Part shown: positions 1 through 48,115 of the stretch, piece by piece
Layout of the letters: every line of letters starts with the position of its first letter
How positions within the stretch are numbered: the stretch's first letter is position 1
Assembly (NCBI GenBank): GCA_005885035.1
Contig: VAXZ01000113.1
Span: 1 to 48,115 of the forward strand
Source: Actinomycetota bacterium
GTDB taxonomy: Bacteria; Actinomycetota; UBA4738; HRBIN12
Reading direction: 5' to 3'
Length of the DNA stretch: 48,115 nucleotides
Notes under the pieces: generated by a model
What the model saw: only the letters and a program-made list of their open reading frames with translations
Told to the model about the DNA's origin: nothing
Databases searched by the model: none
Translations under genes and position numbers: made by a program

Positions 1-6
1 GGCGGC

Positions 7-1497
7 ATGGTTGCGGTGATCCTCACGATCGCGACGATCTTCGGCGTTCGAGGTCGGTTCAAACGAGCGACCGGCGACGAACGGCAGCAGCTGCGGTGGC
101 TCGTCTTCGTCACGAGCCTCGCGGGGATCCTGTTCATCGTCGTCTTCGCGAGCGGGGCCGTCGCGAGCGTCTTCTTCCACATCGAGAACCCACACATCGC
201 TGGCGTCAGCACCGACCTGCTGTTCGGCCTGATGGCGGCCATCATCGTGATGGGGATCCCCGCGGCGTATCTGATCGCGATCTACCGGTACCACCTGTGG
301 GACCTCGACATCGTGATCAAGAAGGCATTGGTCTTCGCCGTGGTTGCCGGCGGGTTGACGCTCGTGTCCCTCGGCGTCGTGCTGCTGATCCCGGTCTTCG
401 TGGTTGGGACCGGTCTGACCGCGTGGGAACGCGGCCTGTTCATCGTCGGGGTTGCGATCGGGACGCTCTTCGGCCCGCTCCGGCACCTCGCGCGACGGTT
501 CGCGGATCGGGTGGTCTACCACACGCGCGCGACGCCGTACGAGGTCCTGACCGAGTTCGGCGGCCGCGTCGGCGAGACGTACTCTACGGACGACGTGCTT
601 CCTCGGATGGTGCGGATCCTTGCGAACGGTACCGGGGCATCGCGCGCCCGCGTGATGCTGTCCGTCGGCGGAGATCGGCGGGAGGCGGCAGCGTTCGGCG
701 GGGCGAACGGCTCCGCTGACCTCGTCGTTCCCGTCATGCACCAAGGAGAGGAGCTCGGCGCGCTCGAGGTCACGATGCCGGCGAACGACCCGCTCGATCC
801 GAGTCGAGAGAAGCTGGTGAACGACCTGGCAGCGCAGGCGGGACCCGTGCTCCGGAACGTCCGCTTGATCGAGGAGCTGCGCGCGTCGAGGCAGCGTCTC
901 GTCGCCGCGCAGGACGAGGAGCGTCGGAAGATCGAGCGGAACCTCCACGACGGCGCTCAGCAGCAGCTGGTCGCCCTCGCGGTCGAGCTGCGGCTGCTGG
1001 AGCAGTCCGCGGGCAAGGATCCCGAACGGGACCGTCAGCTCGCGGCGAGGCTCGGCTCCCAGGCGAACGCCGCCCTCGAAGATCTGCGCGACCTCGCGCG
1101 CGGGGTCTACCCGCCGCTCCTGGCGGACAAAGGGCTCGCCGCGGCCCTCGAGGCCCAGTCACGCAAGGCGGCCGTCCCCACGACGGTCGATGCTGACGGC
1201 GTGGGTCGGTACCCCCAGGAGATCGAGTCGGCCGTCTACTTCTGCGTTCTCGAAGCGCTGAACAACGTCGCGAAATACGCGGGGGCCACGCGCGCGACCA
1301 TCACGCTGGCGCAGGCCGACGGTCACCTCGTGTTCGAGGTGGACGACGACGGAGCGGGGTTCGAGGTGGATCGGGTGCGTGTCGGGACCGGCATCCAGGG
1401 GATGGCCGACCGGCTCGATGCGATCGGGGGCTCGCTCACGGTCCGGAGCGTTCCCGGCGAGGGCTCGACCGTCGGCGGACGGGTGCCGGTCGCGTAA
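7..1497 (+). CDS. sensor histidine kinase (HisKA_3 / NarL-partner class), polytopic N-terminus plus GAF-like middle region; 5' end may lie outside the window
   Basis: 496-aa ORF. The first ~170 aa are strongly hydrophobic (several TM helices). H-box RRKIERNLHDGAQQQLVAL. ATPase boxes LEALNNVAKYA, DDDGAGF, GTGIQGMADR. Nt 1-6 are open in frame, so the true start may be upstream of nt 1. Confidence 0.85.
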   Translation: MVAVILTIATIFGVRGRFKRATGDERQQLRWLVFVTSLAGILFIVVFASGAVASVFFHIENPHIAGVSTDLLFGLMAAIIVMGIPAAYLIAIYRYHLWDLDIVIKKALVFAVVAGGLTLVSLGVVLLIPVFVVGTGLTAWERGLFIVGVAIGTLFGPLRHLARRFADRVVYHTRATPYEVLTEFGGRVGETYSTDDVLPRMVRILANGTGASRARVMLSVGGDRREAAAFGGANGSADLVVPVMHQGEELGALEVTMPANDPLDPSREKLVNDLAAQAGPVLRNVRLIEELRASRQRLVAAQDEERRKIERNLHDGAQQQLVALAVELRLLEQSAGKDPERDRQLAARLGSQANAALEDLRDLARGVYPPLLADKGLAAALEAQSRKAAVPTTVDADGVGRYPQEIESAVYFCVLEALNNVAKYAGATRATITLAQADGHLVFEVDDDGAGFEVDRVRVGTGIQGMADRLDAIGGSLTVRSVPGEGSTVGGRVPVA

Positions 1498-1509
1498 AGC
1501 TCGGCCGAT

Positions 1510-1881
1510 TCATGACCTGGAGGCGTCGGCCCAGGCCGCCTCCAGGCGGTCTGGGCCGAATACCGCCTTGGGGATGTACGAGGCCGCGCCGCATTCCGCG
1601 GCGCGCGGCGCGTACTCCTCTTCTTCGTACGTCGAGAGCAGCAGCACGACCGGCGGACCATCGGCCCCGAGGATGCGACGGGTCGCTTCGAGCCCGTCGA
1701 TCCCGGGAAGGTTGACGTCCATCAGCACGAGGTCGGGCGCGAGGTCGGCCGCCATCGCGACGCCGTCCTCCCCGGTCTCGGCCTCGCCGACGACCTCGAA
1801 GCCATCGGTAACGTCGACGACCATGCGCGCCGCGAGGCGGAACGGCTCCTGGTCATCGACGATCAACACGCGAACCGACAT
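1510..1881 (-). CDS. stand-alone receiver-domain response regulator (no output domain)
   Basis: An ATG at 1881 (checked in the sequence) inside ORF 1510..2475 gives 123 aa. Motifs: MSVRVLIVDDQ acidic pocket, LVLMDVNLPGIDG phospho-Asp, LLLSTY, YIPKA Lys. The upstream part of the long ORF is Arg/Pro/Ser-rich and looks like out-of-frame sequence. Confidence 0.85.
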   Translation of the reverse strand: MSVRVLIVDDQEPFRLAARMVVDVTDGFEVVGEAETGEDGVAMAADLAPDLVLMDVNLPGIDGLEATRRILGADGPPVVLLLSTYEEEEYAPRAAECGAASYIPKAVFGPDRLEAAWADASRS

Positions 1882-1966
1882 CTGGACCTCCACGTCAAGC
1901 GTCGCAGAGGACCCGGGTGGCTGACAGTGGTGCCAGCACCACTCCGCGGGCGGGCCTGCACGCGAC

Positions 1967-3427
1967 TCAGGATCGGTGCTGCTCGTCCGCCTCGCGGCGT
2001 TCCTTCGAGCCCGGCTTCTTGATCGCAGCGGTTCGTGCGAGCTTCGCGCGCAGATCGTCCGCCGCATCGCTGGGACCGTGGTCGGCGACAGGCTCCACCA
2101 ACCGGTCGAGCAGATCCGAGGCCGATTCCGGGCCGGCCGACGCCCGCGCAGGCTGCAACTCCGGGACCACCACGACCTCAGGCCGCGCGCCGGCATCGGT
2201 CGGTTCGGCCTTCGCGACGGGCTCGGGTTCGGGTGTGGTGATCGGCTCCGGCGCGGGGGCGGGTTCCGGAGGTGGAACGATCGGTGCCGGCTCGGGCTGG
2301 GGCGTTTCGACGACGGGCTCGGGCTGGGGTGCTGCGACAGGTTCGGGCACCGACGGCTTCGGAGCAGGAACCGCAACCGGCCTCGGTTTCGACGACCGCC
2401 TCGGTGCTCTCTCCTTCTTCTTCGGGACGACCGATGACCGGCCGCGTGCCGCAGGAGCGCGTTTGGCTTGCGCAACCACGACCGGCTCGGTCTCCGGCGG
2501 GGCGACGATCTCCTCGAACTCGGGAACCTCGACGACCTCGCGGGACACCGGCGTCGGCTGCGGCACCGGCATCACACTCCGACGTCCCGGCTGCGCCAGC
2601 GCCGCCAGGGCTTGCTGCAGTCGACCTTCCGCCCGAAGGCGCGCGGCCTCGCTCACCTCCAGCTTGTGCTGGAGCGAGGCGAGGCGCTCCTTGATCCGAT
2701 CGCCCGCTTGTTCGATCGCGACCGCGCGATCGACCTCGATCAACGCGAGGTCTTCCGGCACCGACCCGGCGAAGAAGGGCACCCCGGTCCCGATTTTCGC
2801 CGTCGGCTCGCGCATCGACAGCAACGAGAGGGTGAGGGCCAACAGAAGCCCGAGCCCGATCGCGATCTGGTAGCCGAGCCATGAGGCGCGAACGTCCGAC
2901 GTCAGCGTTCCATCTCGGTACTCGAACTGCGCCACGAGCGGCTGGCCGCCGATCGCCGTGTACGAGTAGAACGCTGCGGGCCCTGGCTCGTTCGTCGGCG
3001 TCCGGTGCGTGACCACCCAGGTCGGCGCGCCCTTGGCCGCGATCGCCGTGTTGATGTCCGTTTCGTTCAGCGAGGCGGAATCGAGTGGCTCGTGGACCGA
3101 GGACCACAACAGGAAGTGTTGCTTCGACCAGAGCCGGACCGCTCGGATCCGAGTGTCGTTCACGAGGATCTCGTCGTGCACCTCCTCGGCGAGGACATCG
3201 CTCCGCGAGCCCGTGATCGATGACCATGCGAGCGCCGACGCCACGTTCGGCTCGATCACCCGTTGGCTGAGGTCGGCATCGACGGCCGCGGTGTCGCGGT
3301 GCCGCGCGGCGACGGCTCGGTGCTCCGCCGGGAAGGTCAACACGAACAGTACGAGGAGCACCATGGCGAACGGCCACCACACCTTGGCGCTCACGTCATC
3401 CAGCGTGAAGCGATCGATGAAGCGCAT
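1967..3427 (-). CDS. two-TM membrane protein with ~200-aa extracytoplasmic domain, coiled coil and Pro/Glu-rich tail (function unknown)
   Basis: An ATG at 3427 (MRFIDRF...) avoids overlap with holB. TM1 is WWPFAMVLLVLFVLTF and TM2 is IAIGLGLLLALTLSLLSM. Coiled coil: IKERLASLQHKLEVSEAARLRAEGRLQQ. The tail carries PEPxP repeats. I recognise no family. Confidence 0.6.
   Translation of the reverse strand: MRFIDRFTLDDVSAKVWWPFAMVLLVLFVLTFPAEHRAVAARHRDTAAVDADLSQRVIEPNVASALAWSSITGSRSDVLAEEVHDEILVNDTRIRAVRLWSKQHFLLWSSVHEPLDSASLNETDINTAIAAKGAPTWVVTHRTPTNEPGPAAFYSYTAIGGQPLVAQFEYRDGTLTSDVRASWLGYQIAIGLGLLLALTLSLLSMREPTAKIGTGVPFFAGSVPEDLALIEVDRAVAIEQAGDRIKERLASLQHKLEVSEAARLRAEGRLQQALAALAQPGRRSVMPVPQPTPVSREVVEVPEFEEIVAPPETEPVVVAQAKRAPAARGRSSVVPKKKERAPRRSSKPRPVAVPAPKPSVPEPVAAPQPEPVVETPQPEPAPIVPPPEPAPAPEPITTPEPEPVAKAEPTDAGARPEVVVVPELQPARASAGPESASDLLDRLVEPVADHGPSDAADDLRAKLARTAAIKKPGSKERREADEQHRS
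2201..2356 (-). repeat. imperfect short tandem repeats encoding the PEP/PQPEP low-complexity tract of the 1967..3427 protein
   Basis: Protein tract PSVPEPVAAPQPEPVVETPQPEPAPIVPPPEPAPAPEPITTPEPEPVAKAEP. The DNA shows reiterated gggctcgggctgggg-like units on the + strand. Confidence 0.6.
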
Positions 3428-3521
3428 CCCCCTGGCGTCCCTCCTCAGCGCCCGACGGTTGAGGGTACCTTCCCAGGTCAGGTGGGTCGACGGCCGGAAG
3501 TCGGTGCGGCTGGCGAAAGGC

Positions 3522-4637
3522 CTACCCGCGTTCCTCCAGCGAGAGCTGGAGGAACGCACGTTCCACGACGAGCCGCGGGTTGAGGTTGACATCGTCAGCG
3601 AGGGCCGCCCGAGCCTCCTCCATCGCCGCGAGCCCCGCCACGGCCTTCGTCGCCGAACCCTCCTTGGCCGCCTTCCGATCCGGGTTCAGCAGGGCGCGGG
3701 CGGACACCCCCGTCCCGGCCGCCACCGAGTCGCGGAGCAGGGCCGAGGCGGCCATCAGCACGCGATCCAGATGATCGCGTTCGGCCCGACGCTCTCGGCG
3801 GTGGAACCGGGTCTCGATCCTCCGGATCGAGCCCCGGTACGCCTCCTCGGGCCGACCCTTCTCGTCCAGGAAGGGCGCGAGCTCGGCATCGAGCTCGCGC
3901 CCCAGTCCCTTCTTGTGCTCGGCCGCCGCCGCGATCACCGCGTCGGCGGCCTGGAGCGCGCCCGCCGGGCCTTTGGATCCGAGCTCCAGGGCGTGCGCGG
4001 CCACGTCGCGGAACGCGAGCCCGTCGTCATCCACCGCCATCCGCCGGGCTCGGCCGAGGTTCCCGCCCGCGAGCCGGGCGGCGAGCCGTGCGCGGGTCGC
4101 CGCGACGCCCTCGGCCTCGAGCTGCTCGACCACGAAGGGCTCGCTCAGCGCCGTGAAGGTCACGATGTGGCACCGGCTCCAGATCGTCTCGGGCAGCTCG
4201 TGCGCCCTTGCGGAGAGCAACAGGAAGACGGCGTCGGCGGGCGGCTCCTCCAGGACCTTCAGCAAGGTATCGGCGGCCGACGGCGACAGCCGGTCGGCCT
4301 CGCGGAGCAGGAAGACCTTCCGGCCCGGCTCCGGCGCGGTCAGGTAGGCGGGATGCCACACCTCGTCGCGGACGGTATCGACGTGGATGTCCCGTCCCTC
4401 CGGCTCGACCACGAACTCGTTCGGATGCTGGTCGCGGAGCGCGAGCCGGCAGTCGCGGCACTCCCCGCACCCACCGTTGGCACACAAGAGGGAGGCCGCG
4501 AAGGCCCGAGCGGCGAGCGACTTCCCCGAGCCTTCGGGCCCTGCGAAGACGTAAGCGTGGTGCGGACGTTCGGCGGCGCCACGGAGGAACGTCATGGCGG
4601 CGTCCTGCCCGGGCACCTGATCGAGAACCGTCTGCAC
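3522..4637 (-). CDS. holB: DNA polymerase III delta-prime subunit
   Basis: 371 aa with a GTG start. Motifs: HAYVFAGPEGSGKS (Walker A), zinc module CANGGCGECRDC, VFLLREADRLSPSAADTLLKVLEEPP, SRCHIVTF (sensor motif). Confidence 0.9.
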   Translation of the reverse strand: MQTVLDQVPGQDAAMTFLRGAAERPHHAYVFAGPEGSGKSLAARAFAASLLCANGGCGECRDCRLALRDQHPNEFVVEPEGRDIHVDTVRDEVWHPAYLTAPEPGRKVFLLREADRLSPSAADTLLKVLEEPPADAVFLLLSARAHELPETIWSRCHIVTFTALSEPFVVEQLEAEGVAATRARLAARLAGGNLGRARRMAVDDDGLAFRDVAAHALELGSKGPAGALQAADAVIAAAAEHKKGLGRELDAELAPFLDEKGRPEEAYRGSIRRIETRFHRRERRAERDHLDRVLMAASALLRDSVAAGTGVSARALLNPDRKAAKEGSATKAVAGLAAMEEARAALADDVNLNPRLVVERAFLQLSLEERG

Positions 4638-4684
4638 CTCACCAAGACTAACGACGGTCGCGGACGTGCGGATCTTCGAGGGAT

Positions 4685-5353
4685 CTAGCTCGTCGGGTGG
4701 TGATCATCGCGCTCGTGGACCGCGCGCTCCAGCGCCTCGCGGACCGAATCGAAGACCGCGGCCGGATCGCGGTTGGCGTCAACCACGACGAACCGCTCCG
4801 GATGTTCTTCCGCGATCTTGAGGTACGCGTCCGCGACCTTCGCGAGGAACTGTTGTCCCTCCTGCTCCATCCGATCGCGCGGCTCGTCCTCGGATCGTGC
4901 CATCCCGAGCTCGGGCTCCAGGTGCAACAGGATCACCATATCCGGGAACAACCCCTGGGTCGCCCAGACGTTCAGTGACAAGACGTCGGGCTCGCCCAAC
5001 CCGCGCGCCCACCCTTGATAGGCGAGCGACGAGTCCACGTACCGGTCGCAGATCACGACCTTGCCCTCCGCCAGCGCCGGCCGGATCACGCTGGCCACGG
5101 TCTGTGCGCGGGAGGCGGCGAACAGCAAGGCCTCGGCTCGGGCATCCAGCTTGCCGGTCGCCGGATCGAGCAGGAGCTCGCGGATCTGCTCGCCCGCGAC
5201 CGTGCCCCCGGGTTCGCGGGTGACGAGGACGTCGAGACCGAGCGACCGCAGGTGGGCCTCGGCCATCGAGATCTGCGTGCCCTTGCCGGCGCCCTCGACG
5301 CCTTCGAAGGCGATGAACAGGCCGGTGGCGGGAGGTCGCTTGAGTTTGGGCAC
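4685..5353 (-). CDS. tmk: thymidylate (dTMP) kinase
   Basis: Motifs: GLFIAFEGVEGAGKGTQ (P-loop), TREPGGT, DRYVDSSLAYQG. I chose GTG 5353 (MPKLKRPPATGLFIAFEG), about 10 residues before the P-loop strand. The longest ORF starts at TTG 5428. Confidence 0.85.
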   Translation of the reverse strand: MPKLKRPPATGLFIAFEGVEGAGKGTQISMAEAHLRSLGLDVLVTREPGGTVAGEQIRELLLDPATGKLDARAEALLFAASRAQTVASVIRPALAEGKVVICDRYVDSSLAYQGWARGLGEPDVLSLNVWATQGLFPDMVILLHLEPELGMARSEDEPRDRMEQEGQQFLAKVADAYLKIAEEHPERFVVVDANRDPAAVFDSVREALERAVHERDDHHPTS

Positions 5354-6614
5354 GAGGGTGAGCGGGACGGGTCGCGACAGACGGTACCGCTTGAGCAAGC
5401 GCCTGGTGTTGATCGAAGCCCTGCGCAAGCGTCGGGAAGGCCGCGAGCGACAGGAACAGAACCATCCGCGACAACGTCGTCAACGAACCGAACGTCCGGC
5501 CACGGAACTCGTCAACGACGTTCTCCTGCAGCAGCGTGTACCCGCTGACCCACGCCAGACCGCAGAACGCCCCGAGCCAGACGGTGAACACGATGGCCCA
5601 GGAGAGGTTGGGCATCGTCGCCAGGACGAACAGGGCGGCCGCGGCGGCGACCAGCGACCAGACGAAAACGATCTCGCGCTCGACGACCTTGGCCGCCTGC
5701 CCCGCCGTCGCCATCCCGAGCCCCATCCCGACGCCGAACGCAGTCACGACTAGCCCCCACCCCGATGGCCCGGCTTCGAGCGTCGACGTCACGAACACCG
5801 GGCCGATCGCCAGCACCGCGCCGACGGCACCGAAGGCGACCACGATGCCGCCCGTCATCGCCGACGCGATCGAGTTCTCGCGCAGGAAGTTGATCCCGTC
5901 TTTCGTGTCACGCCAGACGCGCGACAGCGTCAGGCGTTCCGTCGAGTGGCTCGGCTGCGGTCGGATGGGGATCCCCGCGACCATGCTCGCCGAGAACAAG
6001 AACGTGCCCGCGTCCAGCAGCAGGGCGAGCGACTCCGGCTGGGTCGCGAGCGCCGGGATCCGACCGCCCATCCAGATGGAGACGGCGGTGAGGACCGCGA
6101 ACGCCGCGCCGCCGATCGGAAGCGTCGCGTAGGCGCTCAGCAACACGAGCGAGTTGGCGTTCGCGAGCTGCCGTCGTGGCACGAGGTTGGGAAGCGAAGC
6201 ATCCCGCGCCGGACCCCAGACCAAGGACAGGCACTCGATCGCGAAGGACAGCAGGTAGATCGCCCACAACTCGCGCAGGAAGACCATCGACAGGTACATC
6301 GCGCCGCGCGCCAGATCGGCGATGATCATCAATCGCTTGCGATCGAGCCGATCGACCAGTGTTCCCGCGATCGGACCGAACAGGAACGCTGGAAGCGTGC
6401 GGGCGATCATCACGCCCGCGACGGCGAGCAGGGCGGTTCCGCCACCCAGGTTCGCGACGATGGCCGTCACCGCGACGAACCCGACCCAGTCGCCGAACGA
6501 CGAGACCGACATGGCCGCGAGGAGCCGGGCGAACGCCCGGTGCGTCAGCAGGTCCTTGAAGGTCGCCGACCGGGCGCCGCGGAGGACCTCGACCTCCTCG
6601 GCGATGGTCGACAC
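4779..6614 (-). CDS. MFS transporter; only the N-terminal ~400 aa look genuine, and the 3' ~570 nt run out of frame across tmk
   Basis: GTG start at 6614, 15 nt after the topA stop. About 12 hydrophobic helices. MFS loop motif VDRLDRKRLMIIADL. After ...LFLSLAAFPTLAQGF the translation becomes Arg/Pro/Gly-rich junk with no stop until 4779, overlapping tmk in another frame. Confidence 0.6.
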   Translation of the reverse strand: MSTIAEEVEVLRGARSATFKDLLTHRAFARLLAAMSVSSFGDWVGFVAVTAIVANLGGGTALLAVAGVMIARTLPAFLFGPIAGTLVDRLDRKRLMIIADLARGAMYLSMVFLRELWAIYLLSFAIECLSLVWGPARDASLPNLVPRRQLANANSLVLLSAYATLPIGGAAFAVLTAVSIWMGGRIPALATQPESLALLLDAGTFLFSASMVAGIPIRPQPSHSTERLTLSRVWRDTKDGINFLRENSIASAMTGGIVVAFGAVGAVLAIGPVFVTSTLEAGPSGWGLVVTAFGVGMGLGMATAGQAAKVVEREIVFVWSLVAAAAALFVLATMPNLSWAIVFTVWLGAFCGLAWVSGYTLLQENVVDEFRGRTFGSLTTLSRMVLFLSLAAFPTLAQGFDQHQALAQAVPSVATRPAHPRAQTQATSRHRPVHRLRRRRGRRQGHADLDGRGPPAVARSRRPRHPRTRGHGRGRADPRAPARSGDRQAGCPSRGLAVRRLPRTDRGQRDPAGAGGGQGRDLRPVRGLVARLSRVGARVGRARRLVTERLGDPGVVPGYGDPVAPGARARDGTIRGRAARSDGAGGTTVPREGRGRVPQDRGRTSGAVRRG

Positions 6615-6629
6615 GGCCGGCCGGGCCTC

Positions 6630-9083
6630 CTAGGCCTTCTTCGCGGCGTTCTTCTTGCTTGCCGTGGTCTTCGCCTTCGCAGTGGTCTTCTTCTTCGGCG
6701 CCGGCTTCTTCCGCGCCGCGGCCTTGCGCGCGCGCGCCTCGGCCTTGAGGCGTCGCGCCTCGGCCTCCGCATCCACGTCACCCGACTTGGTGACGTTGAA
6801 GTCCAGATCCAGCTCGGCGCCGCAGTTCCAGCAGCGCAGCGACTTCGGACGACGGAGCAGCAGGGAGCCACACTCGGGGCAGGGGCGATCCTTCTCGGGC
6901 GGGTTGTTCACCGCCAGGTCGCACTCGGGGTACCGGTCGCATCCGTAGAACGTCCCGAAGCGGGTGTGCTTCTCCACCAGCTCCCCACGGTGGCACTGGG
7001 GGCAGGTCACGCCGGTGGAGGTGGGCGGGTCCTTCTTGATGTACCGGCACTCCGGATACCCGCTGCATCCCACGAACGGCCCGTAGCGTCCGACGCGACG
7101 CTGGAGCTGCCGGCCGCAATCCGGACAGGTCTCGTCGAGCAGCTCCGGCTCGGCGCGCTCGGTCCCGTCCATGTTGCGGATGTAACGGCACTCCGGGTAG
7201 TTGGGGCACCCGATGAACTTGCCGTAGCGGCCCAGCTTGACCTGCAGCCTGCCCGGCTCCCTCCCCTCCTGGGGACAGAGCGGGCACAGCTCGTCGAGCT
7301 CCTCGGAGAACCGCTCGAAGGAACCCTCGGCTTTCTCGAGGGCGCGCTCGAACGGGCCGTTGAACTCCTCGAGCATCTGGACCTTGCGGAGCTGCCCTTC
7401 GGCGATGTCGTCCAGCTCCTTCTCCATGTAGGCCGTGAAGTCGGGGTTGACGATGTCGGGGAAGTGCTCGACGAGTTTGTCCGTCACCACGTAGCCGACG
7501 TCCTCGGGTCGGAACCGTCGATCCTCCAGGCGGACGTATCCGCGGTCCTGGATCGTCGAGATGATCGACGCGTAGGTGGACGGTCGCCCGATCCCGAGCT
7601 CCTCGAGCTTCTTCACGAGCGAAGCTTCGGTGTATCGGGGGGGCGGTTGCGTGAAGTGCTGCTCCGGCAGGACCTCGAGCATGCGGAGGAGCTGCTCCGC
7701 CGCGAGCACCGGCAGCGCGGCCTCGGCGTCCTCGTCCGGCTCGTCGTCGCGCCCCTCCCGGTAGAGCTTCAGGAACCCGTCGAAGGTGAGGGTCTGGCCG
7801 GTAGCCCGGAGCCCGTAGCGAGCCTGCCCGCCGCCGTGACCGTTGGCGGGTGCGAGCGCCTCGATGTCGATCCCCACCTGGTCGAACCGCGCGTCGGCCA
7901 TCTGGGTCGCCACGGTCCGTTGCCAGATCAAGGTGTAGAGCCGGAGCTGATCGCGATCGAGCGCCGCCGCGACACGCTGCGGCGTCCGGAACACGCTGGT
8001 GGGGCGGACCGCCTCGTGAGCTTCCTGCGCGTTGCGGGAACGGGTCTTGTACCGGCGCGCGTCGGCCAGTGAATAGGCCCTGCCATAGTCCTGCTTGACG
8101 AGCTCCGCGATCTCGCGGAGCGCCGAGTCCGCGATCGTCACGGAGTCCGTCCGCATGTACGTGATCAGACCGGTCGTCCCCTCGCCCGGCAGGTCGATGC
8201 CCTCGTAGAGCCGCTGGGCGAGCGTCATGGTCTTGCGGGCGCTGAACCCGAGCTTGCGAGCGGCTTCCTGCTGGAGGGTCGAGGTCGTGAACGGCGGCGT
8301 CGGCGAGCGCTTCCGCTCCTTCTTCTCCACCGCGATGACCCGGTAGGAGGCCCGGCGGAGCCGCTCGGCGTGTTGCCCGGCGTCGCCCTCCGTCCCGAGG
8401 AGCAGCCCCTTCTTGTCGGGACCGGTGGCGAGCTTGCCCTCGGGGACCTCGGTGAGCCGTGCGAGGAACGGCTGCTCGACGTCCTCGGGGGTGAGACGGA
8501 CGTCGATGCTCCAGTACTCGACGGGAACGAACGCGTCGATCTCGCGCTCGCGCTCCACGATCAGGCGAACGGCCACCGACTGGACACGGCCGGCGGACAA
8601 GCCGGGCTGGACCCGCTTCCACAGGAGCGGCGAGATCTTGTAGCCGACGAGCCGGTCGAGGATCCGCCGGGCCTCCTGGGCGTCGAAGAGCTCCATGTCG
8701 ATCGTCCGCGGGTGAGCGAAGGCCTCGAGGATGGCGTCACGCGTGATCTCGGTGAAGGTCACCCGCTTCGCCCCGGCGGGCTCCACGCCCAGGAGGGTCG
8801 CCACGTGGAAGGCGATGGCTTCCCCCTCACGGTCGTAGTCGGTCGCGAGGACGAGATCCTCGTTCTGCTTCAGGGCCCTCTTCAGGTCGGCCACGTGCCG
8901 CTTCGAGTCCTCCGGGACCTCGTACTGCACGGCGAAGTCCTGATCGGGGTCGACCCCGAGCTTGGAGCGAGGCAGGTCCCGGATGTGCCCATACGAAGCG
9001 CGGACGGCATAGCCGTCACCCAGGTACTTCTCGATCGTCTTCGCCTTGGCGGGCGATTCGACGACGACGAGCGTCTTGGTCAT
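6630..9083 (-). CDS. topA: DNA topoisomerase I
   Basis: ATG 9083 (MTKTLVVVESPAKAKTIEKYLG, Toprim) is preceded by GGAGGAAGC. Motifs: DYDREGEAI and active-site GLITYMRTDS. Four C-terminal C4 zinc ribbons. Lys-rich tail KKPAPKKKTTAKAKTTASKK. Confidence 0.95.
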   Translation of the reverse strand: MTKTLVVVESPAKAKTIEKYLGDGYAVRASYGHIRDLPRSKLGVDPDQDFAVQYEVPEDSKRHVADLKRALKQNEDLVLATDYDREGEAIAFHVATLLGVEPAGAKRVTFTEITRDAILEAFAHPRTIDMELFDAQEARRILDRLVGYKISPLLWKRVQPGLSAGRVQSVAVRLIVEREREIDAFVPVEYWSIDVRLTPEDVEQPFLARLTEVPEGKLATGPDKKGLLLGTEGDAGQHAERLRRASYRVIAVEKKERKRSPTPPFTTSTLQQEAARKLGFSARKTMTLAQRLYEGIDLPGEGTTGLITYMRTDSVTIADSALREIAELVKQDYGRAYSLADARRYKTRSRNAQEAHEAVRPTSVFRTPQRVAAALDRDQLRLYTLIWQRTVATQMADARFDQVGIDIEALAPANGHGGGQARYGLRATGQTLTFDGFLKLYREGRDDEPDEDAEAALPVLAAEQLLRMLEVLPEQHFTQPPPRYTEASLVKKLEELGIGRPSTYASIISTIQDRGYVRLEDRRFRPEDVGYVVTDKLVEHFPDIVNPDFTAYMEKELDDIAEGQLRKVQMLEEFNGPFERALEKAEGSFERFSEELDELCPLCPQEGREPGRLQVKLGRYGKFIGCPNYPECRYIRNMDGTERAEPELLDETCPDCGRQLQRRVGRYGPFVGCSGYPECRYIKKDPPTSTGVTCPQCHRGELVEKHTRFGTFYGCDRYPECDLAVNNPPEKDRPCPECGSLLLRRPKSLRCWNCGAELDLDFNVTKSGDVDAEAEARRLKAEARARKAAARKKPAPKKKTTAKAKTTASKKNAAKKA

Positions 9084-9217
9084 CTCGGTTGCTTCCTCCG
9101 GTGCCGGACGGTACCACCGGCCGCCTCTGCGGCTGGCATGGCCGTCACGAGACCGCCACAACGCGCTGCTACGCTCGGCGTATTCCCCGTACCCCTTGAG
9201 GCCACCTCGGAGGACGC

Positions 9218-9886
9218 GTGCTCGCCCTGCTCACCGACACGATCATCCGGCTGGTCAGCGAGCACGGATACCTGGCCATCTTCGTCCTGATGTTGCTGGA
9301 CTCGGCTTGCGTCCCGTTCCCGAGCGAGGTGACCCTCCTCTTCGGCGGAGCCCTCACCAGCACCTTGGTCGTCGGTGCGGGGCAGGAGTTGTCGCTGGTC
9401 GGGGTCGTGTTCTGGGCGATAGCCGGGACGTTGATCGGATCGTGGCTGGCGTACGGGGTGGGCTACGCGGGCGGCCGGCCCGCGATCGACCGCTTCGGCC
9501 GGTACCTGCTGATCCGACCGCACGAGATCGACCGGGCCCACGACTGGTTCGAGCGCCACGGTGAGGCCGTGGCCGCGTACGGGCGGCTCATCCCGCTTGT
9601 CCGGTCCTTCGTGAGCCTGCCGGCGGGGGTCGCGGCGATGCGGTTCTGGCGATTCACGCTGTACACCCTGGCTGGCTCGGTCATCTGGTGCGTCGGGCTC
9701 GCGTCGATCGGGCATGTGTTCGGCGATCGCTGGCGCGAGATCGAGCGGGTGATCCAGCCGTTCGCTTGGATCATCGCCGGCGTCGTCGTCGTGGCATTCG
9801 TCGTGTTCGTGTCGCGTCGCTGGGAGCAGGTCCGTCGCGAATACGCGGCGCTGGACGGCCGCGAAGATGGGCCGGCCAGCAGGTAA
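9218..9886 (+). CDS. DedA-family membrane protein
   Basis: GTG start with GGAGGA 5 nt upstream. Motifs: YLAIFVLMLLDSACVPFPSEVTLLFGG and GRLIPLVRSFVSLPAGVAAM, typical of DedA/SNARE-associated proteins. Confidence 0.85.
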   Translation: MLALLTDTIIRLVSEHGYLAIFVLMLLDSACVPFPSEVTLLFGGALTSTLVVGAGQELSLVGVVFWAIAGTLIGSWLAYGVGYAGGRPAIDRFGRYLLIRPHEIDRAHDWFERHGEAVAAYGRLIPLVRSFVSLPAGVAAMRFWRFTLYTLAGSVIWCVGLASIGHVFGDRWREIERVIQPFAWIIAGVVVVAFVVFVSRRWEQVRREYAALDGREDGPASR

Positions 9887-9892
9887 CGCCCG

Positions 9893-10372
9893 TCAGAGGT
9901 TGGCGACCATCGTCCAGTTCCCGCCGGACTCCTCGACCTTCTCGAAGCCGGCCTTCTGATACATCATCCGCGATCGGTTGTGGACGGCGACCGAGAGTGA
10001 CAACGCCTGGAACCCTTCCTCGCGGGCTTGCACCATGCACGATCGCAACAGGGCCTCGCCGATCCCCTTCCGCCGATGCAGAGGAACGACCGCGATCGAG
10101 AGCTCGGGGATCTTGTCGTCAACGAAGCCGTACCCGGGCTCCTCGGCGGTGAACAACCGGTACCACGCGGCCCCGACCGGCAAGCCCTCCACCTCGGCCA
10201 CCACGCCGCCGTCTCCGTCCCGGCCCCACCCCTGGTGGTAGCGAACGAGCACGGGGTCGGCAAGGACCTCCTCGATCGGCTCGCGAGGCCAATCGGGGTT
10301 CCAGCGGGCGGCCTCGTAGAGCATCTTCTTCAGGAACTGCACATCGTCTTTCGTCGCGGGACGGATGTTCAT
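9893..10372 (-). CDS. GNAT-family N-acetyltransferase
   Basis: ATG 10372 (MNIRPATKDDVQFLKKM). Acetyl-CoA motif VVPLHRRKGIGEALL. 159 aa. Confidence 0.85.
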   Translation of the reverse strand: MNIRPATKDDVQFLKKMLYEAARWNPDWPREPIEEVLADPVLVRYHQGWGRDGDGGVVAEVEGLPVGAAWYRLFTAEEPGYGFVDDKIPELSIAVVPLHRRKGIGEALLRSCMVQAREEGFQALSLSVAVHNRSRMMYQKAGFEKVEESGGNWTMVANL

Positions 10373-10404
10373 CCTGCTGGGGCCTCCGTGAGAACCTCGG
10401 GTGC

Positions 10405-11241
10405 ATGGGAACCCTAGCGCAGCGGACGTTGGGCCGACCGTTCGGTCGCAAGGTCGTGTCCGTTGCACGAGAGCTGCGAGGCAAGGCACTGCGCGACGAC
10501 GTCGCAACCGAAGCCTCGGCGCTCACCTTCACGGCGTTCCTTTCCATCTTCCCCCTCCTCCTGTTGGCCACATCATTGGTCGGCTTCCGGCTCGAAGGCC
10601 GCGGGATGGCGTCCATCGATGAGCTCGTCTCGACGATCCCGGGGCTGACGCAACTCGTCGCGGGCCAGGCGCAGACGATCGTCGACGGCAGGTTCACGGC
10701 TGGCATCGTGGGCCTCGCCGGCCTGGTCTGGGCGGCATCGGCCCTGTCCAACCGGGCGCGCCGCGCGCTCGGCGTCATCTTCGGCCATCGAGAAACGGTC
10801 ATCGCGAGCCGGTTCGTCGCCGTCGTCGACACGTTCGTGCTCGGCGCGCTCCTGATCGTGGGCGTGACCATCGCCGGCGTCGTCACGAACGTCGCGCATG
10901 ATCGCACAGGGGGCTGGCCGGGCCTGATAGCCGCCGACATCGGGGTGTTCGCGATGCTCGTCGGCTTCTTCCTCATCGCCTACCGACTGCTGGCGCCCGG
11001 ACGGCAGGCCATCCGCGATCTCGTTCCCGGCGCGGTCGTGTGCGCGTTGGGATGGACGATCCTGCAGGGGATCGGGAGCTGGTTCGTCGCGCGCCAGGTC
11101 GCGCAGTGGTCGGCCTTGTACGGCACGATCGCGACCGTGTTCGGCGTGCTGCTGTTCCTGCGGATCGCGGCGTGGATCTTCCTAGCGGGTGCGGAGCTGT
11201 CCGCGATCCTTCGTACGCGGAGCGTTGCTCAGACGGACTGA
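10405..11241 (+). CDS. YihY/BrkB (ribonuclease BN-like) family membrane protein
   Basis: ATG 10405. N-terminal signature ASALTFTAFLSIFPLLLL. About 6 TM helices. C-terminal LFLRIAAWIFLAGAELSA. Confidence 0.8.
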   Translation: MGTLAQRTLGRPFGRKVVSVARELRGKALRDDVATEASALTFTAFLSIFPLLLLATSLVGFRLEGRGMASIDELVSTIPGLTQLVAGQAQTIVDGRFTAGIVGLAGLVWAASALSNRARRALGVIFGHRETVIASRFVAVVDTFVLGALLIVGVTIAGVVTNVAHDRTGGWPGLIAADIGVFAMLVGFFLIAYRLLAPGRQAIRDLVPGAVVCALGWTILQGIGSWFVARQVAQWSALYGTIATVFGVLLFLRIAAWIFLAGAELSAILRTRSVAQTD

Positions 11242-13568
11242 ACGGGGACCTCCGCGGCATCCCGCTCGAGCAGGAACGGGACGCTCGTGAGCAGGACGCG
11301 ATCCTCGTGCAGGAAGAGCCGCTTGATGAACAGCGCGCTCTGGTTGTGCAAGGGCAGCTGCCACCAATGGGACACGATCACCTCGGGCACCAAGACGTTG
11401 ACCATGACATGGGGGTGGACCGAGAACCGCCGCACTTCGTTCAGCATGGGACGGGTGAGGTCTCGGAACGGCGCTTCCACGATGTCGAGCGGCACGTCGA
11501 GCCCGAGGTTGAACCATGACGCCTCGAGACGGTTCGCCTGATCGGGATCGACATCGAAGTAGATCGCGCGGGTGATCGTGGCATCCAGAGTCCGGGCGTA
11601 GTTGATGGCGCGCACCGTCACGTCGTTGACCGATGAAACGAACACGAGGGTCACCGTCTTCTGGGGGATCAGGGGCTTCGAGACGTCGGCGTGCCGCGCC
11701 GGATCCTCGACCACCGGTACGTCGGTCACGACGACACCGGGCTCGCCGAGGAGCCCCGCCTTCAGGCGGACCAGCTCGTTCTCGCCCACGAGGTACCGGA
11801 CCAGACCTTGATCCACGATCTCCGGGACCATGACCGTCACGACGTCGCGGGGGCCGGGCTGCAGCCGTCGCACGTAGGCACGGACCGCCGAGGTGAGGTT
11901 GCCGGCACCGAGCGCCTCGAGCTCGGCGGTTCCCGGCTCGCAGAGCGATCGCCATCGCTCCGCCAGATCCGGCGGGACGGACCCACCGGGCGTTACGGGG
12001 TGTAACGAAGCCGGCCGGAACGAGCGCACGTACCCGAGAGCCTCCGCGGTGGATGCATCGACATCGCGCACCAGCAACACCACGTGGTTCGCTTCCAGCT
12101 CTCCCGGGCGCTCCGAACCGCGACGCGTCTGGGCCCGCACCCATGCGTAGTGCTTGTGGATCGAGTAGAAACCCGGCACCAGCAAGCCGATGATCAGGAT
12201 CGAGAGCCACGCGCCTTCGGCGAACTTCGAGATCACCACGACGATCAGCACGATCGCGGTCGTGATCGCCCCGATGATGTTGATCACGATCGATCGACGC
12301 CAACCGCGCATCGCGGCATCGCCCTTGCGACCCTCGGCCAGCCAGTGCTTGACCATGCCGGTCTGGGAAAGCGTGAACGACGTGAACACGCCCACGACGT
12401 AGAAATGGATCAGCGTGTTCAGGTCGGCATGGAAGGCGTAGATCATCGCGCACGAAAGCAGCCCCAGCACGATCACCCCGTTGGAGAAGACCAGCCGGTC
12501 GCCCCGGTTGACGAACTGGCTCGGCATGAACCGGTCCCGCGCGAGGATCGAGGCGAGCCGGGGGAAGTCCTGGTAGGCGGTGTTCGCGGCCAGGATCAGG
12601 ATCGCCGCGGTGAAGAACTGCACCACGAAGAAACCCGGCGAGGAGTTGCCGAAGATCCCGATCGCGATCTGCGCGACGACCGACCGCTGCTCGCTCGCGA
12701 CGACGCCCGGCATGTGCGTGGCGAGCCAGGAGATCCCGAGGAACATCGTGACCGCGATCGTGCCCATGATCGCGAGGGTCGCGGCCGCGTTCCTCGCCTG
12801 GGGACGCTTGAACGCCGGCACGCCGTTGGAGATCGCCTCGACGCCGGTGAGCGCGGTGGCGCCCTGAGAGAACGCCTTCAGGATCGCGAACAGGCCGACG
12901 GCCGCGGCGGTGGTTGCGGCGCCCGGGAGCAGGTCCGAGTGGACACCGACCGCCGGACAGCCACCCAGGCACCGCGCCAACCCGATCATGACGAGGACGA
13001 GGATCGAGATGACGAACCCGTAGGTGGGGATCGCGAACACCGTTCCCGACTCCCGTGCACCCCGCAGGTTCGCGAACGTCACGAGCAGCACGAACAGGAT
13101 CGACAGCAGGACCCGGTGCTCGTTCGCCCACTCGAACGCCGACCCGATAGCGAACACGCCCGCCACGACGGAGACCACCACGGTCATCATGTAGTCGAAC
13201 AGCAAGGCGGCGGCCGCGACCAGCCCGGGCAGCGTTCCGAGGTTGTCCTTGCTCACGATGTACGCACCGCCGCCTCCCGGGTAGGCGCGGACGGTCTGTC
13301 GGTACGAGCTCACGACGATCGCCATCAGCAACGCGATCGCGATCGCGATCGGCATCACGTAGGACTGTGGGTGCGACGTGACTAGGGTGAGCGCGATCAG
13401 GATCTCACCCGTGGCGTACGCGACCGAGGACAGGGCGTCGGACGCGAAGACCGGAAGCGCGAGGACCTTCGGCAGCAACGTGTGCTCCAGGTGCTGACTC
13501 GTGAACGCTCGCCCCACGAAGAGGCGCTTGATGATCGAGGTCGGGGGGGCGTTCGAAGTCGCAGCCAT
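11229..13568 (-). CDS. APC-superfamily (amino-acid-permease-like) transporter with ~300-aa cytoplasmic tail resembling two USP-like modules; paralog of 20691..23063
   Basis: ATG 13568 (an alternative GTG at 13604 would overlap the regulator gene). Conserved blocks SSVAYATGEIL, SYRQTVRAYPGGGGAYIVSKDNLG, LTGVEAISNGVPAF, LILAANTAYQDFPRLAS, GVFTSFTLSQTGM. Tail modules HVVLLVRDVDASTAEALGYV and TVTLVFVSSVNDVTVRAINYA. Confidence 0.85.
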   Translation of the reverse strand: MAATSNAPPTSIIKRLFVGRAFTSQHLEHTLLPKVLALPVFASDALSSVAYATGEILIALTLVTSHPQSYVMPIAIAIALLMAIVVSSYRQTVRAYPGGGGAYIVSKDNLGTLPGLVAAAALLFDYMMTVVVSVVAGVFAIGSAFEWANEHRVLLSILFVLLVTFANLRGARESGTVFAIPTYGFVISILVLVMIGLARCLGGCPAVGVHSDLLPGAATTAAAVGLFAILKAFSQGATALTGVEAISNGVPAFKRPQARNAAATLAIMGTIAVTMFLGISWLATHMPGVVASEQRSVVAQIAIGIFGNSSPGFFVVQFFTAAILILAANTAYQDFPRLASILARDRFMPSQFVNRGDRLVFSNGVIVLGLLSCAMIYAFHADLNTLIHFYVVGVFTSFTLSQTGMVKHWLAEGRKGDAAMRGWRRSIVINIIGAITTAIVLIVVVISKFAEGAWLSILIIGLLVPGFYSIHKHYAWVRAQTRRGSERPGELEANHVVLLVRDVDASTAEALGYVRSFRPASLHPVTPGGSVPPDLAERWRSLCEPGTAELEALGAGNLTSAVRAYVRRLQPGPRDVVTVMVPEIVDQGLVRYLVGENELVRLKAGLLGEPGVVVTDVPVVEDPARHADVSKPLIPQKTVTLVFVSSVNDVTVRAINYARTLDATITRAIYFDVDPDQANRLEASWFNLGLDVPLDIVEAPFRDLTRPMLNEVRRFSVHPHVMVNVLVPEVIVSHWWQLPLHNQSALFIKRLFLHEDRVLLTSVPFLLERDAAEVPVQSV

Positions 13569-13590
13569 GGTTGCTGATGCTACGTGTCGC

Positions 13591-14274
13591 TCAGGCTGGT
13601 TCACCCACCCAGCGGTAGCCGACGCCCGGCTCGGTGACGATCAGGGCAGGCGAGGACGCGTCGTCGCCCAGCTTCTTGCGGAGCGCGCGGATGTAGGTGC
13701 GGAGATAGGTCGTCTCGGTCCCGTATCCCTGACCCCAGACCCGGCGGAGGAGCCACTGGTGCGTGAGGAGCTTCCCCGGATTGGAGACGAGCGCCTCTAA
13801 TAAGGAGTATTCGGTCGGGGTCACGTGCAGCTGCTCGCCGTCCAGGGTGACCAGGCGACGTGCGAGGTCGATCTCCAGGCCGCCGTACCGGAGGGTCGGT
13901 TGGGGGGGCTCGTCCGGGCCCGCGCGGCGGAGCGCCGCGCGGGCCCGGGCGAGCAACTCCTCCATGGCGAACGGCTTGGTCACGTAGTCGTCGGCTCCGG
14001 CGTCGAGCGCCGCAACCTTGTCCGACTGCGCCTCACGCACCGACAGGATGATCACCGGAACGTCGGAGAACCCGCGCACCCTGCGGATCACCTCGGTGCC
14101 GTCCATGTCCGGGAGCCCGAGGTCCAGCAGCACCAAGTCGGGCTGCTGGTCCGCCGATGCGACCACGCCCTCCTCCCCCGTGCCGACGGTCGCGACCTCG
14201 TACCCGTGCGCCTCCAGGCTCGTTCGAAGCGCCCGCCGGATCTGGGGTTCGTCATCGATGACCAGGACCTTCAC
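13591..14274 (-). CDS. OmpR/KdpE-type winged-helix response regulator
   Basis: The GTG start overlaps the kinase stop (GTGA). Motifs: VLVIDDEPQI, DLVLLDLGLPDMDG, VTKPF. Winged helix: LTPTEYSLLEAL...TEPGVGYRW. Confidence 0.9.
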   Translation of the reverse strand: MKVLVIDDEPQIRRALRTSLEAHGYEVATVGTGEEGVVASADQQPDLVLLDLGLPDMDGTEVIRRVRGFSDVPVIILSVREAQSDKVAALDAGADDYVTKPFAMEELLARARAALRRAGPDEPPQPTLRYGGLEIDLARRLVTLDGEQLHVTPTEYSLLEALVSNPGKLLTHQWLLRRVWGQGYGTETTYLRTYIRALRKKLGDDASSPALIVTEPGVGYRWVGEPA

Positions 14275-15707
14275 AGCACCGTCTCCTCGAGCGGGACGTC
14301 GACCACCATCGCGGTCCCGCCTCCCGTCGTCTCCTCGATGCGGATGCGCCCGCCGTGGGCCGTCACGATGGCGCGCGCGATCGCGAGGCCGAGGCCGCTC
14401 CCCGAGGACTCAGGGCTCTCGCGGCCGCGGTAGAAGGCTTCGAACACCTTCTCACGCTCCTCGGGCTTGATGCCCGGGCCTTCGTCGGAGACGCGGACAC
14501 GGACCGCGTCGCGCGTCTCGCTGACGTGGATCCGGATCGTCCCGCCCCTCGGCGAATGCCGCGCGGCGTTCTCCAGCAGGTTCGTCAACACCTGGTCGAG
14601 CTGCACCGGGTCCGCCGGAACCTCGGGCAGGTCGGGGGCGAGCTGCAGCTCGACCGCGAAGTCGGCGAGGAGGCGATGCATACGGGCCACGACCGCTTCC
14701 GCGACCTCGTCGACGGCCGTCGGCACCCGCTTCGGGATCAACGCGCCCGCGCGGATCTTCGCCAGATCGAGGATGTTCCCGACCAATCGGTTCAGCCGGT
14801 CGGTCTCCTCGAGGATCGTTGTGAGCAGATCCCGCTGCTGGATCGCATCGTGGATCGCGCTCGCGTCCAGCAGGCTGGTCACGCCCGCTTTGATCGAGGC
14901 GAGCGGGGTTCGCAGATCGTGCGTGACCGAAGAGAACATCGCGGCGCGGAGTTGGTTCGTCTCGGCGTCCAGCTGCGCCAGGCGCGCTCGAGCGTCCAGC
15001 CGCGCGCGGTCCAGGGCGACCGCCGCCTGGCGGGTCGCGGCCTCCAGGAGCAATCGCTCATCGCGCGTGAACGGGCGTCTGCCCTCCGGGCGTTCCGCGA
15101 TCAAGGTGCCGAGCGGGATGTTCGACACGACGACGGGAATCACCTCGGTCGGCCCCCCGCGGGGCACCCCCGGGCGAACGGCCTTCGCCTCGATCTCCTG
15201 GCCGTCGAGCGTCACCGACACTTGACAGGACGCGAGTCCGAGCGGCTCCAGGAGCACCTGGACGAACTCGTCGAGCACCCGGTCGGGGACGTCTCCGGAC
15301 AGGAGCTTCGCCGACAAGAAGGCGAGGAGCCGTGCCTCACGTTCGCGCCGGCTCGCGCGGTCGCGCTCATCGGCCGCGTTGCCGACCACCAGGCCCACGA
15401 CGACGGCGATCGCCAGGAACACGACCGCGGCGATCAGATCGCGGAGCTGTTCGAAGCCGAACACGCGCTGGGGCGATTCCACGATCGGAAGGGCGATCGA
15501 GGCGAGCAAGGCGGCCACGACGCCAGCCCACAGGCCGCCGCTGACCGCGGCGATGGTCACGGAGAGGATGAAGATCGCGACGCCCGCGCCCTGGAGCTGG
15601 GACGTCAGCAGGGCCAGGACGGTCCCGGCGAGCGTGGCGAGGAAGCCGATGCCGATCGCACGCAGCGTCAAACGGGCGAGACGACCGGGAGGACCTTCGA
15701 CGACCAC
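14271..15707 (-). CDS. sensor histidine kinase resembling the C-terminal half of KdpD (DUF4118-type membrane region, GAF-like region, HisKA, HATPase)
   Basis: GTG 15707. Three to four TM helices at the N-terminus. H-box SVTHDLRTPLASIKAGVTSL. Boxes NLLENAARHSP, DEGPGI, GSGLGLAIA. It lacks the KdpD N-terminal P-loop/Usp sensor domains. Confidence 0.85.
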   Translation of the reverse strand: MVVEGPPGRLARLTLRAIGIGFLATLAGTVLALLTSQLQGAGVAIFILSVTIAAVSGGLWAGVVAALLASIALPIVESPQRVFGFEQLRDLIAAVVFLAIAVVVGLVVGNAADERDRASRREREARLLAFLSAKLLSGDVPDRVLDEFVQVLLEPLGLASCQVSVTLDGQEIEAKAVRPGVPRGGPTEVIPVVVSNIPLGTLIAERPEGRRPFTRDERLLLEAATRQAAVALDRARLDARARLAQLDAETNQLRAAMFSSVTHDLRTPLASIKAGVTSLLDASAIHDAIQQRDLLTTILEETDRLNRLVGNILDLAKIRAGALIPKRVPTAVDEVAEAVVARMHRLLADFAVELQLAPDLPEVPADPVQLDQVLTNLLENAARHSPRGGTIRIHVSETRDAVRVRVSDEGPGIKPEEREKVFEAFYRGRESPESSGSGLGLAIARAIVTAHGGRIRIEETTGGGTAMVVDVPLEETVL

Positions 15708-15713
15708 GGCCGA

Positions 15714-15803
15714 ACGCTACCGCCCGCGCGATGCCCGTTCACGCCTGGGGCGCGTTCACGACATCTTCACGCCGCCCGCAGCTTCCTTCACGCCCCCCTC
15801 ACG
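15714..15803. promoter_or_regulatory. candidate control region: TAGCGT -10 box (minus strand, 15719-15714) 6 nt from the kinase GTG, plus five TTCACG-type direct repeats
   Basis: TTCACG at 15738, 15755, 15766 and 15787, and CTCACG at 15798 (consensus TTCACGCC). The last four are spaced 11, 21 and 11 bp apart. The same spacing pattern occurs at 20599-20646. Confidence 0.4.
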
Positions 15804-15928
15804 GCCGATGCCGGAGCCTACTCACCGGAAAGAGGTTTCCTGCCGGACGGGCCGCGTGGCCGTCACCCCTAGGCGGTTCGCCGGGCAGGATGGGTACATC
15901 CACCGCTTTCCTCCGAGCCCGTCTTCGG

Positions 15929-15956
15929 GGCCGGCAGCTCCCTCCAGCTGCCGGCC
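15929..15956 (+). promoter_or_regulatory. perfect 11-bp GC-rich stem-loop in the divergent intergenic region upstream of trkA
   Basis: GGCCGGCAGCT-ccctcc-AGCTGCCGGCC, followed by tcaagacatttct. No converging gene exists for it to terminate. Confidence 0.35.
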
Positions 15957-16052
15957 TCAAGACATTTCTGGGGTTGTTCGCTGCGACGACCGTCTGCGCC
16001 CGAAGCGGTCACGTCATGTCATCGATAGAGCCCGGCGGTACGCTTCTGCCTC

Positions 16053-16715
16053 ATGCACGTCCTGATCATGGGTTGCGGGCGGGTCGGCTCCGAGCTTTCG
16101 CTCGCCTTGCTCGAGGGCGGGCACGACGTGACCATCATCGACAAGAACCCGGAGGCGTTCTGGCGCTATCCACCCGGTGAGGGCGCTCGTCAGATGGTGG
16201 GCCTCGGCTTCGACCGCGAGCTGCTGGAGGAGGCGGGCATCAAGGATGCCGACGCCTTCATCGCTGTTTCCTCCGGAGACAATTCGAACATCGTCTCCGC
16301 ACGAGTGGCGCTCGAGCATTTCCACGTGCCCAAGGTGATCGCCCGGATCTACGACCCGCGCCGTGCCGAGATCTACGGACGGCTCAACATACCGACCGTC
16401 GCAACCACGACCTGGGGCATCAAGCAGATCCAGCTGATGCTTCTGCACGACCGCGAGGAGATCCGCGAAAGCCTGGGCGGCGGCGAGATCCTCCGCGTGC
16501 GGGTCCCGGTCCCAGCGCACCTGATCGGCAAGCCAGCCAACACCCTGAACGTCGAAGGCAAGATCCTGGTCGCGGGGGTCTCCCGCGGCGGCACGGGCTT
16601 CCTCCCCACGCCCGATAGCACCCTGCAGGCGGGCGATTACCTCGTCGTGATGATGGTCAAGGATGGTCTGGAGATGCTTGACCAGCAGCTCGAACCCGCG
16701 TCGGAGCATCACTGA
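16053..16715 (+). CDS. trkA: TrkA-type RCK protein (NAD-binding TrkA_N plus TrkA_C)
   Basis: MHVLIMGCGRVGSELSLALLEGGHDVTIIDKN Rossmann motif. C-terminal RCK_C-like region (GKILVAGVSRGG...LQAGDYLVVM). TACGCT lies 8 nt upstream of the ATG. Confidence 0.9.
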   Translation: MHVLIMGCGRVGSELSLALLEGGHDVTIIDKNPEAFWRYPPGEGARQMVGLGFDRELLEEAGIKDADAFIAVSSGDNSNIVSARVALEHFHVPKVIARIYDPRRAEIYGRLNIPTVATTTWGIKQIQLMLLHDREEIRESLGGGEILRVRVPVPAHLIGKPANTLNVEGKILVAGVSRGGTGFLPTPDSTLQAGDYLVVMMVKDGLEMLDQQLEPASEHH

Positions 16716-17380
16716 TGCGGGTCGTGGTCACCGGCGGCGGGGCGATCGGGCGCCACCTGTCGGCGGATCTGGTGGAGCGCGGACACGACGTGACGTTGAT
16801 CGAGCAGCACCGTTCCGTCGTGGACCGGCTCCGCGAGGAGATCCCAGACGTGAAGGTGATGCTCGGCGACGCGTGTGAGCCGCGCATCCTCGACGACGCG
16901 CACCTCTCCGATGCCGACGTCGTCGTCGCGGCGACCGGCGACGACGAGGACAACCTGGTCACGTCCCTGCTGGCGAAGCAGGAGTTCGCCGTGCCACGGG
17001 TGCTCGCCCGGGTGAACCATCCCGGCAACGAGTGGCTGTTCAACGAGCAGTGGGGCGTGGACCAAGCGGTGTCACCGCCGCACATGCTCACCGCGATGGT
17101 CGAGGAGGCCGTGACGACGGGCGACCTCGTCCGGCTCCTCCGGCTGGAGGGCGGTCGCGCCTCGATCGTCGAGACCAAGCTCACGACCGCATCCCCGGCG
17201 ACCGGCAAGGCGCTCTACGAGCTTCGTCTGCCGCCGGACTCCACGATCGTGGCGGTCCTCCGGGAGGGTCACGTCGTGATCCCCCAGCCGGAAACGGTGC
17301 TCGCAGCGGGCGATGAGCTGGTCGCGTTGGCGGCGCCGGAATCGGAGCTGACGCTCCGTGAGGCGATCGTCGGCGACTGA
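16715..17380 (+). CDS. trkA: TrkA-type RCK protein, second copy
   Basis: TGATG overlap with the upstream trkA. MRVVVTGGGAIGRHLSADLVERGHDVTLIEQ. C-terminal IVAVLREGHVVIPQPETVLAAGDELVAL. Confidence 0.9.
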   Translation: MRVVVTGGGAIGRHLSADLVERGHDVTLIEQHRSVVDRLREEIPDVKVMLGDACEPRILDDAHLSDADVVVAATGDDEDNLVTSLLAKQEFAVPRVLARVNHPGNEWLFNEQWGVDQAVSPPHMLTAMVEEAVTTGDLVRLLRLEGGRASIVETKLTTASPATGKALYELRLPPDSTIVAVLREGHVVIPQPETVLAAGDELVALAAPESELTLREAIVGD

Positions 17381-17386
17381 CCCTCC

Positions 17387-18073
17387 TCAGTCGCCCGGTT
17401 CGAACCGGTAGCCCATGCCGGGCTCGGTGATGAAGTAGCGGGGATGTGACGGCTCCGGCTCGAGTTTCCGTCGGATCTGGGCCATGTACACCCGCAGGTA
17501 GTTCGTCTCCTCCTCGTACCGCGGACCCCAGACCTCCTGCAGGAGCTGGCGCTGACTGACCAGCCTCCCCGGATGACGGACGAGGACCTCGACGAGGTGC
17601 CACTCGGTGGGCGTGAGGCGGACGGCCGTCCTGTCAGCCGCGACCACCTTCCTCGCGGCGAGGTCCACGGTGAACGCCGAGGTGCGGACGACGGCTTCCC
17701 CATCGTCGGACGAGACCGCCCGCCGCTCGGATGCCCGCACCCGCGCGAGCAGCTCCCCCATGCCGAACGGTTTCGTGACGTAGTCGTCGGCCCCGGCGTC
17801 CAGCGCGTTGACCTTCTCGGACTCCTGCTCGCGCGCCGACAGCACGATGATCGGAACCGCGGTCCACGTCCGGAGGCCCCGGATCACGTCGACACCGTCG
17901 ATCCCGGGCAACCCGAGGTCCACGATCACGACGTCGGGGCGACGCCGCGCCGCCAGATCGAGCGCCGCCTCACCGTCCGGCGCCGTGTCCACGTCGTAGC
18001 CGCGGGCGACCAGGTTGGTCTTCAGTCCGCGGAGTATCTGCGGCTCGTCATCGACGACGAGCACCCTCGTCAT
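17387..18073 (-). CDS. kdpE: KdpE-type OmpR-family response regulator
   Basis: ATGA overlap with kdpD. Motifs: VLVVDDEPQILRGL, DVVIVDLGLPGIDG, VTKPF. Winged helix: LTPTEWHLVEVL...TEPGMGYRF. Confidence 0.9.
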   Translation of the reverse strand: MTRVLVVDDEPQILRGLKTNLVARGYDVDTAPDGEAALDLAARRRPDVVIVDLGLPGIDGVDVIRGLRTWTAVPIIVLSAREQESEKVNALDAGADDYVTKPFGMGELLARVRASERRAVSSDDGEAVVRTSAFTVDLAARKVVAADRTAVRLTPTEWHLVEVLVRHPGRLVSQRQLLQEVWGPRYEEETNYLRVYMAQIRRKLEPEPSHPRYFITEPGMGYRFEPGD

Positions 18074-20580
18074 GTCGACGCCGCCCGGAAGGCGAGCACC
18101 ATCGTGAGCCCGCCACCGGGCGTGTCTTCGACCGAGAGCTCACCGTCCATCGCCTCGACGAAGCCCTTCGCGACGGCGAGCCCGAGCCCGATCCCGTCGC
18201 GGCTCGTGCCGTCGCCCAGCCGCTGGAAGGGACGGAACATCCGCTCGCGGTCCTGTGGCCCGACGCCGGGCCCGCGGTCGATCACCCGCAGCTCCACGCG
18301 CCCTACCGCCGCGGATCCGTGGATCCTCACCGGACAGTCGGGCGGAGCCAGCCCCGACGCGTTGGCGACGATGTTCGCGATCGCCCGCTCGAGGAGACCG
18401 GGATCGACGTCGATCCGTGGCAACGTCTCCGGCACCTCGACGACCAGCCCGCGGCCACCGTCCGGAAGGCTGGCGAGCGCCTTCGGCACCACCTCGTCGA
18501 ACCCGACGACATCACGCACCAGTTTCAGGGCCCCGACCTGAAGGCGGCTCATGTCCAGCAGGTTCGCGACGAGGCCGGTGAGCCGGTCGGTCTCGTCCTC
18601 GATCGTGCCCAGGAACAGCGCCATCTCCTCGGGCGACCAGGCGACCTCATCGTCGCGGAGGCTCGAGACCGACGCCTTGATCGACGCGAGCGGGGTCCGC
18701 AGATCGTGCGACACGGCGGCGAGGATCGCGGTCCGGAGCGCGTCCGCCTCGGCGCGCGCCGCGGACGCCGCGGCCTCCTGTGCGAGCGCTCGGCCACGGA
18801 CCGCGAGCCCGAGTTGCCCGGCGAACGCGGACAGCAGCTGCAACCGATCGGCCGGCAGGGGGCTCCCCCGGAGCGCGAGCACGGTGTCGTTGCCGAGCTG
18901 CACGACCTGCCCGGCCTCCTCGGGGGTGTCGGGCGCGTCGGTGCCCGCGGCCGCCTCTCGGATCCACCCACTCTCGTGGCCGCCTTCGGGATCGCGATCC
19001 TCCCGGCGGAGCACCGAGACGGCATCCACACCGAACGTCGTCCGAGCGTGCTCGACGAGCTCGGGGAGGGGGTCTCCTTCAGCCGCCACCCGCGCGGTGA
19101 GGCGCGCGAGCGCCTCCGCCTCCGTGCCCCGGCGCTGTGCCTCCGCCCGCTGCCTCGCCTCGCGGTCGACCAGGATGCTCACGCTCGCCGCGACGACGAC
19201 GAACACGACGAGGGCCACCACATCCTCGGGGTTGGCGACCTTCCACGTGTGGACGGGGGGCGTGAAGAACCAGTTGATCAGGAGCGCCGAGACCACCGCC
19301 GCCGGGATCGCCGGTCGCAGACCGCCGCCGAACGCGATCCCGATCACGACCGTTAGGTACAGGAGCATGATGGTGGAAAGCGCCATCTGACGGTCGAGCG
19401 CGGCGACGGCGGTGGTCAGACCGACGAGGACGACCGCCCCGGCGAGGGCCGCGATGACCTGCCGGTCGCTCGAGAGACCGGTGACGACGCGGCCCGTCAC
19501 GCGGGGACGTTGGGACGTCGGCTCGTGCGAGATGACATGCACGTCGATCGAACCGGAGTCCCGGATCACGTCGAGGACGACCGAGCGCCCGAAGGACCCC
19601 CGGAACCGCGAACGACGACCGGCCCCCAGCACGACCTGCGTGATGCCTTCGACGCGAGCCAGGTCGAGGATCGCGTCCGGCACTCGCGCCCCGACCACCT
19701 CCTCGAAGCGGCCACCGACCTGCCGCACGAGCTCGCGGACGGCCTCGAGGTGGGGCGCGTCATCCCGGCCCGCGTCCGGGATGACGTGCACGGCGATCAG
19801 CTCGCCGCCGCGCCGCGCGGCCATGCGCGCGGCGCGGCGGACCACCGGTTCGTCCTCCGGACGACCCTGCACCGCGACGAGGATCCGTTCGCGGGCCGTC
19901 GCCGGCTCGGATCCCCGAGCCGGCGACGGTCCCGCTCGCAGCTCCTCGTCGACCCGGTCGGCCATCCACACGAGCGACAGCTCGCGCAGCCGCGCGAGGT
20001 TCTCTTCACGGAACGTTCGCGCCAGGGCGGCGTCCATCCGCTCGGGAGGGAAGACGTTCCCGTGTGCCAGCCGGCGCTGGAGTGCCTGCGGGGTCATGTC
20101 CACGAGCTCCAGCTGATCCGCGTTCCGCACGAGCGCGTCGGGGACCGAGTCGGCCGGGGCCTCGCTCGTGATCCCCTCGATCACATCGTGCAGTGACTCG
20201 AGGTGATGGATGTTGACCGTCGAGATCACATCGATGCCGGCGGCGAGGAGCTCCTCCACGTCTTGCCAACGATGCGCGTTGCGCGACCCGGCGGCGTTCG
20301 TGTGCGCGAGCTCGTCGACCACCGCGACCTCCGGATGACGGGCCAGCACCGCATCGACGTCCATCTCTTCGGTGTGAGTGCCATCGCCATCGCTCCGGCG
20401 AGGCGCGACCTCCAGACCCCGGGTCTGCGCCGCCACCTCCTGTCGACCATGCGTGCCGACGACGGCGAGCAGCACGTCCGTCCCGCGAGCACGCCGACGA
20501 CGAGCCTCGTCGAGCATCGCGTACGTCTTGCCGACGCCCGGCGCGTACCCGACGTAGATCCTCAGCCGACCGCGCTCCAC
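18070..20580 (-). CDS. kdpD: full-length KdpD-type sensor kinase (KdpD N-terminal domain, Usp, 4-TM DUF4118, GAF-like, HisKA, HATPase)
   Basis: GTG 20580. N-terminal motifs: LRIYVGYAPGVGKTYAMLDEA, DELAHTN, ISTVNIHHLESL. Usp block: ILVAVQGRPEDEPVVRRAARMA. H-box SHDLRTPLASIKASVSSL. Also GIGLGLAVAKG. Confidence 0.95.
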   Translation of the reverse strand: MERGRLRIYVGYAPGVGKTYAMLDEARRRRARGTDVLLAVVGTHGRQEVAAQTRGLEVAPRRSDGDGTHTEEMDVDAVLARHPEVAVVDELAHTNAAGSRNAHRWQDVEELLAAGIDVISTVNIHHLESLHDVIEGITSEAPADSVPDALVRNADQLELVDMTPQALQRRLAHGNVFPPERMDAALARTFREENLARLRELSLVWMADRVDEELRAGPSPARGSEPATARERILVAVQGRPEDEPVVRRAARMAARRGGELIAVHVIPDAGRDDAPHLEAVRELVRQVGGRFEEVVGARVPDAILDLARVEGITQVVLGAGRRSRFRGSFGRSVVLDVIRDSGSIDVHVISHEPTSQRPRVTGRVVTGLSSDRQVIAALAGAVVLVGLTTAVAALDRQMALSTIMLLYLTVVIGIAFGGGLRPAIPAAVVSALLINWFFTPPVHTWKVANPEDVVALVVFVVVAASVSILVDREARQRAEAQRRGTEAEALARLTARVAAEGDPLPELVEHARTTFGVDAVSVLRREDRDPEGGHESGWIREAAAGTDAPDTPEEAGQVVQLGNDTVLALRGSPLPADRLQLLSAFAGQLGLAVRGRALAQEAAASAARAEADALRTAILAAVSHDLRTPLASIKASVSSLRDDEVAWSPEEMALFLGTIEDETDRLTGLVANLLDMSRLQVGALKLVRDVVGFDEVVPKALASLPDGGRGLVVEVPETLPRIDVDPGLLERAIANIVANASGLAPPDCPVRIHGSAAVGRVELRVIDRGPGVGPQDRERMFRPFQRLGDGTSRDGIGLGLAVAKGFVEAMDGELSVEDTPGGGLTMVLAFRAAST

Positions 20581-20586
20581 GCATCG

Positions 20587-20683
20587 AGGCTAGCCCTCTT
20601 GACGTGATCTTGACGTCATCACGCCATCCCTGACGGAACCTTGATGCCTCCGCGGCGGGAGCAGCCCCTCCGCTCCCTAGCGT
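20587..20683. promoter_or_regulatory. candidate divergent control region: TAGCCT -10 (minus strand) 6 nt from the kdpD GTG, phased TTGACG-type direct repeats, and TAGCGT -10 (plus strand) 7 nt from the permease ATG
   Basis: Plus-strand repeats: TTGACG at 20599 and 20610, ATCACG at 20618, CTGACG at 20630, TTGATG at 20641. Spacing is 11, ~20 and 11 bp. The minus-strand TAGCCT reads as aggcta at 20587-20592. TAGCGT is at 20678-20683. Confidence 0.4.
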
Positions 20684-20690
20684 GAGATGC

Positions 20691-23063
20691 ATGGAGCGCG
20701 ACGTGGATCTCGGGACCGGGTACGCGTTCAAGCGCCTGCTGCTGGGACGGCCCCTCGCCACGTCCCGTCTGGAGCACGAGCGCCTGGGTCGGCCGACCGC
20801 GCTGGCGGTCTTCTCGTCCGACAACATGACCTCGGTCGCCTACGCGACCGAGGAGATCCTCCGCGTCCTGATCCCGGCGGTAGGGATCCTGGCGTTCTCC
20901 TACGTGCTCCCGATCTCGGCGGTGATCGTCCTGATCGAGGCCATCTTGATCTTCTCGTACCGCCAGACGATCAAGGCGTACCCGACGGCCGGCGGGGCCT
21001 ACATCGTCACGAAGGACAACCTCGGGCTGCTGCCGGCACAGCTCGCCGGCGTCGCGCTTCTGGTCGATTACGTCCTGACCGTGAGCGTCTCGACGGCTGC
21101 CGGCGTCCAGGCGATCAGCTCGGTCGTTCCCCTCGGCGTCCCGCTCCGCGTCGTGTTCTCTCTGGCGTTCGTCTGGATGATCGCGTACGGGAACCTCCTG
21201 GGCGTGCGGGAGTCGGGCAAGATCTTCGCCGCGCCCACGTATCTGTTCATCGTCAGCTTGGGACTCACATGCGTGATGGGGATCTACGAGGTGTTGTCCG
21301 GTCATCTCCACGCGTTCCCGATCCAGCAGCAGGTGGCGCACGGAGGCCTCTCGCCGTTCGCGGGGGCGGTCACGGTCTTCATCCTGCTCCGCGCGTTCGC
21401 CTCCGGCGGAGCCGCGGTGACGGGGGTCGAGGCGATCTCGAACGGGGTCCCGGCGTTCCGTAAGCCTGAGTGGCGCAACGCCCAGATCACCCTGGTGTGG
21501 ATGGGTCTGATCCTGGGTTCGTCGTTCCTCGCGGTGTCCTTCCTGGCCTCGCGGCTGCAGGTGATCCCGATCGCTGACGAGAGCAAGTCGGTCCTGGCGA
21601 CCATCGCGGAGGCTGTCTACGGCACCGGCGCGGTGGGCCGGCTCCTCTTCCTCGTGCTCCAGATCGGCACGACCCTCATCCTGATCCTCGCCGCCAACAC
21701 GTCGTTCGCCGACTTCCCTCGGTTGGCCAGCTTCCACGCGGGTGATGCCTTCATGCCGCGGCAGCTGACGAAGCGCGGGCACCGGCTGGTGTTCTCGAAC
21801 GGGATCGTGGCGCTGGCCGCCGCCGCCAGCCTGGTGATCGTCGCGTTCAGCGCGAGCGTCACGAAGATGATCCCGCTCTACGCCCTGGGGGTGTTCACCT
21901 CGTTCACCCTCTCGCAGAGCGGGATGGCCAAGCGCCACCTGCGCCTACGGGAGAAGGGGTGGAAGTTCGGACTGTTCGTGAACGGTCTCGGCGCGATCGC
22001 GACCCTGGTCGTGGCGATCGTGATCGCGATCGTCAAGTTCGCGGGGGGCGCCTGGATCGTGATGGTGTTCGTGCCGATCCTCGTCGCGCTCCTGGTCCGC
22101 GTGAACAAGACCTACGAGGCGGAGGACGAGCAGCTCGTGATCGGCCCGGAGGACCGAGCGAACGGCGGCGCCACGCGGACCGACCACACCGCGCTCGTGC
22201 TGGTGGACGAGCTCGACGCCGATACCTTGCACGCCGCGCAGTACGCACTGACGATCCGCCCGACGCGCGCCACGGCGCTGCACCTGGGCGGTCGCGACCC
22301 GGAACTCGAGGCTGCGTGGAAGGACGCCGGTCTGCGAATCCCGCTCGTCGCCATCCCCGGTGACGAGCGGCCCGGCCGGGCGATCGCGCGCTACCTCCGC
22401 GGGCTCGGCGTGACCGGGGAGCAGGTCACCGTCATCCTCCCCGCGCCCGCCGACGAGCCCTTCCTCGCCCGGCTCCGTCGGATGCACGCGTGGTCCGGGC
22501 TCGCCGAGTCCCTCCGCGATCTACCGAACGTCGGCGTAGTGATCGTTCGCGCGCACGGCGCTACCGCCGATGCGGCGCAGCACCATCGCCTGCAGCTCTC
22601 CCCGCGCCGGCGTCACGTGGCGCTGATCCTGGTCGAGGACCTGGACCGGGCGACCCTCAAGGCCTCGAGGTACGCAAGGGGGATCCAGGCGCTCGAGGTG
22701 CGGGCCATCCACGCCGCGAGCGATCCCGATCGCGCCAGGATGTTGATCGACCAGTGGATCGCCTTCGGGTACCTCGCCGGGATCCCGCTCGACGTCGAGG
22801 AATGCAACGATCGGAACATCGAACGCAGCCTGCGACGCTACGTGTCGCGCTTCGAGGACGGAACGACCGAGGTCACGCTGATCCTCCCGCGCAGACACTT
22901 CCCGAAGCGTCGCCACCTCTTGCTGCACGATCGGACGAGCCGCAGGATCGCCGGTGCCTTCGCGGAAGAGCCCCACGTGGACGTCGTCGTCGTCCCGTAC
23001 CACCTGGGCGCCGGCCGCGAGCATCGGATGAGAAAGCTCGCACCGGCCGCCGCTACGCGGTGA
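20691..23063 (+). CDS. APC-superfamily (amino-acid-permease-like) transporter with tandem USP-like cytoplasmic tail; paralog of 11229..13568
   Basis: In-frame ATG 20691 (the ORF opens at GTG 20682). Blocks TSVAYATEEIL, SYRQTIKAYPTAGGAYIVTKDNLG, VTGVEAISNGVPAF, LILAANTSFADFPRLAS, GVFTSFTLSQSGM. Tail modules TALVLVDELDADTLHAAQYA and HVALILVEDLDRATLKASRYA. Confidence 0.85.
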   Translation: MERDVDLGTGYAFKRLLLGRPLATSRLEHERLGRPTALAVFSSDNMTSVAYATEEILRVLIPAVGILAFSYVLPISAVIVLIEAILIFSYRQTIKAYPTAGGAYIVTKDNLGLLPAQLAGVALLVDYVLTVSVSTAAGVQAISSVVPLGVPLRVVFSLAFVWMIAYGNLLGVRESGKIFAAPTYLFIVSLGLTCVMGIYEVLSGHLHAFPIQQQVAHGGLSPFAGAVTVFILLRAFASGGAAVTGVEAISNGVPAFRKPEWRNAQITLVWMGLILGSSFLAVSFLASRLQVIPIADESKSVLATIAEAVYGTGAVGRLLFLVLQIGTTLILILAANTSFADFPRLASFHAGDAFMPRQLTKRGHRLVFSNGIVALAAAASLVIVAFSASVTKMIPLYALGVFTSFTLSQSGMAKRHLRLREKGWKFGLFVNGLGAIATLVVAIVIAIVKFAGGAWIVMVFVPILVALLVRVNKTYEAEDEQLVIGPEDRANGGATRTDHTALVLVDELDADTLHAAQYALTIRPTRATALHLGGRDPELEAAWKDAGLRIPLVAIPGDERPGRAIARYLRGLGVTGEQVTVILPAPADEPFLARLRRMHAWSGLAESLRDLPNVGVVIVRAHGATADAAQHHRLQLSPRRRHVALILVEDLDRATLKASRYARGIQALEVRAIHAASDPDRARMLIDQWIAFGYLAGIPLDVEECNDRNIERSLRRYVSRFEDGTTEVTLILPRRHFPKRRHLLLHDRTSRRIAGAFAEEPHVDVVVVPYHLGAGREHRMRKLAPAAATR

Positions 23064-23412
23064 ACTCCAGGCGCGGGTTGATCATCTGGACGCCGCCGCG
23101 CTGCTCGCCCAGCACCCCTTCGACGACCACCTTCGTGCCCAGGCCGAGCCCGCCGATCGCCCGGCGTCCCATGAATCGGATCACGACCTCGCCCGTCCCG
23201 TCGGACACCACGGCTTCGAGCGACTCGTTGTCCTTCATCGGGAACACGGTGAGCCTCCGGATCACGCCGGCGATCTTGACCCGTTGCCGCATCGGCGCGT
23301 CGGCGATGCGGACCGAGCCGGGCACCCGGTCCGCCCATTCGCGGATCTCGGACTCGAGGCGCGTCTCGTCGCTCTCGGTGAGACGCCGAAGCAAACGACG
23401 GAACCCTCCCAT
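23053..23412 (-). CDS. small OB-fold (tRNA_anti-like) domain protein
   Basis: ATG 23412, 119 aa. [59 protein letters not shown] is a typical OB-barrel pattern. Its 3' end overlaps the converging permease by 11 nt. Confidence 0.7.
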
Positions 23413-23452
23413 GCCGCGGTGAGCCTATCCGGATACGATCGCGTCCCCGGTC

Positions 23453-25705
23453 TCAAGCGGCCGTGCGCGCCTTGCGGAGATCCTCTTCGAGCTCGGACTT
23501 CCGGTTCTTCGAGACCCAGATCATCGCGGCCAGGATCGTGGCGCCCACCAGCGCCACCGCAACGCGGATCGCCGTGTCGTCGGCGTACTGGACGACGAGG
23601 GGCGCGATCAGCAGCGCCACCAAGTTCATCACCTTGATCAACGGGTTCAGCGCCGGACCGGCTGTGTCCTTGAACGGGTCGCCGACGGTGTCGCCGATCA
23701 CCGCAGCCTTGTGGCTCTCGGAGCCCTTGCCGCCGTAGTTGCCCTCCTCGATGAACTTCTTCGCGTTGTCCCAGGCACCGCCGGAGTTCGACAGCATCAC
23801 CGCGAGCAACTGCCCGGTGAGGATCGCGCCCGCCAGGAAGGCACCGAGCGCCTCCGCCCCCAGGAAGAACGCCGCGATCACGGGCGCGAGGACGGCCAAC
23901 AATCCTGGGGTCGTCAGCTCACGGAGCGAGGTCCTGGTGCAGATGTCGACGACCGCGGCGTAGTCGGGCTTCTCCTCGTAAGTCATGATCCCCGGGTGGT
24001 CCCGGAACTGATTCCGAACCTCGACGACGACCTGCATCGCAGCCCGTCCCACCGCCCGGATCGCAAGCGAGGAGAACAGGAACGCGACGCACCCGCCCAA
24101 CAGCAGGCCGACGAGCACGTCGGGTTGATCGACGCGGATCCCGAGGAACGTGTAGCCGGCGTTCTCGAGCGCAGCCTCGAAGGAGCCGAACAGCGAGGTC
24201 GCTGCGATCACGGCGGTCGCGATGGCCATGCCCTTCGTGATGGCCTTGGTCGAGTTCCCGATCGAGTCCAGCCCGCCGAGGATCTCCGCGGGCCGCCCCT
24301 GGAACTCGCCGGACATCTCGGCGATGCCCTGCGCGTTGTCGGAGATGGGGCCGAACGTGTCCATGGACACGATGACGCCGACGGTGGTCAACATGCCCAT
24401 GCCCGTCAGCGAGATGAAGTAGAGCCGTTCGAAGGCCGTGTGACCGAGGTAGAAGGCGGAGGTCACGGCCGCCCCGATCAGCAGCGCCGACCACACGGTG
24501 GACTCGAGCCCCACGGAGAACCCGGACAAGATCGTGGTGGCTGGACCCGTGACGGTGGACTCCGCGATCTCCTGTACCGGCTTGTATTTCGCGTCGGTGA
24601 AGTACTGGGTGAGGACCTGGATCAGCGACGCGAGGACGAGACCGATCACGACCGCGGCGAACGGTCGCCAGTCCTTCGTGACCAGCTCGGACGCGACGAA
24701 GACGATCACCGCCGAAAGAGCGGCCGAGATGAAGAACCCTCGGTTGATCGCCTTCATCCCGTGCTCCTCCTCGGAGCGGGGAGAGACCGACAGGATGCCG
24801 ACGATCGACGTCAGGACGCCGATCGCACGAACCCAGAGCGGGAACATCACGCCCGCGATCGCGCCGACCTCGCTGCCGCTGAAGGCGGCGGCACCCAGGA
24901 TCAGGGAGGCGACCAGGGTGACCTCGTAAGACTCGAACAGGTCCGCGGCCATCCCGGCGCAGTCGCCGACGTTGTCGCCGACGTTGTCGGCGATCGTCGC
25001 GGCGTTGCGAGGGTCGTCTTCGGGGATCCCTTGCTCGATCTTGCCGACCAGGTCCGCGCCCACGTCGGCGGCCTTCGTGAAGATCCCGCCGCCGACCCGC
25101 ATGAACATCGCGAGCAGCGCGCCGCCGAACCCGAAGCCGACCAGCACGCTCGTCGCGTCGCCCTTGTAGATGATGAGGATCAGCGTCGCGCCGAACAGGC
25201 CCATCCCGACCGTGAACATCCCGGCGACGCCACCGGCGCGGAACGCGATCCGGACCGCCCTGCGCAGACCCGTCTCTCGCGCAGCGTTCGCCGTTCGCAC
25301 GTTGGCGCGGACGGCGAGCCACATCCCGACGTAGCCGGTGACCATCGAGGCGAGGGCACCCAGGAGGAACGCGATCGACCGCCCGAACCGGATGCTCAGC
25401 GCGCTGTGCTCGGCGTTCTTCGGGACGGGGAGCACGAAGAACAGCACGACCGCCAGCACGGCGAGGAACACCGCGAGCGTCCGGTACTGGCGGTTGAGGT
25501 ACGCCTTCGCGCCCTCCTGGATCGCGCGGGCGATCTCCTTCATCTTCTCGGTGCCCTCGGGCGCCGCGAGCACCTCTCGGACCAGGTACCAGGCGAAGAG
25601 CAACGCGACGAGCGAGACGCCGAAGATGAGCCACAGGGCCAGGTTCTCGCCCGACCCGAACCGTGCCTGGATCGGGCCGCTCTCTTGGGCAAGCCAGCCG
25701 ACCAT
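23453..25705 (-). CDS. hppA: membrane-bound proton-translocating pyrophosphatase, K+-independent subtype by signature
   Basis: ATG 25705 (MVGWLAQ) with GGAGG 5 nt upstream. Motifs: [49 protein letters not shown]. The [10 protein letters not shown] motif carries Lys at the position that distinguishes K+-independent enzymes. The first 162 codons of the ORF are non-coding-looking. Confidence 0.95.
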
Positions 25706-25809
25706 CGAACCTCCTACGTTGGGAACGACCCTCATCCGCGCCGGCGTGGGCGAGCCTGACGCTGGAACCCGCAGAGGATACCCGAGCCCTCGGCGCTCTG
25801 ACCTGCGAC

Positions 25810-27198
25810 TTAGGCAGACGCGACGGGCGGGGAGTCCTGGACGCCGAGCAGGATCTCCAGCGCCTGATACGCCGCGAGCACGTCGCGGCGATCCGCAGGC
25901 TCGGGAACCGACTCCTCGGAGGCACGGAGGATCATCTCTCCCTCGTGGCCGAGGACCCCACGCTCCCGATCGTCCCCGAGCTCCACGGCGACCTTCGCCA
26001 GGTTCTGCAACTGCCGGATCAAGACCGCGGGCATCCCACGGGCCGACTGCCGGATCTTGTCCGAGGCCTTGCGCACCAACCCGTCGAACGTGATCGTCCG
26101 ATCGACCAGTCGAATGACACCCTCGGGATCGCGGTAGAGCCCGCTCGGCAGGGGCCCGCGCCCGACCCGACACAGACAGTCTCCGAGCCAATCGATGCAG
26201 TTCAGGGCGGTGAACGGGTCGTTGACGGCCGGCGAGATCGCCCGGATCGCCACCTCGACGAGCTGGTCCACGGCGAAGCCGAGATCCTGCGTCAGGGTCC
26301 GGCTGGACCCGACGATGTGCGCGCGATCCAGCGTGTCCGCGACCACCTGAGCGGCATCGACGGGCCAGACCCTCGCCAGAGGTTGGCCCTCCGCGACGAA
26401 GTGGCCCGGACGGTGGAGCAGCTGGATCGTCGCGTTCGAGGACGCCGCGATCCGCACCAGCTGTTCGTGCCCTACGCTCTGGAGGAACCCGGCGGTTCGT
26501 GCTCTGACGAGCTCGCTCGCTTCCTCGAGCCGCGTGGACAGCTCACGTGCGTCGTCGTCCGGGCCAGAACGCGCCGGCAGCATCCGCGCCGCCTCGTCCT
26601 GGAGCGCCTGGAGCGTCGATCGGAAATCGCGCGCGATCCCCGCGATCACGGACGTGACCTGGATCGACGTCGCGACGTGATGGATGAAGAAGATCAGGAC
26701 CCCGAGGTCGCCCAACGTGAGGACGAGCGCGACCGTGACCGACAGGTGCGGAACGAACCCGGCGGACCCGTGCGCGACGGATCCGAGCGTCAGGACCGAG
26801 TAGACGAACGTCGCCACGAAGGCACCGAGGCTCACCTGGGTCCCGATATCGCGGATGAAGTTCCGCAGCATGCGGGGCCCGAACTGCTGTGACGCGAGCT
26901 GCAGCGCCAGGATCGTGATCGAGAACATCACGCCGGCGACGGTGATGACGGCTGCGGCGATGCCGATCAACACCTGTCGCGAGGCGTCCGCCTCGCCGGC
27001 GATCGCCCATCCGGGCAGCGACATGCGCCCGTTCGCGATCGCTCGGTCGAGGCCGTACGTGACCCCGAACAGCAGGATCGCGGCCGCAACCATGGCGGTC
27101 GGCACAACCCAGAGCGTCGTGCGGAGGGCTTCGCGACGCCACGGCGTGAGCAGGGGGCGTCGCTCTCCCGAGCCCCGGACGGTCATGCTGTTCGTCAT
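25810..27198 (-). CDS. DUF2254-family membrane protein
   Basis: LALQLASQQFGPRMLRNFIRDIGTQVSLGAFVATFVYSVLTL matches my recollection of the DUF2254 core. Four TM helices plus a soluble C-terminal domain. I chose ATG 27198; GTG 27210 and ATG 27186 are alternatives. Confidence 0.75.
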   Translation of the reverse strand: MTNSMTVRGSGERRPLLTPWRREALRTTLWVVPTAMVAAAILLFGVTYGLDRAIANGRMSLPGWAIAGEADASRQVLIGIAAAVITVAGVMFSITILALQLASQQFGPRMLRNFIRDIGTQVSLGAFVATFVYSVLTLGSVAHGSAGFVPHLSVTVALVLTLGDLGVLIFFIHHVATSIQVTSVIAGIARDFRSTLQALQDEAARMLPARSGPDDDARELSTRLEEASELVRARTAGFLQSVGHEQLVRIAASSNATIQLLHRPGHFVAEGQPLARVWPVDAAQVVADTLDRAHIVGSSRTLTQDLGFAVDQLVEVAIRAISPAVNDPFTALNCIDWLGDCLCRVGRGPLPSGLYRDPEGVIRLVDRTITFDGLVRKASDKIRQSARGMPAVLIRQLQNLAKVAVELGDDRERGVLGHEGEMILRASEESVPEPADRRDVLAAYQALEILLGVQDSPPVASA

Positions 27199-27370
27199 CG
27201 CCGGCCTCACCTACCCAGTCAGGATCCATGCCGACCAGTCTTCCCGGCTCGCCTGCGTGACGGTGCATCGTACCCCGCAACGGATGCCAGGAGCGTCCTC
27301 GGGTGGCTTCACGAACTCGCAACGCGCAGATGCCAAGAACGGGCGAGACCCCTGGTAGCCTCGTCGCGTT

Positions 27371-28096
27371 TTGGCAACCGAAGACAAGACCCCGCTCCGG
27401 GAGAGCAGGCCGTCCAACTCCGGGCGAACCACGAAGACCGCCGATCGGTCGAAGGTAGCCCGGAATCGGATCATCGGCGGCGTCGTCGCTGTCGTGGTAG
27501 TGCTCATCGCCATCTTCCTGTTGACACGGGGTGGCCGTGTCATCGACAACACCCCACCCGGCACGGTCGACTTCAAGCTCAAGGGGTCGACGTTCGTACC
27601 CACGCAGCTCCAGGGCGACAAGAAGGCGCAGCAGGACGCGGCGAAAGTCACCGCCAACGACCTCCGGGTGCGATTGGACGTCCTGTTCGACACCGCGTAC
27701 GTGGATCCCGATACCTGGGGCGACACGGGCAAGATCAAGGACCTTTTCACCGGTAGCGCACAGGATCAGCTCGACGGCGACATCAAGACCCTTACCCTCG
27801 GCCCGAACGCCGGTGACACCTACGACTCGGTCGACCCCCGAACGAGCACCGTGAAGGTCCGCGTTCTGACCGACGCGAGAGGCAACGCGATCCGTGCTTC
27901 GGGGGCCCTCACGTTCACCGCGCTCGCGACCCACGACGACGGCACCTACTCGGCGGTCACGGTGATGGGGACCGCGATCTTCGTGCAGGACAGCGGCACG
28001 TGGAAGATCGAGGCGTACAGCCTCTCCCGTTCGGAGAAGCCGACGACGGCTCCTGCCCCGTCCGGTTCCACCTCACCCACCGCGGAGGCGACGTGA
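27371..28096 (+). CDS. hypothetical N-terminally anchored exported protein (NTF2-like feel), coupled to the LCP gene
   Basis: TTG start. Single TM IIGGVVAVVVVLIAIFLL. The C-terminal part ends ...GTAIFVQDSGTWKIEAYSL plus a Pro/Ser/Thr tail. Its stop overlaps the next start (GTGA). Confidence 0.5.
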   Translation: MATEDKTPLRESRPSNSGRTTKTADRSKVARNRIIGGVVAVVVVLIAIFLLTRGGRVIDNTPPGTVDFKLKGSTFVPTQLQGDKKAQQDAAKVTANDLRVRLDVLFDTAYVDPDTWGDTGKIKDLFTGSAQDQLDGDIKTLTLGPNAGDTYDSVDPRTSTVKVRVLTDARGNAIRASGALTFTALATHDDGTYSAVTVMGTAIFVQDSGTWKIEAYSLSRSEKPTTAPAPSGSTSPTAEAT

Positions 28097-29043
28097 CCAG
28101 ACGTTTCGTGGCGATCGTGCTCGTCCTCGCGGCCTGGATCGGTGGCACCGTCGCCGGCTCGCTCGGACAGGTTCCGGCCGCCGCTTCGAACCCCGGCATC
28201 CTGATCGGGAAGGCGCACGCCGACTACACCCCCTCGCTCACCGGCTCCAAGCCGATCGTGATCCTCGCCGTCGGCAGCGGCGCCCGGCCGGGTGAGGACC
28301 TGCTGCATTCACTCTCGGATTCGCTGCACCTGATCTTCCTGAACCCCGATCAGCATCACGCGACGATGGTGGGCATCCCGCGGGATTCCTGGGTGGACAT
28401 CCCTGGCCACGGCAGCAACAAGATCAACAGCGCGCTCGCGACCGGCGGCCCCGATCTGATGGTCCAGACGATCGAGTCAAGGTTCGGCGTGCACATCGAC
28501 TATTGGGCGATAACGACCTTCTGGGGCTTCAAGGCCATGATCGACAAGATCGGCGGCCTTGCCGTGAACGTCCCCTTCCGGATGCTCGATACCTACTCGG
28601 GCGTCGATCTCCAAGCCGGCGCCCAGCGGCTGAACGGAGAGCAAGCCCTCGCGATGGCTCGGGACCGCCACAGCTTGCTGGCGGGCGACTTCGGCAGGCA
28701 GGAAGACGGTGGTCGGCTGATCCTTGCAGCACTCGCCCAGTTCCAGAAGGAGTACGACAAGGACCCCAGCGCCCTTCTGACGTGGATCGGGGCGGGCCTG
28801 TCGAACATGAGCACGACCCTCACGGTGGACCAGGTGCTGCAGCTCGCGTACACCGTGACGGCACAGCCGGTCAAGAACGTTCAGAACATCGTCCTGCCAG
28901 GCTCTTCGGCGTCGATCGGAGGCCTCTCGGCCGTCGCGCTCAACACCGCGGCGGCTTCGGCGATCTTCCGGGACGTCACCCCCGACGGCATCGTCTCCAA
29001 GAAGAACGCGCCACCGAGTCCGACCGCGAACCAGCCGCGGTGA
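28093..29043 (+). CDS. LCP (LytR-CpsA-Psr) family cell-wall glycopolymer transferase
   Basis: GTG 28093 (VTRRFVAIVLVLAAWIGG signal anchor). Motifs: LSDSLHLIFLNPDQHHATMVGIPRDSWVDIPGHGSNKINSA and LNGEQALAMARDRH. Confidence 0.85.
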   Translation: MTRRFVAIVLVLAAWIGGTVAGSLGQVPAAASNPGILIGKAHADYTPSLTGSKPIVILAVGSGARPGEDLLHSLSDSLHLIFLNPDQHHATMVGIPRDSWVDIPGHGSNKINSALATGGPDLMVQTIESRFGVHIDYWAITTFWGFKAMIDKIGGLAVNVPFRMLDTYSGVDLQAGAQRLNGEQALAMARDRHSLLAGDFGRQEDGGRLILAALAQFQKEYDKDPSALLTWIGAGLSNMSTTLTVDQVLQLAYTVTAQPVKNVQNIVLPGSSASIGGLSAVALNTAAASAIFRDVTPDGIVSKKNAPPSPTANQPR

Positions 29044-29049
29044 TCCGGC

Positions 29050-30093
29050 TCAGAGCTTCGTCACGACGTACGCGACGTACCCGCCGTAGAACACGCCCTG
29101 CAGCAGCAAGAGCGGTGCGGACAGACGTCCCCGGATCCGAAGGGTCAGGTACAGGACGGAGCCGGCGAGCAGCGCGACGCACGCCGCGACCAGCGCCTCA
29201 TGCGCGAGTTCCCACGGAGTGAGCAGCAGTCCGACCGTCACCGGGAACGACGACTGGAACACCATGGCGCCGGTCATGTTGCCCATCGCCAACGTGTCCT
29301 TGTTCCGGCGCACCCACAGGACGCTGTTGAACTTCTCAGGGAGCTCCGTCGCGAGCGGGGCGACCAGGAGCGAGAACGCGAGCGGCGGCAGACCCGCCGC
29401 CTTCCCGAGGTTGCCCACTGCGTCGACGAAGAGCTTCGCCCCGCCCACCATGAGGATCAACCCGACGGTGACCTGAACGAAGGGCGCGGCCGTCGAGCGC
29501 TCGAGGGTCCACGCCGGGAGGCTCCGCACGCCCATCCGAAGCACCACCCACAGGCGGAGCGGCCGGATGTCGTTCCCGCTCTCCTCGCTCTCGGGTTGCG
29601 GCGCCTGGAAGTGCCGTCGCACGTAATACGCGTACCCCACGACCAGCACGATCGCGAGGCACACGTCGATCGTGCGAACGTGGAGCAGCCCGGCGACCAT
29701 CGCCAGGGCGTACATCACCAGGAAATAGCCCAGATCCTGGTGTATCACGCGCCGGTCGATATCCAGATCGAGGCTCCGACGCCCGCCACGGCCGTAGAAC
29801 AGGACCGCGACCCCGATCACGACCATCGCGAGCGTCGTCAGCATGAATGGCGCTCCCAGGATGGCGCCGATCCCGATCTCATCGCCGGCCTCGTGTCCCG
29901 AGACGATCGCGACGATCGGCAGCAGGGTCTCGGGCAGGGCGGTCCCGATCGCGGCGAGGACAGAGCCGACGGCTCCCTCCGACAGGCCGAACCCCTCGCC
30001 GACCCACTCGATGCCGTTCGTGAAGAGCTCCGCCGCAACGAGGATGATCAAGAGAGAAGCGACCAGGAAGACCCAATCCATGTGGCGGGCCAT
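29050..30093 (-). CDS. CaCA-family sodium/calcium (cation/Ca2+) antiporter
   Basis: Alpha-repeat motifs AAIGTALPETLLPIVA and VAPLATELPEKFNSVLW. About 10 TM helices. ATG 30093; ATG 30081 is an alternative. Confidence 0.8.
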   Translation of the reverse strand: MARHMDWVFLVASLLIILVAAELFTNGIEWVGEGFGLSEGAVGSVLAAIGTALPETLLPIVAIVSGHEAGDEIGIGAILGAPFMLTTLAMVVIGVAVLFYGRGGRRSLDLDIDRRVIHQDLGYFLVMYALAMVAGLLHVRTIDVCLAIVLVVGYAYYVRRHFQAPQPESEESGNDIRPLRLWVVLRMGVRSLPAWTLERSTAAPFVQVTVGLILMVGGAKLFVDAVGNLGKAAGLPPLAFSLLVAPLATELPEKFNSVLWVRRNKDTLAMGNMTGAMVFQSSFPVTVGLLLTPWELAHEALVAACVALLAGSVLYLTLRIRGRLSAPLLLLQGVFYGGYVAYVVTKL

Positions 30094-30212
30094 GCTCGCA
30101 GGGGTGCTAGGGTCTCGCAACCGATGAGCCGCGCGGAGGCGACCCAGCGATCCGGTCTCCTCTCCGAGATGGCCCGTCGGGTGACGTCGCCGGACCCTCG
30201 TAGCCTGGGCCG

Positions 30213-32483
30213 GTGGACCCGCAGGCGTTCCTCGATCACCTGACCGCCGATCCCGAGGTCGACGGGTCGCTGGTGCACGTACAGGAACTCCCCGCACGAC
30301 CACCCCTCGTGCAGCCGTTCCCCGCGGGTTTCCCTGAGGTGCTGGTCGGACGCCTCGGCTTGCTCGGCATCGACGGGCTCTATCCGCACCAGGCCGAAGG
30401 ATTGGCGGCGCTGGCGGACGGGCGTGACGTGATGCTTGCCACCGGCACCGCCAGCGGCAAGTCGCTCGTGTACCAGGTGGCGTTCGCGCAGGCCGCGCTC
30501 ACGGTCCCCAAGGCCACCGCGCTGTTCCTGTTCCCGACGAAGGCCCTCGCGCGCGACCAGCTCCGGTCCGTCCGGTCGCTCAAGCTCCCGCAGCTCAAGG
30601 CCGCGGTGTACGACGGGGATACGCCGCGGGCGGAGCGCCCACTGATCCGGAGGACCGCGAACCTCGTGCTGACCAACCCCGACATGCTCCATGCGTCGCT
30701 GCTCCCCGATCACGCCCGGTGGGCCGACTTCTTCCTCCGCCTGTCGCTCGTGGTGATCGACGAGGCGCACGTGCTGCGCGGGGTCTTCGGCTCCCAGGTC
30801 GCGATGGTCCTGCGCCGGCTCCGGCGGCTGATCGCGGTGCACGGCGGCGAGCCGCGCTGGTGCCTCGCAACCGCCACCGTCGGGAACCCGGCAGAGCTCG
30901 CCGCTCGCCTCACCGGACTGCACGTCGAGGTCATCGAACGCGACGCCTCGCCGCGCGGCCGGAAGCTCTTCGCGCTCTGGAACCCGCCGGTGATCGATGA
31001 CGAGACCGGGGCGCGACGGAGCGCGCTGACCGAAGCGTCGTGGGCGATGGCCGGGCTCGTCGACCTTGGCGCGCGCACGATCGGGTTCACGCGGAGCCGG
31101 CGTGCTGCCGAGCTGCTCGCCGAGTTCACCCGTCGTGGGCTCTCCGACCCACGGATGCGAACACGGGTCAAGAGCTACCGGGCCGGCTACCTCGCCGAGG
31201 ACCGCCGCGCGATCGAGCGGCAGCTCGCGAACGGCGAGCTGCTCGCGGTCGCGTCCACGAGCGCGCTCGAGCTCGGGATGGACATCGGCTCGCTCGACGC
31301 CGCCGTGTTGACGGGCTATCCCGGGACCCGAGCGTCGATGTGGCAGCAAGCGGGCCGAGCGGGGCGTCGCGAGGCCGAGTCGCTCGCCATCCTCGTGGCG
31401 CAGGACGACCCGCTCGACCAGTACCTCGCGCAGCATCACGAGGAGCTGTTCGACCGGCCGGCCGAGGACGCCGTGATCGACCCGGGCAACCCGTACGTGA
31501 TGGGACCGCATCTGCGCTGCGCGGCAAGCGAGCTCCCCCTGACGCAGGACGACCTCGGCAGGTTCTTCGGTCCGGAGGCCGAGCCGTTGGTCGAGGAGCT
31601 GATCGCCGACGGTGCGCTCTCGCGACGGCAAGCCGGAACGCTGCACGACGTCGGCCGCGACTCCCCGCACCGTGAGGTCGACATCCGCGCCGGTTCCGGT
31701 CACGTCTACCGGATCGTGCTCCATGGGACCGGCGAGCTCCTCGGGACCTCCGACGAGCATCGGGCGTTCGGCACGCTGCATCCCGGAGCCGTCTACCTGC
31801 ATCAGGGTGAACAGTTCCTGGTGCAGGAGCTGAACCTCACGGACCGCGTCGCGGTCGTCACGGAAGCCGATCCCGACTTCTACACGCAGGCGCGCGACGT
31901 CACGGACATCCAGATCGTGGATGTCGTTCAACGTCGTCCGCTCGGTGGTGCCGAGGTGTGCTTCGGCGACGTGCGCGTGACGAACCAGGTCGTCGGCTAC
32001 GTCCGCAAGCTCGTCTCGACCAACGAGCTCGTCGGGGACCATCCGCTCGCGCTGCCGCCCGTGACCCTCGACACGCGGGCGACCTGGTGGACGCTCCCCG
32101 GCCGCCTCTTCCACGAGGCGGCGGTCGGCCCCCGCCAGCTCCCCGGCGCGATCCACGCCGCCGAGCACTGCGCGATCGGTCTCCTGCCGTTGGTCGCGAC
32201 GTGCGACCGGTGGGACGTCGGCGGCGTTTCGACGCCGATGCACGAGGACACCGGGCTCACCACGATCTTCGTCTACGACGGATACGAGGGAGGAGCCGGG
32301 GTCACCGAACGAGGGTTCCGGAACGTCGAACGGTGGTTGCACGCCACGCTGGAGCGGCTCCGTGAGTGCCCGTGCCGCGACGGTTGTCCCTCCTGCGTGC
32401 AATCGCCGAAGTGCGGCAACGGCAACGAGCCGCTGGACAAGGCAGCCGCCGCGGCGCTGCTCGCGGTCGTGCTCCGCGGTTGA
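30213..32483 (+). CDS. DEAD/DEAH-box helicase with C-terminal DUF1998 zinc module (MrfA/YprA/SftH-like)
   Basis: GTG 30213. Motif I ATGTASGKSL. Motif II VVIDEAHVLRG. Motif VI WQQAGRAGRR. C-terminal CPCRDGCPSCVQSPKCGNGNEPLDK. Confidence 0.9.
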   Translation: MDPQAFLDHLTADPEVDGSLVHVQELPARPPLVQPFPAGFPEVLVGRLGLLGIDGLYPHQAEGLAALADGRDVMLATGTASGKSLVYQVAFAQAALTVPKATALFLFPTKALARDQLRSVRSLKLPQLKAAVYDGDTPRAERPLIRRTANLVLTNPDMLHASLLPDHARWADFFLRLSLVVIDEAHVLRGVFGSQVAMVLRRLRRLIAVHGGEPRWCLATATVGNPAELAARLTGLHVEVIERDASPRGRKLFALWNPPVIDDETGARRSALTEASWAMAGLVDLGARTIGFTRSRRAAELLAEFTRRGLSDPRMRTRVKSYRAGYLAEDRRAIERQLANGELLAVASTSALELGMDIGSLDAAVLTGYPGTRASMWQQAGRAGRREAESLAILVAQDDPLDQYLAQHHEELFDRPAEDAVIDPGNPYVMGPHLRCAASELPLTQDDLGRFFGPEAEPLVEELIADGALSRRQAGTLHDVGRDSPHREVDIRAGSGHVYRIVLHGTGELLGTSDEHRAFGTLHPGAVYLHQGEQFLVQELNLTDRVAVVTEADPDFYTQARDVTDIQIVDVVQRRPLGGAEVCFGDVRVTNQVVGYVRKLVSTNELVGDHPLALPPVTLDTRATWWTLPGRLFHEAAVGPRQLPGAIHAAEHCAIGLLPLVATCDRWDVGGVSTPMHEDTGLTTIFVYDGYEGGAGVTERGFRNVERWLHATLERLRECPCRDGCPSCVQSPKCGNGNEPLDKAAAAALLAVVLRG

Positions 32484-32506
32484 CCGGCGCGGACTAGTCT
32501 GCGGCC

Positions 32507-33091
32507 GTGCGTCTCACGCCCACCGACGAAGATCGCCTCCGGATCTTCTCGGCAGCCGAGCTCGCCCGGCGGACGCTCGCCCGAGGTCTGCAGCTGAACG
32601 CGCCCGAGGCGATCGCGCTCGCCTGCGACGAGATGCACGCCGCGGCGCGCGGGGGTGCTTCGTACGAAGACGTCGTCCAAGCGGGACGTGTCGCGGTCGC
32701 GCCAGACCAGGTACTCGACGGCGTGGCCGACGTCGCGCCGGAGATCCGCTTGGAAGTCCTGCTCGACGAAGGCTCTCGTCTCGTCGTGATCCGCGCGCCG
32801 TTCGGCCCGCGTTCCGATGACGGACCCGGGGCCATGCGATTCGCCGAGGGCGACGTCTTGCTCGCTCCGGAGCGACCGCGCATCACGCTCACCGTCACCA
32901 ACACGTCGGAACGCCCGATCCGCGTCTCCTCGCACTTCCCGTTCGACGAGGCGAACGCGAAGCTGGCGTTCGATCGCGATGCCGCGCGCGGGTTCCGGCT
33001 GGACCTCCCCGCCGGGGATTCGTGGCGATGGGCCCCGGGCGAGACCCGCGACGTCGACCTGGTGCAGTTCGGGGGCTCGGCGGGTGCCTGA
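32507..33091 (+). CDS. ureAB: urease gamma-beta fusion subunit
   Basis: The N-terminal 100 aa, MRLTPTDEDRLRIFSAAELARRTLARGLQLNAPEAIAL..., resemble the gamma subunit. The C-terminal part, ITLTVTNTSERPIRVSSHFPFDEANAKLAFDRDAARGFRLDLPAGDSWRWAPGETRDVDLVQFGG, resembles the beta subunit. Confidence 0.9.
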   Translation: MRLTPTDEDRLRIFSAAELARRTLARGLQLNAPEAIALACDEMHAAARGGASYEDVVQAGRVAVAPDQVLDGVADVAPEIRLEVLLDEGSRLVVIRAPFGPRSDDGPGAMRFAEGDVLLAPERPRITLTVTNTSERPIRVSSHFPFDEANAKLAFDRDAARGFRLDLPAGDSWRWAPGETRDVDLVQFGGSAGA

Positions 33092-34781
33092 TCGCATCTC
33101 CAGGCAGGAACACGCGCTCCGACACGGACCCACGATCGGCGACCGGGTGCGACTGGGCGATACCGACCTCTGGATCCGGATCGAAGACGACCTGACCGAG
33201 CCCGCCGATCAAGTGCTCTGGGGCTACGCGAAGAACCTCCGCTCGCGGATGGGCCAGCACGATCGCGCGACGTCCGAGAGCGAGCTCGACGCCGTGATCG
33301 GTGGCGCGATCGTCGTCGATCCGCTGGTCGGGATCGTCAAGGCCGACGTCGGCATCAAGGACGGCCGCGTCGTGGGTATCGGCAGGGCCGGCAACCCGGA
33401 CATCATGGACGGCGTGGACCTGACGATCGGCCCCGGGACCTGGCCGATCCCTTGCCACGGCCTGCTCGTTACGCCCGGCGCGGTCGACTCGCACGTGCAT
33501 CTGCTGAGCCCCCGACTCGTTCCCGTCGCCCTGTCGGCAGGCGTCACCACCCTCGTGACGGCCGGGTTCGAGGAGCCCGCGTGGCGGATGATCCGCACCT
33601 TCGAGGCGTTCGAGCGCCTGCCGGTGAACCTCGGCTTGCAGGCCTCGGCCCGAACGGATGTCTCGGGGTCCGCCGAGCGTGCGATCTTGTCGGGCGCGAT
33701 CGGCCTGAAGGTCCACGAGGACTGGGGCGCCTCGGCGCAGATCGTCGACGCGACGCTCGCGACGGCCGAGGCCTTCGACGTCGCCGTCTGTCTGCACACC
33801 GACGGCCTCAACGAATCGGGCGAGCTGGAGGAGACGGTCGCCGCGATCGCCGGTCGGTCGGTCCACGCCTATCACGTCGAGGGCGCCGGCGGTGGACACA
33901 TCCCGGATCTGCTCGCGATCGTCCGCGAGCCGAACGTGATCTGCTCGTCGACGACGCCGAGCCTCCCGTACGGCCGGGCGACTGCCGCCGAGCATGTCGA
34001 CATGATCCAGATCGTCCACGAAGGGAACCCTTCGCTCCCAGAGGACGTGGCGGCCGCGCGCGAGCGGATCCACCCCAAAACGATGGCCGCGGAGGGGCCG
34101 CTGCACGAGCTCGGCGCGATCTCCATCGTGAACAGCGACTCGCAGGGCATGGGGCGGATCGGCGAGACGGTCCGCCGGACGTGGCAGCTCGCGCACGCGA
34201 TGAAGTCGTGGCGCGCGTCGGCGGCGGGGGAAGGATGGCCCGACGCGCTTCCCATCGAGGACGACGACAACCGACGGGTCCTCCGCTATCTGGCGAAGCA
34301 CACCGTCGAGCCGGCGAGGACCCACGGCCTCCACGAAGAGGTCGGATCCCTCGCACCCGGTCACCTGGCCGACCTGGTGCTGTGGGACCCGTCGTCCTTC
34401 GGCGCGAAGCCTCTCGCGGTGATGAAGGGCGGGGCCATCGCCTGGGGGCCGATCGGCGAGGGCAACGCCTCGGTCCACGGTTCGGAGCCGACCAGGTTCG
34501 GTCCCGACTGGGGCGGTACGGGCGACGCACCGCCTGGCCTCGCGGCCACCTTCGTGTCGGCTGCAGCCGTGGAGTCCGGCATCGCACACACCCTCCGAAC
34601 CCGCCGGCGGGTGGTCGCCGTCCGGGGGACGCGAGGGTTCCGGCGGACCGATCTGATCGCCAACACGGCCGTCCCGCCGATCGAGGTGTCGCGGACCGAC
34701 GGGGCCGTGACGCTCGACGGCCGAGAGCTCGCCGCGGAACCCGTCTCGAACGTCCCGCTCAGCCGGCGCTACTTCCTGTGA
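33084..34781 (+). CDS. ureC: urease alpha (catalytic) subunit, divergent
   Basis: GTG 33084 overlaps the ureAB stop (GTGCCTGA). Metal and catalytic motifs present: DSHVHLL, GLKVHEDWG, LHTDGLNESG, HVEGAGGGHIPD, NSDSQGMGRIGE, and the C-terminal RRYFL. The flap reads IVHEGNP instead of VCHHLDP. About 10 aa are missing after SAGVTTLV. Confidence 0.9.
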   Translation: MPDRISRQEHALRHGPTIGDRVRLGDTDLWIRIEDDLTEPADQVLWGYAKNLRSRMGQHDRATSESELDAVIGGAIVVDPLVGIVKADVGIKDGRVVGIGRAGNPDIMDGVDLTIGPGTWPIPCHGLLVTPGAVDSHVHLLSPRLVPVALSAGVTTLVTAGFEEPAWRMIRTFEAFERLPVNLGLQASARTDVSGSAERAILSGAIGLKVHEDWGASAQIVDATLATAEAFDVAVCLHTDGLNESGELEETVAAIAGRSVHAYHVEGAGGGHIPDLLAIVREPNVICSSTTPSLPYGRATAAEHVDMIQIVHEGNPSLPEDVAAARERIHPKTMAAEGPLHELGAISIVNSDSQGMGRIGETVRRTWQLAHAMKSWRASAAGEGWPDALPIEDDDNRRVLRYLAKHTVEPARTHGLHEEVGSLAPGHLADLVLWDPSSFGAKPLAVMKGGAIAWGPIGEGNASVHGSEPTRFGPDWGGTGDAPPGLAATFVSAAAVESGIAHTLRTRRRVVAVRGTRGFRRTDLIANTAVPPIEVSRTDGAVTLDGRELAAEPVSNVPLSRRYFL

Positions 34782-34865
34782 ACGATGCACTCGAAGTTCG
34801 GATCGACCCGCCACCGCGACCCATCCCTTGCACCACGAGGGCATCTTCGGCCAGACTCTGCCGAT

Positions 34866-35927
34866 ATGTCCGCTGAGAGGGGAGTCGGCGAGATCGACGT
34901 CGGCTCGGTGGAGCTACTCGGCGTCACGAAGCGCTTCGGGACGGTGACCGCGGTCGACGCGATCGATATCCAGGTTCGTCCCGGCGAGTTCCTCTCGCTC
35001 CTCGGGCCATCCGGGTGCGGCAAGACGACCACGCTTCGGATGCTCGCGGGGTTCGAGGATCCGGACGAGGGCGAGATCCGGATCTCGGGTCGGGCGGTCC
35101 AAGGCGTCCCGCCACACCGGCGCGACGTGAACACCGTGTTCCAGAACTATGCGCTCTTCCCCCACATGTCTGTCTCGGAGAACGTCGCCTACGGCCTCCG
35201 CCAGAAGAAGACGGACAAGACCGAGATCGGGCGGCGGGTGGGCGAGGCGCTCGAAATGGTGAAGATGAGCAGGCTCGCGAACCGCAAACCGCGGGAGATG
35301 TCCGGCGGGCAGCAACAGCGGGTGGCGCTCGCCCGGGCGCTGGTGAACCGGCCGAGCCTCTTGCTGCTCGACGAGCCCCTCGGCGCGCTCGATCGCAAGC
35401 TCCGCGAGGAGATGCAGATCGAGCTGAAGCTGCTGCAGTCCCAGGTCGGCATCACGTTCATCTTCGTTACGCACGACCAAGACGAGGCCCTGTCGATGAG
35501 CGATCGGATCGCGGTGATGTTGGACGGGCGGGTCGAGCAGCTCGCCGACCCGGACACGGTCTACGATCACCCGAGGTCTGCGTTCGTCGCGGGGTTCATC
35601 GGGAAACAGAACTTCTTCGAAGGCACGTCGCGCGACGGGGGCTCCATCGTCGAGGGGGATGGATGGACCTTCCGTACTTCGCTCGTTCCAATCGGCGCCG
35701 TGGATGGGCACGCCGCGCTCGCCGACGTGATCCAGTTCGTCGTGCTCACACCCGGTCGCAAGGAGGTCATCGCCCGACTCCCGCGCCCGGACGCTCCGCG
35801 TCTGGACGTCGGTGGGCGAGTGTGGTGCTCGTGGGAGGCGGATCACACCCACGTGTTCGGGGCAGAGCAAGCCGAGATCGTGCTCGCCGACCCGGCGAGC
35901 GATGAAGCCGCGGCGATCGCTGGTTGA
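34866..35927 (+). CDS. ABC transporter ATP-binding protein (PotA/spermidine-putrescine type)
   Basis: ATG 34866. Motifs: LLGPSGCGKTT, MSGGQQQRVALARAL, LLLLDEPLGALD, FVTHDQDEA. It has a C-terminal regulatory extension. Confidence 0.9.
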   Translation: MSAERGVGEIDVGSVELLGVTKRFGTVTAVDAIDIQVRPGEFLSLLGPSGCGKTTTLRMLAGFEDPDEGEIRISGRAVQGVPPHRRDVNTVFQNYALFPHMSVSENVAYGLRQKKTDKTEIGRRVGEALEMVKMSRLANRKPREMSGGQQQRVALARALVNRPSLLLLDEPLGALDRKLREEMQIELKLLQSQVGITFIFVTHDQDEALSMSDRIAVMLDGRVEQLADPDTVYDHPRSAFVAGFIGKQNFFEGTSRDGGSIVEGDGWTFRTSLVPIGAVDGHAALADVIQFVVLTPGRKEVIARLPRPDAPRLDVGGRVWCSWEADHTHVFGAEQAEIVLADPASDEAAAIAG

Positions 35928-35962
35928 GGCGGTATCGAGGCAGTACGAGAGGAGGAGACTTG

Positions 35963-37135
35963 ATGAGCGATTCAGATGAGGGTCTGAAGATCCTGGCGTC
36001 GGTGGAAAGCGCTCAACGGATCAGTCGGCGCGCGTTCATGGGCGGATCCGTCGTAGCGGCATTCTCGGGGAGCATCTTGTTGTCGGCATGCAGCACCAGC
36101 ACAGGCGGTGCCGCGAGCTCGGGCGCCGCATCCCCGACCCTCGAGGATCAGCTGGAATTCTTCCACTGGGCTCAGTACGACGACCCGAAGCTCTTCAAGA
36201 AGTTCACCAACGAACTGGGACCCGTTACCCACATCGACACCTACACGTCGAACGAGAACGCGATCACGAAGCTGGTGGCCGCGCAGGGCAGCAGCGGGTA
36301 CGACATCGTGGTGCCGACCGGCCCGTACATCCCGCAGATGGTCGCGAACAACCTGCTCCAGGAGCTCGACCTGTCCAAGATCCCGAACTTCCAGAACCTC
36401 GAAACCGTATTCACGAACCAGCCCTGGGATCCCGGCAACAAGCATTCGGTCTGCAAGGACTGGGGAACGGTCGGATGGATCGTCGACAAGAGCCAGATCT
36501 CGACACCGATCAACACCTGGAAGGACTTCATCAACGTCGCGATGACCGAGGCGAGCGGGAACGTCTCCCTGCTCGATGCCCAGAACGAAGTCATGGGCGT
36601 CTACTTCTGGGCGAACGGGATCGACTGGACGACCACGAACCCTGCGGACCTCGACGCGTACGAGGCGTGGACCCTCCAGATGGCGCCGCACGTCAAAGCG
36701 TTCGAGTCGTACCCCGGCTACCAATTCGCTCAATTGGGATACGGGTTATCGCACGTGTGGAACGGTGACGCCCGGCAGGGGTTCAACTCGTTCAAGGATC
36801 CGAGCCGCTATGCCTGGGGCCTCGGCTCGCCCAACACCGAGCTCTGGATGGACAACTGGACCATCGTGCAGGGCGCCCCGCACCCCGAAGCGGCGTACGC
36901 GTTCATCAACTTCATCCTCGATCCGAAGAACTCGCTGCAGGACCTGGCGTTCCACGGCTACAACACCGGGATCACGGGGGTGAAGGAGGCTGCCCAGGCA
37001 GCCGGGATCCCCTACCTGGACATGATCTTCTTCGACCCCGCTCAGCTCGCCACGATGCATGCGCAGGAGATCAACTCGGCGTTCGACCGCGAAGTGCAGA
37101 TCTTCCTGAACATGAAGAACGCCGCGGGCGCATAG
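35963..37135 (+). CDS. extracellular solute-binding lipoprotein (PotD/PotF-like) with Tat-type signal
   Basis: ATG 35963 after GAGGAGGAG. SRRAFMGGSVVAAFSGSILLSAC (twin-Arg motif plus lipobox Cys). The body resembles polyamine-binding proteins (YDIVVPTGPYIPQM, WGTVGW). Confidence 0.85.
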   Translation: MSDSDEGLKILASVESAQRISRRAFMGGSVVAAFSGSILLSACSTSTGGAASSGAASPTLEDQLEFFHWAQYDDPKLFKKFTNELGPVTHIDTYTSNENAITKLVAAQGSSGYDIVVPTGPYIPQMVANNLLQELDLSKIPNFQNLETVFTNQPWDPGNKHSVCKDWGTVGWIVDKSQISTPINTWKDFINVAMTEASGNVSLLDAQNEVMGVYFWANGIDWTTTNPADLDAYEAWTLQMAPHVKAFESYPGYQFAQLGYGLSHVWNGDARQGFNSFKDPSRYAWGLGSPNTELWMDNWTIVQGAPHPEAAYAFINFILDPKNSLQDLAFHGYNTGITGVKEAAQAAGIPYLDMIFFDPAQLATMHAQEINSAFDREVQIFLNMKNAAGA

Positions 37136-37143
37136 GTTCGAAG

Positions 37144-38082
37144 GTGGCCCAGCGGGTAGCGGCGTCCGAACGCGGTGCCCGGAGGATCCGGGCACCGCGG
37201 TTCGTCATGGCGCTCCCCGCGTGGGTCTGGTTCCTGTCCTTCTTCACGCTGCCGGTGTTGTGGATCGTCTACTACTCGTTCGGCTACAAACCGGACATCT
37301 ACCACCCCATCGCGACCGACAAGCTCTCGCTGCATTCGTACCACGAAGCGTTCTCACGGGCGTTCGTGCACGTCTTCTCGCAGACACTGCAGATCTCGAT
37401 CATCGGCACGACCCTGTGCTTGCTGATCGGCTTCCCGTTCGCCTATTGGCTCGCGACACGAGTGTCACCTCGATGGCGAGGTGTTCTGCTCGGACTGGTG
37501 GTGGTGCCGTTCTTCGTGAACTTCCTGGTTCGCACGGTTGGCTGGCTCATCCTCTTGTCGCCAGCCGGCCCCGTCTCGAGTCTCCTGCAACGTTGGGGGG
37601 TCCGCAGCGAGCCGCTGCACCTGTTGCAAACCCGGGGAGCCGTCCAACTCGGCGTCGTCTACAACTACCTGGCGCTCATGATCCTGCCTCTCTTCGTGAC
37701 GCTCGACCGGCTGGATCCCGCGATGCGCGAGGCATCGAAGGACCTCGGCGCGAACCGCGCGAAGACCTTCCGCCAGATCACCCTTCCGCTGGCGGCTCCC
37801 GGCATCGTCGCCGGGTTGCTCCTGGTCTTCATCCCGCTGACCGGCGACTACATCACCGCATTGGTGCTGGGGGGTGCGAAAGGGAACATGGCCGGCGTCG
37901 TGGTCGCGAGTCAGTTCACGGTCGCGCAGGACTGGGCGCTCGGAGCGGCGCAGGCGGTGATCCTGATCGCCATGATCATGGGGACGGTCGCCGTGTTCGG
38001 TCTGTTCGCACTCGCGATCCGCACGATCGTCCGAGCGAGCCGCAGGATCACGCTCCCGCCGGTCGCGGAGGAGGCCGTGTGA
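37144..38082 (+). CDS. ABC transporter permease (PotB-like)
   Basis: GTG 37144. Six TM helices. EAA-loop region DPAMREASKDLGANRAKTFRQITLPLAAPG. Confidence 0.85.
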   Translation: MAQRVAASERGARRIRAPRFVMALPAWVWFLSFFTLPVLWIVYYSFGYKPDIYHPIATDKLSLHSYHEAFSRAFVHVFSQTLQISIIGTTLCLLIGFPFAYWLATRVSPRWRGVLLGLVVVPFFVNFLVRTVGWLILLSPAGPVSSLLQRWGVRSEPLHLLQTRGAVQLGVVYNYLALMILPLFVTLDRLDPAMREASKDLGANRAKTFRQITLPLAAPGIVAGLLLVFIPLTGDYITALVLGGAKGNMAGVVVASQFTVAQDWALGAAQAVILIAMIMGTVAVFGLFALAIRTIVRASRRITLPPVAEEAV

Positions 38083-38963
38083 GCGCCGTCGGAGCCGGCA
38101 GGAAAGGGCGTCGCCGGGACCTTGCCGACGTCGGGCTCCGTTCATGGGCGATCATCGTGTACGTGTTCCTTTTCCTTCCGATCCTCGTGATCGTCGTGTA
38201 CTCGTTCAACAATGGCCGGGCGATGATCACGTGGAACGGCGTCGGATTGAACGGTTATCGGACGGGCTTGACCGATCCCACCATCCGGGACGCGGTGAAG
38301 ACCTCGATCGTTGCGGCCGTGGGGACCGCCCTCATCGCGACCATCCTCGGGTCGTTCGCCGGGATCGCTTTGGCCAGGCGCAAGGGCAAGTGGACGATCT
38401 TGTTCTTGGCACTCGTGTTCCTGATCCTCGTGACACCCGAGATCGTCGAGGCCATCGCGCTCCTCCTCTGGTACGTCCGTCTCGGCGGACCATTCGGACC
38501 ACACACGCCCATCCCCGGCATCAGCTATGGGATGGTCCGCTTATGGGTAGGTCACTCATTGTTCGCGACGGCGGTCGTCACACTGATCGTCCGAGCGCGA
38601 CTCCAGGGGCTCGATGAGACGCTGGAGGAGGCGGCCGCCGATCTGTATGCCACGCCCGCGCGGAGGTTCCGACAGGTCACGCTCCCCCTCATGCTCCCCG
38701 CCGTGCTTGCCGGCGCCCTCCTCGCCTTCAGCTTCAGCCTCGACGACACGATCATCTCGTCGTTCGTGAGCGTTGCCGGTGCATCGCCGTGGCCGGTGTA
38801 CGTGTTCAGCGCGGTCCGCAACGCCCTTCGACCCGAGGTCGCCTCCGTGTCGACGCTCCTGCTGATGCTGACCTTGATCGCCATCGCGTCCGTGGCGCTC
38901 GTCCTGCGTCGGAGCGGTCAATCGAGCAAGGACGTCGCCAAGACGATGACGGTGGGTGGCTGA
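38079..38963 (+). CDS. ABC transporter permease (PotC-like)
   Basis: GTG 38079, in frame within ORF 37221..38963, overlaps the upstream stop by 4 nt. IVYVFLFLPILVIVVYSF. EAA loop DETLEEAAADLYATPARRFRQVTLPLMLPA. Confidence 0.85.
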   Translation: MSAVGAGRKGRRRDLADVGLRSWAIIVYVFLFLPILVIVVYSFNNGRAMITWNGVGLNGYRTGLTDPTIRDAVKTSIVAAVGTALIATILGSFAGIALARRKGKWTILFLALVFLILVTPEIVEAIALLLWYVRLGGPFGPHTPIPGISYGMVRLWVGHSLFATAVVTLIVRARLQGLDETLEEAAADLYATPARRFRQVTLPLMLPAVLAGALLAFSFSLDDTIISSFVSVAGASPWPVYVFSAVRNALRPEVASVSTLLLMLTLIAIASVALVLRRSGQSSKDVAKTMTVGG

Positions 38964-39018
38964 GCGCTCGCGCCGACCGCCGGCCGCTGCGCCCCGAACC
39001 GCTGAGATACTCGGGACC

Positions 39019-39375
39019 ATGAACACGCCGCCGTACGTCGCGGTGATCGGGGCGAGCAACGCCACGGAGTGGGAGCTGGCATCGGCCGAGCGTGTGGGGC
39101 AGTTGCTCGCGGAGGCGGGATACGTGCTCGTGTGTGGAGGGCTCGGGGGGGTGATGGATGCCGCCGCCCGCGGCTCCGCCGCGGGCGGCGGCATCTCGAT
39201 CGGCATCCTCCCGGACAACGAGCGCGACTCCGCGTCGCGTCACCTGACCGTGGCGATCGCGACCGGCTTCGGTGAGGCGCGCAACGTGATCGTCGCGCGG
39301 AGCGCCGACGCCGTGATCGCGGTCGGCGGTGACGCGGTCACGCAGCTCCGCCGGCTGCTCCCGCAGATGTCGTAG
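39019..39375 (+). CDS. TIGR00725/LOG-like Rossmann protein, apparently C-terminally truncated (possible pseudogene)
   Basis: ATG 39019. The sequence is YVAVIGASNA...VLVCGGLGGVMDAAARGSAAGGGISIGILP...ADAVIAVGG. The expected GxGTxxE motif and the last third of the fold are then replaced by DAVTQLRRLLPQMS and a stop. Confidence 0.5.
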   Translation: MNTPPYVAVIGASNATEWELASAERVGQLLAEAGYVLVCGGLGGVMDAAARGSAAGGGISIGILPDNERDSASRHLTVAIATGFGEARNVIVARSADAVIAVGGDAVTQLRRLLPQMS

Positions 39376-39436
39376 GGCTCACGGGGTTGACCAGGGTGCC
39401 GTCCGAGCGCACCATCGGGTCGTGTTCGACACCCCC

Positions 39437-39865
39437 ATGTTGTTCATCGTGCTCGCCACGACGTGGTCGGCCGTCGTGATCGAGCTGGTGATCGAGAGCG
39501 CGAGGACGAGGGGGCGGGAGCTGGTGGCGTTCGGCTCGGTCTTGGCCGCGCCGGGCGGCTTCGCCGGCATCTGGATCCTGTGTGGAGTGTCGGCCACCGC
39601 TGCGCTCGCCATGGTGACCGCGGTCGCGTATGCCCGCGGACGCCGGCTCGAGCGCCGGATGGCCGCGGAGCTCGACGGGCGCTGGGAGGAGATCTCCGAG
39701 CGCAGCGCCAGTGACGCGACCCGGATACGGTTGCTGTCCTGGCGCGTCGCCGAGCTCCAAACCTTGACCGACCGGCTGGCGGACGACCGCGCAGCGAGAA
39801 GGACCGGGCCTGCGCGGCTGGTCGTGGTGCCCGACTCGCCGAAGGATGTCGCCAGCGGTCGGTAA
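39437..39865 (+). CDS. hypothetical small membrane protein (two TM helices plus coiled-coil tail)
   Basis: ATG 39437. MLFIVLATTWSAVVIELVI and FAGIWILCGVSATAALAMVTAVAY, then an Arg/Glu-rich helical tail. I recognise no family, and the coding call is weak. Confidence 0.35.
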   Translation: MLFIVLATTWSAVVIELVIESARTRGRELVAFGSVLAAPGGFAGIWILCGVSATAALAMVTAVAYARGRRLERRMAAELDGRWEEISERSASDATRIRLLSWRVAELQTLTDRLADDRAARRTGPARLVVVPDSPKDVASGR

Positions 39866-39976
39866 GGTTCGCGGATCGCTCCCCCTCCCGATGAGTCGGA
39901 AGTGGAAAGCGTGCACGGTGACCGTCGTGAACCCGATCCTTGGTTGCCGGAAGATCCGGGGGTGTAGGTCGCAGGC

Positions 39977-39996
39977 CGACCTCACATCTGAGGTCG
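39977..39996. terminator. 8-bp perfect hairpin between converging genes (candidate U-tract-less terminator)
   Basis: CGACCTCA-catc-TGAGGTCG, located between the 39865 (+) and 40085 (-) gene ends. Confidence 0.3.
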
Positions 39997-40084
39997 CGTG
40001 AGGAGGATGTCGGAGGGCTCCGCGACACGTGGAAACGATGGCTGCCTGATGTGCCGCAGAGCCCCCGAGCGGGCGGATCGTGAG

Positions 40085-41680
40085 TCAGCGACCGCGGAGC
40101 TTCGCGATCCCGTTGCGGAGGGCGACCTTCTCGCCCGGCGCGAGCCCGAACGCGAGCAGCGCCGGCACGTAGGCGATGCCCCCGAGCACTGCCACCGTCA
40201 CGAGCTGGACGTACCACTTCGTGTCGGCGACCGCCACGTGCACCGCCACCATCACGACGGCGCACACCATGGCCGGAACGACGAGCCGCGCGTAGGTGCG
40301 ATCCCACGGGAAGATCCCGACGAACCGCCGGACCAGTGCGAGCCGGAGCCAGTTCGACGCCGTGATCGTGATCGCCTGCGCGGCTGCGGCACCATCGATC
40401 CCGAACCGGGGTACCAGTAGCCAGGCGAGCGTGAGATCGAGCGCCGCAGACGTCGCGTAGACGACCAGGTCCCAGCCCGTCCGACCGGCCATGATCAGGA
40501 CGAACCCCGCGGCACCGACGCTCACGTTGATCGCCTGCCCCACCACCAGGATCCGAAGGGCATCGCTCCCGGTCGCGAACCGTCCGCCGCCGAACACCTG
40601 CAGGATCGCTTGCGGGACGATCAGCATCAGCAGCAACAGCGGGATCGTGCCGGCGACCGTCCAGCGCGTGATCGCCTTGAACAGCGCGTCCAGCCGATCG
40701 CGTTCGCCGCGCGCGTGGAGGTCCGCGACGAAGGGCGAGAACACGTACGAGACGGCGGTCAGGAACAGCACCATCGCGAGCGCGACGCGAACGCACGCCG
40801 AGTAGACGCCCACCTCCTCGGCGGTGACGTATCCGGCGCCGATGAAATGCGACGCGACGAAGTAATCGATCCAGAAGAGGCCTTGGGAGAGCAGGGCGGC
40901 GGGCGCGCGTGGCGCGCCGTAGCGCACGAGCACGCTCGCCGTCCCCGGCTCGAGCTCCTCGCGCGCGTGCCCGCCACTGATCGAGCTCCAGAGGAACCGC
41001 GCCGCCACCGACGACAGGCACCACGACGCCGCGTACGCCCAGACCGCCATCGCCTCGGTCTTGTGGATCTGCCAGAGGACGAGCATCAGGACGATCCAGA
41101 GCAGCGGCTGGGCCATCCACTGCACGTAGAGCGTGTGGCGCATCACCTTCAGGCCACGGCCGCCGGCGACCCAGACGTAGGTGAGCGCGACGAACGGGAT
41201 CGCGACGGCGGCCGCGCGGAGCGCGGCCGCCGTCGGCCCCGCGGTCTGCGCGTCCCCGAGCGCCCGGCCCACCGGCCCGGCGACCAGGTACACGACGATC
41301 CCGACGGCGATCGATATCGCCGCCGCGATCTGGATCGCCTTCCCCACCAGCGGCCGGATCCGTCCCGGATGCCCGGCCCCGATGTCGATCGCCACGTACC
41401 GGACCGCTGCCATGTCCATCCCGAACCGCGTCCCGGCCGCGACGATGAACGCGAACTGCGTGCCGATCGTCACGATCCCGAGCGCGACGGCGCCGGTCCC
41501 GCCACCGCCGAACGCTCGCGCGATCAGGATGTTCGCCGCGAACGTGCCGACCACGAACACCGCCAACCCGACGATGTTCTGCGCGGTGCCAGCCGCAAGT
41601 ACCCGAAAGTCCTTGCCACTGGTGCCCGAGAAGACGCCGGGAGGGCGCGCGGCCGACTCGAGCCGGCCTTCTTCCTCCAT
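40085..41680 (-). CDS. MOP-superfamily polysaccharide/oligosaccharide flippase (Wzx-like polysaccharide biosynthesis protein)
   Basis: ATG 41680 (MEEEGRLE), 29 nt after the upstream stop. About 14 TM helices. N-terminal LAAGTAQNIVGLAVFVVGTFAANILIARAFG is typical of this family. Confidence 0.8.
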   Translation of the reverse strand: MEEEGRLESAARPPGVFSGTSGKDFRVLAAGTAQNIVGLAVFVVGTFAANILIARAFGGGGTGAVALGIVTIGTQFAFIVAAGTRFGMDMAAVRYVAIDIGAGHPGRIRPLVGKAIQIAAAISIAVGIVVYLVAGPVGRALGDAQTAGPTAAALRAAAVAIPFVALTYVWVAGGRGLKVMRHTLYVQWMAQPLLWIVLMLVLWQIHKTEAMAVWAYAASWCLSSVAARFLWSSISGGHAREELEPGTASVLVRYGAPRAPAALLSQGLFWIDYFVASHFIGAGYVTAEEVGVYSACVRVALAMVLFLTAVSYVFSPFVADLHARGERDRLDALFKAITRWTVAGTIPLLLLMLIVPQAILQVFGGGRFATGSDALRILVVGQAINVSVGAAGFVLIMAGRTGWDLVVYATSAALDLTLAWLLVPRFGIDGAAAAQAITITASNWLRLALVRRFVGIFPWDRTYARLVVPAMVCAVVMVAVHVAVADTKWYVQLVTVAVLGGIAYVPALLAFGLAPGEKVALRNGIAKLRGR

Positions 41681-41709
41681 GTCCACGGGCGGGAAGTATC
41701 CCAGGGGCC

Positions 41710-44505
41710 TCAGGCCGAAGCCGCGTTCGTGCGGGCGACCCACGGCTGCGCGCCGAGCGCGCCGAACCCCTCGCGCGCGTCAGCGAAGGCCGTCGTCGCC
41801 TCGTTATCCCGGCCGAGCGCTCGCAGGCAGCGGCCGCGGCCGAGGGCCGCGGCCGCTGCCTCGAACGTACATCCGTACGCTCGCCATCGCTCCTGCACGT
41901 TCGCGTACCGAGACGCGGCGCGCTCGGTGTCACCGTCCATCTCGGACACCATCGCGTTCGCCGCGTCCGCGTACAGCTGCTCGAGGGGCGTCGTGACGTC
42001 GAGCCGGCCGATCCTTCGCGCGAGGTCTGCGTCGCCGAGGTCGAAGCACACCCGCACCGCCGACGTGGCGTTCGTCGCCCGATAGGTCGCTACCAGACCC
42101 CGCGTTGCCTCCTCGAACTCGACGATGTACGCGCGGGCGAGGGCTCGGTCGCCCCGTGCCAACGCGATCCTCGCCGCGACCGTCGAGGCGAGCGCCAGCA
42201 TCTGCTGCTCGCCGGTACGCCGGGCCGGACCGATCAGCTCGGCGGGATCATCGAGCCCTTCTCGTTCGCCGCGGGCGAGCAGCAGCCCCGCACGCGTGCT
42301 TCGCAGCACCACGAGCAGCGGCGGTTCGATCCGGTCGGGACCCAACGCTAGCAATCCGTCCACCAGCCGGAGCACGTCGTCCCAGCGACCGAGCTCCACG
42401 AGAGCGCTCAGGGACGCGACCTTCGCCTGCGTCCCTTGGTTGAACGCGCCGCGGTGCTCGGCGAGCGTCACCGCCTCCTCGTAGGCCTCGAGGCCAGCTT
42501 CCGGGCCGTTCATGAGGGACAGCCATTCGGCAACGTAGGTGCGGGAGATCACGATGTCGGAGGCGCTCCCACGCGCCGTGGCGATCTCCAACGCCTCCCG
42601 CAGATCATCCAATCCACCGATGTCACCGGCGGAACAACGTCCATCGCCGCGGATGTGCAGCGCCACGATCATGACCTCCGGCGAATCGAGCGCGCGGCCC
42701 AGCTCCAGCCCGCGCTCCGCCCACGCCAGCGAATCCTCCAGGTGCCCAGCGAACATCTCCTCCTCCGCGCGGAACGCGAACGCCTTCGCCAGCTCGACGC
42801 CGGGAGGCAACGGCTCAAGGAGCGAAACGGCCTCGTCGTACGCCGCTCGAGCGCCCGCGGCTTCCCCCAGCGCCCCGAGGTGCACGCCCAGTCGAACGAG
42901 CGCGTCGCCGATCCGGCGAGGATCGCCACCGATCCGTTCGAGGACGAGGGACGCTTGGAGCCGCGAGAGCGACTCGATGCCAGGCAGCATGCCAGCGTAG
43001 CGGCCGAGCACCCCGGTCCTCGCCAGGGTGTACGCGAGGGCTTCCGACCGTTCGGCCGCCAGCGCTCGAGCCCGATCGTAGAGCGCGAAGGCTCCGGCCT
43101 CGTCGACGCGAGCGGCCAGGTCGCCCGCGGCGACGAGCCATCGGACAGCGGACTCCCGAGCCGCTTCTTCGACATCGGTCTCGCCGGACGCCGACGCCTG
43201 TTCGGCAGCGCTCGCGAAGTGGTTCGCCAGGAGGTCGACGGGTGCGCCTGCGAGCGAACCGGCCACAGCCTCCAACCATCGCCCCACCCCGAGATGCTTG
43301 GCGGCCCGGATCCGGCGTGGGAGCCGCTCGTACGCCACCTCCCGGATCAACGCATGCGTGAAGCCGTACTCGTGCTCGGCCGGGACCAGCGAGGAAGCGG
43401 ACGTGGATACGAGTCCTCGGCGGACGCTCTCCCCGAGCACTTCCAGGATCGCCGGCTCGTCGCCCTCGCCGTCGGCGAGGGCGACGAGCGCCCCCGGCCA
43501 GAACGCCGTGCCGACAACGGCCGCATCCTGCAGCACCGCGCGCTGCTCGCGCGGGATCGCGTCCAGCCGGGCACCGATCACGGCCCGGACCGACGTCGGC
43601 ACCGTCGCCGCGCCGCCGGGAGCCTCCTGCAGCATCCGAACGAGCTCGAGGGCGAAGAGCGGGTTGCCACCCGACCGCTCGATCACCGCCTCCCGGACGT
43701 CATCCGGGACGGATTCGTCCACCACCAGCCCACCAACGAGCTCCCGCGACTCCTCCTTCGAGAGCTCCGAGAGCCGGATCTCAGCGCCGATCGGGAGCTG
43801 GACAACGTCTGGACGGGCTGTGCAGAGCACGAGCATCGGAAGGCCGGCGAACGACTCTGCGAGGTTCCTGATCGCGTCGAGGAGCGCCGGCTCGGCCCAG
43901 TGGATGTCTTCGATCGCGATCACGGCCGGCGCACTCGCCGCCGCGTGCGCAAGGAGCCTTGCGCACGCGGCGGCGGTTTCGGCCGCAGGGATCGACGCAG
44001 GATCCCCGTCGCCCGCATCGGGCTCGAGACCGAGCAGCGGTTCCAATCGGGCGAGCAGCCACGCGCGCTCGGGGATGGACGGCTCAGCGCGCTCCACGAG
44101 CGCGCGGAGCCGGCCGCGTGCCGAGGGCGCGTCCGGGCCGCGCCGGATGCCCGTGGCTGCGCGCACAAGGTCCGCGAGCGCTCGGAAGGTCACGTCCTCT
44201 CCGTAGGGCACGCATGCCCCTTGGAGCCAGGTCACCCCCACAAGCCTCCGCCGAAACTCCTGGAGGAGCCGAGTCTTCCCGATGCCTGGTGGGGAAACCA
44301 CGGTCAGGGACGCCTCGGTTCGCTCGGATACCGTGCGATCGAAGAGCTCCCGCAGGAGCGCGAGCTCCCGGCTCCGACCGACGAGCCGCGTCGGCTCCGG
44401 GCTGTCCTCCCGTTCCCCTCGTTCGCCGAGCACGCGCCAGACGGCGATCGGCGCGGCCTTGCCCTTGCACGTCGCCAGCGACGGCCTCCCCGACCTGCGG
44501 CCCAC
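41710..44505 (-). CDS. AAA/STAND-type ATPase with long TPR-like C-terminal region; continuation of a frameshifted cyclase fusion
   Basis: Begins ...LATCKGKAAPIAVWRVLGE (the end of a class III cyclase fold). Then RSRELALLRELF and Walker A VVSPPGIGKTRLL. Walker B region VIAIEDIHWAE. About 450 aa of helical repeats follow. I see no LuxR-type HTH. Confidence 0.8.
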   Translation of the reverse strand: MGRRSGRPSLATCKGKAAPIAVWRVLGERGEREDSPEPTRLVGRSRELALLRELFDRTVSERTEASLTVVSPPGIGKTRLLQEFRRRLVGVTWLQGACVPYGEDVTFRALADLVRAATGIRRGPDAPSARGRLRALVERAEPSIPERAWLLARLEPLLGLEPDAGDGDPASIPAAETAAACARLLAHAAASAPAVIAIEDIHWAEPALLDAIRNLAESFAGLPMLVLCTARPDVVQLPIGAEIRLSELSKEESRELVGGLVVDESVPDDVREAVIERSGGNPLFALELVRMLQEAPGGAATVPTSVRAVIGARLDAIPREQRAVLQDAAVVGTAFWPGALVALADGEGDEPAILEVLGESVRRGLVSTSASSLVPAEHEYGFTHALIREVAYERLPRRIRAAKHLGVGRWLEAVAGSLAGAPVDLLANHFASAAEQASASGETDVEEAARESAVRWLVAAGDLAARVDEAGAFALYDRARALAAERSEALAYTLARTGVLGRYAGMLPGIESLSRLQASLVLERIGGDPRRIGDALVRLGVHLGALGEAAGARAAYDEAVSLLEPLPPGVELAKAFAFRAEEEMFAGHLEDSLAWAERGLELGRALDSPEVMIVALHIRGDGRCSAGDIGGLDDLREALEIATARGSASDIVISRTYVAEWLSLMNGPEAGLEAYEEAVTLAEHRGAFNQGTQAKVASLSALVELGRWDDVLRLVDGLLALGPDRIEPPLLVVLRSTRAGLLLARGEREGLDDPAELIGPARRTGEQQMLALASTVAARIALARGDRALARAYIVEFEEATRGLVATYRATNATSAVRVCFDLGDADLARRIGRLDVTTPLEQLYADAANAMVSEMDGDTERAASRYANVQERWRAYGCTFEAAAAALGRGRCLRALGRDNEATTAFADAREGFGALGAQPWVARTNAASA

Positions 44506-44911
44506 GACCGGGAGTCACGACCGCGTCGCCGGTGTTCACGGCGACACGTACGGATCCCGCCGCGACCGTGGCCAAGAGATCCATCGCCGCACGCACCGCT
44601 CGCTCGGGATCGTCCTCGTGTGCGACCGGGGCGCCGAATACACCCATCGCGGCGTCGCCGATGAACTTGTCGAGCGTTCCGCCGAACCGTTCGATGGCGG
44701 CCTTCGCCGCCGTATGGAACGGGATCAGCGTCCGGCGGACGTCCTCGGGGTCCGCCGCGTCCGACCGTTCCGTGAAGCCCACGAGGTCTGCGAACAAGAT
44801 GGAGATGACCCGCCGCTCCTCGGTGGGTGTTGGTTCGAGGGACGCCCCGCAGGCCATGCAGAACCTCGCCACGTCGGGGTTGTCCGTCCCACACGTCGAG
44901 CAGGCAAGCAC
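44084..44911 (-). CDS. zinc-ribbon plus truncated class III adenylate/guanylate cyclase domain (N-terminal fragment; the last ~130 codons are out of frame)
   Basis: GTG 44911. CSTCGTDNPDVARFCMACG zinc ribbon. Cyclase motifs: VISILFADLVGFTERSD, KFIGDAAMGVFGAP, VRVAVNTGDAVV, AVAGDV. The translation then turns Arg/Gly-rich while the other frame continues the cyclase fold. Confidence 0.6.
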   Translation of the reverse strand: MLACSTCGTDNPDVARFCMACGASLEPTPTEERRVISILFADLVGFTERSDAADPEDVRRTLIPFHTAAKAAIERFGGTLDKFIGDAAMGVFGAPVAHEDDPERAVRAAMDLLATVAAGSVRVAVNTGDAVVTPGRGPQVGEAVAGDVQGQGRADRRLARARRTRGTGGQPGADAARRSEPGARAPAGALRSHGIRANRGVPDRGFPTRHREDSAPPGVSAEACGGDLAPRGMRALRRGRDLPSARGPCARSHGHPARPGRALGTRPAPRARGAR

Positions 44912-45004
44912 GCGGCGAGTGTAAGGAAGGTCGCCACTCTCGACGGCACGTCCAAGCCGAACCGTTCGCCCCTACCTTTTGGCAGAACCCGGAAGGAGAA
45001 ACGG

Positions 45005-45142
45005 ATGCTTCGCATGATTCCCCTCGCCCTCGTGGCTGCGCTCACGGTGGCCGCGTGCGCGAGGAGCAACACGTCGATCACACCGGCCGCGTCCAGATAT
45101 CGATCTCCCAGGTCGCGCGGACCGCTGCACCAAGAAGTGTGA
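45005..45142 (+). CDS. candidate 45-aa lipoprotein
   Basis: An ATG preceded by GGAAGGAGA at 5 nt. MLRMIPLALVAALTVAAC is a lipoprotein signal peptide with a lipobox. It lies in an otherwise empty ~400-nt intergenic region. Confidence 0.35.
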   Translation: MLRMIPLALVAALTVAACARSNTSITPAASRYRSPRSRGPLHQEV

Positions 45143-45160
45143 CAAGAACGCCCGTCCCGC

Positions 45161-45190
45161 TTGACGCCTCGTATCCGGCGACCGTAGGGT
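45161..45190 (+). promoter_or_regulatory. candidate housekeeping-sigma promoter TTGACG-N18-TAGGGT
   Basis: TTGACG at 45161-45166 and TAGGGT at 45185-45190. It would give a ~118-nt G-rich leader before the VOC/glycosylase operon. Confidence 0.3.
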
Positions 45191-45314
45191 TCCGGCTGTC
45201 CTCATCGGATGGAACCGGGGACGGGGGAAGGCAAGGGACGCTAGCCGATACCCCGGGGTCCCGGACTGGCCGCAAGGTTAGTTCGTCCGGAACTATCCGG
45301 TGGGGGCACTTTTC

Positions 45315-45716
45315 ATGTCCGAACCGCTCTTCCTTTCCCTGGACTTCCTGTACACGCCGAGTCGCGACGTCGCCGCCGACCTCGTCGTCTTCGAAGACAT
45401 GCTCGGTGCTCGCGTTCGCTTCGCGATCGACGGCATGGGGACACGCGTAGCGGCGGTCGAGCTGGCCGAGGGCGCGCCGCTCATCCTGCTTGCCGACCAT
45501 CTGGAGGGCGAACGCCCCATCGCCGTGTTCCGCGTCGACGATCTCCCGACAACGATGAACGAGCTCCGATCGCGTGGATGGAGTCCGTTCCGGACCTTCG
45601 AGATCCCGCACGGCCCGTGCTGCTCGTTCACGACCTCGGGAGGGCACGGGATCGCGCTCTATCAGCTGACGAGGCCCGAGGTGGCCGAGCACTTCGAGGG
45701 ACGTCGCGACTTCTGA
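45315..45716 (+). CDS. VOC (glyoxalase/bleomycin-resistance/dioxygenase) family protein
   Basis: ATG 45315. LDFLYTPSRDV...FRVDDLPTTMNELRSRGW...IPHGPCCSFTTSGGHGIALYQ is a typical VOC beta-alpha-beta-beta-beta pattern. Confidence 0.8.
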   Translation: MSEPLFLSLDFLYTPSRDVAADLVVFEDMLGARVRFAIDGMGTRVAAVELAEGAPLILLADHLEGERPIAVFRVDDLPTTMNELRSRGWSPFRTFEIPHGPCCSFTTSGGHGIALYQLTRPEVAEHFEGRRDF

Positions 45717-46345
45717 TGAAGAGCCTCACGCCACGGACCCTCTGGAGCGCGACGCGGCAACTCGCCGCGGCCGACCCCCTGCTTGGCGCCTCGGTCGAGC
45801 GGTTCGGGCCGCCGCCGTTGTGGGCACGGCACCCGAGCTTCGCGACCCTTGTTCATCTCATCCTGGAGCAGCAGGTCTCTCTCGCGTCGGCGCAGGCTGC
45901 GTTCGATCGGCTCGTCGACGCGATCGGCAAACCGACCCCGACGCGAGTGGTGTGGCTGGACGATGACCAGCTCCGGGCGATCGGCTTCAGCCGGCAGAAG
46001 GCGGGCTACGCGCGCGAGCTCGCGATGGCGCTCATGGACGGCTTCGACCTGGATGCCCTCGCGAGCCTCCCCGACGATGCCGTCCGCGCCGAGCTCCTGC
46101 GGCTCCACGGCATCGGGCGATGGACCGCCGATGTCTACCTGACGATGTGCCTGTTGCGTCCCGATGTCTGGCCCCACGGGGACCAAGCGCTCGCGACCGC
46201 TGCGATGGAGGTTGCGGATCTGCCGCAGCGTCCCACGTTCGCGCAACTCGGCGAGATGGCGGAGCGCTGGAGGCCGTACCGGGGGGTCGCGGCACGGATC
46301 CTCTGGCACCACTATCTGCGGGTGCGCGGCCTCCCGATCGACTGA
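45716..46345 (+). CDS. HhH-GPD DNA glycosylase (AlkA-like 3-methyladenine DNA glycosylase II)
   Basis: TGATG overlap with the upstream gene. Motifs: LILEQQVSLASAQAAFDRL, GFSRQKAGYARELA, LHGIGRWTADVYLTMCL, and WPHGDQAL (catalytic Asp context). Confidence 0.85.
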   Translation: MKSLTPRTLWSATRQLAAADPLLGASVERFGPPPLWARHPSFATLVHLILEQQVSLASAQAAFDRLVDAIGKPTPTRVVWLDDDQLRAIGFSRQKAGYARELAMALMDGFDLDALASLPDDAVRAELLRLHGIGRWTADVYLTMCLLRPDVWPHGDQALATAAMEVADLPQRPTFAQLGEMAERWRPYRGVAARILWHHYLRVRGLPID

Positions 46346-46382
46346 GACGGGGCGAAGGGACCTTACTGGGCTCGCACCGCTT

Positions 46383-46419
46383 GTTCCAGATACTGGAACC
46401 AGGTTCCACTATTTGGAAC
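46383..46419. repeat. cluster of overlapping GGAAC/GTTCC palindromes in a locally AT-richer spacer between converging genes
   Basis: GTTCCAG-ata-CTGGAAC (46383-46399), TGGAACC-a-GGTTCCA (46394-46408), and a further GGAAC at 46415-46419. Confidence 0.6.
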
Positions 46420-46447
46420 TGTTTGCGTGAACCCCCGGACCCCCGCG

Positions 46448-46867
46448 TTATGGCACGCCGGGCCGACGAGGCGCGTCATCGACGGCGGCCGGCGCGTGCC
46501 ATACGGCCTCCACGTTGTTCTTATGCAAGTCGTTCACGAATGCGGCGTAGTACCGCTTGGAGTACTGCGTCCACACGCCGGGCTCGCCCCGGATCGTGGC
46601 ACCGTTCGCGACCGCGGCCTCGAAGAACGCGTCTACCTCCTCCCGACCTTCGGCGGAGAACGCAACATGAGCCGCCGTGGTCACGGACTCCCCTTGGCAG
46701 ATCGTGAAGTCGTCCAGGTCCTCGGCCCCGTAGCTGACACAGTCTTCCTGAACGAAAAGTTCCAGGTATCCAAGCGGAGCCAGGGCCGCCGTATAGAGCC
46801 GCCGGCTCGCGTCAAGGTCTTCGACGACGAACAGCACGTGGTCGACGATGATCCGCCGCTCGGGCAT
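46448..46867 (-). CDS. VOC (glyoxalase) family protein
   Basis: 139 aa. IVDHVLFVVEDLDASRRLYTAAL...AAHVAFSAEGREEVDAFFEAAVANGATIRGEPG...YYAAFVNDLHKNNVEAV. Confidence 0.85.
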   Translation of the reverse strand: MPERRIIVDHVLFVVEDLDASRRLYTAALAPLGYLELFVQEDCVSYGAEDLDDFTICQGESVTTAAHVAFSAEGREEVDAFFEAAVANGATIRGEPGVWTQYSKRYYAAFVNDLHKNNVEAVWHAPAAVDDAPRRPGVP

Positions 46868-46876
46868 ATCCCGAAC

Positions 46877-47202
46877 CTAGTCGTTGCCGTACTGCTTCGT
46901 CTGCGGTCGTTCCAGCATCAGCCCGTGCGCGCGTTCCTCCGCCACCGGCCGGTGCTCGACCCCTCGTGGCACCACGAACAGATCGCCGACGCCCAGCGTG
47001 ACGGGCTCGCGACCTCCATCTCGACCCGGAACGACCCGTCCCAGCACAGGAACAGCTCGTCCTCGTCGTGGTGGTGCCACGGGAACGCGCCCTCGAATCG
47101 CGCGAGCCGCACGACCGCGTCGTTCGCTTGCACGACGTCGACCGGCTGCCACGGCCCGGCCAACCCGGCGATCAGCTCCGGGATCGACACGGCGTCGCTC
47201 AC
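46877..47202 (-). pseudogene. cupin-domain protein interrupted by a 1-nt frameshift
   Basis: Frame 1 reads MSDAVSIPEL...FPWHHHDEDELFLCWDGSFRVEME. The fold then continues in another frame as GREPVTLGVGDLFVVPRGVEHRPVAEERAHGLMLE, ending at 46877. The switch sits at a GG run (47013-47014) where GGG would restore the frame. Confidence 0.7.
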
Positions 47203-47308
47203 AGGTAGCCCTCGGGCACCGGCCCGGCCAGCTGCACGGAGAACCGCTCGGCGATCCGATCGAATAACCGTCCATCACCCGGGCCGACCACGAAGCCGTG
47301 ATCGCTCG

Positions 47309-47881
47309 TCACGACATCTTGCCCGGACGAGGAGGCGCTCCCAGCCGGAGGCCGAGGCGGTTCGCGACACGGAGGGCCGCTCTCTCCGCGCCGGTGACCG
47401 GGATCAGCTCGGCGATCCGTGCGCGCTCGGCACGGTATCCGAAGTCATGCTCGATCACCTTCCCGGCCAGATCGACCCGCCCGATGACGAGATCCCCTTC
47501 GCGGTGCGGGAAGAGCGTCAAGGGTTCCAGCTCCTTCATCGCATAGAAGCCGCACGAACACCCTTCTTGGGGTGCACGATGCGCTGGACCACAAACCAGG
47601 CAACCCGACGTTCCGTCACAGGCGTGATCGCTCACGGGCCGAAGCCGCCTGCGTCTGTCCACCCGACACGCAGCGGTAGCCCAACCGAACACGGCGACGT
47701 CCCATGAACTGCCGAAGCAGCCAGGTCCCCCGAGCGAATACAGGGATACGCCCTGGCGATCGAGCGCGAATCGCCACGCCCGGTAGCCGACGAGCGGCTC
47801 GATCCCATCGGGTGCCAGCACGGTCGAGACGTCCACGTCGACGTCAGGCCGGGACGGGCTCAGTGTCCCTGTCCGGGGCAC
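47309..47881 (-). CDS. conserved-looking hypothetical Cys/His-rich protein
   Basis: 190-aa ORF with a GTG start. LVGYRAWRF..., CDGTSGCLVCGPAHRAPQEGCSCGFYAMK, VIGRVDLAGKVIEHDFGYRAERARI. No family name recalled. The start is uncertain, with several GTGs near 47820-47881. Confidence 0.5.
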   Translation of the reverse strand: MPRTGTLSPSRPDVDVDVSTVLAPDGIEPLVGYRAWRFALDRQGVSLYSLGGPGCFGSSWDVAVFGWATAACRVDRRRRLRPVSDHACDGTSGCLVCGPAHRAPQEGCSCGFYAMKELEPLTLFPHREGDLVIGRVDLAGKVIEHDFGYRAERARIAELIPVTGAERAALRVANRLGLRLGAPPRPGKMS

Positions 47882-47969
47882 CGACGGGTTGATCGGGGCG
47901 CGGCGGCTCGTCCGTCGGCGTCTCGATCGGCTCGATGTACACGGTTCGACGCTCCTCCCCGATCATCAT
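47844..47969 (-). CDS. candidate 41-aa acidic/Pro-rich peptide translationally coupled to the downstream gene
   Basis: ATG-ATG at 47969 preceded by GAGAGGAGGGG. MMIGEERRTVYIEPIETPTDEPP.... Its stop at 47844 lies inside the first codons of ORF 47309..47881. Confidence 0.3.
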   Translation of the reverse strand: MMIGEERRTVYIEPIETPTDEPPRPDQPVGAPDRDTEPVPA

Positions 47970-48115
47970 GTTGAAGCCCCTCCTCTCGATCTCGGTAACC
48001 CTCTGTCGCGTTACGCGGCTGGAGGGAGCCCGTCTGGGCTGGACCATCGCAGGATCACGGGGTCGAGCGGCAGCCCCAAGCGTTGCGCGAGCCGCTTCAC
48101 GGTTCGTTCGTTCCC

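Follow-up and report, generated by a model that had tools for sequence, protein, structure and literature searches.

The window, i.e., the whole stretch of DNA analyzed here, is one entire 48-kb contig of an actinomycetotal bacterium and contains a cluster of permease and regulatory genes. Three genes on the minus strand encode the truncated KdpD-type histidine kinase HK1 (14271-15707; 478 aa; DUF4118 membrane domain, weak GAF, HisKA, and HATPase), the OmpR-family response regulator RR1, a KdpE paralogue (13591-14274; Response_reg and Trans_reg_C), and the permease APC1 (11229-13604; 791 aa; Pfam AA_permease_2). The plus strand carries the CeoB/CeoC-like single RCK protein TrkA1 (16053-16715) and a second single RCK protein, TrkA2 (16715-17380), both composed of TrkA_N and TrkA_C. 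They are followed on the minus strand by a KdpE-type response regulator (17387-18073; Pfam/NCBIfam) and a full-length KdpD (18070-20580; KdpD N-domain, Usp, DUF4118, HisKA, and HATPase), and the second permease, APC2 (20682-23063; 793 aa; AA_permease_2), is encoded on the plus strand. Genes for a small soluble OB-fold protein (23053-23412; 119 aa; weak tRNA_anti-codon OB match) and a membrane-integral pyrophosphatase (23453-25705; H_PPase E = 5e-256 and a full-length NCBIfam match) adjoin on the minus strand.

ORF calls and Pfam/NCBIfam matches agreed with the gene and domain map of the original prediction throughout, and the conserved sequence blocks that it had quoted for the two permeases are present in both proteins, which are 39% identical from end to end. 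The cluster had also been described as mirror-like, which is correct for the gene order but not for the DNA, where the sole inverted match comprises 66 nt and sits inside the most conserved coding block. Same-strand neighbors overlap by 4 nt (HK1/RR1 and KdpD/KdpE), 14 nt (RR1/APC1), and 1 nt (TrkA1/TrkA2), and the overlap of the RR1 stop with the APC1 start suggests an operon. The database gene call for APC1 comprises 779 aa, placing the true start probably 12 codons downstream, and APC2 probably starts with the ATG at 20691, since its homologues comprise 790 aa.

In a phmmer search with APC1, the K+ importer KimA of Bacillus subtilis (YdaO; PDB 6S3K, 8B70) was the only match among PDB sequences (E = 3e-118), with residues 25 to 509 of APC1 aligned to residues 5 to 477 of KimA and residues 648 to 777 aligned to residues 472 to 603. 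The full-length APC1 model matched KimA with Foldseek E values of 2e-31 to 4e-28 and a TM score of 0.84 to chain 6s3k_A (ca. 37% identity over a 12-TM LeuT-fold core); weaker matches were obtained for cation-chloride cotransporters (ca. 1e-13) and amino acid transporters such as LAT1 and AdiC (ca. 1e-8). All eight residues that coordinate or gate K+ in KimA (D36, Y43, D117, T121, S125, T230, E233, and Y377) are retained in APC1 and APC2 as well as in essentially all of 237 homologues. APC1 and APC2 are true homologues of the KimA (KUP-type) K+/H+ symporter and not mere analogues, the homology extending over both the membrane and the C-terminal domain, and they are almost certainly K+ transporters, as the original prediction had proposed in saying that the permeases translocate K+. 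The profile search and KimA comparison that it had recommended returned AA_permease_2 for both proteins in addition to the KimA match of APC1.

This Pfam match and the source labels "amino acid transporter" and "APC family permease" could be taken to mean that the permeases carry amino acids or polyamines and that the K+-type regulators are present for another reason. Such a function is very improbable, because KimA falls into the same Pfam family and was itself misannotated for a long time, no other PDB sequence was matched, every K+ site residue is retained, and amino acid transporters are much poorer structural matches. The class of amino acid/polyamine APC permeases was rejected accordingly, as the closest characterized relative is KimA and LAT1 and AdiC are reached only at the level of fold. 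Two statements of the original prediction need revision in the light of the KimA homology. Speaking of an uncharacterized uptake system was an overstatement, since the transporter is of the KimA type, the structure of KimA has been solved, and KimA-like proteins have already been cataloged in Streptomyces on the basis of homology (PMC10117811). KdpF/A/B/C, TrkH, KtrB, and Kup had been reported as missing; Pfam searches of all sizeable ORFs and tblastn detected no KdpA, KdpB, KdpC, or TrkH in the 48-kb window, but the permeases themselves are of the KUP type, given that KimA was assigned to the KUP family by Tascon et al. (PMC6994465). Because the window represents a single contig, the absence of a gene from it has no bearing on the genome.

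The permeases differ from KimA in their cytoplasmic part. KimA (607 aa) has one C-terminal alpha/beta domain after TM12, whereas the ca. 780-aa permeases of the window end in a tail of about 300 aa with two modules (residues ca. 500 to 645 and ca. 646 to 780 of APC1). As the two halves align with each other (24 to 31% identity; E = 5e-7 to 2e-9), the tail has arisen by internal duplication, and with the KimA cytoplasmic domain as the best PDB match of a tail-only model (root mean square deviation of 2.0 A), it is the KimA cytoplasmic domain duplicated in tandem. The AF2 model of the tail consists of two beta/alpha domains (pLDDT of 89.6). It also resembles the tandem universal stress protein UspE (5cb0_B; E = 1.7e-5; TM scores of 0.47/0.48), which ranks behind the KimA domain, and the C-terminal domains of cation-chloride cotransporters (Foldseek E of ca. 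4e-4). The cotransporters (NKCC, KCC, and NCC) likewise combine an APC-fold membrane domain with two alpha/beta (USP/HUP-like) subdomains, but the membrane domain of the window's proteins is of the KimA type, and the likeness of the tail to tandem USPs and cotransporter domains is one of fold only, with 9 to 13% identity. Of the previously postulated "two USP-like modules," the number of modules and their tandem alpha/beta fold were confirmed, but neither permease was matched by the Usp profile of Pfam, and the USP ATP motif G-x2-G-x9-G-[ST] was not found in the tails.

A candidate c-di-AMP pocket appears to be partly conserved at the sequence level. In KimA it is formed by R337, H579, N580, Q581, and S582, of which the histidine is invariant. 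APC1 has retained the His-Asn-Gln-Ser stretch and, like the rest of its group, shows a serine at the position of R337, while APC2 has the arginine and reads HDRT in place of HNQS (NQS 580 to 582 exchanged for DRT). In contrast to the KimA locus, a ydaO/c-di-AMP riboswitch is absent, as Rfam yielded no match. Instead, Kdp-type two-component systems appear to control the expression of the permease genes, which adjoin a TrkA pair or share an operon with one.

Both two-component systems are related to KdpD/KdpE. HK1 is 33% identical to residues 390 to 829 of the full-length KdpD, which possesses all five domains of the KdpD architecture, whereas HK1 is devoid of the first two, i.e., no KdpD N-terminal or Usp domain was detected with Pfam/NCBIfam. 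This 478-aa architecture recurs in the related locus L081 and in many others. KdpE was the best NCBIfam match both for RR1 (237 bits) and for the regulator next to KdpD (254 bits), each score being below the curated cutoff of 325, and the two regulators are 50% identical to each other. As in Escherichia coli, the domain order of the full-length KdpD is accompanied by a KdpE-type regulator; unlike the E. coli system, the window harbors a second, N-terminally truncated KdpD paralogue in an operon with a KimA-type gene and lacks kdpFABC.

A conserved cis-element, TT(C/G)ACG-N5-TT(C/G)ACG, is present in both divergent promoters of the cluster. Cis-element 1 (15738-15803) comprises TTCACG at 15738, 15755, 15766, and 15787 and CTCACG at 15798, and these direct repeats, which lie roughly 30 to 95 bp upstream of the HK1 start, include two pairs with 11-bp spacing that begin 32 bp from each other. 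Cis-element 2 (20599-20646) lies in the divergent kdpD/APC2 region of about 100 bp and consists of two 11-bp-spaced pairs, with TTGACG at 20599 and 20610, CTGACG at 20630, and TTGATG at 20641. Direct repeats with an 11-bp period are expected of operators of OmpR/PhoB-family regulators and are shared with the E. coli Kdp system, but the putative half-site of the window is richer in GC. The only two exact matches in the window are located in the divergent promoters, and six matches with at most one mismatch were observed compared to 0.70 expected, a post hoc statistic, as the motif was first spotted here. Independent support is provided by the related loci (1.28 Mb), in which all 18 exact matches fall into the equivalent intergenic regions between the kinase and APC or TrkA genes and all 18 are antiparallel to the kinase gene. 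The repeats of cis-element 1 are invariant across five aligned orthologous intergenic regions, and TTGACG-type repeats occupy the position of cis-element 2 in seven loci (L017, L020, L022, L026, L046, L064, and L070).

Conservation of the arrangement was assessed in two surveys of 80 loci each, one anchored on the permease and one on TrkA1. In the former, kinase, regulator, and permease genes are co-directional in this order in 17 loci, the permease gene is divergent from the kinase gene in 34, and a response regulator is encoded within 10 kb in 34 of the 44 well-flanked loci. A co-directional order of permease, TrkA1, and TrkA2 genes was found in 14 loci with gaps of 20 to 93 bp, and a divergent one was found in 9. 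In the TrkA1-anchored survey, a KimA-like gene is located at most 500 bp upstream in 40 of 60 loci, and 17 loci combine a divergent TrkA pair with a single-tail permease. The gene order of the cluster is conserved in L081, whose APC2 is 91% identical. Adjacency of the permease to Kdp-type two-component systems and the TrkA pair, for which the original prediction had recommended a survey, is thus strongly conserved and occurs in many Actinomycetota, with 17 HK-RR-KimA-like and 14 KimA-like-TrkA1-TrkA2 operons.

The permeases had been thought to be wired to the Kdp regulators instead of KdpFABC, which is not supported, since kdpABC directly adjoins the same cluster in four relatives (L002, L009, L092, and L121) and the KdpD of the window has retained its N-terminal domain, whose E. 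coli counterpart phosphorylates KdpB (PMC11018627). The same two observations speak for the idea that KdpD/KdpE controls a canonical kdpFABC operon elsewhere and that its place beside APC2 is a lineage-specific rearrangement devoid of regulatory meaning. In line with this, L044 has the gene order of the window without kdpDE, which suggests that kdpDE came to lie between trkA2 and APC2 by insertion. A meaningless rearrangement is nevertheless rather unlikely, considering the two pairs of TTGACG-type repeats within the short kdpD/APC2 region, the presence of the motif in L020, L026, L064, and L070, where it separates genes for Kdp-type kinases from KimA-like ones, and the maintenance of the arrangement in L081; moreover, control of kdpFABC and of APC2 can coexist.

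With respect to the TrkA pair, the matches of TrkA1 include TrkA (4g65/4j9u) and TM1088A/B, and for TrkA2 a match to Vibrio TrkA (4j9u; N-terminal half; E = 1e-46) was obtained. The two proteins are 28% identical. They share the TrkA_N and TrkA_C composition with the RCK subunits of TrkAH and KtrAB and the adjacent encoding of two different subunits with the TM1088A/B ring, but in contrast to TrkAH/KtrAB, no TrkH or KtrB gene lies beside them and none was found in the 80 TrkA-anchored loci. In particular, TrkH was not detected in any of these 80 loci and does not adjoin any TrkA pair that is at least 41% identical to that of the window. The TrkH query is functional, as it detected TrkH in two loci of Acidimicrobiia (L055 and L062), the only ones among the 80 permease-anchored loci, where it lies beside more distant TrkA pairs.

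From the gene neighborhood, we infer that the permease may be gated by TrkA, and it is conceivable, if tentative, that the CeoB/CeoC-type split TrkA pairs of Actinomycetota lack TrkH because the KimA-type APC-fold symporter encoded next to them serves as their partner in the membrane. The position of a KimA-like gene immediately beside TrkA1 in two-thirds of the loci (in 13 of them co-directional with short gaps) argues for this partnership, as do the complete lack of TrkH in the TrkA-anchored survey and the report that Streptomyces venezuelae has two KimA-like proteins but no TrkH, KtrB, or KtrD (PMC10117811). A slightly less probable explanation is that TrkA1/TrkA2 gates a membrane protein encoded elsewhere, e.g., TrkH/KtrB, an RCK-less K+ channel, or a cation ATPase, and that the adjacency merely reflects a co-regulated K+ island. 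It is backed by the function of Bacillus KimA without an RCK partner (PMC6994465) and by the TrkA-TrkA-TrkH genes that adjoin kdpDE and a KimA-like gene in L055 and L062. Some of the TrkA pairs without a KimA-like gene are found only beside an RNA methyltransferase or beside a P-type ATPase; in about nine loci of lower GC content TrkA is paired with a type-II P-type ATPase, and in three loci no transporter gene is adjacent. Furthermore, TnSeq co-essentiality in Mycobacterium tuberculosis clusters ceoB and ceoC with Rv2694c and the channel-like Rv3200c, while Rv2690c is not among the listed members of this module. We take the gene order in M. tuberculosis to be Rv2690c-ceoB-ceoC, which would resemble the window in placing two single-RCK TrkA-like genes beside an APC-type membrane protein; the window differs in its two permeases with duplicated tails and the two Kdp-type two-component systems in the cluster. 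No membrane subunit of CeoBC is named in the mycobacterial literature surveyed.

Taken together, the locus is probably a K+ homeostasis island built on two KimA-type (KUP-family, APC/LeuT-fold) K+/H+ symporters under Kdp/TrkA control. Operon structure and cis-elements suggest that HK1, which would keep the K+-sensing membrane and cytoplasmic parts of KdpD, forms an autoregulated operon with RR1 and APC1. Phosphorylated RR1 might bind TTCACG-N5-TTCACG upstream of HK1 and thereby provide more transporter under K+ limitation, and the full-length KdpD/KdpE might act via the TTGACG repeats in the divergent kdpD/APC2 promoter and probably also controls a kdpFABC operon at another genomic site. Based on the gene neighborhood, TrkA1 and TrkA2 could assemble into a hetero-oligomeric RCK ring in the manner of a TrkA split into two halves, and this ring would modulate the KimA-type permease in response to nucleotides; the ancestral partner in the operon would be APC2. 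The duplicated tail may act as an additional brake that responds to a ligand, possibly c-di-AMP.

Thousands of such proteins are labeled "amino acid transporter" in databases, and regarding them as KimA-type K+ importers corrects the inventory of K+ transport for a large part of the Actinomycetota. Judging from the conserved operons, a KimA-type transporter would be subject to two layers of control not reported so far, namely, a TrkA pair and a truncated KdpD/KdpE paralogue that possesses an operator of its own. If the TrkA pair is indeed partnered with the adjacent permease, the regulation of a LeuT-fold secondary transporter by an RCK ring would be a previously undescribed pairing, the KimA-type permease would be the K+-translocating subunit still lacking from the mycobacterial "Trk" system, and a Kdp-type kinase devoid of the N-terminal domain directed at KdpB would then serve this transporter as its dedicated transcriptional sensor. 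A physical link to TrkA would account for the contribution of CeoB/CeoC-type proteins to K+ uptake in actinobacteria without TrkH, among them pathogens in which ceoBC affects host colonization (PMC6375644), and would provide a directly testable candidate for the CeoB/CeoC membrane subunit.

The surveys also revealed a conserved neighborhood at the APC2 end of the cluster. The OB-fold gene, a neighbor of the TrkA pair and KimA-like genes, is present in 22 of the 80 permease-anchored and 38 of the 80 TrkA1-anchored loci, and the gene for the membrane-integral pyrophosphatase, which contains a motif of 10 residues, adjoins the OB-fold gene in 16 loci as a conserved cluster neighbor.

The two permeases, APC1 (11229-13604, minus strand; AA_permease_2) and APC2 (20682-23063, plus strand), which share 39% identity over their full length, are homologues of the KimA-type (KUP-family) K+/H+ symporter. 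A comparison of APC1 with all PDB sequences returned a single match, KimA of Bacillus subtilis (6S3K; E = 3e-118), with residues 25-509 aligning with KimA 5-477 and residues 648-777 with the cytoplasmic domain of KimA (472-603). KimA coordinates or gates K+ through eight residues (D36, Y43, D117, T121, S125, T230, E233, and Y377), and every one of them is kept in both permeases and in essentially all members of a set of 237 homologues from both orthologue groups. Structurally, KimA is the nearest match (E 2e-31 to 4e-28; 6s3k_A, TM 0.84, 37% identity) of the AlphaFold model built for full-length APC1 (pLDDT 78), whereas the matches of this model to eukaryotic cation-chloride cotransporters (E about 1e-13) and amino-acid transporters (E about 1e-8) are much weaker. 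Based on homology and the conserved site residues, both permeases would import K+ together with protons. The label "amino acid transporter" on nearly all database copies is a family-level mislabel, and KimA itself was formerly mislabelled in the same way. The original prediction that the permeases translocate K+ was thus right in substance, but the novelty of the uptake system was overstated: the transporter type is already known, since two "KimA-like" proteins of Streptomyces have been listed by homology in a review (PMC10117811).

The C-terminal tails of about 300 residues are internal tandem duplications, the halves of which align with 24-31% identity (E 5e-7 to 2e-9). A tail-only model (pLDDT 89.6) consists of two beta/alpha modules and matches best the cytoplasmic domain of KimA (E 1.2e-7, rmsd 2.0 A), followed by the tandem USP UspE (E 1.7e-5, TM about 0.47) and, in third rank, by the C-terminal domains of NCC, KCC, and NKCC, which have two lobes. 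The proposal of two USP-like modules therefore holds at the level of the fold, but by descent the modules are duplicated KimA domains, and neither a Pfam Usp match nor the USP ATP motif was found in the tails. In KimA, the cytoplasmic domain and R337 bind the inhibitor c-di-AMP (PMC10284832). Judged by the aligned residues, this pocket is partially conserved: the second module of APC1 retains His-Asn-Gln-Ser with Ser at the R337 position, and APC2 retains the Arg with His-Asp-Arg-Thr in place of His-Asn-Gln-Ser. Ligand control through the tail is plausible.

The predicted gene and domain map of the cluster was borne out by ORF listing and Pfam/NCBIfam scans of the window (G+C content of ~69%). 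On the minus strand, APC1 is preceded by RR1, a KdpE-paralogous regulator (13591-14274; 50% identical to KdpE), and by HK1, a truncated KdpD-type kinase (14271-15707; DUF4118-HisKA-HATPase, lacking the KdpD N-terminal and Usp domains; 33% identical to KdpD residues 390-829). The RCK proteins TrkA1 (16053-16715) and TrkA2 (16715-17380), both of TrkA_N+TrkA_C type and 28% identical, are encoded on the plus strand, and KdpE (17387-18073) and the full-length KdpD (18070-20580) on the minus strand lie between them and APC2. Start/stop overlaps (HK1/RR1, 4 nt; RR1/APC1, 14 nt; TrkA1/TrkA2, 1 nt; KdpD/KdpE, 4 nt) imply three operons. The "mirror" character ascribed to the cluster stands as gene order but not at the DNA level, where a recent inverted duplication was rejected because inverted similarity is confined to one 66-nt, 77% match inside the most strongly conserved coding block.

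The wiring is conserved. Scanning 185,579 species genomes with a pattern yielded at least 594 relatives, and the window proteins were mapped by tblastn on the best 80 of these permease-anchored loci. Among these 80, a KimA-like gene follows kinase and response regulator genes co-directionally in 17 (gaps of -11 to 179 bp) and is oriented divergently to a Kdp-type kinase gene in 34; it precedes TrkA1 and TrkA2 co-directionally in 14 (gaps of 20-93 bp) and is divergent from them in 9. Within 10 kb, a response regulator was present in 34/44 and the TrkA pair in 16/44 well-flanked loci, so that the postulated association of K+-type regulation with these permeases extends well beyond the window. 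The gene order of locus L081 (APC2 91% identical) is exactly that of the window. L044 shares this order except that kdpDE is missing, which makes kdpDE look inserted between trkA2 and APC2.

Direct repeats are located upstream of HK1 (TTCACG at 15738, 15755, 15766, and 15787; CTCACG at 15798) and in the ~100-bp spacer between kdpD and APC2 (TTGACG at 20599 and 20610, CTGACG at 20630, TTGATG at 20641). Both sets comprise two 11-bp-spaced pairs with about three helical turns between them, an arrangement to be expected of OmpR/PhoB-family dimers. In the window, exact matches to TTSACG-N5-TTSACG occur at these two sites only, and six matches arise when up to one mismatch is allowed (0.70 expected); as the pattern was derived from the window itself, the real test lies in the related loci. 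In 1.28 Mb of these, 18/18 exact matches were found in the equivalent HK-APC or HK-TrkA intergenic regions, all antiparallel to the kinase gene, and when five orthologous promoters are aligned, the invariant columns are the repeats. The TTCACG form occurs with RR1-like and the TTGACG form with KdpE-like regulators, a pairing that points to two related circuits insulated from each other. A relaxed scan of the relatives' kdpFABC and kdpD promoters turned up nothing better than partial matches carrying 1-2 mismatches (e.g., L023, L009, L045, and L062), which we take as weak support. Scanning for sigma-70 promoters and terminators revealed no signal exceeding the shuffled background. A ydaO-type c-di-AMP riboswitch was rejected, as Rfam contained no riboswitch match (window at gathering threshold; 15650-16100 at E<=1). 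A hairpin ~100 bp upstream of trkA1, formed by a perfect 10-bp inverted repeat (GCCGGCAGCT...AGCTGCCGGC, about 15930-15957), was set aside as well: orthologous regions do not conserve it, and Rfam gave no match to it.

As predicted, neither KdpA/B/C nor TrkH is encoded in the 48,115-bp window, which was searched in full and appears to be an entire metagenomic contig of an uncultured Actinomycetota bacterium. The reading that the permeases stand "instead of KdpFABC" went too far, since relatives carry kdpABC inside the same island as the KimA-like/Kdp-regulator cluster; a kdpFABC operon elsewhere is therefore probably still a target of the full-length KdpDE, which probably also acts on APC2 via the shared divergent promoter. 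HK1 corresponds to KdpD without its N-terminal domain, the membrane part and the C-terminal part being retained; in Escherichia coli the missing domain is a serine kinase for KdpB (PMC11018627), and its absence would fit a dedicated sensor for a transporter other than Kdp. When K+ is scarce, the operon of HK1, RR1, and APC1 would then autoinduce via its TTCACG repeats. In the close relative L002 (13446-21234), and similarly in L009, KdpD is split into a KdpD-N+Usp-only protein, resembling the short non-kinase KdpD forms discussed previously (PMC11018627), and a separate DUF4118 histidine kinase; these parts and KdpE flank kdpCBA directly beside the KimA-like/TrkA cluster.

TrkA1 and TrkA2, which would form a mixed RCK ring, are similar to the halves of a tandem TrkA and to the TM1088A/B pair. 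Conserved operons with KimA-like genes and the absence of a nearby TrkH suggest that this ring modulates the symporter, the least certain step of the mechanism. In a reverse survey of 80 metagenome loci anchored on TrkA1, a KimA-like gene of double-tail or single-tail form was found within 500 bp in 40/60 loci with usable upstream sequence (13 co-directional, 27 divergent), and an E. coli TrkH query had no match in the 80 loci. The same operons and missing TrkH speak against a service of the pair to a partner encoded elsewhere, which we consider the less probable reading, albeit one with arguments in its favor: some TrkA pairs of the window's type are not adjacent to a KimA-like gene, and KimA of Bacillus works without an RCK partner (PMC6994465). 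Moreover, the TnSeq co-essentiality module of Mycobacterium tuberculosis unites ceoB and ceoC with Rv2694c and Rv3200c, without Rv2690c, and K+ uptake persists in a Trk/Kdp triple knockout of this species, which fits an additional, independently active transporter. CeoBC is "the Trk system" in the mycobacterial literature searched, where no membrane subunit is named, and Streptomyces venezuelae was reported to lack TrkH, KtrB, and KtrD (PMC10117811). In our literature search, KimA-type permeases were not connected with CeoB/TrkA or KdpE in any paper. The cluster makes it possible to test directly which membrane protein partners the CeoB/CeoC-type proteins. What it adds to the known KimA type is a duplicated regulatory domain, a place in conserved operons that also hold a truncated KdpD/KdpE paralogue and a TrkA pair without TrkH, and a newly defined putative operator.

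The E. coli TrkH query was positive in two Acidimicrobiia loci, whose TrkA pairs are merely 33-38% identical to that of the window; here, TrkA-TrkA-TrkH adjoins kdpDE and a KimA-like gene (L062, 5028-8010; L055, 16678-19601). This arrangement may be the ancestral state, with other Actinomycetota having lost TrkH and retained the TrkA pair. In about nine lower-GC TrkA1-anchored loci, TrkA is paired with a type-II P-type ATPase, e.g., in L118 (5382-9274; also L112, L117, L138, L139, and L156), where the pair (41-49% identity to that of the window) immediately follows an E1-E2_ATPase, Cation_ATPase_C gene in the KimA-like gene's place. An RNA methyltransferase is the sole retained neighbour in three further, actinobacterial loci (L137, 1910-3202; L144, 104-1399; L157, 6547-7938, with a DUF3710 protein downstream), the pair being divergent from the TRAM/RNA methyltransferase gene with no permease between, as if the KimA-like gene had been lost from a common neighbourhood.

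A soluble OB-fold protein of 119 aa (23053-23412, minus strand), which may be the equivalent of M. tuberculosis Rv2694c, recurs as a neighbour of the TrkA pair (22 of the best 80 permease-anchored and 38/80 TrkA-anchored loci; e.g., L012, 3466-3822, and L044, 8427-8777); informative PDB or NCBIfam matches were not found for it. Its gene is adjoined in 16 related loci by that of a membrane-integral pyrophosphatase (window 23453-25705, minus strand), whose 10-letter motif has Lys and Thr at the positions that, under the Belogurov-Lahti rule, mark K+-independent enzymes; speculatively, its proton pumping could support K+/H+ symport. Further membrane proteins flank the island, i.e., a Na_Ca_ex cation exchanger (29050-30498) and a DUF2254 protein (25810-27210) on the minus strand and a YihY/BrkB protein (10405-11241), found near the cluster again in 7 related loci, and a DedA/VTT protein (9218-9886) on the plus strand. 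The contig start truncates a gene (1-1497, plus strand) for a HisKA_3-type (NarL-class) histidine kinase that matches GAF weakly and is unrelated to the Kdp-type kinases. A fused urease gamma/beta gene and a urease alpha gene (32498-34781, plus strand) are located downstream of an MrfA/Hrq1-type helicase (30204-32483).

What the first reader, a model, noticed from the sequence alone, without database searches (positions are those of the whole stretch)
32507..34781. Minimal two-gene urease (fused gamma-beta plus divergent alpha) with no accessory genes, between a helicase and a polyamine-type ABC importer
ureAB starts 23 nt after the helicase stop. ureC overlaps ureAB by 8 nt. A PotABCD-like transporter follows 85 nt later. 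No ureD/E/F/G or nickel transporter lies within about 15 kb on either side.

The alpha subunit keeps the metal ligands, the carbamylated Lys and the catalytic residues (HVHL, GLKVHEDWG, LHTD, HVEGAGGGH, SDSQGMGR). It differs from canonical enzymes in two ways:
- The mobile flap reads IVHEGNP instead of VCHHLDP.
- About 10 residues are missing after SAGVTTLV, where canonical enzymes have GGGTGPAxGTxATT.

Established: nickel ureases normally need UreDEFG for maturation, whereas the iron-containing second urease of Helicobacter mustelae matures without them. Inference: this may be an accessory-independent or otherwise atypical urease, or a urease-fold amidohydrolase acting on a related substrate imported by the adjacent ABC system.
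Basis: partly seen in the sequence, partly recalled or inferred. Interest (0 to 1): 0.55.

Follow-up and report, generated by a model that had tools for sequence, protein, structure and literature searches.

The report
Helper-free urease relative with remodelled pocket
These two genes encode a urease-shaped metal enzyme from a large, untested actinobacterial branch that has no nickel-loading helper genes and a rebuilt substrate pocket; its relatives sit in operons with agmatine deiminase, so it probably removes the carbamoyl group from N-carbamoylputrescine-type amines rather than splitting urea.

Summary
A fused gamma-beta gene (32507-33091) overlaps a 565-aa alpha gene (33084-34781) by 8 nt, and a PotABCD-type importer follows.

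- **No helper genes.** UreD, UreE, UreF and UreG are not found in this 87%-complete genome. UreG is not found in any of 151 sampled genomes of the order, 53 of which carry this enzyme.
- **Active site.** All six metal ligands and the catalytic His/Asp/Arg are invariant. An 11-residue deletion removes the loop that carries a urea-binding carbonyl (K. aerogenes Ala167). Ala363 is Gly, the flap is rewritten, and several new Glu residues appear.
- **Phylogeny.** The protein lies in a strongly supported "short-loop" superclade that also holds the Streptomyces ure(AB)C-only paralogues (SCO5525/6 type).
- **Context in relatives.** Agmatine deiminase (aguA) abuts the pair in several lineages, including cultured Streptomycetaceae. 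Of 40 aguA-bearing genomes, 36 carry the enzyme, and two of the four exceptions carry a canonical aguB next to aguA.

Best reading (about 0.45): an accessory-free N-carbamoylputrescine-type amidohydrolase.

Caveat: this genome and its closest kin lack aguA, so the substrate would have to be imported. A self-maturing true urease remains a live rival.

The scan reached the same reading before on other DNA. No paper found describes it.

The parts
32495..32500 (+). TAGTCT box 6 nt upstream of the ureAB GTG; a possible -10 element of a leaderless transcript
Evidence: Read directly from the sequence. The consensus sigma-70 scan found nothing here. This is inference only.
32507..33091 (+). Fused gamma-beta small subunit (194 aa) of the urease-like enzyme
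   Evidence: - Pfam: Urease_gamma at residues 1-98 and Urease_beta at 107-191.
- NCBIfam: NF009671 bifunctional gamma/beta scores 215.9 bits, below the 243 cut-off.
- Best solved relatives are the fused Helicobacter UreA chains.
- dN/dS is 0.16-0.20 against L002 and L003.
33084..34781 (+). Alpha (catalytic) subunit of the urease-like enzyme, 565 aa
   Evidence: - Pfam: Urease_alpha plus Amidohydro_1.
- NCBIfam: TIGR01792 scores 598.5 bits, below the 680 equivalog cut-off. Only the subfamily model NF009686 passes.
- All metal ligands and catalytic residues are invariant in the clade.
- AF2 model: pLDDT 88, pTM 0.93.
- Foldseek: TM 0.94 to K. aerogenes urease alpha.
- dN/dS is 0.12-0.15.
33558..33581 (+). 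Shortened active-site loop TAGFEEPA (alpha residues 159-166). It replaces the 19-residue canonical GGGTGPAxGTxATTxTPGP loop.
   Evidence: - Alignments show an 11-residue deletion, invariant in all 25 clade members examined.
- The deleted part holds K. aerogenes Ala167 (S. pasteurii Ala170). Its carbonyl H-bonds the Ni(2)-bound urea nitrogen (PMC7433671).
- Numbering was checked against anchor residues.
34011..34031 (+). Rewritten mobile-flap motif IVHEGNP (alpha residues 310-316)
   Evidence::
- Cys319 is replaced by Val.
- His320 is kept.
- His321 is replaced by Glu (Gly in a subclade).
- Leu322 is replaced by Gly.
34866..35927 (+). PotA-like ABC ATPase (a longer ORF starts at 34785)
   Evidence: - Pfam: ABC_tran plus TOBE_2.
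- NCBIfam: TIGR01187 potA scores 357.9 bits, over the 355.6 cut-off.
- The start at 34866 fits the model's N-terminus.
- The same cassette follows the urease-like pair in L002, L003, L011 and L017.
35924..37135 (+). PotD/PotF-like substrate-binding lipoprotein with a Tat signal (SRRAF) and a lipobox (LLSAC)
   Evidence: - Pfam: SBP_bac_8.
- Best solved relatives are spermidine/putrescine-binding proteins 4eqb, 7xjm and 1pot.
- The N-terminus was read.
37144..38082 (+). PotB-like permease
   Evidence: BPD_transp_1. Best NCBIfam match is PotB at 197.8 bits, below the cut-off.
38079..38963 (+). PotC-like permease
   Evidence: BPD_transp_1 (within the longer ORF). Best NCBIfam match is PotC at 185.4 bits, below the cut-off.

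Best explanation
**What is shown.** The two genes encode a catalytically intact member of a distinct "short-loop" branch of the urease family.
- It has a fused gamma-beta subunit plus an alpha subunit.
- It has a carbamylated-Lys-bridged dimetal site.
- It occurs without any UreDEFG helper genes (none found in the genomes that carry it), so it must mature without them.

**What is inferred.** Its substrate is not free urea but an N-substituted urea with a cationic tail, most likely N-carbamoylputrescine or a related N-carbamoyl polyamine.
- It would hydrolyse this to the amine, CO2 and NH3.
- That is the job done elsewhere by the unrelated AguB (N-carbamoylputrescine amidohydrolase), downstream of agmatine deiminase.
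- The deletion of the Ala167 loop, Ala363 to Gly and Leu322 to Gly would open the pocket on the Ni(2) side.
- The new Glu residues (alpha 163, 164, 313, 327) would bind the distal ammonium group.

**In this genome.** Agmatine deiminase was not found. The adjacent PotABCD-type importer would therefore supply the substrate from outside, as a nitrogen and polyamine source.

**Not determinable here.** The metal (Ni inserted without chaperones, or Fe/Mn/Zn/Co).
For: 1. **Accessory-free.**
   - UreG, UreD, UreF and UreE are not found in the own genome.
   - UreG is not found in 5 further clade genomes.
   - UreG is over its cut-off in 0 of 151 genomes of the order, 53 of which hold the enzyme. Among high-quality genomes, 42 of 91 matched the UreC-like query (a count that may include G049's 51% homologue).
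2. **An active enzyme under selection.**
   - All 6 ligands plus His219, Asp221 and His320 are invariant in 25 clade members. Arg336 is kept in 22 of 25.
   - dN/dS is 0.12-0.20.
   - The urease fold is predicted with confidence.
3. **Urea-binding elements are lost or changed throughout the clade.**
   - The 11-residue deletion removes Ala167 (S. pasteurii Ala170).
   - Ala363 is Gly, Thr273 is Val, and the flap is rewritten.
   - There are 24 class-specific substitutions, including new Glu residues.
   - The role of Ala170 and Ala366 is taken from PMC7433671.
   - The protein scores below NCBIfam's urease-alpha equivalog cut-off.
4. **Operon link to agmatine deiminase.**
   - The order aguA-ure(AB)-ureC, with 0-13 nt gaps, occurs in L008, L009 and L015.
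   - The two genes are adjacent in at least 7 sampled genomes from 6 genera and 3 families (coordinates).
   - In the wider superclade, aguA follows ureC by 21 and 31 nt in Streptomyces silvisoli and Kitasatospora saccharophila.
   - SCO5527, next to SCO5525-6, is listed as a homologue of a gene of the Pseudomonas arginine decarboxylase (agmatine) pathway (PMC3293853). That it is the aguA step is my inference from the order of the list.
5. **Co-distribution.**
   - 36 of 40 aguA-bearing genomes have the enzyme.
   - The match is exact in genera g6, g7, g8 and g11 and in families f7 and f8 (10 genomes carry both, none is discordant among 71).
   - Two of the four aguA-bearing genomes without the enzyme (G014, G146) carry a true aguB over its cut-off, right beside aguA.
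6. **Same signature.** The aguA-operon member L008 has the same loop and flap motifs as the window protein.
7. **No urea importer.** UrtA is over its cut-off in 0 of 151 genomes.
Against: - The own genome and its nearest kin (G124, G125, G001) have no aguA. In all, 17 of 53 enzyme-bearing genomes lack it. For this window the pathway logic therefore needs an imported substrate, for which there is no direct evidence.
- The Pot cassette adjoins the pair only in the closest relatives.
- Every residue known to be needed for urea hydrolysis except the Ala167 loop is kept, so urease activity is not excluded.
- All 13 sampled genomes of the genus carry an agmatinase-family (urea-releasing) enzyme, which would give a true urease a job.
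- Many aguA-bearing genomes (for example genus g9) also hold a CN-hydrolase scoring about 260 bits against the aguB model (cut-off 410). That protein might serve as AguB.
- The co-occurrence counts are not corrected for shared ancestry.
- No biochemical data exist for any member.
Confidence: 0.45

Rival explanations
1. It is a genuine urease that matures without UreDEFG, by spontaneous Ni insertion or with another metal such as Fe. It would recycle urea released inside the cell, for example by the agmatinase-family ureohydrolase.
For: - All metal ligands and His219, Asp221, His320 and Arg336 are retained.
- The fold is almost identical to K. aerogenes urease (TM 0.94).
- An agmatinase-family gene is present in 13 of 13 genus genomes, including the own genome at C117:5428-6282.
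- From my own knowledge, not tested here: Bacillus subtilis urease (ureABC only) and Helicobacter mustelae UreA2B2 are accessory-independent ureases. 3qga is among the matches.
Against: - The loop carrying the Ala167 carbonyl is deleted and Ala363 is Gly. Both are urea-binding elements.
- The operon partner in several lineages is agmatine deiminase, which releases no urea.
- G113 has the agmatinase-family gene but not the enzyme.
- No UrtA-type urea importer was found.
- The protein is not specifically related to the H. mustelae enzyme.
Confidence: 0.28
2. It hydrolyses some other small amide, guanidine or acyl-amine that the Pot-like system brings in. It may work together with the YtcJ-like (Amidohydro_3) enzyme that adjoins it in many relatives. 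On this view the aguA link is secondary.
For: - A YtcJ-like amidohydrolase (PF07969) lies next to the pair in at least 16 genomes of genera g1, g3 and g19.
- 17 of 53 enzyme-bearing genomes have no aguA.
- The AguA homologues score below the agmatine-deiminase equivalog cut-off (302-326 bits against 381.8), so their own substrate may differ from agmatine. AIH homologues act on other guanidino-polyamines (PMC13625781).
Against: - The YtcJ-like gene occurs with and without aguA, and also in genomes lacking the enzyme, so it does not track the enzyme.
- The own genome has only a 53%-identical paralogue of it, on another contig.
- Whatever AguA-type deiminases act on, their product is an N-carbamoyl compound. 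That still points to ureido-group hydrolysis.
Confidence: 0.22
3. It is a decaying or non-catalytic remnant of a urease operon that lost its accessory genes.
For: Several relatives show split or stop-containing copies: G009, G053, G059, G111 and G118.
Against: - The catalytic residues are invariant across 63-96% identical homologues.
- dN/dS is 0.12-0.20.
- The gene is conserved in 48 of 79 genomes of the family.
- The broken copies may be assembly errors, as an earlier finding (e1-1241867) suggests. I did not check this.
Confidence: 0.03

Closest known systems
Streptomyces coelicolor SCO5525-SCO5526 and S. avermitilis 'ure(AB)C-only' clusters (noted in PMC2492869; function never tested)
   Same: - Fused gamma-beta plus alpha, with no adjacent accessory genes.
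- The same short-loop superclade (SH-aLRT 100, using the Streptomyces/Kitasatospora paralogues L099-L102).
- Shared Ala363 to Gly and Thr273 to Val/Ile changes, and an altered flap that keeps His320.
- aguA is adjacent in S. silvisoli and Kitasatospora.
   Different: - The window clade has an 11-residue loop deletion; the Streptomyces types have 4.
- Identity to them is only 46-47%.
- Streptomyces also carries a canonical urease, presumably with its UreFGD genes (not checked here), so helpers could act in trans there. In the window's order none was found.
- I did not have the SCO5526 sequence itself. Its place is inferred from other Streptomycetaceae.
Canonical Ni-urease UreABC with UreDEFG (K. 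aerogenes 2KAU/1FWJ, S. pasteurii 4UBP, H. pylori 1E9Y)
   Same: - The same fold (TM 0.94, rmsd 2.2 Å, 44% identity).
- The same six metal ligands and the same catalytic His/Asp/Arg.
   Different: - No helper genes.
- The Ala167 loop is deleted, Ala363 is Gly, and the flap reads VHEGN where the canonical enzyme has CHHL(D/N).
- 24 class-specific substitutions.
- The score is below the equivalog cut-off.
AguB / NCPAH, N-carbamoylputrescine amidohydrolase (CN-hydrolase fold; P. aeruginosa)
   Same: - The proposed reaction and pathway position, downstream of agmatine deiminase.
- Complementary occurrence: true aguB sits next to aguA in G014 and G146, which lack the urease-like enzyme.
   Different: There is no homology. 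AguB is a Cys-Glu-Lys nitrilase-superfamily enzyme without metals. The likeness is functional and inferred.
Helicobacter mustelae UreA2B2 iron urease (3QGA)
   Same: - A fused small subunit.
- Works without accessory proteins (established knowledge).
   Different: - No closer in sequence than Ni-ureases (462 against 513 bits).
- It keeps the canonical urea pocket as far as I know.
- It is a real urease.
- The metal of the window enzyme is unknown.

Membership tests
Ni-urease (EC 3.5.1.5), UreABC | Urease alpha fold with the N-terminal Urease_alpha domain, plus gamma and beta subunits | tested here: met
   Pfam PF00449, PF01979, PF00547 and PF00699. Foldseek TM 0.94 to 2KAU chain C.
Ni-urease (EC 3.5.1.5), UreABC | Dimetal ligands His134, His136, carbamylated Lys217, His246, His272 and Asp360, plus catalytic His219, Asp221, His320 and Arg336 | tested here: met
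   All are present in the window protein. All are invariant in 25 clade members, except Arg336 (22 of 25). Carbamylation itself cannot be tested here.
Ni-urease (EC 3.5.1.5), UreABC | Urea-binding backbone carbonyls of Ala167 (loop GTxATT) and Ala363 | tested here: not met
   The Ala167 loop is deleted (11 residues) and Ala363 is Gly in all clade members. Their role is taken from PMC7433671.
Ni-urease (EC 3.5.1.5), UreABC | UreD/F/G(/E) maturation genes in the genome | tested here: not met
   None in the own genome. UreG is over its cut-off in 0 of 151 genomes of the order and in 0 of 5 further clade genomes. The own genome is only 86.8% complete, but 42 high-quality genomes matched the UreC-like query (a count that may include G049's 51% homologue) and also lack UreG.
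Ni-urease (EC 3.5.1.5), UreABC | Score over the NCBIfam urease-alpha equivalog cut-off (TIGR01792, 680 bits) | tested here: not met
   598.5 bits. Only the subfamily model NF009686 passes.
Ni-urease (EC 3.5.1.5), UreABC | Urea hydrolysis and nickel content | not testable with these tools
   Needs an enzyme assay and metal analysis.
Short-loop ure(AB)C-only clade (SCO5525/6 type) | Fused gamma-beta gene directly before alpha, with no adjacent accessory genes | tested here: met
   The same layout is seen in L099-L102.
Short-loop ure(AB)C-only clade (SCO5525/6 type) | Shortened active-site loop, Ala363 to Gly, altered flap with His320 kept | tested here: met
   The window clade has the longest deletion (11 residues against 4).
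Short-loop ure(AB)C-only clade (SCO5525/6 type) | Phylogenetic placement inside the superclade | tested here: met
   SH-aLRT is 100 for the superclade and 100 for the window clade in two quick IQ-TREE runs. No bootstrap or AU test was run.
Short-loop ure(AB)C-only clade (SCO5525/6 type) | Agmatine deiminase gene adjacent, or present in the genome | tested here: not met
   Not in the window and not found in G000. It is met in many relatives.
AguB / N-carbamoylputrescine amidohydrolase (CN-hydrolase) | CN-hydrolase fold matching TIGR03381 | tested here: not met
   The window proteins are urease-family. The claim is only that the enzyme works like AguB, not that it is a member.
Helicobacter mustelae-type iron urease | Specific sequence relationship to UreB2, and iron in the site | tested here: inconclusive
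   3qga_C scores 462 bits, lower than K. aerogenes urease at 513 bits. It was not placed in the tree because no sequence reference was available. The metal cannot be tested.

The most novel reading that the evidence does not exclude
The urease fold has been repurposed, across a large part of the Actinomycetota (including the long-known but untested Streptomyces SCO5525/6 "second urease"), into a chaperone-free and possibly non-nickel N-carbamoylputrescine / N-carbamoyl-polyamine amidohydrolase. This enzyme replaces AguB in the agmatine deiminase pathway. In this genome it is coupled to a dedicated PotABCD-type importer that scavenges carbamoylated polyamines from soil.
Probability: 0.4. Interest if true: 0.75.

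Novelty: new variant of a known kind. Interest (0 to 1): 0.58.

Why it matters
- **Annotation.** Thousands of metagenomic and genomic proteins are annotated "urease subunit alpha", and ureC is used as a marker of ureolysis in soil and water. If this branch does not split urea, those inferences are wrong for a widespread group of soil Actinomycetota.
- **Enzymology.** It would be the first urease-family enzyme with a different physiological substrate. It would also be a natural case of a urease-type dimetal site assembled without UreDEFG.
- **Polyamine metabolism.** It would fill the missing AguB step in genomes that have agmatine deiminase only.
- **Testability.** The idea can be tested directly in Streptomyces coelicolor (SCO5525-5527).

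Tried and rejected
I worked out neighbourhoods with my own ORF calls plus Pfam.
- **Literature searches.** I looked for accessory-free actinobacterial ureases, for urease-like N-carbamoylputrescine hydrolases and for orphan ureases. They gave only the 2008 note on ure(AB)C-only clusters (PMC2492869) and the SCO5527 pathway listing (PMC3293853). No functional study turned up.
- **Consensus promoter and terminator scan** of 30.0-39.5 kb: no sigma-70 promoter-like site, and two terminator-like sites where shuffles give 3.1 on average.
- **UrtA urea importer.** None is over its cut-off in the order. This is weak evidence, because urea can enter by other routes.
- **YtcJ-like amidohydrolase as a stand-in for AguA.** Rejected: it occurs with and without aguA, and in genomes lacking the enzyme.
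- **Pot cassette as a general partner.** Rejected: it is adjacent only in relatives at least 81% identical.
- **Not placed in the tree** for lack of a sequence reference: the H. mustelae UreB2 and SCO5526 sequences.
- **Not searched:** putrescine carbamoyltransferase and NikABCDE.
Full report
**1. What is in the window**

- The helicase (DEAD/Helicase_C/MrfA Zn-binding domains) ends at 32483.
- A 194-aa fused gamma-beta protein starts with GTG at 32507, 23 nt later.
- A 565-aa alpha subunit starts with GTG at 33084 and overlaps the ureAB stop by 8 nt.
- A PotA-like ATPase follows 84 nt after the alpha stop (ATG 34866; a longer ORF from 34785 also exists).
- Next come a Tat-lipoprotein PotD-like binding protein and two permeases.

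Pfam finds Urease_gamma plus Urease_beta in the small protein and Urease_alpha plus Amidohydro_1 in the large one. NCBIfam scores the alpha subunit at 598.5 bits against the urease-alpha equivalog model, whose cut-off is 680. Only a subfamily model passes.

**2. Differences from canonical ureases**

The differences are real and fixed in a clade.
- Against K. aerogenes urease there is one 11-residue gap after ...VTTLVTAGF, and the flap reads IVHEGNP.
- I aligned 25 clade members with 63 canonical UreC sequences. All six metal ligands and His219, Asp221 and His320 are invariant in both sets. Arg336 is kept in 22 of 25 clade members.
- The clade always has the deletion (TAGF/EEP[AP]), Thr273 to Val, and Ala363 to Gly. 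Nearly always it has Cys319 to Val and Leu322 to Gly, and His321 is always Glu or Gly.
- A systematic scan gives 24 class-specific substitutions. These include new Glu residues at alpha 163 and 327. Glu164 and Glu313 also lie in the new loop and the flap.
- Numbering from the anchor residues puts K. aerogenes Ala167 (S. pasteurii Ala170) inside the deleted stretch.
- The review PMC7433671 states that the carbonyls of Ala170 and Ala366 hold the Ni(2)-bound urea nitrogen.

So two of the elements that define the urea pocket are removed or changed, while the chemistry of the dimetal site is kept.

The AF2 model is confident (pLDDT 88, pTM 0.93). It superposes on K. aerogenes urease alpha with TM 0.94. 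The next fold class, the hydantoinases, is below TM 0.5. Both genes are under purifying selection, with dN/dS of 0.12-0.20 against two relatives.

**3. No helper genes**

- UreG, UreD, UreF and UreE are not found in the window's genome, which is 2.5 Mb in 166 contigs and 86.8% complete.
- Because that genome is incomplete, I also searched relatives. UreG is not found in five other clade genomes.
- UreG is over its cut-off in none of 151 sampled genomes of the order. The enzyme is present in 53 of them: 48 of 79 in the window's family. Among high-quality genomes, 42 of 91 matched the UreC-like query, a count that may include G049's 51% homologue.
- HupE/UreJ is not found. One weak NicO-family match lies on another contig.

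**4. Phylogenetic placement**

- Close relatives (63-96% identity) are all uncultured Actinomycetota MAGs, plus one bin labelled Dormiibacterota. The best canonical ureases reach only 41-47% in that scan. The intermediates at 49-62% in the representative search are other members of this clade or of the short-loop superclade.
- In two IQ-TREE runs the clade is monophyletic (SH-aLRT 100). It lies inside a short-loop superclade (SH-aLRT 100) together with other divergent metagenomic groups that have a 4-residue deletion.
- Streptomyces fractus, S. silvisoli and Kitasatospora saccharophila carry fused-gamma-beta paralogues of this superclade beside their canonical ureases.
- These correspond to the ure(AB)C-only clusters noted for S. 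coelicolor (SCO5525-6) and S. avermitilis in PMC2492869. I found no functional study of them.

**5. Genomic context in relatives**

The Pot cassette follows the pair only in the nearest relatives, L002, L003, L011 and L017. Further out, two partners recur.

*Agmatine deiminase (AguA).*
- A PAD_porph/agmatine-deiminase homologue (PF04371, about 350 bits) recurs. Its TIGR03380 score is 302-326 bits, below the 381.8 cut-off.
- It lies immediately upstream of the pair in L008, L009 and L015 (gaps of 0-13 nt) and nearby in L018.
- Coordinates show adjacency in at least seven sampled genomes of six genera and three families.
- In S. silvisoli and K. saccharophila, aguA follows the short-loop ureC by 21 and 31 nt.
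- PMC3293853 lists SCO5527 among the S. coelicolor homologues of the Pseudomonas arginine decarboxylase (agmatine) pathway. That it is the aguA step is my inference from the order of the list.

*YtcJ-like amidohydrolase.* An Amidohydro_3 protein adjoins the pair in at least 16 genomes of genera g1, g3 and g19. It also occurs without the enzyme.

**6. Co-distribution in the 151-genome sample**

| | enzyme present | enzyme absent |
|---|---|---|
| aguA present | 36 | 4 |
| aguA absent | 17 | 94 |

- Fisher p is 2e-17, not corrected for shared ancestry.
- More telling is that the same genomes carry both genes in genera g6 (3 of 6), g7, g8 and g11 (1 of 7) and in families f7 (3 of 27) and f8 (1 of 27).
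- Of the four aguA-bearing genomes without the enzyme, G014 and G146 have a canonical aguB (TIGR03381 over its cut-off) directly beside aguA.
- This is the pattern expected for non-orthologous displacement of AguB.

G146 and G153 are flagged as unpublished. G146 is one of the two aguB cases and G153 is one of the 36. Other flagged genomes enter only the denominators.

**7. Interpretation**

AguA makes N-carbamoylputrescine, an N-substituted urea with a cationic tail. The known next steps are AguB or putrescine carbamoyltransferase (PMC13625781 and PMC9397018).

A urease-type dimetal hydrolase fits that step if it has an opened pocket on the Ni(2) side and new acidic residues. The aguA-operon member L008 has exactly the same loop and flap motifs as the window protein, so the same specificity is likely.

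I reached this reading, before I looked at earlier notes of the scan. Those notes show that the scan found the same clade several times on other DNA, and that follow-up agents proposed the same function. They are not independent evidence.

**8. Caveats for this window**

- AguA was not found in the own genome or in its nearest kin G124 (96% identical UreC), G125 and G001. The slightly more distant Pot-linked genomes G003 and G005 have aguA 50-60 kb away.
- The substrate here would therefore have to come through the Pot-like importer. That is conjecture.
- The genus has no SpeA-type arginine decarboxylase (0 of 13). All 13 genomes have an agmatinase-family enzyme, which releases urea. This keeps the true-urease rival alive.
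- Many aguA-bearing genomes also hold a CN-hydrolase scoring about 260 bits against the aguB model.
- The metal cannot be inferred.

**9. Verdict**

The locus is a new variant of a known kind: a urease-family enzyme that is probably accessory-free and has a changed substrate. It is of moderate to high interest, is not yet backed by biochemistry, and has already been met several times in this scan.

Noticed in passing
window 32495-32500: A TAGTCT box lies exactly 6 nt before the ureAB GTG, with no Shine-Dalgarno sequence. This is the same TANNNT-6 nt-start layout that another note reported for the potassium-regulon genes of this window. It suggests a leaderless transcript that starts at ureAB rather than read-through from the helicase gene.
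   Followed up: partly
window 35924-37135: The PotD-like binding protein has a twin-arginine signal (SRRAF) followed by a lipobox (LLSAC). Its true start is probably the ATG at 35963, not the TTG at 35924.
   Followed up: partly
window 36001-38000: GC content drops to 0.63 over potD/potB, against 0.67-0.73 elsewhere. Within the window's genus there are two different UreC-like lineages. One is Pot-linked and 82-96% identical to copies in genus g5. The other is 72-75% identical and often adjoins the YtcJ-like amidohydrolase gene. The ure-pot cassette may have moved laterally between genera.
   Followed up: no
G009:C3:533321-535053; G111:C5:493346-495011; G118:C4:29659-30785; G053:C6:35255-36923; G059:C132:3382-5139: In several relatives the alpha gene appears split, frameshifted or interrupted by a TGA codon. 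This could be real decay or a consensus error of long-read assemblies, as an earlier finding (e1-1241867) suggests.
   Followed up: no
L013:9551-11242 and 15 or more other genomes: A YtcJ-like/COG1574 Amidohydro_3 protein of about 560 aa sits convergent or divergent to the urease-like pair in genera g1, g3 and g19. Its function is unknown. A roughly 50%-identical housekeeping paralogue is present in most genomes of the order.
   Followed up: partly
L104 and L105 (Streptomyces fractus, G156:C2): This one Streptomyces genome has three UreC homologues: one canonical and two different short-loop types. One short-loop pair lies next to a class IV aminotransferase. The other lies next to an MFS transporter and a PucR-type regulator.
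   Followed up: partly
G000:C117:5428-6282: An agmatinase-family ureohydrolase (TIGR01230, 191.5 bits, over its cut-off) is present in the own genome and in all 12 other sampled genomes of the genus. No SpeA-type arginine decarboxylase was found in any of them.
   Followed up: partly
window 38956-39436: The small LOG/TIGR00725-like ORF after potC ends prematurely, as another note on this window already says. I saw no link to the urease-like genes.
   Followed up: no
L009, L010, L014, L015: In one subclade (flap AVHGGS) the window's fused gamma-beta protein matches over only about 100 residues. The gamma and beta parts may therefore be separate genes there, or the beta part may be strongly diverged.
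   Followed up: no
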